IMG/VR virus record: IMGVR_UViG_3300034118_002091
Location: 1-29,424 of that record
Length of the DNA: 29,424 nt
Reading direction: 5' to 3' (one strand)
DNA from: a virus
Taxonomy: Duplodnaviria; Caudoviricetes
Shown here: positions 1 through 29,424 of the stretch, piece by piece
Numbering within the stretch: position 1 is the first letter of the stretch
Layout of the letters: the number at the start of each line of letters is the position of its first letter
Position numbers and translations under genes: made by a program
Notes under the pieces: generated by a model
The model's database searches: none
What the model saw: the letters and a program-made list of their open reading frames with translations, nothing else
Told to the model about the DNA's origin: nothing

Positions 1-1
1 A

Positions 2-124
2 GGTGTGGCCGTTGAACCGCACGATGCGCGAGAGCGCGTGTGCGATGTCGTCGACTCGGACCATGTCCGGCTTCGGATCGAGAAGGTCGAAGGGAATCCC
101 GCTCACCGTCTGCACCCACGTCAC
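2..124 (-). CDS. YfdR-like HD-domain phosphohydrolase (5'-deoxynucleotidase-like), N-terminal part only; not in the ORF track
   Basis: GTG at 124 overlaps the upstream stop (GTGA) and follows GGAGG. Reads MTWVQTVSGIPFDLLDPKPDMVRVDDIAHALSRIVRFNGHT, with the typical D-IAHALS-x-x-x-RFxGH signature. Confidence 0.85.
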   Translation of the reverse strand, partial: MTWVQTVSGIPFDLLDPKPDMVRVDDIAHALSRIVRFNGHT

Positions 125-342
125 GCATCACCTCCACGCACCACGAAGGCAGCGCGGCGCACCGCGCTGCGAAACACGGGGTCGGCGGACAGCGCGGCGA
201 TCGCCGCGACCATGCCGAGGTTGCTCGCGGTAGGCAGCGCAGCGCGCACGCGCCCGCCGCCGCCGCACTCGCAGGTGCGCGCGCCCGTCTCGGTGCACGG
301 CTCGAGGCAGAGCGCGCACCACGTCACGGAGCCGCGGCTCAT
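121..342 (-). CDS. Small hypothetical protein with Cys cluster (possible Zn ribbon)
   Basis: ATGA/GTGA overlaps at both ends; CALC...C...CECGGGG. Confidence 0.65.
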   Translation of the reverse strand: MSRGSVTWCALCLEPCTETGARTCECGGGGRVRAALPTASNLGMVAAIAALSADPVFRSAVRRAAFVVRGGDA

Positions 343-683
343 CGCGCGTGCTCCGCGTTGCGGAACAGGTCGGCCAGCGCCTCGGCGAGGTCGGCGCCCG
401 AGCCGTAGAGGATCGGCGCGCCGCGCCGCTCGCCAGCGATCCGCACCGCGTGCCCATCGGCGGGCACGAACGACGCGTGCATGCGCGTGATGCCAGCGGC
501 ACGGATGCGCCGCTCGGTGGCCAAGAGCGACGCGGCAACCGCGCGCTCGAGCAGCTCGGCCGGCATCGGCTCGCGCGGCGTCATGGCCCCGCCCGCGCGC
601 GGCATGTCCGCCAGCGCGAGGATCGGCCGGTGCGGTGCGCGCGCGCTGGGGCGCCGCACGAACGGAACGACCGGGCCGCTCAC
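339..683 (-). CDS. Hypothetical early protein (alternative start ATG 584)
   Basis: GTG at 683 overlaps the stop of 680..1180 and its stop overlaps the start at 342; C-terminal part reads as natural protein. Confidence 0.6.
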   Translation of the reverse strand: MSGPVVPFVRRPSARAPHRPILALADMPRAGGAMTPREPMPAELLERAVAASLLATERRIRAAGITRMHASFVPADGHAVRIAGERRGAPILYGSGADLAEALADLFRNAEHAR

Positions 684-1180
684 GCCGCCCTCCCGAAGAG
701 CAGCACGGTGCTCAGCGGCAGCGTGCCCGCGCCATCGCACGTCGTGCACGCCACGTGGCGTGCGTCGGCGCGCTCGGTGCCGTCGGGCCAACGCTCGCAG
801 TCGTAGCCGCGCCCGGCGCAGTCGTAGCAAGGCGCGGTCGCGGCAGCGACGCGCGCGGCGATGCGGCGCGATCGCTCACGCGTCGCGCGGCCGTAGCGCA
901 CGGTGCCGGGGCCACCGGGAGCGACGCGCGGCGAGGAACTGCGCGAGAAGCGCCAGTACTCGACGTCCTTGAGGTTGCGCGCGTGCTCGATCTCGACCGC
1001 GAGCTCGGCCGGCGTCATCGCGCACAGTTGCTCGTCGGTGGGCGCGCTCGACGCGGGCACGAGCCCGCGACCGTGGCAGTGGGTGCAGCCGTCGCCCTCG
1101 CAGCGCGCGCACGCCTCGTCGTCGTTCCCCGTGTCGATGTGGTCCGCCGAGTAGCGGGCCGCCTGCGTCGTCGTGCTCAT
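680..1180 (-). CDS. Protein with four DnaJ-type CxxCxGxG zinc-finger repeats; first gene of the leftward operon
   Basis: CARCEGDG, CTHCHGRG, CYDCAGRG, CTTCDGAG; GGAGG upstream of ATG 1180. Confidence 0.8.
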   Translation of the reverse strand: MSTTTQAARYSADHIDTGNDDEACARCEGDGCTHCHGRGLVPASSAPTDEQLCAMTPAELAVEIEHARNLKDVEYWRFSRSSSPRVAPGGPGTVRYGRATRERSRRIAARVAAATAPCYDCAGRGYDCERWPDGTERADARHVACTTCDGAGTLPLSTVLLFGRAA

Positions 1181-1227
1181 CCGGGCCTCCATCGCCGCGC
1201 ATCGCGTCGTGCGGTGCGTCGTGGCGA

Positions 1228-1276
1228 TAGCAGGTTTCTACTGGACCTCGGCCGGACCTGCAACAGTTTTCTGTTT
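1228..1276 (-). promoter_or_regulatory. Leftward early promoter (PL-like) with two 16-bp operators (1228-1243, 1261-1276)
   Basis: Minus strand TTGCAG(1263-1258)-17 bp-TAGAAA(1240-1235); operators TAGCAG-gttt-CTACTG and CAACAG-tttt-CTGTTT; near-identical to the element at 2711-2759. Confidence 0.85.
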
Positions 1277-1463
1277 GGCCGTGTGAGATGGCTCACGGTA
1301 GGCCCTGCTCGGGTCGTGGATGCTCGGTGTGCCGTCGACGTGGGACGGGGAGGTCACCGTGAAGCTGTTGATCTGGGCGTCCGTGATCGAGCCGGATGCG
1401 GGGCCGAGGGACGCCTCGTAGAGCGTGTCAGTCCGAGCCCGCGCGGATCGACGATCGATCCGT

Positions 1464-2123
1464 ATGGCAGGACCGGAGGAGTGGGAGGGCGCAGCCGCTG
1501 AGCTGCTCGATGCGACGTGCACGACCGCGCCAGTTGACGCGCTGGAGCTCGCCGCGGCGTGCGGCCTCGAGGTGCGCACTCGCCCGCGCGCCGGCGCCAT
1601 GCTCGACGGATCGCTGCTCTGGGTCGAAGAGCGCGCGCGCCCTGAGCGCTTCCAGGGGCTCATCGCGCACGAGCTCGGCCACGTGGCGCTCGACCGCTCG
1701 CGCCTGCCGCAGAGCGAACGTGGGGCGACGTATGTGGGCGGCGCGCTGCGCCTGCCTCGGCGCGAGATGCTGCGCGACCTTCGCGAGACCGCGTGGTCGA
1801 TCGCGGCGCTCCGTGAGCGCCATCCGCACGCGAGCGCAACGGCGATCGCCGTGCGCATCACGCAGCTGCGCACGGCCGCGATGGCACTCTTCGACGTCGC
1901 GGGGCGCGTGCGTCCATGGCGCGTCGCCGGCGAGAGCATCGGGCGCGACCTCGCCGCGCGTCCAACCGCGCTCGAGCACGAGCTCGCGCTCGAAGCGTGG
2001 CAGGAAGGGCGCGAGGTGCGCCGCGGCGAGCTCGTCGTGGCCACGCCGCTGCGAGACTACGCGCCCGGCGAGCACCGTGTGCTCGTCGTCGGGCACGCGG
2101 CCGAGCTCAGGGCGGCCGCGTGA
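1464..2123 (+). CDS. ImmA/IrrE-family (DUF955) Zn metallopeptidase, putative antirepressor
   Basis: PVD..LA N-terminus, R-F..IAHELGH (HEXXH), downstream E..A...GGALRLP, HTH-like AS.TAIAVR segment; adjacent to an XRE repressor. Confidence 0.9.
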   Translation: MAGPEEWEGAAAELLDATCTTAPVDALELAAACGLEVRTRPRAGAMLDGSLLWVEERARPERFQGLIAHELGHVALDRSRLPQSERGATYVGGALRLPRREMLRDLRETAWSIAALRERHPHASATAIAVRITQLRTAAMALFDVAGRVRPWRVAGESIGRDLAARPTALEHELALEAWQEGREVRRGELVVATPLRDYAPGEHRVLVVGHAAELRAAA

Positions 2124-2128
2124 GCGGC

Positions 2129-2674
2129 TCAGCGGCGAGGCTTCGCGGGTGGGAGGCGACGTTGCCCGCGCGCCTCGTCGATCTTGGTCGGGAGCGGCTC
2201 GCCCCGTCGCTCGACGACCTTGCCAGCGTCCTCGGCGAGCCACCCGCGGTGAGCTATCTCGAACGCCCCGATCGCCATGTCGCCACTGCTGAGACGGATC
2301 GAGCGAAGACGCTTCGCGTGCTCGTCGCTCACGGGCCGCCCGATGGCCGCCTGCCCGGCGATGTAGGCCTCGGCGTTCGGGGTCCCGCGAGCGTCGTCGC
2401 GGTCCACTGTGCGCCCGACGAAGTCGCGGTAATCGGGCGCGTCGCCGAGCGACTCGTCGGTGAAGAACCGAGGTCGGATGTCGAACGCTTCGATCATCCG
2501 CGCGATCTTGTCCTCCTTCGGACACGTGACGCCGTTGATCCACTGTGTGACGGCGGACTGGCTGTAGCCGAGGCGCTTCGCGATCGCGTCTTGCGCCTGC
2601 CCATCCCGGCCATTCATCTGGACGAGGGCGGCACGCATTCGCCGTCCGCCAAGGGGCCAATGGGTCGCCGTCAT
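2129..2674 (-). CDS. CI/ImmR-like XRE-family repressor
   Basis: HTH QDAIAKRLGYSQSAVTQWING..CP; divergent from the cro-like gene; no recognisable S24 autopeptidase domain; start may be 2674 or a later Met. Confidence 0.85.
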   Translation of the reverse strand: MTATHWPLGGRRMRAALVQMNGRDGQAQDAIAKRLGYSQSAVTQWINGVTCPKEDKIARMIEAFDIRPRFFTDESLGDAPDYRDFVGRTVDRDDARGTPNAEAYIAGQAAIGRPVSDEHAKRLRSIRLSSGDMAIGAFEIAHRGWLAEDAGKVVERRGEPLPTKIDEARGQRRLPPAKPRR

Positions 2675-2759
2675 CAGAAACTTACTAGCGGTGGTGCACG
2701 GAGCACGTCCAACTAGTTTTCTGTTGCACTCGCCGCGCGCGTCCAGTAGAAAGCTGCTG
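2672..2759. promoter_or_regulatory. Genetic switch region: three 16-bp operators (2672-2687, 2711-2726, 2744-2759), rightward PR-like promoter and probable leftward PRM-like promoter
   Basis: CATCAG-aaac-TTACTA, AACTAG-tttt-CTGTTG, CAGTAG-aaag-CTGCTG; TTGCAC(2724-2729)-17 bp-TAGAAA(2747-2752); TAGTAAGTT on the minus strand just before the repressor ATG. Confidence 0.85.
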
Positions 2760-2761
2760 GT

Positions 2762-3049
2762 ATGCCCGACGATGTCGAACGGTTGCCCGCTGTCGAGCGG
2801 TTCAAGGCATGGCGCGCGTGGCGCGGATGGAGCCAGTCCGAGGCGGCCGCCGCACTGGGGTGCTCGCAGGCGCTCGTGAGTCAGATCGAGCGGGGCGACG
2901 CTGTCGTCTCCAAGCTCGCGCTCGCCGTCCGCATCGAGCACGCCTCGAAGGACTGGCCCGAGGGGCCGATCCGCGTCGCTGAGTGGGTGGCTGCCGACGA
3001 GCACCCCACCACCATCGCCACGCCCGCCGACCTGCCGGAGTGCGCGTGA
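2762..3049 (+). CDS. Cro-like XRE HTH regulator
   Basis: WRAWRGWSQSEAAAALGCSQALVSQIERG; first gene after the PR-like promoter. Confidence 0.9.
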   Translation: MPDDVERLPAVERFKAWRAWRGWSQSEAAAALGCSQALVSQIERGDAVVSKLALAVRIEHASKDWPEGPIRVAEWVAADEHPTTIATPADLPECA

Positions 3050-3561
3050 GCAGCGCGCCCACCACTGCGCAGGCGCGTCGTGAGGCGCGAAGGTCCACCT
3101 GGGCCGTCTTCCTGCACTCGCTGCTCGCGCCCGCGGGCGCGGTGTCGCAGGCCGAGGCCGCGCGCCTCACGGGCGCGGGGCTCACCAAGATCGCGCAGTG
3201 GTGCTCGCCCGAGCACGCGTCGCAGATGCCCGTGAGCGACGTCGAGGCGCTGCCGGAGGCGGCGCGCATCGCCGTCGTCGAGCGCATCCTCGGGCCCGGC
3301 TACCGCGTCGCGCGCGTCGAGGCCGAGGCGAGCGTCGGCGACGACCTGCGCGCCATGGCGCGCATCGCTCAGCAGGGGGGCGAGGTCGTGGCGCGCTATG
3401 CCGCCGCGCTCGCTGACGACGACATCTCGCCCGAAGAGGCGGGGCAGATGCTGCCCGTGGTGCGCGAGCTCGCGCGCTCGCTCGCGACGCTCGAGCACGA
3501 TCTCGTCGAGACGGTGAAGGAGCGTGGCCGGCGGCGGCTGCGCGCGGTGGGTGGGCGATGA
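3046..3561 (+). CDS. Phage regulatory protein, CII (186/CP76)-like
   Basis: GTGA overlap with cro; N-terminal HTH-like region and C-terminal GEVV...AALADDDISPEEA motif; position after cro. Confidence 0.7.
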   Translation: MSSAPTTAQARREARRSTWAVFLHSLLAPAGAVSQAEAARLTGAGLTKIAQWCSPEHASQMPVSDVEALPEAARIAVVERILGPGYRVARVEAEASVGDDLRAMARIAQQGGEVVARYAAALADDDISPEEAGQMLPVVRELARSLATLEHDLVETVKERGRRRLRAVGGR

Positions 3562-3719
3562 CCCCGCCCGCCAAGACCTGCGTCGATGTCTTCGCCGATG
3601 CGCTGGCCGCGCTCGCCGAGCTCGTCGGCGCGCTGTTCGAGCTGCTCGCAGCTCTCATCAACCTCGCGCTCAGCATCGCGTCGATCGACCGATCGCTCGA
3701 GCGCGCGTTCGCCGACTGA
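3558..3719 (+). CDS. 53-aa hydrophobic/amphipathic helical protein (not in the ORF track)
   Basis: ATGA overlap; MTPPAKTCVDVFADALAALAELVGALFELLAALINLALSIASIDRSLERAFAD; fills the gap to the next RBS. Confidence 0.65.
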   Translation: MTPPAKTCVDVFADALAALAELVGALFELLAALINLALSIASIDRSLERAFAD

Positions 3720-3734
3720 CCACCGAGGAGACCC

Positions 3735-4136
3735 ATGCCGCCGACGAAGAAGACCGAAGACAGGGAAGAGGGCCCGCGCGCGTTCGCGCGTGTGCTCGAG
3801 CAACTCAACGACGGTGAGGCGCACCGCGACCTCTCGGCCGAGCTATTCGAGCTCGTGGGCAAGCTCCAGGACGAAGCGCTCGCGCGCGACTCCGAGGTGA
3901 AGGGCGAGCTGAGCCTCAAGCTCGTGTTCAAGGCGGGCCCGCACGGGCGCGTCGAGACGACCTACGAGGTCAAGAGCACGGCACCGCCGCGCAAGACCTC
4001 GCGCGGCATCATGTACATGACGAAGGCGGGCAACCTCTCCGTCGAGAACGAGCGCCAGCCGGTGCTCCCGGGCATCCGCGCGGTGGGCCCCGCGCGTGAG
4101 CTCGACGAGGACCGCGCACCCGCGAAGGAAGCGTGA
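3735..4136 (+). CDS. YfdP-like conserved phage protein (usual partner of DUF2303)
   Basis: GAGGAG RBS; F..L..L.DG.....LS..L, KGELSLKL, G.LS.EN.RQ..L pattern; directly upstream of a DUF2303 gene. Confidence 0.75.
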   Translation: MPPTKKTEDREEGPRAFARVLEQLNDGEAHRDLSAELFELVGKLQDEALARDSEVKGELSLKLVFKAGPHGRVETTYEVKSTAPPRKTSRGIMYMTKAGNLSVENERQPVLPGIRAVGPARELDEDRAPAKEA

Positions 4137-5065
4137 TCGCCATGACCGAGATGCGAACGGACGCACAGGCGATCATCGAGGCGGTGCGGGAGCTCCATGG
4201 CGCCGAGGTTCTCGACGACCAGGTGGACGCGTGCCTCGCGGGTGAGGTTGTCGTCCTGCCGAAGGGCATGACGGTCCAGGACCTGCGCCCGCTCGTCGAC
4301 GCGCGCCTCGAGGCGCCCAGGCGCACGAAGGGCACCGCACGCCACACGACGCTCGCGTCGTTCATCGACGCGGTGAACCGCTTCAAGGTGTGCGACGGCG
4401 GCGAGGCGCGCCTCGGCACCGCGGTCTTCGCTGTCGACGACATGGCGGCACCGAAGCTGCTCTGCGTGGTCGACTATCACGGGCACGACCAGGCGCAGTT
4501 CTGCGAGCACCTCATCGAGTACGCGTTCCCGCTGAGCGACGAGTGGCGCGCGTGGCAGGCGGCGTTCGCATCGAAGGGCATGTCGCAGGCCGAGTTCGCG
4601 GCGCTGCTCGAGGACCGCATCACGGACGTGATCGAAGTCGGTGCCGTCGGCGAGCGCGGGCAGAAGATGGCCGAGAGCCTGGGCCTCTCGCTCGCGGGCA
4701 GCGCGAGCGTGCTGACGCTCTCACGCGGCATCTCGATCAAGGCCGAGACGCGCGTGAACAGCATCACGAACCTGTCGACCGGCGAGGGCAAGATCCTCTT
4801 CGAGGAGAAGCACGGCGACGAAGGTGGCGGCGCGGTGAAGGTGCCGGGCGGCTTCGTCGTCGGCATCCCCGTCGTGCGCGGCGGCCCGCTCTTTCAGGTC
4901 TTCGTGCGCATCCGCTACCGCCTGGCGGGCGGAGCGATCGTGTGGAGCTTCACACCCCATCGGCTCGACGCGGTCTTCCGCGCCGCCTTCGAGGAGGCCT
5001 GCGGCCAGGTGCGCGAGCAGACCGGCGTCCCGCTCTTCTACGGCACGCCCGAGCGCGAGCGCTGA
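4133..5065 (+). CDS. DUF2303 (YfdQ-like) family protein
   Basis: P.R.KGTA..TTLASFI..VNRFK, VVDYH, S.EW.AW, MSQAEFAALLED, VPGGF..GIPV..GG, R+RYRL, P+FYGTPE. Confidence 0.88.
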   Translation: MIAMTEMRTDAQAIIEAVRELHGAEVLDDQVDACLAGEVVVLPKGMTVQDLRPLVDARLEAPRRTKGTARHTTLASFIDAVNRFKVCDGGEARLGTAVFAVDDMAAPKLLCVVDYHGHDQAQFCEHLIEYAFPLSDEWRAWQAAFASKGMSQAEFAALLEDRITDVIEVGAVGERGQKMAESLGLSLAGSASVLTLSRGISIKAETRVNSITNLSTGEGKILFEEKHGDEGGGAVKVPGGFVVGIPVVRGGPLFQVFVRIRYRLAGGAIVWSFTPHRLDAVFRAAFEEACGQVREQTGVPLFYGTPERER

Positions 5066-5113
5066 GCGTACCGGGCGACACGTGCGCCCGGCTGTTCTGC
5101 CCACTCGATCGCG

Positions 5114-7789
5114 ATGGTGCGCTCGAGTGGGAGTGATGTCCCGCAAGACGACAACCCCCAAAACAACCCAGCTCGCCGCACGCAAACCTCGGGCGGCGGG
5201 CACCTCTCGGCGCCGATGGCGATGAACGACACCACGAGCTCGACGACATCGCGGCAAGGGCAGCTCATCGCGCTGCCGGCGCGCAAGCGCTCGCTGAGCG
5301 AGGCGCATCGCCTCCACCTTGCCGCGTCGGGGCTCACGGACGAGAGCATCGCCATCGGCGGCTTCTACACGGAGCGCGATCCTGGTTCGATCGCCGGCAT
5401 CCTGCATTGGCGCAGCTGGCCGCGCGGGCGCGGCGATGTTCTCGTCATCCCCTTTTCGCTACCGGGCCAGAGCGAGCCCTTCTTCGCGCGCGTGCGCCCC
5501 GACCAGCCGCGCGCGAACGAGAAGACAGGCAAGGTCGTCAAGTACGAGCAGCCCAAGGACACGCCGATCGCTCCCTACTTCCCGGCGCGGGCAATCGCTG
5601 GCGGGTGGCTCGCCGACGTCGCGCGCCCGCTGGTGTTCACCGAGGGCGAGAAGAAGGCGGCGCTGCTCGATCAGCTGGGCTTCGCCGCCGTGGGTGGCAC
5701 CGGCGTCTCGTGTTTCCACGACGCGCAGCACCGCCACGACGAGGGCAGCTACCGCCTGCACGAGCTCATCCGCAAGCACGTCGTCGTGAACGGGCGCACG
5801 TGCTTCATCGCGTTCGACTCGGACGCCAAGAGCAACGACCAGGTGATGCGGTCGGCGGACGTGCTCGCGGCGATGCTCCGGTCCGAAGGCGCATCCGACG
5901 TGCGCTTCGTCGAGATTCCCGAAGGCGATGGCGGAGCCAAGCTCGGCATCGACGACTTCTTCGTGCGCGCCGGCGAGGCGCCCACGCGCGCGCTCTTCGA
6001 GACTGCGGCCTCGGTGACCGGCCAGCTGGGCGGGGACCGCTTCACGCTGCTCACGAGCTTCCGCGCGCTCGCCGGCCTGCCCGTCGACGAAGCGCTCCGC
6101 ATGCCCTCGGGCTACGACCTCGGTCGCGCAGGCGAGCTCACGAGGTGGACCGACGAGGGTAAGGCCGAGGTCGTCGAGCGCGCGCCCATCTTCATCGCGC
6201 GCTTCGTGACCGACCTCTACACCGGCCACGAGAAGGCCGAGCTCGTGTTCCGCCGCGCGGGCGGGTGGCGCACGGTGCAGGTCGAGAGGCGGGCCATCGC
6301 CGACTCACGCATGCTCGTCGCCGAGCTCGCGCCCGTGGGCGGCCCCGTCGACAGCAACACGGCCAGCGACGTCGTGCGGTGGCTGCGTGACTTCGAGGCG
6401 GTGAACGAGCGCCGCATGCCACGCGCCACATCGCTCGGGCGATGTGGGTGGCACCGTGTCGACGAGCACGTGGTGTTCGCGCTCGGCGGCGAGGTGCTTG
6501 CACGCGAAGGCGCGGACCCGAGGGTCGTCGTCGAGCGGGGAGCTGACCGCGCGCGCCTGTGGCGAGGGCTCCATGTCGCGGGGAGCTACGAGGGGCACCT
6601 CGAGGCGCTGCGGCGAGCGTGGGATGCCTCGCCCATCTGCGCGGCCGCCATCTGCGCTGCCCTCGCTGCGCCTCTCCTGCGTCCGCTCGCGGCCCCGCTC
6701 TTCGCAGTGCACCTCGCGGGCGACAGCTCGAGGGGCAAGTCCTCGATGCTCAAGGTCGCCGCGAGCGTCTACGGAGCTCCGCAGGATGAGGAGTGGGTCA
6801 CCTCGTGGAACGCGACCTCAGTGGGCCACGAGGTGCGCGCGTCGCTGCTCTGCGACCTCCCGCTCTGCATCGACGAAGCGGGCGTCGTGGAGCCGAAGGA
6901 ACGGGAGCGCGCGGTCTACATGCTCATCAACGGCGTGGGGCGTGTCCGCGGCGCGAAGGAGGGCGGGCTTCGCGAGGGGCACTCGTGGCGCACCGTCGTG
7001 CTCTCGACGGGCGAGCGCATGCTGGCCGAGCAGGAGGCAGCAACAGGCGCGCAGGTGCGCGTCCTGCAATTCCTCGTGAGCGGGTTCGGCAGGCTCGATG
7101 CGCCGGGTGTCGACGGGCTGCGGCGCGCGTGCGAGGAGCACCACGGACAGGTGGGCATCGAGTGGCTCGGCGCGCTGCTCGAGACCACCGACGAGGAGTG
7201 GGTCGCACACCGGGCGGCGCTCAGGGCACGCACCAAGGCGCTACAGGAACGAGCGCGCGAGCCGCTGCGGGCTCGACAGGCGGGCTTCTTCGCGTTGCTC
7301 GAGCACGTGGAGGCCATCGCTCACTCGGTGCTCGGCATCGGTCGAGAGAACGGGGCCACGATGAGGGCCCTCTTCGAGACGCCTGGCGACGCGGGTGTCG
7401 TCGTGCAGACGGCGGCCGCGCGTGCGCTCGACACGGTGCGCGAGTGGCTCGCGCGCTCCCCGCGCAGCTTCCCGCGCCTCGTGACGAGCTCGTCGGGGCA
7501 GCGCGTGCCCAAGCGCGACGGGCCGCAGAGCGATGTCTGCGGATACGTCGACGATCACGACAACGAGGTCTTGCTCGTGCCCGGCGCGCTGCGGGGCTAC
7601 CTCGGTGAGCGAGGGATGGACGCGAACATCGTCACGCGCGAATGGCGGGCAGCGGGCCTCTTGCGGTGCGACGAGGGCCTGTGCACCACGACCGCGCGCA
7701 TCGACGGCAAGAAGGTCCGCGTGATGGCGCTCGGCGGCGAGCACGCCGGCCTCGAGGAACCCAACACCGACTGGGGTGGCGATGGGTAG
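5114..7789 (+). CDS. Primase-helicase: DUF3854/Toprim-like primase fused to a DUF927 (Cch-like) helicase with C-terminal winged helix; true start possibly 5216 or 5222
   Basis: KYEQP, TEGEKKA, IAFDSD, KLGIDDF (Toprim); GW, Walker A GDSSRGKS, Walker B LCIDE, G.GR.R, W..V+LSTGE, GA.VR (DUF927). Confidence 0.9.
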   Translation: MVRSSGSDVPQDDNPQNNPARRTQTSGGGHLSAPMAMNDTTSSTTSRQGQLIALPARKRSLSEAHRLHLAASGLTDESIAIGGFYTERDPGSIAGILHWRSWPRGRGDVLVIPFSLPGQSEPFFARVRPDQPRANEKTGKVVKYEQPKDTPIAPYFPARAIAGGWLADVARPLVFTEGEKKAALLDQLGFAAVGGTGVSCFHDAQHRHDEGSYRLHELIRKHVVVNGRTCFIAFDSDAKSNDQVMRSADVLAAMLRSEGASDVRFVEIPEGDGGAKLGIDDFFVRAGEAPTRALFETAASVTGQLGGDRFTLLTSFRALAGLPVDEALRMPSGYDLGRAGELTRWTDEGKAEVVERAPIFIARFVTDLYTGHEKAELVFRRAGGWRTVQVERRAIADSRMLVAELAPVGGPVDSNTASDVVRWLRDFEAVNERRMPRATSLGRCGWHRVDEHVVFALGGEVLAREGADPRVVVERGADRARLWRGLHVAGSYEGHLEALRRAWDASPICAAAICAALAAPLLRPLAAPLFAVHLAGDSSRGKSSMLKVAASVYGAPQDEEWVTSWNATSVGHEVRASLLCDLPLCIDEAGVVEPKERERAVYMLINGVGRVRGAKEGGLREGHSWRTVVLSTGERMLAEQEAATGAQVRVLQFLVSGFGRLDAPGVDGLRRACEEHHGQVGIEWLGALLETTDEEWVAHRAALRARTKALQERAREPLRARQAGFFALLEHVEAIAHSVLGIGRENGATMRALFETPGDAGVVVQTAAARALDTVREWLARSPRSFPRLVTSSSGQRVPKRDGPQSDVCGYVDDHDNEVLLVPGALRGYLGERGMDANIVTREWRAAGLLRCDEGLCTTTARIDGKKVRVMALGGEHAGLEEPNTDWGGDG

Positions 7790-8582
7790 CGCGCAGCAGT
7801 CGATCTTCGGCTTCGAGGTGGAACAGGTGGAACGGGCTGGAACGGGTGCGCCCGCGTCTACCCGTTCCACCTCTAAGCGTCCGAAGAGACTGACGAAAAC
7901 CACCGTCGTTCCGTCGATGGAACAGGTGGAACGGCCAGCGGAGACATTCCTACACGCGCGCGTGAGCGAGGGTGATGGGGTCGTGTGCGCGCCCGCGCGC
8001 ATTAGTGATGCAGTGGATACCCGTTCCAGCTGTTCCACCTGTTCCACCGATGCGAAAACCCTTGTGGGACAAGGGAATGAGGTGGAACGGGTGGAAGCGA
8101 CGGAACCCGTTCCACCCCGTTCCACCGAGGAAAACAGCGAGATTCTCTCGCTCGAGGTGCGCTACCTCGCCGACCTGCCCGTCCCGTGCACGCTCACGCT
8201 CGACGTGCGCGGCGTGGGCGAGGTGCTGGTCTCGACGTCGCGCACGCGCGTCGAGCTCGAGCGCAGGGCTGGGCGCCCCGTGTGGGCGCCCCTGGGCTTC
8301 GAGTTGGCCGCCTATGCCGTGCAGGAGGACCGAGCACGACCCGAGGACTGGCGAGGCTGGTGCGCGCGCCTGCGGGCGCGTGGGTGGCGTCTCGACGAGC
8401 GGGAGGCGTTCGGTGGGGCGGCGGGCGTGGAGGACGCGTGGAGGGCCGCCCGGCGCACGGGCGCGCCCCAGGAGCCACGCATCGCGCTGGGGCGCCTCCT
8501 GCGCCTCGTGGGGGGGCGCCTGGTGTCCTGCGAGGTCGAGGGCGCACCGAGCGCCCAGGAGAGCGCGGAGGTGGCGTGGTGA
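7782..8582 (+). CDS. Hypothetical protein; 5' part overlies the iteron array, start uncertain
   Basis: Open frame overlapping the helicase stop; the portion after about 8150 reads as a natural protein (LADLPVPCTLTLDVRGVGEVLVSTSR...). Confidence 0.55.
   Translation: MGSAQQSIFGFEVEQVERAGTGAPASTRSTSKRPKRLTKTTVVPSMEQVERPAETFLHARVSEGDGVVCAPARISDAVDTRSSCSTCSTDAKTLVGQGNEVERVEATEPVPPRSTEENSEILSLEVRYLADLPVPCTLTLDVRGVGEVLVSTSRTRVELERRAGRPVWAPLGFELAAYAVQEDRARPEDWRGWCARLRARGWRLDEREAFGGAAGVEDAWRAARRTGAPQEPRIALGRLLRLVGGRLVSCEVEGAPSAQESAEVAW
7816..8127. repeat. Bidirectional iteron array (core GGTGGAAC), probable replication origin
   Basis: Nine perfect GGTGGAAC/GTTCCACC octamers plus several variants in alternating-orientation clusters, immediately after the primase-helicase. 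Confidence 0.8.
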
Positions 8583-8603
8583 TGGCGATGCTACACCTCG
8601 CGC

Positions 8604-8897
8604 ATGCAGACGACGCGATGGGCGGTGTTGGCGTGTCTCGTGCTCGCGGGATGCGGGCAGACAAGCGCGCCCGCAGACGTGGCTGGCTGGGGCAGCGATG
8701 CGCCGGGGTGGTGGGTCGCGACGGGCGAACGACCTCGATGCGGAGCGACGCCGACGTGCGAGAGGGGCCGGCCAGGGTGCATGCGCCCCGACGGCACGAC
8801 GAGCGACCGTGTGCGCTGCTACGACGGCCCAGGCGGCCCGCAGGCGCTGTGTCAGCGGATGGGCGACGTCGAGGCCTGTCTCGTGCCCTTCGAGTAG
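8604..8897 (+). CDS. Small Cys-rich lipoprotein
   Basis: MQTTRWAVLACLVLAG-C signal peptide with LAGC lipobox; six further Cys. Confidence 0.8.
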   Translation: MQTTRWAVLACLVLAGCGQTSAPADVAGWGSDAPGWWVATGERPRCGATPTCERGRPGCMRPDGTTSDRVRCYDGPGGPQALCQRMGDVEACLVPFE

Positions 8898-8961
8898 AGA
8901 TTCATGCAGAGGGGGGGTACCTGGGTGCGGCAACCCCCTCGCCACCCAATCCGTTGCACCA

Positions 8962-8975
8962 TGACACCGATGTCA
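8962..8975. promoter_or_regulatory. Palindromic site TGACA-N4-TGTCA upstream of the Zn-finger/HTH gene
   Basis: Perfect inverted repeat 2 bp after TTGCAC (8954-8959); same geometry as TGACG-N4-CGTCA at 10950 and 26303. Confidence 0.55.
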
Positions 8976-8985
8976 GGAGCGTCCC

Positions 8986-9447
8986 GTGCCGTCGCTGAGC
9001 GGCATCCGGTGCGTGTACTGCGGCCGTCCTGGGCGCCTCGCGGTCTGCCGCGGGTGCAGCGTGCGCCGCAGGCCCACCGAGCTCATGACGTGGCTGAAGG
9101 CGCACGGGGTCACGCAGGCCGACCTCGCGCGGCAGGTCGGGTGCTCGTGGAGGACGATCCTCCGCGCGACGCAAGGCCACGCGCTGACGGGCGGGCCGGC
9201 CGTGCGCGTGTCTCGCATCACAGGCATCTCGCTCGAGGTGCTCGTGCTGGGCCAGGTGGAGGAGGTGCAGCGTGTCAGGTCGGAAGATGAGTCGGCTGTG
9301 GCTCGAGCGAGCCGAGGCGCTGCTCGATGCAGCGGCGGAGGAGCTCACGCGCAAGATGGCCGAGATGACGCCGGAGCAGCTCGTCGCGGTCATCTCCGCG
9401 GTGGGCCAGCGCGTGACGACGCACCGGGCGGTCGTCGCGGAGCCTGA
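8986..9447 (+). CDS. Zn-finger + XRE HTH transcriptional regulator (candidate late regulator)
   Basis: CVYC...CRGC followed by WLKAHGVTQADLARQVGCSWRTILRATQG......AVRVSRITGISLEVL; AGGAG upstream; the C-terminal tail overlaps the next gene. Confidence 0.78.
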   Translation: MPSLSGIRCVYCGRPGRLAVCRGCSVRRRPTELMTWLKAHGVTQADLARQVGCSWRTILRATQGHALTGGPAVRVSRITGISLEVLVLGQVEEVQRVRSEDESAVARASRGAARCSGGGAHAQDGRDDAGAARRGHLRGGPARDDAPGGRRGA

Positions 9448-9598
9448 CGGTGAGCCTGACGGGCCTACGGGAGATCGAGGAGATCGCGCGCCAGCAAAAC
9501 GCCGCGCGAAGAGCTCGCGACCGAAGAGCGCGCGCAGCGCGGCCCGAGGCCGTCGCGCGGCGGCTCCCGCCGCTGATGCGGTGGATTCCGAAGGCTAG
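9272..9598 (+). CDS. Helical protein, putative terminase small subunit
   Basis: Strong GGAGGAGG RBS before GTG 9272; helical LERAEALLDAAAEELTRKMAEMTPEQLVAVISAVG; lies just before and overlaps terL; function from position only. Confidence 0.5.
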   Translation: MSGRKMSRLWLERAEALLDAAAEELTRKMAEMTPEQLVAVISAVGQRVTTHRAVVAEPDGEPDGPTGDRGDRAPAKRRAKSSRPKSARSAARGRRAAAPAADAVDSEG

Positions 9599-10952
9599 CC
9601 CACACCTCGCCGCGCCCGTGCACCTTGAGCCGCTCGTGCGCGAGCTCGAGCGCGTGCTCCGCGGCGAGACGATCGAGATCACCGTCTCGGTCCCTCCGCG
9701 CCACGGCAAGACGACCACGATCGTGCACTGGATCGTGTGGCTGCTGGCGCAGCTTCCGGACCTGCAGGTGCTCTACTGCTCGGCCGGCGCCAAGCTCGCG
9801 GTGAAGCAGACGCGAGCCATGCGCGCCCTCGCGCGCCGTATCGGCCTTCCACTCGGCGAGGTGCAAACGGCGAGCGAGTGGACCACGGCGAGCGGTGGGC
9901 GCGTGCGCGCGTGCGGCATCACGGGCCCGCCTGTCGGCGACGGCTACCACGTAATCGTCGTCGACGACCCGCACCGCTCGCGTAAGGACGCGGAGAGCGC
10001 GACGACGCGCGAGGGCGTGGTCACCGCGTACCGCGACGACATCTACACGCGCCAGCTCCCTCGAGGCACCTCGCACGTCATCGTGCACACGCGATGGCAC
10101 GAGGCCGACCTGATCGGCGTGATGACGCGCCCGCGTGGCGACGAGGACGACGGCCCGCAGCCGTTCGCGAAGATCAACCTCCCCGCGCTCGACGCCGAGG
10201 ATCGCGCGCTCGCGCCGTGGCTGTGGTCCGCGGAGCGACTCCGGCGCATCCGAGCGCGCCTCGGTCCGTACGGCTGGGCGTCGCTCTACCAGGGCTCACC
10301 GATGCCGCGCGGCGGCAACCTCTTCGGCCCCGCGACGTGGGCCGACGACGAGCCGATCGAGGCGACGCACGCGGGAGGCGTCGACCTCGCGCGTACAGCG
10401 AAGCGACGCAGCGACCCGCAGGCGTCGATCATCGTCTCGCGCGACGCGGACACGGGCATCATCTACGTGGTCGACATCGAGCACGAGCGCGAGCTCCTCA
10501 CCGACCGCGAGGTCGACGGCGAGATCGAGCCGGGGTTCATCCGGCGCATCCACCGTCAGCAGCGCGCCTACCGCGGCGCGCGCTTCCGCATGTACACGGG
10601 CCGCGACGAGAGCTCCATCCTCGACCTCTTCGCGATGCACCGTGACTACCCGGTGATCGTGGACGCCATCGTCGCGCGCGACGAGAAGTGGGAGCGCGCG
10701 CAGCCCACGGCGGCGCTGTGGAACACGGGCCGGATCCGCGTGCTCCGATCGTGTCGTCACGCCGAGGCGCTCGAGCGACAGGCGCGCGCGTTCACAGGCC
10801 TCGATGGCGGCGAGGACGACCTGATCGACGCGCTCGTCGCAGCCGTCGACGAGGTCGCGGTGGCCGAGACGCACGCGGAGGCGATCACGCCGCCCGCGGT
10901 GAGGGCGCAGACGAGGCCGGTTGCCTCGAGCATGCGCAAGCGGTGGACCTGA
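9450..10952 (+). CDS. terL: Terminase large subunit
   Basis: Walker A VPPRHGKTT, Walker B VIVVDDP, HTRWHEADL, SLYQGSP, nuclease GVDLA and DDLIDA. Confidence 0.96.
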   Translation: MSLTGLREIEEIARQQNAARRARDRRARAARPEAVARRLPPLMRWIPKASPHLAAPVHLEPLVRELERVLRGETIEITVSVPPRHGKTTTIVHWIVWLLAQLPDLQVLYCSAGAKLAVKQTRAMRALARRIGLPLGEVQTASEWTTASGGRVRACGITGPPVGDGYHVIVVDDPHRSRKDAESATTREGVVTAYRDDIYTRQLPRGTSHVIVHTRWHEADLIGVMTRPRGDEDDGPQPFAKINLPALDAEDRALAPWLWSAERLRRIRARLGPYGWASLYQGSPMPRGGNLFGPATWADDEPIEATHAGGVDLARTAKRRSDPQASIIVSRDADTGIIYVVDIEHERELLTDREVDGEIEPGFIRRIHRQQRAYRGARFRMYTGRDESSILDLFAMHRDYPVIVDAIVARDEKWERAQPTAALWNTGRIRVLRSCRHAEALERQARAFTGLDGGEDDLIDALVAAVDEVAVAETHAEAITPPAVRAQTRPVASSMRKRWT

Positions 10953-11001
10953 CGCGCGCGTCACATGGCGCGCGCACGCGTACACAACCTAGCTTCGGCG
11001 C
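10946..11001 (+). promoter_or_regulatory. Putative late promoter for the head operon with activator palindrome
   Basis: GACCTGACG-CGCG-CGTCACAT (19/21 identical to 26299-26319); TAGCTT -10-like hexamer, then CGGCGC and the portal GTG. Confidence 0.65.
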
Positions 11002-12270
11002 GTGGCCTCGGCCTCGCTCAGAGCTCTTCCGGGTGGACGCGCAGAGTCGACGCGCGGACGCAGCGTCACGCCCACGACGCGCGACCGCGGCCCGATGGAG
11101 ACGCGCTACGCGGCGGTGCAGCCCGAGCAGCTCGCGCAGATCCAGCTGGGCCTCGAGCGCGGCGAGCTCCGCGACTGGGCCGACCTCTGCGATCGGATGC
11201 TGCGCCGCGATCCGGACATCCTCGCGACGTACGAGAGTCGACTCTCGGTCATCTCCGGCGCGGAACTGATCGTCGAAGAGGGCGTGCCCACGGGCGACCC
11301 GCAGCGCGACGCGCTCCTCGGCGTCGGCGCGGCCTTCACCGACGCATGGCTCCGCTCGCTCCCCGTCTCGCGCTACGCGCACGAGAGCCTCGACGGCATC
11401 GGCAAGGGGCTCGGCGTGCACGAGGTCATCTGGTCGCCGACCTCGATCGGACTGGTCCCCGTCGGGCTCGAGTGGCTGCACCTCCGGCGCTTCTGCTACG
11501 GGCCCGACTGGCGCCCGCGCATCGTCGACATGGGCTCGGCCTACGACACGCGAGGCTTTGAACTCGAGCCCGATCGCTTCGTGGTCCACGAACCGCGCGC
11601 GCTCCCCGGCTACCCCGCGGGCGGCGTCCTGCGCGCCGTGATGTGGCTCTTCTTGATCAAGAGCTGGGCGCTCCAGTTCTGGATCTCGGGCGCGGAGTCG
11701 TTCGCGTGGCCGCTTCGCATCGCGACCGTTCGTCGCGGCGGAGACGACGCTGCGCGCGCCCGCGCGAAGCAGTTCCTCGAAGACCTCTCGGCCGACCACG
11801 CCGCGGTGCTCGATGAGGGCACCGTGTTCGAGCTCAAGGAAACCACCGTCAAGGATGGCAACGTTTGGGCGAACCTCGTCGCGGAGTGCAACCGCGGGAT
11901 CGCGAAGGCGCTCCTCGGCATGACCGACCTCGCCGAGCCCACGCGCGTGGGCGCGTACGCAGCGGTCGAGACGCGCAAGGGCGCGACGGTCGACGCACGC
12001 GTGCTGAAAGACGAGCGTGCGCTCGCGATGACGTGGGAGCGCGACCTCGTCGAGCCCGCGCTCCGGCTGAACGCCGACCTGTGGGGCGGCATCGTGCCGC
12101 CGACTCCGCGCCTGCGATGGTCGATCGCCGCTTCGCGTTCCGCGCTCGACGCGCTCGCGGTGGACGCGATGACGGTCGACGAGGTGCGCGCGCGCCAGGG
12201 GCTTGCCCCGCGCGGTGGCGTCGAGGGCGCGATGCTGATGCGCGACTTCAAGATCGGCGGTGCGCGATGA
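11002..12270 (+). CDS. Portal protein, DUF935 / Mu gp29-like (alternative start ATG 11095)
   Basis: RDPDI....ESR...+, D.IGKG.GV.EVIW, +F+VH, GVLRAV.WLFLIK......W....E.FA.P+R+, N..IAKA+LG, DE.R...GL; follows terL. Confidence 0.9.
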   Translation: MASASLRALPGGRAESTRGRSVTPTTRDRGPMETRYAAVQPEQLAQIQLGLERGELRDWADLCDRMLRRDPDILATYESRLSVISGAELIVEEGVPTGDPQRDALLGVGAAFTDAWLRSLPVSRYAHESLDGIGKGLGVHEVIWSPTSIGLVPVGLEWLHLRRFCYGPDWRPRIVDMGSAYDTRGFELEPDRFVVHEPRALPGYPAGGVLRAVMWLFLIKSWALQFWISGAESFAWPLRIATVRRGGDDAARARAKQFLEDLSADHAAVLDEGTVFELKETTVKDGNVWANLVAECNRGIAKALLGMTDLAEPTRVGAYAAVETRKGATVDARVLKDERALAMTWERDLVEPALRLNADLWGGIVPPTPRLRWSIAASRSALDALAVDAMTVDEVRARQGLAPRGGVEGAMLMRDFKIGGAR

Positions 12271-13346
12271 CGACGCCGACGATCGCGGAGCTCGACGCGC
12301 TGGTCGCGGACGTGCCGCCGAAGACCAAGATCATGCCCGACGGCGTGAGGCGCTGGATCCCGGCCGCGGTGCCGCATGGCGCGGGCGTCGAGCAGGTCGA
12401 CGCGCAGTTCCTCGCGGACGCCGCCCTCCGGCTGAACACCGACACCGTGTCGATCCCCATCGACGGCGGTTCGTTCTTCAGCGTCGCCCACGAAACGGCG
12501 CCGTTCGATGCGATCGGCTGGGCGCATCGCGCCGCGGTCTTCGAGGAGAAGCTCTACCTCGAGGCCGAGGTGCTCCCGATGGTCAACGACGCGATCGAGG
12601 CCGGCCGCGTCGCGTTCTCGTCGATCGACGCCGACTTCAAGACCGACGAGTCCGGCGCGTACGTGCCCGGTTCGGCGCTCCTCGTGACGCACGCGCTCAC
12701 GAACACGCCGCGCGACCGCAAGCAGGAGCCGATGCAGGCGATCCACGCCGCGCACAAGGGCGCGCGCGTCCGCTTCACGACGCGAGCACGTCTCGCGCAG
12801 GAGAACGACATGAGCAAGAAGAGCGAGACGAAGGCCGAGGCCAGCGCGCAGGCCGAGGAGACCAAGACGCAGGCCGCCGACGCGCCCGCGATGACGCTCG
12901 AGGAGGCGATGGCCAAGATCGCCGAGCTCGAGAGCAAGCTCGCGGCGATGGAGGCCACCTCGGCGGAGATGGCCGCGCAGCTCTCGGCGACCGTCGAGAA
13001 GAGCGAGGCCGAGCAGGTCAAGGCGCAGGCCGAGCGCAAGGAGAGCGCATGCGTCGCGCTCGTCGACGAGGCGATCCGCTGCGGCCAGGTCGCGCCCGCG
13101 TCGCGCGAGAAGTTCCTCGCGCTGGCGCGCCGCGACATCGAGACGACGCGCGCGAGCATCGAGCAGATCCCGAAGCGCGCGCGCCCGATCACGACCGCGG
13201 CCGAGGCGAGCCGCTCGGAGACGAGCACGAAGAAGGCCTCCGACTGGTCGGAGGCCGAGCAGCACCTCGCGGCAAGCCTCCGCGCCGGTGGCCTGAGCGA
13301 GAAGAGCATCGAGGCAGCGATCGCGCGCAAGCGCGGGGAGCGGTGA
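12267..13346 (+). CDS. Mu I-like prohead protease / scaffold
   Basis: ATGA overlap with portal; IPID, AIGW, FSS, LLVTHALTNTP, then a coiled-coil region and LVDEAI..G.+APA. Confidence 0.85.
   Translation: MTTPTIAELDALVADVPPKTKIMPDGVRRWIPAAVPHGAGVEQVDAQFLADAALRLNTDTVSIPIDGGSFFSVAHETAPFDAIGWAHRAAVFEEKLYLEAEVLPMVNDAIEAGRVAFSSIDADFKTDESGAYVPGSALLVTHALTNTPRDRKQEPMQAIHAAHKGARVRFTTRARLAQENDMSKKSETKAEASAQAEETKTQAADAPAMTLEEAMAKIAELESKLAAMEATSAEMAAQLSATVEKSEAEQVKAQAERKESACVALVDEAIRCGQVAPASREKFLALARRDIETTRASIEQIPKRARPITTAAEASRSETSTKKASDWSEAEQHLAASLRAGGLSEKSIEAAIARKRGER
12810..13346 (+). CDS. Nested in-frame scaffolding protein (Mu Z-like)
   Basis: AGGAG at 12799-12803 before in-frame ATG 12810, at the protease/coiled-coil boundary. 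Confidence 0.65.
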   Translation: MSKKSETKAEASAQAEETKTQAADAPAMTLEEAMAKIAELESKLAAMEATSAEMAAQLSATVEKSEAEQVKAQAERKESACVALVDEAIRCGQVAPASREKFLALARRDIETTRASIEQIPKRARPITTAAEASRSETSTKKASDWSEAEQHLAASLRAGGLSEKSIEAAIARKRGER

Positions 13347-13350
13347 AGAC

Positions 13351-13782
13351 ATGGCGGCCCTGGCAGCAGACAAGAAGCGGATCGTCCGCAACATCAACGG
13401 CATGAAGGAGGCGGAGGTCCTCCTCGCCGACTCCCAGACCGTCTACGAGGGCGCGATCATCATGCGCAACTCGTCGGGCGATCCCGTCGTCGGCGCGGAC
13501 ACAGCGTCGTGCGTCGGGATGGGCGTCGCGAGCGAAGCGGTCACGAGCGGCAGCTCGAACACGACGAGGTTCGTCAAGCTCCAGTACGGGCACGAGGAGT
13601 GGTTCGCAACGGCGGGAACGTTCACGAAGGCCTCGATCGGCGCGAACGTCACGATCTCGGACGATCAGACCGTCGCGCTCGCCGCGACGACGACCAACGA
13701 CGTTCTCTTCGGGATGCTCGTGCAGCTCGAGACCATCAACGGCACCCCTGGCGCGTGGATCCGCGTCGCCGAGTTCGCGTGA
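13351..13782 (+). CDS. Head decoration / capsid cement protein
   Basis: 143-aa beta-rich protein (MAALAADK...VYEGAI+...G+A.E...IG..V.+SDDQTV) between protease and capsid. Confidence 0.75.
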   Translation: MAALAADKKRIVRNINGMKEAEVLLADSQTVYEGAIIMRNSSGDPVVGADTASCVGMGVASEAVTSGSSNTTRFVKLQYGHEEWFATAGTFTKASIGANVTISDDQTVALAATTTNDVLFGMLVQLETINGTPGAWIRVAEFA

Positions 13783-13812
13783 TCGTCTGATCGCGCCTGA
13801 AAGGACCTGACC

Positions 13813-14778
13813 ATGTCAGTCACGGATCGCAGCATCATCGACAACGCTTCGACGACCTTCCGCGAGATCGCGGTAGAGATCTTCGGAGGAAACACCCCGC
13901 CGGGCGCGTGGCAGGCGTTCGCAACCATGCTCCCGACGGACTCCAAGGTCGTCGAACACGACGTGCTCGAGGCGATGCCCGTCGCACGCAAGTGGGTCGG
14001 CGCGAAGCAGTACAAGGACGTCCGCGCCGCGAGCACCACGCTCACGATCGCGCCGTACGAGGCGAGCTTCAAGATCAAGCGCCTCGACCTCCTCGCGGAC
14101 CGCACCGGCATCACCGGCCGACGTATGCGCGAGTGGCTCTCGGACACGGCGTACCTCTACGACGACCAGTGCCACCAGGTGCTCTTCGCGAACCCGACCG
14201 GCTACGACGGCGTGGCGCTCTTCAACGCGTCGCACCCGCGTGGCCCCGCAGGCGGCACGCAGTCGAACACCACGACAAGCGCGCTCTCGCACACCACGTT
14301 CGAGACCGCGATGCAGACGGGCGCGTCGCTGCGCGACGAGGAGGGGCGCCCCCTCATGATCTCTTACGACACGCTGATCGTCGGCCCGAAGCTCGCCGCG
14401 CTCGCGCGCGAGATCACCGGTTCCAACGAGCGCGTGATCGCGGTCGCGAACGACGGCCTCGAGGCCGGCACGCGCGTGGCGGCGGCGACGGGCCCCAACG
14501 CTCGAGGCCGTCAGGTCTTCTCGGGAGGCTCCGTGGACGTCATCGTCGACCCGCGCATGCCGCTCGGCGGCACGTACGACGACTACTGGTACCTCCTCGA
14601 CACGACGCGCGGTCCGAAGCCGATCGCCGGCTACGAGTTCCGTTCGCCCGAGGCGATCACGGCCGACCAGATGACCAGCGAGGGACGCTTCGAGAACGAC
14701 GAGTTCCGCTACTCGATCGAGTTCGACATCGTCTTCGGCGCCGGTGTGTGGCAGGTCGCCTACGCGGGGATTCTGTGA
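13813..14778 (+). CDS. Major capsid protein, Mu gpT-like
   Basis: AAGGA RBS; MP..RKWVG, YEAS..+KR.D+..D..G, GYDGVALFNASHP, L+D.EGRPL.I....L+VGP.L, WYLLDT....KP. Confidence 0.93.
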   Translation: MSVTDRSIIDNASTTFREIAVEIFGGNTPPGAWQAFATMLPTDSKVVEHDVLEAMPVARKWVGAKQYKDVRAASTTLTIAPYEASFKIKRLDLLADRTGITGRRMREWLSDTAYLYDDQCHQVLFANPTGYDGVALFNASHPRGPAGGTQSNTTTSALSHTTFETAMQTGASLRDEEGRPLMISYDTLIVGPKLAALAREITGSNERVIAVANDGLEAGTRVAAATGPNARGRQVFSGGSVDVIVDPRMPLGGTYDDYWYLLDTTRGPKPIAGYEFRSPEAITADQMTSEGRFENDEFRYSIEFDIVFGAGVWQVAYAGIL

Positions 14779-15182
14779 TGCAGGGGCCCCTCGAGACCAT
14801 CGCGCGCGCGCTTCGGCAGAGCCCGCAGGCGTCGGAGCCCAAGATCCGCATGCGGATCGAGAGCACAACGCACAACTACAACCTCGGCGGTGTCGTCGTG
14901 CTCTTCGGCGTCGGGGAGTACGACGTGCCCGCGTCCGAGGCGGCGAGCATCGACGAGCTCGTCGAGGACGCGGCGCTCGTGGCCGAGGCCAAGAAGCGGC
15001 TCGCCCGCTTCGAGCAGGCACTCGCCCGCAAGGAGCGTGGAGAGGCCGTCTCGGACACGGCGCTACCGCGCTACCCGCTCTCGCTCTCGGCGGTGTTCAC
15101 CGAGCTGCACAGCCGCGGCATGCGGCCGTTCGTGTCGGCGTCGCGCGTCGACACGCAGACCAGCAAGCCCGGCAAGGGCTGA
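14778..15182 (+). CDS. Hypothetical head-associated protein
   Basis: TGATG coupling to capsid; 134 aa with normal codon usage. Confidence 0.7.
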   Translation: MQGPLETIARALRQSPQASEPKIRMRIESTTHNYNLGGVVVLFGVGEYDVPASEAASIDELVEDAALVAEAKKRLARFEQALARKERGEAVSDTALPRYPLSLSAVFTELHSRGMRPFVSASRVDTQTSKPGKG

Positions 15183-15183
15183 C

Positions 15184-15211
15184 ACGGCGGGCCCTTCGGG
15201 GCCCCGCTGTT
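15184..15211 (+). terminator. C(UUCG)G-capped hairpin after the head genes, weak terminator or processing stem
   Basis: GCGGGCCC-TTCG-GGGCCCCGC followed by only TGTT. Confidence 0.55.
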
Positions 15212-15283
15212 GCGACGTAGAGGAGCAGCGTCCTCGCCGCGCTCATGCCGCGGAGATCGCAGGTGCGAGTCCTGCCGTCGCGA
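15211..15283 (+). tRNA. Atypical tRNA-Met(CAT), initiator-like cloverleaf (possible pseudo-tRNA or tRNA-like element)
   Basis: Acceptor TGCGACG/CGTCGCG+A, D stem GAGG/CCTC, anticodon stem CCGCG/CGCGG with loop CT-CAT-GC, variable AGATC, T stem GCAGG/CCTGC; 73 nt; non-canonical loops; no CCA. Confidence 0.75.
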
Positions 15284-15284
15284 T

Positions 15285-15755
15285 GTGGCGTACATCACTC
15301 AGACGATCGTCGAGGCCGACCTCGGCGCGGACGTGATCGCAAGGCTCACGCGCGGCTCGAGCGCGAAGCTCGCGCGGTTCATCGCCGCGGCCGAGGCGCG
15401 CGTCGCGTCGGCGCTGCAGATCGGCGGCTACACGGCCGCGGTGCCGTCGACCGTCTACGCGTCGAACGCGAGCGACTGCCCCTCGGAGATCACCGAGCTC
15501 GCGTGTCGCGTCTTCAAGCGCATCGCGTACGAGCGCGGCGCCGACCTCTCCATCCCCGAAGACCAGATCAAGGCGCTCGACGAAGAGCTCGCCGAGCTGC
15601 GCGACGGACGCACCGAGATCAAGGGCCTCGCGCGCTCGGTGAGCCGCGCGCCGGGCGGCATCACGGCGACCGACGGCGACCCCGCGAGCGCCTCGACGAG
15701 TGACCCGCGGTGGCGCCCGCAGGTCTTCGCGCGCTCGCGCATGACGGGGTTCTGA
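15285..15755 (+). CDS. Head-tail adaptor, Mu gp36 / DUF1320-like
   Basis: MAYIT...+...LG...+..LT, I..A.A.V, P..+..LAC.+, L.ELRDG, C-terminal VF.R..M.GF. Confidence 0.82.
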   Translation: MAYITQTIVEADLGADVIARLTRGSSAKLARFIAAAEARVASALQIGGYTAAVPSTVYASNASDCPSEITELACRVFKRIAYERGADLSIPEDQIKALDEELAELRDGRTEIKGLARSVSRAPGGITATDGDPASASTSDPRWRPQVFARSRMTGF

Positions 15756-16222
15756 TGGGCGTCGTTGTGGAGGGCCTCGAGGAGCTCCGAGCGGACATCG
15801 CGGAGGCCGCGGCGATGGCGGCCGACCCGCGTCCGGCGCTCGAGGAGTGGGCCGCGGACCTTGAGGCGCTGGTCGACCGCGCCTTCGCGTCGCAGACCAC
15901 ACCCGAGGGTCGTCCGTGGGCGCCGAGGCGCATGACGACGCGCTCTCGCGTCGGCGGACCCGAGCATCCGCGTCGACGTGTGCCCGGACGACCTCTCGGC
16001 GTCGACTCGGGCGCAATGCGAGCGTCGATCGACGTTCAGGTCGCGCCGCGCGCGGTCGTGCTTGACGTGGGCGCCCAGCACGCGTCGTTCTTCACGCGCG
16101 GCACGCGCTACCAGCCCGCCCGACCGTTCGTTCCGACGGCCGACGAGGGCGCGAGCGCGTCGGCGCTCGACGATCTCGCCGAGACGCTGGCCGACTACGC
16201 CACGGAGGCGCTCCGTGGCTGA
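15755..16222 (+). CDS. Virion morphogenesis / tail completion protein, Mu G-like
   Basis: F..QT.PEG.PWAP, DSG.MR.SI, GT...PARPF+; TGATG coupling. Confidence 0.85.
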   Translation: MGVVVEGLEELRADIAEAAAMAADPRPALEEWAADLEALVDRAFASQTTPEGRPWAPRRMTTRSRVGGPEHPRRRVPGRPLGVDSGAMRASIDVQVAPRAVVLDVGAQHASFFTRGTRYQPARPFVPTADEGASASALDDLAETLADYATEALRG

Positions 16223-16730
16223 CTTCGCGCCCGCCATCACCGCGATCCGCGAGGCGCTGCTCGGCATCGTGGGCGCCGTGCGCGCTGTGGACGAAGGCGA
16301 CCTCGTGGAAGGCGCCTACGAGCACACGCCCGAGCACGAAGCGGCGCGCGCGCTGCGCGGCCCGTCGTTCGAGGTCGAGATTACGAGCGCGAGCCGCGCG
16401 AAGGACCACCCCGGCGAGCACTCGAACGCCGTCCTCCTCGATCTCACGGTGCAGGTCCGCACCGTGTGGGGCACGGAGCACGAGCTCCTCGACGACGAGC
16501 GCGCCCGAGCGCGCGCCGAGGCGCTCGGCCTCCTCGAGAAGAGCCGCGCCGCGCTCATGCGCGCCGGCAATCTCACCTCGACGAGCGCCGACGAGGCGAC
16601 CGGGCTCGTCTCGGGGTGCCTCCACCGACTGCTCGAGCACCGACTCGAGCGCGCGGACTGGCGAGGGCGTCGGCTCTCGTACGTGAGCCGCTACACGACC
16701 GTCTACCAGGCCACGCAGACCGCAGGGTGA
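16215..16730 (+). CDS. Putative tail terminator / neck protein
   Basis: GGAGG RBS, 171 aa, directly before the major tail gene; function from position. Confidence 0.6.
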   Translation: MADFAPAITAIREALLGIVGAVRAVDEGDLVEGAYEHTPEHEAARALRGPSFEVEITSASRAKDHPGEHSNAVLLDLTVQVRTVWGTEHELLDDERARARAEALGLLEKSRAALMRAGNLTSTSADEATGLVSGCLHRLLEHRLERADWRGRRLSYVSRYTTVYQATQTAG

Positions 16731-16733
16731 CCC

Positions 16734-17993
16734 ATGAGCTACGAGATCAACACGCTCCGCTCCCTCCTCGCCTACGTCGAGCCCGCGGGCTCGTACGCGC
16801 TCGACAACAGCGGCACGATCGGTGACTTCCTCGCGGTCCCGATCACCGAGGGATTCATGTCGAGCGCGCCCATGCGCGACATGCTCGATCCGATGCTCTC
16901 TCAGGCGCGCCTCGACGGACGCGCTGAGCGCGTGATCGGCAAGCGATCCGCCGCGATGCAGCTCGCGATGCTCCTCGCGTCGCACGGCGTCGACATGGTG
17001 GGCAACGAGACGCAGCCGGCGTCGACCACGTGGGCTCTCCGGCGCCTGCTCACGGCGACGATGGGCGGCGTGTCGCTCACGGGCACCGAGGCCGCCGCGA
17101 CGACGGTGCAGGCCGGCACGAGCACGAGCGTCGTCAACGTCTCGACCGGCCACGGCGATCGGTGGATCGGGAACAGGGTCATCGCGTGCCAGACGGTGAG
17201 CGGATCGACCGCGCTCGAGGCGCGCGAGGTACTCTCGGTGTCGGGCGACGCGGTTACCGTGAAAGAGGCCTTCTCGGCGACCCCCGTGACCGGCACGCAG
17301 GTGCGCGGCGGCGTGACGTTCCACCCGACCGAGGACCCCGACACGTCGCTCCAGTTCATCGCGCAGGGCCGCGAGACCGCCGATCACTTCCTCATGCGCG
17401 GGATGCAGGGTGGCTTTCAGATCGAAGCCAAGCCCGGCCAGCTCGCGAAGATCACCTTCGACCTCAAGGGCGCCGCGACGACGAAGCTCTCGGATCACTC
17501 CGGCATCACGGTCCCGAGCTTCTCCAACTGGTCGCCGGTCGCCGTCGTTGCGAGCGAGCTCACCGTGCCCACGGTCGGCAGCACGACGCGCGCGTGGGTC
17601 GCCGCGAGCGACATCTCGCTCACGCTCGGCCTCGCGTACGAGCCCGTCACCGGCTACTCGCTCACGGGCGAGACGATCATCCGCATGCGCCGACAGCGCC
17701 CGCGCGACGGCGTGCTCGCGCGGTTGACGTTCACGGCGCCGCTCGAGGACTCGACCTGGATCGACCACCGCGACAACCGCACCGACCTTGCGGCCTTCTG
17801 GCAGATCGGCTCGGCAGGCGGCGGCGGGTGGCTCATCTCGATCCCGACGTGCCAGGTCACCGACGTGCGCCTCGGGCCGAGCGCGTCGGGCCTCTCCGGC
17901 CAGATCGTGACGCTCGAGGGCCGCCTCGACGCGTCGGCCGCAGCTTCGACGACGGAGCTCTCGTACGCGGCGCTTCGCCTCCACGCCTTCTGA
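16734..17993 (+). CDS. Major tail tube protein with an inserted beta domain
   Basis: Thr/Ser/Gly-rich beta protein; L...E...Y, G+..GFQIEA.PGQLAKITFDLKG; precedes chaperone and tape measure; no sheath gene. Confidence 0.78.
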   Translation: MSYEINTLRSLLAYVEPAGSYALDNSGTIGDFLAVPITEGFMSSAPMRDMLDPMLSQARLDGRAERVIGKRSAAMQLAMLLASHGVDMVGNETQPASTTWALRRLLTATMGGVSLTGTEAAATTVQAGTSTSVVNVSTGHGDRWIGNRVIACQTVSGSTALEAREVLSVSGDAVTVKEAFSATPVTGTQVRGGVTFHPTEDPDTSLQFIAQGRETADHFLMRGMQGGFQIEAKPGQLAKITFDLKGAATTKLSDHSGITVPSFSNWSPVAVVASELTVPTVGSTTRAWVAASDISLTLGLAYEPVTGYSLTGETIIRMRRQRPRDGVLARLTFTAPLEDSTWIDHRDNRTDLAAFWQIGSAGGGGWLISIPTCQVTDVRLGPSASGLSGQIVTLEGRLDASAAASTTELSYAALRLHAF

Positions 17994-18001
17994 GGAGCCC
18001 C

Positions 18002-18523
18002 ATGGACCGCTTCATCCGACTCTACGATCCCGCGATCGACTGGACGTCCGAGACAGGCACGCCGGCCGACACGTGGCCCATCACGCGCGACGAAAGCAAG
18101 CTCGTCTTGCTCCCCGGCCGCACGCCGGTCGTGTTCCACTCGGTGCGCTTGAGCCGCAAGGCCTACGCGTGGGCCATGTCGGCGCCCGACGAGCACGAGC
18201 GGTGCTTCCGCGCCTTCCGTGCCGGCGTGCGACGCGTGGACCTCGCCTCGGGCCCGTGGACGCCCGCGGGCACCGAGACGCGCGACTTCTTGGCGATGAC
18301 CGAGGCCGAGGCCGACACGTTCGGGATCGCCGACCACCAGGAGATCGGGGGGCTCGTGCTCGAGCGCGCGATCCTCCCTACCGACTGCGGGGGAGGCTAC
18401 TCGGTGCGGCCTTCCTCGCGTCTCGTGTGGGCCGCCCAGCAGCTCAGCTCCCTCTCTGCGGTGCAGAGCCGGGGCGAGCGTGCGCCGACGCCGAGGGAGC
18501 CCGCGGCACCCTCGGAGGGCTGA
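18002..18523 (+). CDS. Putative tail assembly chaperone (lambda G position)
   Basis: GAGGAG RBS; between tail tube and tape measure. Confidence 0.7.
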   Translation: MDRFIRLYDPAIDWTSETGTPADTWPITRDESKLVLLPGRTPVVFHSVRLSRKAYAWAMSAPDEHERCFRAFRAGVRRVDLASGPWTPAGTETRDFLAMTEAEADTFGIADHQEIGGLVLERAILPTDCGGGYSVRPSSRLVWAAQQLSSLSAVQSRGERAPTPREPAAPSEG

Positions 18524-18900
18524 GCGAGGATGCGCGCCGCGCTCGCCACACGCTCCGGCAGGCCTACCGCTGCGGATGCGAGGGCGAGCGGTGGCCAGAG
18601 GGCCGCACGCAAGGGCCCGTGGTGGGCGCGAGCGCGCTCGGGGCTCTGGCTGCGGTCCGGCAGGTCTGCGGCGGCGAGCCGCCCGAGTGTCCGTGGAGGT
18701 CGTGGAGCGATCCGGAGGTAGCTGCGGTGATCGACGCGTGGAGCGCATACGAGAGGCACCAGCTCGCGGCAGTGGCCGGCGATGACCCGCCGCACTGGCT
18801 CGTCGAGGCCGTGCTCGTGTTCGACCGCGCGATCGGCGCGGCGCGCGCCGACGTGTCGGAGATGGAGCGACGAGCCCGCGAGGTGACCCGTGGCCGGTGA
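18460..18900 (+). CDS. Putative frameshift-expressed tail chaperone extension (lambda T position); 5' boundary approximate
   Basis: The -1 frame relative to 18002..18523 is open from 18073 to 18900; protein-like C-terminus (CPWRSWSDPEV...PHWLVEAVLVFD); no convincing own start or RBS. Confidence 0.55.
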   Translation, partial: GAEPGRACADAEGARGTLGGLSEDARRARHTLRQAYRCGCEGERWPEGRTQGPVVGASALGALAAVRQVCGGEPPECPWRSWSDPEVAAVIDAWSAYERHQLAAVAGDDPPHWLVEAVLVFDRAIGAARADVSEMERRAREVTRGR

Positions 18901-20407
18901 GATTCAGCGGCGCGTCCGCATCGTCTACGAGGTCGAGGGCGTCGAGGACGCCGCGGAAGCGCAGGCGGCCTTCGGTGATGCAGCGGAAGAGGCGGGCCGG
19001 AAGCTCGCGTCGCAGGGCGACGTCGCGCGCGAGTCCGAGCAGGTCTACCAGCGGCAGCAGCAAGCGCTGAGCGACCTGACCGGCGCGATGGGCGGGATCG
19101 CCTCGATGCTCGGCAGCGAATCCGAGCTCGGATCCGTGATCGGTCGCATGGCGCAGGGCGGCCAGGTCGGTCGGCAGCTGGGCGCTGCGCTTGGCGCGCT
19201 GCCGGGCCCGATTGGCCAGATGGCCGGCACGCTCGGAGCGCTCGGAGGAACCATCGTCGGGACGGCGGTTCCGGCGATCTCTGCGCTCTTCGATGCGCTG
19301 ACGCCCGTGGTGCCCGCGATCCGAGAGGTCACCGACGAGTCGCAGCGCAGCGCGCAGGCCGCGATCGAGATGGGCGACGCTTTCGCGGGCGCGGGCGACC
19401 GTATGCGCGACTTCCTCGACAGCGTCTCGACGGCGGGGCGCGCCCGCGCGCTCGCCGACACGAACGCGCAGATCACCGAGCTCGCCGACCGCATCGAGCA
19501 GATCGGCCGGTCCGGCTCTGCGATGGAGCGCCTCGATCTCCCAGGCCTGCGCGACCGACTCGCCGGCATGATGGCCGAGTCGGAGGGCGAGCGACAGCAG
19601 CTCGAGGGCGAGGGCGCCTTCGGTGGCGGTCGGCGACGCGGCGGAGGTCGCGGGCGACGCGAGAGCGCGTGGAGCAAGCTCGAGGAGCTCATGGGCCGCG
19701 CGGGCGGCGGCAACGATGCGATCGGCTTCGCCGCTGGCCTCGACCCGGTCGATGTGAGTGGTCGGCCGAGCGACTTCGACGTCCAGGTCGCCGGCCGTCA
19801 GCGTCCCGGAGGCCCGGGCAGCGGTCTCCGCGCGGCAGCTGCGGAGCGCGAGCAGATGCAGGCGCTCGAGCGGCTCCGCGACAAGCAGAAGGAGGCGCAC
19901 GAGGAGCAGATGGCGCGCATTCAGCAGCAGGTCGACGCGTGGACGTCGGCCGGCGAGCGCATCGGAGGCGTCATCGCGGGCGCGTTCAAGACGGCGATCC
20001 AGGGGCAGGAAGACTTCGGCGTCGCGGTGATCAAGGGCTTCAAGTCCATCGCGGTCGAGTTCGGCGGCCAGATGATCGCGGAGGGCGTCGGCGCGCTCTT
20101 CACCGCGATCGGCAACACGATCTTGAACCCGCCCGCCGCAGCGACGAAGGCAGCCGAGGGCGCGGGCAAGATCGCGCTCGGCGTCGGCCTCGGCGCGGCC
20201 GGCGCGGCGATCCCGGTGCCCTCCGCGGGCAGCGCGCAGGCCAAGCCTCCGCGGCTCGGGCCCGCGTCGTCCGGCGAGGGCGGCGGCGCGAGCGTCGTCT
20301 ACAACCTGAACGCGCCCGCGGTCGTCACGGGCACGCGCGCGGAGCTCGGGCGCGAGATGGCGCGCACCATCCGCCAGAGCTCGATGCGCTTCGGGAGGGC
20401 CGCATGA
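18890..20407 (+). CDS. Tape measure protein (short, 505 aa)
   Basis: GAGGTG RBS; Ala/Gly-rich helical protein with hydrophobic segments and C-terminal SVVYNLNAP. Confidence 0.85.
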   Translation: MAGEIQRRVRIVYEVEGVEDAAEAQAAFGDAAEEAGRKLASQGDVARESEQVYQRQQQALSDLTGAMGGIASMLGSESELGSVIGRMAQGGQVGRQLGAALGALPGPIGQMAGTLGALGGTIVGTAVPAISALFDALTPVVPAIREVTDESQRSAQAAIEMGDAFAGAGDRMRDFLDSVSTAGRARALADTNAQITELADRIEQIGRSGSAMERLDLPGLRDRLAGMMAESEGERQQLEGEGAFGGGRRRGGGRGRRESAWSKLEELMGRAGGGNDAIGFAAGLDPVDVSGRPSDFDVQVAGRQRPGGPGSGLRAAAAEREQMQALERLRDKQKEAHEEQMARIQQQVDAWTSAGERIGGVIAGAFKTAIQGQEDFGVAVIKGFKSIAVEFGGQMIAEGVGALFTAIGNTILNPPAAATKAAEGAGKIALGVGLGAAGAAIPVPSAGSAQAKPPRLGPASSGEGGGASVVYNLNAPAVVTGTRAELGREMARTIRQSSMRFGRAA

Positions 20408-21915
20408 TGTGGATCTCGTGGGGCTTCGACGCCGCGCGCCTCGGCGCTCTCACGTGCACGCTCACCGAGACGGGCGGCGGCGCGGCGACCGGAGCGATCT
20501 CGCTCACCGGGCAGTACGTGCACCACGTCGCACACGGCGCGTACCAGACCACCGATCCGCAGACCGGAGAGATCCGGACCACCGACAGTGGCTACGAGAA
20601 CTTCGCGCGCGCCCTCGAGGACGCTCTCAACGCGGTCGGCAACGCCGACTACCGAGTCATCTTCAATCCCGCGACTCCGAGCTACACGATCAGCGCGAGC
20701 GGCGGCAGCGTGACCGCGTTCGCGCTCACGTCAATCTCGGCGTCGATGCAGCGCGCTCTCGGGCTCGGCGTGGCGTCGCTCTCTGGAGCTCTCAGCTACC
20801 TCAATACGTCCTTCGCGCCCGGGCTGACGCGGCCGATCTGGGGATGGTCCGCGATCGACATCGGCGCATCGCAGTGGACGGAGGCCGAGGACGATATCGG
20901 CGGCGAGGACCTCATCGCGGCCGATGGCGACGTGCGCGGACTCGTGTCCTTCGGCGCGCCGAGGCGCCTGGACTTCACGGTGCCGTGGGAAGCGGCGGCA
21001 AAGATCTGGAACGAAACGACGGGCCTGCCCAACTGGACATGGCAGCGCGCCTTCGCGCGCGCGCGGACCATCGAGCCGTTCTGGATGTCTCGCGACCCGA
21101 GGCAGAGCGCGCCGAAAGTCGTCGTGGGCGTTCTTCGTCACGACTCGTGCACGCTGCGCCCGCAGCTCGCGGCGGCGGACTACCTCGGACACCAGACCAT
21201 CCCGATCGGCGCGTGGGCACTCGGCCGCACGCAGCACATCACCGAAGCCAAGCTCTCGCCGATCCTGTGGCTCGAGCACGACGCGCGCGTGACGCTCGGC
21301 ACCTCACCCGAGGTCGCGACGTGGGGCGACCTCAGCGGCAACCGAAACAACGCGGCGCAGGGCACGACGAGCCTGCGACCCGACCAGACCGCCGACGGGA
21401 TCGACTTCGATGGCGCGTCTCACTACATGCTCGTTCCGGACGCGGCGTCTCTCGATGTCACCGGGTCGATGACGATCGCCCTGCGCGTGCGCCTGGACAC
21501 GCTCGCGGGGTCGATGGGAGTCCTCGCGAAGAGCACCAACGCGGCCGGTTCGTGGTCAGTGCAGTACAGCGGCGAGCTGCGCTTGTGGTTCGGAAACCCC
21601 GGCGTGAACGGCGGTGCGGCGCCGGCCTCAGCGTTCACCGCGGGCGCGTGGCACGCGATCGTCATCGTCTACGACAAGGATCTCACGGGCAACGCGAACC
21701 GCCTCAAGATGTGGGTGAACGGCACTCAGCAGACGCTCAACTTCTTCGGCACGATCCCCGCGAGCATCGTTGCAACGTCCGACACGCTCGCGATCGGAGC
21801 GTTCAACAACGGCACGCAGCCGCTGAACGGCGCCTTCCGCGCGATCGGACAGTGGGCATCCGCCGCGACGGCCGCCGAGGTCGCGGAGATCACCTCGTAC
21901 ATGAGCGCGATGTGA
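20404..21915 (+). CDS. Distal-tail-like protein with C-terminal LamG/ConA-like lectin domain
   Basis: ATGA overlap with TMP; C-terminal LWL..D, W.DLSGN.N.A.Q, FDG, WH.+VIVYD, +WVNG, L.IGA, L.G pattern of LamG-like jelly rolls. Confidence 0.75.
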   Translation: MMWISWGFDAARLGALTCTLTETGGGAATGAISLTGQYVHHVAHGAYQTTDPQTGEIRTTDSGYENFARALEDALNAVGNADYRVIFNPATPSYTISASGGSVTAFALTSISASMQRALGLGVASLSGALSYLNTSFAPGLTRPIWGWSAIDIGASQWTEAEDDIGGEDLIAADGDVRGLVSFGAPRRLDFTVPWEAAAKIWNETTGLPNWTWQRAFARARTIEPFWMSRDPRQSAPKVVVGVLRHDSCTLRPQLAAADYLGHQTIPIGAWALGRTQHITEAKLSPILWLEHDARVTLGTSPEVATWGDLSGNRNNAAQGTTSLRPDQTADGIDFDGASHYMLVPDAASLDVTGSMTIALRVRLDTLAGSMGVLAKSTNAAGSWSVQYSGELRLWFGNPGVNGGAAPASAFTAGAWHAIVIVYDKDLTGNANRLKMWVNGTQQTLNFFGTIPASIVATSDTLAIGAFNNGTQPLNGAFRAIGQWASAATAAEVAEITSYMSAM

Positions 21916-21916
21916 C

Positions 21917-24565
21917 ATGACCCTCTCCCGCATCTCAGCGACCGGGCGCGGGCGCATCGCCGCGCGCCTCGTGATCGAGGGCCTCGAGATCGAGTTCGTC
22001 TCGGGCGGCCGGCGCATGGAGAAGACCACGAGCGACGGGCGCATCCGCGTGCGCGGGCTGCAGCTCGACGACGTCGTCATCGGCGCGTCGGCCGACCTCA
22101 TGCGCGCGACGCTCGAGGCGCAGAGCCTCACGATCAAGGTCGCGAACATGGACCGCATCGCGGGCTCGCGACACGGCCGGCCGACGCAGTACTTGACGCG
22201 CACGCCGTCCATCAAGCTGTTCCTCGCGAGCGACATCGACACGAGCGACACGACGATCGCGCTCCGCTCGACGGTCGGTCTCGACAGTGGCGGCGGCGTC
22301 GTTCACATCGGCACCGAGGCGATCGAGTACACCGCAATCTCGGGGAGCGACCTCACCGGGTGCACGCGCGGCCACTGGCAGACGCTCGCGCAGGCGCACT
22401 TCGCGCGCGACGGCGAGGGCCTGGGAGACGCGCAGGTCACCGACCGACCGCGCGCCATCGAGGGCCGCCGCGCGTACCTCTACCTCTACGGCGACGGCGA
22501 CGATCCGCAGGGCGATGGAACGCTCCGATGGAAGGGCATCGTGGCCACGGAGGCCTCGTGGTCGGCGGGAGTCGTCTCGTTCCAGCTCGACCCGCTGACG
22601 CGCCTGCTCGCGCAGCCGATCGGCGGCGATCTCGGCAGTGCCATCGGGCCGCGCGGCATCAAGTACACGAACAGCGCGCCGTTCAAGATCACGGTGATCC
22701 AGTATCCGACTGGGGCGGAAGAGAAGCGCGGAATCTTCAAGATCGATGGCTTCTACGAGACACAGGAGGACTTTGTCACCACGGTGAACGCGGGGCTCAC
22801 GCAGGCGCTCTCGAGCGCGTCGATCTCGCTCGGGACGGGCGCGATCCTCCAGGCCTACGCACGTCGCGACTCCATCGACATCGTCTACGTCACGGCGACG
22901 AGCTCGCCCGTGAACATCGGCGTGTTCATCGCAGACGGCTACATCAACGTCCTCGAGCGCCGCTCGTCGCTCGCGGGCGAGACAAGCCCCTTCGACTGGT
23001 ACCGAGACGACGGCGAGCGCGAGACGCGGATGGGCGATCGGTCGTGGTCGCCGCCCGTCACCACGCGCTACTTCTTCACGATCCCCGCGCCCGTGCCTCG
23101 CGGGACGATTGGCAAGTTCGCGGCGTGGATTCCGTACCACGTGCCATCGGATACCGGCTTCGAGAGCCTTGAGAACCTGCTCCCCCTCGGCGGCCTCGTC
23201 GCACCGACGACGTCGTCGGTGCTCGTGCCGCAGGGTGACGAGTGGGGAGAGGACCCGCGGCCCCTCCGCATCTACTCGGTGAGCGGCCGGAACGTCTACC
23301 TCCTCTCCGACCGCAACATCCGGCCCTACAACATCCGGACGAGCTTCGAGCTCGGCCGCAGCATCGCGACTGGCTCCGTCGTCGATCTGCTCACCGCGCT
23401 CATCCTCGACTCGCCCGACACGTGCAACGCGGGCGCGATGCCGCTGATCGACGGCAACGACATCATCCCGACGACCGACGTCGACGCCGCCGTGATCGCG
23501 GAGCCGCTCGCTCACGGGCGCGGCTTCTTCGCGTTCGACGGCGAGAGCACGCTCGGCGACTTCGTGGTGCCCGAGCTGCTCGCGATCGGCGCGTACCAGC
23601 GACTCGGGCTCACCGGCTCGATCGAGTGGGACCGTCTGCGCCCGCCGCTCGCCACCGATCCGGTCACGTGGACGATCACGGGCGAGAAGGACGCGGCCCT
23701 CGAGCGCGCGCCGTTCGGCACGCTGGCGCAGGTCCGCTACCTCATGGGCTACGACCCGCGCACGGGCGAATGGGAGAAGCGCACGATCACGTACCGCGAT
23801 GTGCAGACGACGAGCGCGACGCGCACGCCGATCACGCTCGAGATCGCGCAGCGGTCTACGTCGACCGGCTTCTACGCTCCGGGCGACGACTGGAACACGA
23901 TCGATCGCGACGCGCTGCGCCGCACAGCCATGGCCGCCTTCGGCTTCTTCGGCTCGCCCGTCGTCGTGTGCGTCGTGACGCTCGACGCGCGCTTCATGGA
24001 CGCGCGCATCGGTGACTCGGTGTCGATGTCGTCGGCGCTGCTCCCCGATCCCGCCGACGGCTACTCGCAGATCGCGAGCCGGCCCGGGATGATCATCTCG
24101 CACGCGCTCGAGCTCTCGTCGGGCCGGGTGACGCTCGGCGTGGTCATGCACACCGAGACGTTCGTCGCCTACAACCTGGGCATCCTGATCGCCTCGCAGA
24201 CCAACGTCAGCGGCAACACTTGGACGATCAACCTCACGCTCGCCGGCTACCTCTACGCGCCCGACGGTGGCGCGAACATCGCGACCCACCTGCGCGTCGG
24301 CGACCTCGTGCGCGTCACTCGCGCGGACACGACGAGCACCGTCGAGGTGCTCGGCACGGTCACGTCGATCACGGATGCGGACACGGTCGTAGTGAACTTC
24401 GCAACGACGTGGACGCCGAGCACGAACGAGTGGTTCCTGCGTGCGCGGGACTCCCTCAGCTACAACCGAGGTCAGAGCTTCGCGAGGTACGCGCACGTGG
24501 CCGACTCGGGGCATCGCTTGGAGTTCGCGGACGTGGCCGACGTGCCCGGATGGGTGTTTGCATGA
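21917..24565 (+). CDS. Large tail-tip (hub / central fibre-like) protein
   Basis: 882-aa beta-rich protein; IG.E.IEY......L.GC.RG...T.A.AH motif; IGD.V near C-terminus; position in tail module. Confidence 0.75.
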   Translation: MTLSRISATGRGRIAARLVIEGLEIEFVSGGRRMEKTTSDGRIRVRGLQLDDVVIGASADLMRATLEAQSLTIKVANMDRIAGSRHGRPTQYLTRTPSIKLFLASDIDTSDTTIALRSTVGLDSGGGVVHIGTEAIEYTAISGSDLTGCTRGHWQTLAQAHFARDGEGLGDAQVTDRPRAIEGRRAYLYLYGDGDDPQGDGTLRWKGIVATEASWSAGVVSFQLDPLTRLLAQPIGGDLGSAIGPRGIKYTNSAPFKITVIQYPTGAEEKRGIFKIDGFYETQEDFVTTVNAGLTQALSSASISLGTGAILQAYARRDSIDIVYVTATSSPVNIGVFIADGYINVLERRSSLAGETSPFDWYRDDGERETRMGDRSWSPPVTTRYFFTIPAPVPRGTIGKFAAWIPYHVPSDTGFESLENLLPLGGLVAPTTSSVLVPQGDEWGEDPRPLRIYSVSGRNVYLLSDRNIRPYNIRTSFELGRSIATGSVVDLLTALILDSPDTCNAGAMPLIDGNDIIPTTDVDAAVIAEPLAHGRGFFAFDGESTLGDFVVPELLAIGAYQRLGLTGSIEWDRLRPPLATDPVTWTITGEKDAALERAPFGTLAQVRYLMGYDPRTGEWEKRTITYRDVQTTSATRTPITLEIAQRSTSTGFYAPGDDWNTIDRDALRRTAMAAFGFFGSPVVVCVVTLDARFMDARIGDSVSMSSALLPDPADGYSQIASRPGMIISHALELSSGRVTLGVVMHTETFVAYNLGILIASQTNVSGNTWTINLTLAGYLYAPDGGANIATHLRVGDLVRVTRADTTSTVEVLGTVTSITDADTVVVNFATTWTPSTNEWFLRARDSLSYNRGQSFARYAHVADSGHRLEFADVADVPGWVFA

Positions 24566-25230
24566 GCTACACGAGTCCACGCGGCGGACGCCGCTTCTTC
24601 ACGGCCGCGGGCCTGGACTACACGCAGCCCGTCGAGCCGATGGTCTCGCGCGACGGACTGGCGAACAACCTCCTACACCTCGCCGACCAGGCGCATTCGA
24701 AGGTGTGGGTCAACGACATGCCGTCGAACAGCGGCCTCATCTTGGGCACGAACGCCGGAATCACCGCCAACGTGCCAAGCGCAGGCACGGGCGAGTGGTG
24801 GACGGTGCAGGTATATGGACCTTTCGATCTCTCGGTGATCGCCTACAAGGGTGAGCGGATCCCGTATCGGGTGCGGGTGAACATCAACGCGACTGCCGTG
24901 AACTGGACATGGCTGGCCAAGCTCTGTCTGCCCGACGAGACGTCTGCGCCGGATGCTGGCCTGTTTGCGTACATGCCGCCTGACGACACCATGCTGTTCG
25001 TGTCCGCGGCCGGCCCGGCCTGGCTTGCGCCGGCTCCCACAGGCGGACTCATCACCCCATCGCGCGGCCTCATCGACCGCGCGCGTCTCGCGATCCGCAC
25101 GCTCGACGGAATCGGCGGCGAAGAGGCCTACGTCTACACGACTGCCGTGTGCGTGAAGATCCTGGCCAAAGGCACCAGCACCGACACGCTCTACGGCGCT
25201 CACATCTCCGAATACCTGGTGCTCCCATGA
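24562..25230 (+). CDS. Minor tail / putative receptor-binding module protein
   Basis: ATGA overlaps at both ends; 222-aa beta-rich protein. Confidence 0.7.
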   Translation: MSYTSPRGGRRFFTAAGLDYTQPVEPMVSRDGLANNLLHLADQAHSKVWVNDMPSNSGLILGTNAGITANVPSAGTGEWWTVQVYGPFDLSVIAYKGERIPYRVRVNINATAVNWTWLAKLCLPDETSAPDAGLFAYMPPDDTMLFVSAAGPAWLAPAPTGGLITPSRGLIDRARLAIRTLDGIGGEEAYVYTTAVCVKILAKGTSTDTLYGAHISEYLVLP

Positions 25231-26300
25231 CGCAAGACGGCCGAGTCGACCTCGACAGACCGCATGTCGTGATCTCCGACATCGCAACAGGCGCGCCCGT
25301 GCGCGCACAGACGTGGAGCGACATGGCGCGCCTCGCGCATTGGGTCGCAGGGCGCGGCACTGTGCTCGTGCCGCAGCACAAGACCATGATTCGGTTCGAC
25401 GCGGCAGGGTTCTTTGGAGTGACGAGTGCCACGCTCCGGTACATGACGCGCCCGCAGGGCCGAGCGATCGCGCGCGTGTGGGTGTTCGAGTTCCGTGGGC
25501 ACACGGGCTTTCCCGGAACCGTCACGATCCAGCCACTCGAGATCCCGAGCGCGGTCTCTCCGCCCTACACCGTCGAGGCGCCCGCGTACGGCACGCGCAT
25601 GGCGCCGATCGTCGTCGTCGAGGGCGCGGGCGTCGAGGCTGAGCTCGCTCGCTCAGTGAGCGACCAGGAGATCACGTGCGAGGTCGTCTGCACGGCGGGC
25701 TACGTCGACCTCGTGTCGTGTGCGGTGTGGGAGCTGCCTCGCGCGGCGCTCACGCAGGACTCGACCGATCTGGCGATCGGTCTCGACGGGTTCTTTCCAC
25801 GTCGACCGATTCAGGGCGGCGTCGACTACCAGTCGATCAAGGGTCTCTTCGATCTCACGATTGGGCTCACGCAGCTCAGCGGCACGCGCCCGCGAACCAA
25901 GAGCGGGCACATCGGCCGATGGGGGCCAGAGATGCAGTCCACGAGCGCGACCGCGATCTCGCTGCTCGAGTCCGGGTTCGACTACCGGATCCTCGGCGGC
26001 AAGGACAGGCCGAGCGACACCACAACCACGCTCACGGCCTACATCTACGCCTACTACGGCGGTGGGTCCGGCACTCCGTCTGGCGACTGGCGCGTAGTGA
26101 CGGGCAGCGGTGGCGCGAGCGCGTGGCAGCCGATCACGAACACGAGCTATGCGTGGCTCGGTCCACTGACGTTCACCGTCACCGCCGAGGACCCGACTAC
26201 GAGCTACGGAGTCGCGTCGTCGTACGACACTCTCCGGTTCGAGGTCCGGTCAAACAGCTTCGCGACCGTCTACGTGTCCGGCTGGGCCGTGCTTGAGTGA
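25227..26300 (+). CDS. Minor tail / putative receptor-binding module protein
   Basis: ATGA overlap; 357 aa, Ser/Thr/aromatic-rich beta C-terminal domain. Confidence 0.7.
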   Translation: MTQDGRVDLDRPHVVISDIATGAPVRAQTWSDMARLAHWVAGRGTVLVPQHKTMIRFDAAGFFGVTSATLRYMTRPQGRAIARVWVFEFRGHTGFPGTVTIQPLEIPSAVSPPYTVEAPAYGTRMAPIVVVEGAGVEAELARSVSDQEITCEVVCTAGYVDLVSCAVWELPRAALTQDSTDLAIGLDGFFPRRPIQGGVDYQSIKGLFDLTIGLTQLSGTRPRTKSGHIGRWGPEMQSTSATAISLLESGFDYRILGGKDRPSDTTTTLTAYIYAYYGGGSGTPSGDWRVVTGSGGASAWQPITNTSYAWLGPLTFTVTAEDPTTSYGVASSYDTLRFEVRSNSFATVYVSGWAVLE

Positions 26301-26353
26301 CCTGACGGTCGCGTCACATTGCCGCCGATCGTCCTCGCCGTGACGATCGGCGC
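26299..26353 (+). promoter_or_regulatory. Second putative late promoter with activator palindrome and 11-bp inverted repeat
   Basis: GACCTGACG-GTCG-CGTCACAT, then TTGCCG(26319-24)-17 bp-GACGAT(26342-47)-CGGCGC-ATG; inverted repeat 26323-33 / 26342-52. Confidence 0.65.
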
Positions 26354-26752
26354 ATGAGCGCTCCCACCGCCACGAAGTCACAGCGCGCGAGCGCAGACTA
26401 CACGCTCGGCACGCCGCACGCGCGCGACTCGATCAGCACGTCCGCGGAGCTGCTCGGGATCCCCGCCGACTGCATCGGGAGGTTCGTCGAGTTCACTTCG
26501 TGCGCGGGCAGCGGCGCGGCGGTCGACATCGGCATCCGCTTCGGCGACTCCAACGCAGCATGCGTGCTCGGAGACCGGAGCGCGCTCGCCACCGCCACGC
26601 TGACGGCCGACGTGAACGTCCCGCACCTGTACCTCGTCGCCGGGACGACGCGACGCATCCGGCTCGATCCGAGCTGGACGCACATGAGTCACCGCGGGAC
26701 GGCCGCCACCGGGTGCCTCCGCTTCGCGCCCGCAGAAGGGGCCGGCGTGTGA
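26354..26752 (+). CDS. Hypothetical beta-rich protein
   Basis: 132 aa, normal codon usage, coupled to the next gene by GTGA. Confidence 0.7.
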   Translation: MSAPTATKSQRASADYTLGTPHARDSISTSAELLGIPADCIGRFVEFTSCAGSGAAVDIGIRFGDSNAACVLGDRSALATATLTADVNVPHLYLVAGTTRRIRLDPSWTHMSHRGTAATGCLRFAPAEGAGV

Positions 26753-27051
26753 GCGCCGATCTCGCAGGCCTGGACCTCGACGACGACATCTCGAGGATCC
26801 CGCGCACGCCGGAGCCGCACGAGGTACCCACCATCGTGCGCGAGCTCGTGCGCATCACGGGCGCCCACGGTCGCGCCCTCCGCGCGATGCGCTCGCTCGT
26901 GTGGGGCGTCGTCGTCGCCGTGATCGTCGGCTCGCTCGGCGTCGTGGCGACGGTCGCCGGTGCCGCGTGGTCACTCGGCGCGCGCATGGAGCGGATCGAG
27001 GCGCTCACGCAGCGCATCGATCGTCTCGAGGACATGGAGGGTCGACGATGA
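26749..27051 (+). CDS. Single-pass membrane protein with C-terminal coiled coil (holin/antiholin-like)
   Basis: TM LVWGVVVAVIVGSLGVVATVAGAAW followed by RMERIEALTQRIDRLE. Confidence 0.65.
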   Translation: MSADLAGLDLDDDISRIPRTPEPHEVPTIVRELVRITGAHGRALRAMRSLVWGVVVAVIVGSLGVVATVAGAAWSLGARMERIEALTQRIDRLEDMEGRR

Positions 27052-27923
27052 AGCTCCCCCGACTGGACTGGCCGCAGACCGCGCTCGTGCTGGGCCTCGG
27101 CGCGATCGCCGTGCTCGCCCTCATCTACGCCCCCGCGGACTACCACGCGCCGATCGGCGCGGCGCTCACGCTCGCCGTGGGCGTCCTCCGCAGCATCATC
27201 GCGGCGCCCCCTCCGCCTCCGCCGCCCGCTGCCCCGCCGAGCGGCGGCCCGAGCGCGCCCGACGACGACAGCGACGACACGCAGCCGCCGACGAGCGACG
27301 GCCCGCCGACGCGCCCGCGCCGCGTGACGATGCCCTCGACCGCTGCCCGCGTCGAGCGAGGCTACCGCGACGCCGCTGCGCCGCAGACGCCGCGCTTCCT
27401 CGTAGTGCCCGGTGCGGTCGTGCGCGTGGGCAGTTCGGTCACCGATGGACACGTCGCACTCGGTTGCTCGCTCGCGATCTCGATCGCTCTGGTTCTCGGC
27501 GCCGCGCTTCTCACCGGCTGCGGCGCCTCCGCGCTCCGCACGCACTCGACGATCGCGACCATCGCGCGCGTGTCGGTCGTGACCGCGGGCGACGCGGTCG
27601 CGCTGACGTGCGAGACGGCGCTCGCGCGGTGCACGGACGCCGCGTGCGTCGAGCGCACCGGGGGCGACTGCCGCACCGCTGCGACGGCGGCCGAGGCGGC
27701 GATCGCGGGCGTGCGCGCCTACGTCGACGTGATCGAGGTCGCGGCGCGGGCCGACGAGGGCCAGATCGGCGAGGCGCTCGATCTCGCGCTCCAGGCGATG
27801 GCGCGCGTGTACGAGTCGGTGCGGGAGACGCTCGCGAGCCTCTCGCTCGGCGTGACGCTGCCGCCGCTGCCTCCCGTGGCCGTCGCGATCGTGCGCGCGC
27901 TCGTGGGCGGGGTGGCGTCGTGA
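27048..27923 (+). CDS. Membrane protein: two N-terminal TMs, Pro-rich linker, third TM with internal lipobox, helical domain (putative holin-spanin fusion)
   Basis: GGAGG RBS and ATGA overlap; LLTG-C at residue 158; four further Cys; hydrophobic C-terminus. Confidence 0.7.
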   Translation: MKLPRLDWPQTALVLGLGAIAVLALIYAPADYHAPIGAALTLAVGVLRSIIAAPPPPPPPAAPPSGGPSAPDDDSDDTQPPTSDGPPTRPRRVTMPSTAARVERGYRDAAAPQTPRFLVVPGAVVRVGSSVTDGHVALGCSLAISIALVLGAALLTGCGASALRTHSTIATIARVSVVTAGDAVALTCETALARCTDAACVERTGGDCRTAATAAEAAIAGVRAYVDVIEVAARADEGQIGEALDLALQAMARVYESVRETLASLSLGVTLPPLPPVAVAIVRALVGGVAS

Positions 27924-28366
27924 TCGACCCCACCGTCATCGAGATCCTCGCCGCTGCCGCGCGCGCCGCGGGCCCGCTCCTCGAGCGCGTGGTCGGAGCG
28001 CTCACGGAGGACCACCGCGAGGCCGTGCTCGAGGCGCTCGCGCGCGACCGAGAGGCCCTCGACGCCGCACCGGACGTGCTCGCGCGCGTCGAGGCCGCCA
28101 TCGTCGCCGCACGTGCCCGCGTCCAGGCGCACGAGCAGGCGAGAGGAAACACCATCCGCGATCGATACGGCGTGATGGACACGACGCGCCTCGCGCTGCA
28201 CCGGCTCGCCGCCGACGGCCCCATCTCGCACGAGGACCGCGCCGAGGCTCGGCAGGCGCTGCGGCTCGTGGACGCCGCCCTTCGCGGCGAGCTCGCGATC
28301 GCGCAGCCCGTGACGCTCGCCGCTCCGGTGGGCGCGTGGAGCGAGCCTGCGCACGAGGAGGACTGA
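27920..28366 (+). CDS. Hypothetical helical protein
   Basis: GTGA overlap; 148 aa, amphipathic N-terminus. Confidence 0.7.
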   Translation: MIDPTVIEILAAAARAAGPLLERVVGALTEDHREAVLEALARDREALDAAPDVLARVEAAIVAARARVQAHEQARGNTIRDRYGVMDTTRLALHRLAADGPISHEDRAEARQALRLVDAALRGELAIAQPVTLAAPVGAWSEPAHEED

Positions 28367-28369
28367 CCG

Positions 28370-28576
28370 ATGGCCATCAAGATCCGCAAGACCGCCGACG
28401 TGAAGAAGCGCGACCTCGTCGCGATGCTCAAGGCTGCGGGGCAGGACGTGAGGGGCGCGTCGGTGCTCGTCGAGGTGCTCCCCGGCAAGGCCGCCGTGCC
28501 GACCTCCGTGTCGGCGTCGCTCGAGGATGCCGACGTGATCGTCTCGGTCACGTGGACGGAGACCGAGGACGTCTGA
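28370..28576 (+). CDS. Small hypothetical protein
   Basis: GAGGAGG RBS; TGATG coupling to the next gene. Confidence 0.7.
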   Translation: MAIKIRKTADVKKRDLVAMLKAAGQDVRGASVLVEVLPGKAAVPTSVSASLEDADVIVSVTWTETEDV

Positions 28577-28908
28577 TGCTCCGGCTCAACCACAAGCAGG
28601 GCGCGACGTTCGTCTACGCCGGGCTCGTCTCCGACGACAGCGACGTGCCGGTCAACGTCACCGGCTACACGCTGACGTCGACGTGCCGCGACACCTACGG
28701 CACAAGCGTGGGCACCGCTACGATCACTGTCGCCGATCAGGGCACCGATCCGGGAGAGTTCACCCTCGAGATCCCTGCGGCGACGACGGCCGCATGGGCG
28801 CCAGGCACGAGCGTGTTCTTCGACCTGCGCATCGTGTCCCCCGGGGCGCGCGTCGACTACACCGAGAACGTAGAGATCCGCGTGATCGAGCGCCAGACGA
28901 CGAGCTGA
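28576..28908 (+). CDS. Beta-sandwich fibre adaptor-like protein (BppU N-terminal / LtfC-like)
   Basis: +.QGATF, P+N+TGYT, G.F.L.I.A..TAAW, +FDL.+ pattern; precedes the collagen fibre. Confidence 0.65.
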
Positions 28909-28911
28909 GCG

Positions 28912-29424
28912 ATGCGGATCACGCTCACGCCGATCTCGCCGCTGACGGTCACGCTCACGAGCGGGTCGCTCGGCACCGTGCGCGTCACGCAGGCGTCGGC
29001 GTCGATCGCGTTCGCGCTCGGAGGCGCCGGTCCGCAGGGGCCGGCCGGGCCGACCGGAGCCACGGGCGCGACTGGCCCGCAGGGACCCGCGGGCGCCACC
29101 GGCCCCGCTGGACCGCAGGGCGACCCTGGGCCGACGGGCGCGACCGGCGCAACCGGGGCGACGGGGCCTGCGGGCCCGAAGGGCGACACGGGAGACACCG
29201 GGCCCGCGGGCGCGACAGGGCCCGCTGGTCCGACCGGTGCAACGGGACCGGCAGGTCCCACTGGTGCAACCGGCCCGGCAGGGCCCGGCGTGCCTGCTGG
29301 CGGTACTACTGGTCAGCTGCCGGTCAAGGCGAGTGGCACTGACTACGACATCGCATGGACCAACCCGCCCATTCGCGGGCGCGAGACCGTGGACTTCGGC
29401 ACTCGTCGTCGCGATGCGACGGTG
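28912..29424 (+). CDS. Collagen-like fibre protein, truncated by the window end (not in the ORF track)
   Basis: About 30 uninterrupted Gly-X-Y triplets (29020-29289), then [10 protein letters not shown]+.VK.SGTDYD..W, a motif typical of phage fibres. Confidence 0.9.

Follow-up and report, generated by a model that had tools for sequence, protein, structure and literature searches.

tRNA-like elements at the capsid-adaptor junction of gpT-type phages as candidate RNA processing sites

Plant mitochondrial t-elements lie beside coding sequences and fold like tRNAs, with a T arm that is conserved; RNase Z or RNase P cuts at their ends, which are also 5' or 3' ends of mRNAs, and they comprise real tRNAs as well as reduced forms (Forner et al. 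2007, PMC1920247). The parts of a tRNA that are read by RNase P and RNase Z are the acceptor stem, the T arm and the elbow; in the elbow, base 18 is intercalated and paired to base 55, and G19-C56 provides the surface on which RNase P reads the tRNA (PMC4810234). Both mRNAs and phage RNAs are known as targets of RNase P (PMC11143913). The locus described here is like the t-elements in that a tRNA-like acceptor and T-arm fold is found at a gene boundary, and differs from them in that the boundary lies in a phage late operon and the cutting is one that we infer. In the part of the open-licence PubMed Central and bioRxiv literature that was covered, no paper describing punctuation by tRNA-like elements downstream of a phage capsid gene was found. 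An RNA motif called Mu-gpT-DE takes its name from the same capsid gene family, and we take it to lie downstream of that gene. The motif carries accession RF03012 (bioRxiv 10.1101/2020.02.04.933952) and is not mentioned in the main text of its source paper (PMC5737381). The present element was rejected as a copy of it: the best score, 12 bits where the cut-off is 49, was reached at other places.

The tRNA-like locus and its surroundings

The window (the whole stretch of DNA that was analysed, a 29.4-kb virus record of about 70% GC) contains a Mu-like head module with genes for a terminase (9450), a portal protein (11002), a protease, the gpT capsid protein and a neck-1 protein (Table 1). A different kind of module is found at 4133-7789, where a DUF2303 gene is followed by a DUF3854/DUF927 primase-helicase gene, with HTH and CII-like regulators upstream; this is a non-transposing replication module joined to the Mu-like head. 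The host of the phage is likely myxobacterial, since a related capsid family takes its name from Sandaracinus and Polyangiaceae records. The small late gene that overlaps the capsid stop had no match in Pfam and PHROG searches; we take its product to be gp35-like from position alone, assuming the Mu gene order. The gene on the 3' side of the tRNA-like locus had been called a neck gene, but is a Mu gp36-like adaptor gene (no match in a direct Pfam search), neck-1 being the next gene; in relatives, its homologs start at the corresponding residue. The cloverleaf is the sole tRNA in a 42.7-kb record of the same phage, the completeness of which is estimated at 59%.

Table 1. Positions of the features around the capsid-adaptor junction of the window
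Feature	Position	Strand	Basis
Major capsid protein gene, Mu gpT family	13813..14778	+	PF10124, E 5.5e-32; phrog_371, E 7.8e-37
Small late gene, start overlapping the capsid stop via TGATG	14778..15182	+	Open frame; GC3 0.94; tblastn homologs in relatives
GC-rich hairpin with UUCG cap, adjoining the cloverleaf and lacking a U tract	15184..15210	+	-20.1 kcal/mol, z -3.65, 0/200 shuffles
tRNA-fMet-derived cloverleaf, 73 nt, anticodon CAU, U1.G72, A73, no encoded CCA	15211..15283	+	ARAGORN; Rfam RF00005
D-loop A18-G19, with A18 in place of G18	15227..15228	+	Sequence; co-variation with G55
Anticodon arm with C30-G40 (tRNA-fMet M1 swap) and strain-private G37/C38	15237..15253	+	Sequence; M1 effect in PMC11497404
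T loop UGCGAGU, G55-C56, UGNRA-type T-loop	15264..15270	+	Sequence; YGNRA loops in bioRxiv 10.1101/2022.12.26.521914
Mu gp36-like head-tail adaptor gene, GTG start	15285..15755	+	Atlas score 0.96 to clusters in which 25-62% of members carry PF07030
Neck-1 / tail completion gene	15710..16222	+	phrog_26, E 7.4e-16; PF05069

The preliminary description had read the sequence itself entirely correctly: the cloverleaf with its U1.G72 and A11-U24 pairs, CAU, A73 and T loop, the D loop without GG, G37/C38, GCG at positions 29-31 of the anticodon stem, the absence of an encoded CCA, the hairpin upstream and the GTG downstream. Its expectation of low or pseudogene-like tRNA scores proved wrong: ARAGORN calls a tRNA-Met(cat) and Rfam RF00005 is matched with 47.5 bits (gathering score 29, E 2.3e-7). 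The minimum-energy fold is the cloverleaf, with an energy that is ordinary for DNA of 70% GC (z -1.24; 23 of 200 shuffles as good), and the window contains no second T arm of this kind. By its score the cloverleaf belongs to the tRNA family. It shares CAU, A11-U24 and A73 with canonical initiators, yet it is not one of them, because two defining features are missing: the three G-C pairs 29-41/30-40/31-39 (C30-G40 is present) and the G18/U55 elbow (A18/G55 is present). The A18-G19 D loop and the UGCRA T loop make it instead a member of an A18/G55 variant of CAU tRNAs, and this combination is retained in relatives. The 1:72 pair, a U1.G72 wobble in the window, is C1/U72 in two phages of a second capsid clade (loci L343 and L344, see below); the E. 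coli initiator has C1/A72 (PMC11497404). An open frame across the cloverleaf (TTG at 15210) was dismissed as a chance frame (GC3 0.60 versus 0.92-0.95 in genes).

The upstream hairpin was rejected as an intrinsic terminator: it lacks a U tract, and none of the 4 terminator sites found in 8500-19000 falls at 15184-15215. Different hairpins occupy the same place in L343, L344 and a third phage of that clade, L346. The adaptor GTG has no Shine-Dalgarno match, its anti-SD duplex reaching only -2.2 kcal/mol; equally weak matches are found at three other predicted late-gene starts of the window (11002, 18073 and 21917). Measured from the discriminator, the adaptor start codon follows after 0 nt in L346, 1 in the window, 7 in L343 and 10 in L344, and no Shine-Dalgarno sequence is seen in any of them. 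Near-identical contigs in three freshwater RNA-library runs of one study cover 13300-15132, and none is found beyond, up to 16300. These are assembled contigs, which carry no information on RNA ends and in which DNA may be present (a fourth run is probably DNA); the pattern fits a step-down at the cloverleaf and is not counted as support.

Elements behind the capsid gene in related phages

A wastewater relative of the phage (two samples of one study, probably DNA contigs) differs at six positions of the tRNA: A37, A38, C47, A57 and the pair 51-63, which changes in a compensatory manner from A51-U63 to G-C. Its upstream hairpin has two pairing-preserving changes, and A18, G55, CAU, C30-G40, the hairpin and the GTG junction are all retained. 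Such compensatory changes support the earlier suggestion of selection on shape, and we consider the cloverleaf to be real and under selection. G37/C38, which had been listed among the rewritten features, is private to the strain (A37/A38 in the wastewater relative, A37/C38 in L343 and in L125, a locus of the window's own clade); it is not conserved and was ruled out as a selected trait. The C30-G40 pair is found in only 2 of the 80 distinct tRNAs of the G55 class, both of them at the capsid-adaptor junction, and in its place the pair 31-39 is flipped in L344 and L140. In E. coli this M1 swap lowers initiation 20-fold in vivo (PMC11497404). Each of the six full-length copies (those of the window, the wastewater relative, L343, L344, L125 and L140) retains CAU, and the first four of these have A73, A11-U24 and a weak 1:72 pair in common as well.

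Within the capsid clade of the window, 13 of the 33 distinct loci have a T-arm element at most 1 kb downstream of the stop codon of the capsid gene (many of these 13 are near relatives of each other), as compared to a background of 0.016 per kb elsewhere in the same loci (2 in 128 kb); the other 20 contain no element, and in 5 of them the downstream sequence is shorter than 800 nt. The positive loci are those of the window's phage, L125, L140, L145 (truncated), L127 and eight phages with an anticodon-less element of 50-60 nt (hereafter mini). L140 has a full CAU cloverleaf with the G18/U55 elbow. In L127 (3956-4000) a minimal element of about 45 nt, consisting of an acceptor stem, GG and a T arm, is located 13 nt past the capsid stop. 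A window-type 5' half is combined with a canonical U55 3' half and two acceptor mismatches in L125 (3108-3183), where the contig ends 3 nt later at low coverage, so that this copy is either misassembled or recombinant and its hybrid end is unreliable. The stretch between capsid stop and tRNA-like element has also received other genes: L140 contains a GIY-YIG homing endonuclease gene there (1705-2598), similar starts are seen in L141, L145 and L159, and a gene is inserted at this place in L140, L141, L145, L159 and L332, all of them members of one clade.

The minis have an AG D loop and a G55 T loop and retain the acceptor stem, with only 4-5 pairs, and the T arm, the anticodon loop being absent. 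As unannotated RNAs of some 60 nt they occur behind the gpT capsid gene in L139 (3022-3105), L141-L151, L159 and L325-L339 (13 distinct versions in 27 loci), where they are followed by a conserved hairpin and a Shine-Dalgarno sequence; in L127, too, the element is followed by a Shine-Dalgarno sequence. All 15 matches of the mini pattern in IMG/VR lie behind a gpT capsid gene, 14 of them at a distance of 37-86 nt and one at 886 nt. In an alignment of seven related minis, with a structure drawn by hand from the same sequences, 147 of 147 cells are paired and 3 pairs are changed on both sides, a result that none of 500 shuffles equalled. ARAGORN and Rfam did not detect the minis, and a covariance model built from them recovered only L145 (E 0.002) among 90 sources. 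Because this model did not match the window's cloverleaf, the minis are not shown to be its homologs in sequence. A weak match to the model upstream of the capsid gene in L163 (1764-1832, E 1.1) is probably due to chance.

In the second clade, whose capsid protein is 25% identical to that of the window over the matched part, an element was found within 250 nt in 3 of the 59 distinct junctions that the best 80 of 153 confirmed loci provided (expectation 0.006 per junction); the three positives form one tight group and the other 56 junctions have no element. The L343 tRNA is identical to that of the window in 70 of 73 bases, although no significant match was found between the adaptors and the capsids are as distant as stated. 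The near identity of the two tRNA copies points to the transfer of a cassette. L344 has a full CAU cloverleaf with A18/G55. In L346, the capsid of which is 89% identical to that of L343, the full CAU cloverleaf of these sister phages is replaced by an anticodon-less acceptor and T-arm fold with a canonical elbow and an inserted GAAA hairpin (2884-2975, including a UUCG hairpin); it is flanked by the UUCG hairpin and by a TTG to which the adaptor start of L343 aligns, and its T-arm fold is a manual reading from which the minimum-energy fold differs. Both clades thus contain full-length CAU copies alongside anticodon-less minis. On a quick tree of 38 hand-picked capsid rows the elements appear at four separate places, the full-length L140 groups as the sister of L145 plus the minis, and the label 'none' needs 6 changes that are forced by the starred branches. 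We infer the direction of change to be from full to mini. The element is not required for assembly, as most members of the family are devoid of it (20/33 and 56/59), including L161 (capsid 74% identical), where, as in L135, the two genes are coupled directly via TGATG or TGATTCATG.

Co-variation of positions 18 and 55

The loops had been described as rewritten, and a tRNA mimic had been one of the models. Their changes are not independent of each other, however: A18 and G55 represent a single co-varying swap for G18/U55. A G55 pattern matched around 140 stretches in IMG/VR, 120 of which were fetched, and the D loop reads AG in all 80 distinct complete copies (one truncated locus was excluded), with stems intact throughout. 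A scan with positions 18 and 55 left open and restricted to short D loops (about 1,500 stretches estimated, 120 fetched) yielded 104 distinct viral CAU tRNAs, namely 21 with A18/G55, 81 with G18/U55 and 2 with G18/C55. Mixed cases, with only A18 or only G55, were not among them: G55 is present in 21/21 A18 tRNAs versus 0/83 G18 tRNAs (Fisher p 2e-22, ignoring relatedness). Typical members of the A18/G55 class have G30-C40 (77/80), A37/A38 (75/80) and an encoded CCA (64/80), and often reside in tRNA arrays. Given the encoded CCA, and given that 42 of the 120 fetched loci hold at least five tRNAs, the swap is a common variant of phage initiator tRNAs and no mark of mimicry. It is nearly confined to the initiator type, because among 245 distinct non-Met neighbours only 2 have G55 (U55 214, C55 1, unparsed 28); a phage tRNA-Pro(CGG) with A18 and G55 (L005, 1708-1783) indicates that the limit is not strict.

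The A18/G55 combination is absent from the four cultured look-alikes that were compared (pf16, 44RR2.8t, pMLP1 and RcXuper), no plasmid match spanned 80% of the query, and the G55 pattern was found in 0 of 61 genomes and in none of the 150 matches listed, with 88 more outside the listing, for 301 genomes of one phylum. The notion that the swap is phage-specific was dropped, the cellular survey spanning that one phylum only. In this phylum the initiator tRNAs (L293-L322 and the cellular listing) nearly all have A29-U41, not G29-C41, and A29-U41 in the phage copies is therefore nothing out of the ordinary. The portion of open-licence PubMed Central and bioRxiv that was covered yielded no paper about A18/G55 tRNAs, and term searches of the available text of PMC7912444 and PMC6602477 gave no mention of A18 or G55. 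In the YGNRA T-loop of riboswitches, the G at position 2 is bonded along its sugar edge by an intercalated A (bioRxiv 10.1101/2022.12.26.521914). Taken together with the co-variation, this geometry suggests that A18/G55 makes an alternative contact of the riboswitch type, and that the elbow is predicted to survive. As the perfect co-variation shows, G18/U55, which is supposed to be a universal contact, has a common natural alternative.

Processing, cargo and other readings of the element

We propose that the cloverleaf is a cis-acting RNase P/Z processing site at the head/adaptor junction, similar to a t-element, and consider the chances of this proposal to be evenly balanced. The cloverleaf derives from a phage initiator-type tRNA, and its place is the boundary at which the head genes end and the gene for the head-tail adaptor follows. 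Cleavage by RNase P at 15211 would leave a capsid message that ends in the upstream hairpin, the predicted 3' protector of the head message, and cleavage after 15283 by a 3' nuclease, for which the RNase Z type is proposed because no CCA is encoded, would release a neck/tail message with a single base ahead of the adaptor GTG, which would then be translated without a leader. The predicted outcome is a head mRNA that is more stable than the neck/tail mRNA. Phage particles contain many capsid subunits and few connector subunits, and output should fall at this boundary. For this function the acceptor stem, T arm and elbow would suffice, and the anticodon arm could for that reason drift or be lost; these same three parts are the common denominator of the junction elements. 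Processing in cis is favoured because tRNA-like sequences of varied kind, with either elbow and with or without an anticodon, recur at one boundary, and because of the RNase P precedents and the t-elements. The tRNA-mimic processing signal of the preliminary description is in this respect strengthened by the anticodon-less elements in sister phages, but loses the loop changes as its hallmark. Several points count against the proposal. Anticodon-less forms exist at the junction, as independence of the anticodon would have it, yet CAU is kept in every full-length copy, which selection purely on shape would not need; the leaderless step is not general, as the minis and L127 carry Shine-Dalgarno sequences; the acceptor stems of the minis are short, at 4-5 pairs; and efficient RNase P processing of a T4 precursor prefers CCA (PMC11143913). 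Moreover, cutting alone would not prove what is selected, since any tRNA in a polycistron would be excised.

A fuller scenario, which we put forward tentatively and with chances somewhat short of even, is that gpT phages (Mu-like and probably myxobacterial) have, more than once, placed tRNA genes downstream of the capsid gene and reduced them, in a series from full length to 50-60 nt, to anticodon-less RNase P/Z punctuation, the cut of which would set the dosage of head versus neck/tail products and make the adaptor leaderless, while the elbow toggles between G18/U55 and A18/G55.

The full-length copies could alternatively be cargo: a tRNA-Met that is processed, provided with CCA and charged, and that serves as a nuclease-resistant tRNA, expressed behind the capsid gene, where transcription is strongest, with the cut in the mRNA as a side effect. 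The initiator features shared by the window, the wastewater relative, L343 and L344 agree with such a role, and the A18/G55 class, with its intact stems and tRNA-rich loci, looks functional. The changes concentrate in the anticodon arm, the region in which VapC cuts tRNA-fMet (PMC4705866), and nuclease escape by phage tRNA variants is possible (PMC11464382; PMC10264068). For full-length copies the cargo role is plausible, and it may coexist with processing in cis. As the explanation of the junction it is rather unlikely, given that it does not account for the anticodon-less versions, that C30-G40 weakens initiation, that G37/C38 is not conserved and that this is the only tRNA in the phage record, incomplete as that is estimated to be. 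What the minis retain is precisely the acceptor stem, the T arm and the elbow; Cas12a3 binds the first two of these (PMC12851939). They would thus also be suited to a decoy role, in which a stable and uncharged RNA of tRNA shape titrates proteins of host defence that grip the acceptor stem and T arm, and high output may be expected behind a capsid gene. An agent acting in trans needs no fixed place, however, whereas all 15 mini matches lie at this junction, the flanking hairpins suit mRNA ends, and the analysis turned up no defence target, all of which makes a decoy improbable.

There are two further readings. If the element stayed uncut, its tRNA shape might recruit or park a ribosome at an adaptor start that lacks a Shine-Dalgarno sequence, after the insertion had broken the coupling of stop and start. 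In L346, the window, L343 and L344 the starts follow closely on the discriminator, in line with this, but their spacing varies and the minis and L127 have a Shine-Dalgarno sequence of their own. A perfect cloverleaf with unpaired flanks is, moreover, expected to be an RNase P substrate, and we regard an uncut element as quite improbable. Most improbable of all is a neutral, decaying tRNA gene or the remnant of an integration site. The distribution is patchy, with no element in the closest relative L161, and L125 has a hybrid-like copy with a canonical 3' half, as decay or integration might leave behind; however, L125 may be misassembled, the tRNAs of the window and L343 have remained nearly identical while capsids and adaptors diverged, and the compensatory nature of the changes largely refutes this reading. 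Integration here would split the late operon, and an attachment site was ruled out by its position, the hybrid end of L125 being unreliable.

The novelty lies in a tRNA-like element that recurs, and shrinks, where the capsid and connector genes meet; the oddities of the loops are a common natural variant. If processing in cis, the reading that we prefer, is true, tRNA punctuation as known from mitochondria would be found inside a bacteriophage structural operon, and some lone phage tRNA genes would, apart from supplying codons and evading nucleases, have a third role. With a series from full to mini at one junction, the question why phages carry tRNAs becomes directly testable. It also calls for caution with ARAGORN calls in late operons, which may be cis signals, and with the minis, which escape both ARAGORN and Rfam.

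Compared to initiator tRNA-fMet, the element shares CAU, A11-U24 and A73, and its U1.G72 wobble may count as the weak 1:72 pair of that tRNA; its closest cultured scaffolds are those of Aeromonas phage 44RR2.8t, Pseudomonas phage pf16 and Micromonospora phage pMLP1, the first two of which also have the G13-C22/U21 D arm in common with the window's cloverleaf. These cultured initiators have G18/U55 and three G-C pairs where the window has A18/G55 and C30-G40, and unlike them the window copy has no encoded CCA and stands alone inside a structural operon. With the A18/G55 variant tRNAs of uncultured phages it shares the coupled swap, but their typical G30-C40, A37/A38 and CCA are unlike the window. 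The YGNRA T-loop of the FMN and cobalamin riboswitches offers the sugar edge of its position-2 G to an intercalating A, as G55 and A18 would do (bioRxiv 10.1101/2022.12.26.521914); in the riboswitches this is known from structures, and its use in a tRNA elbow is suggested here by co-variation. The non-proteogenic tRNA-Gly of Staphylococcus aureus, which has roles outside translation, is described as lacking G18-G19 and U55; it loses G19 and is charged for cell-wall synthesis (PMC13443448), whereas the window keeps G19/C56, and its A18 and G55 co-vary.
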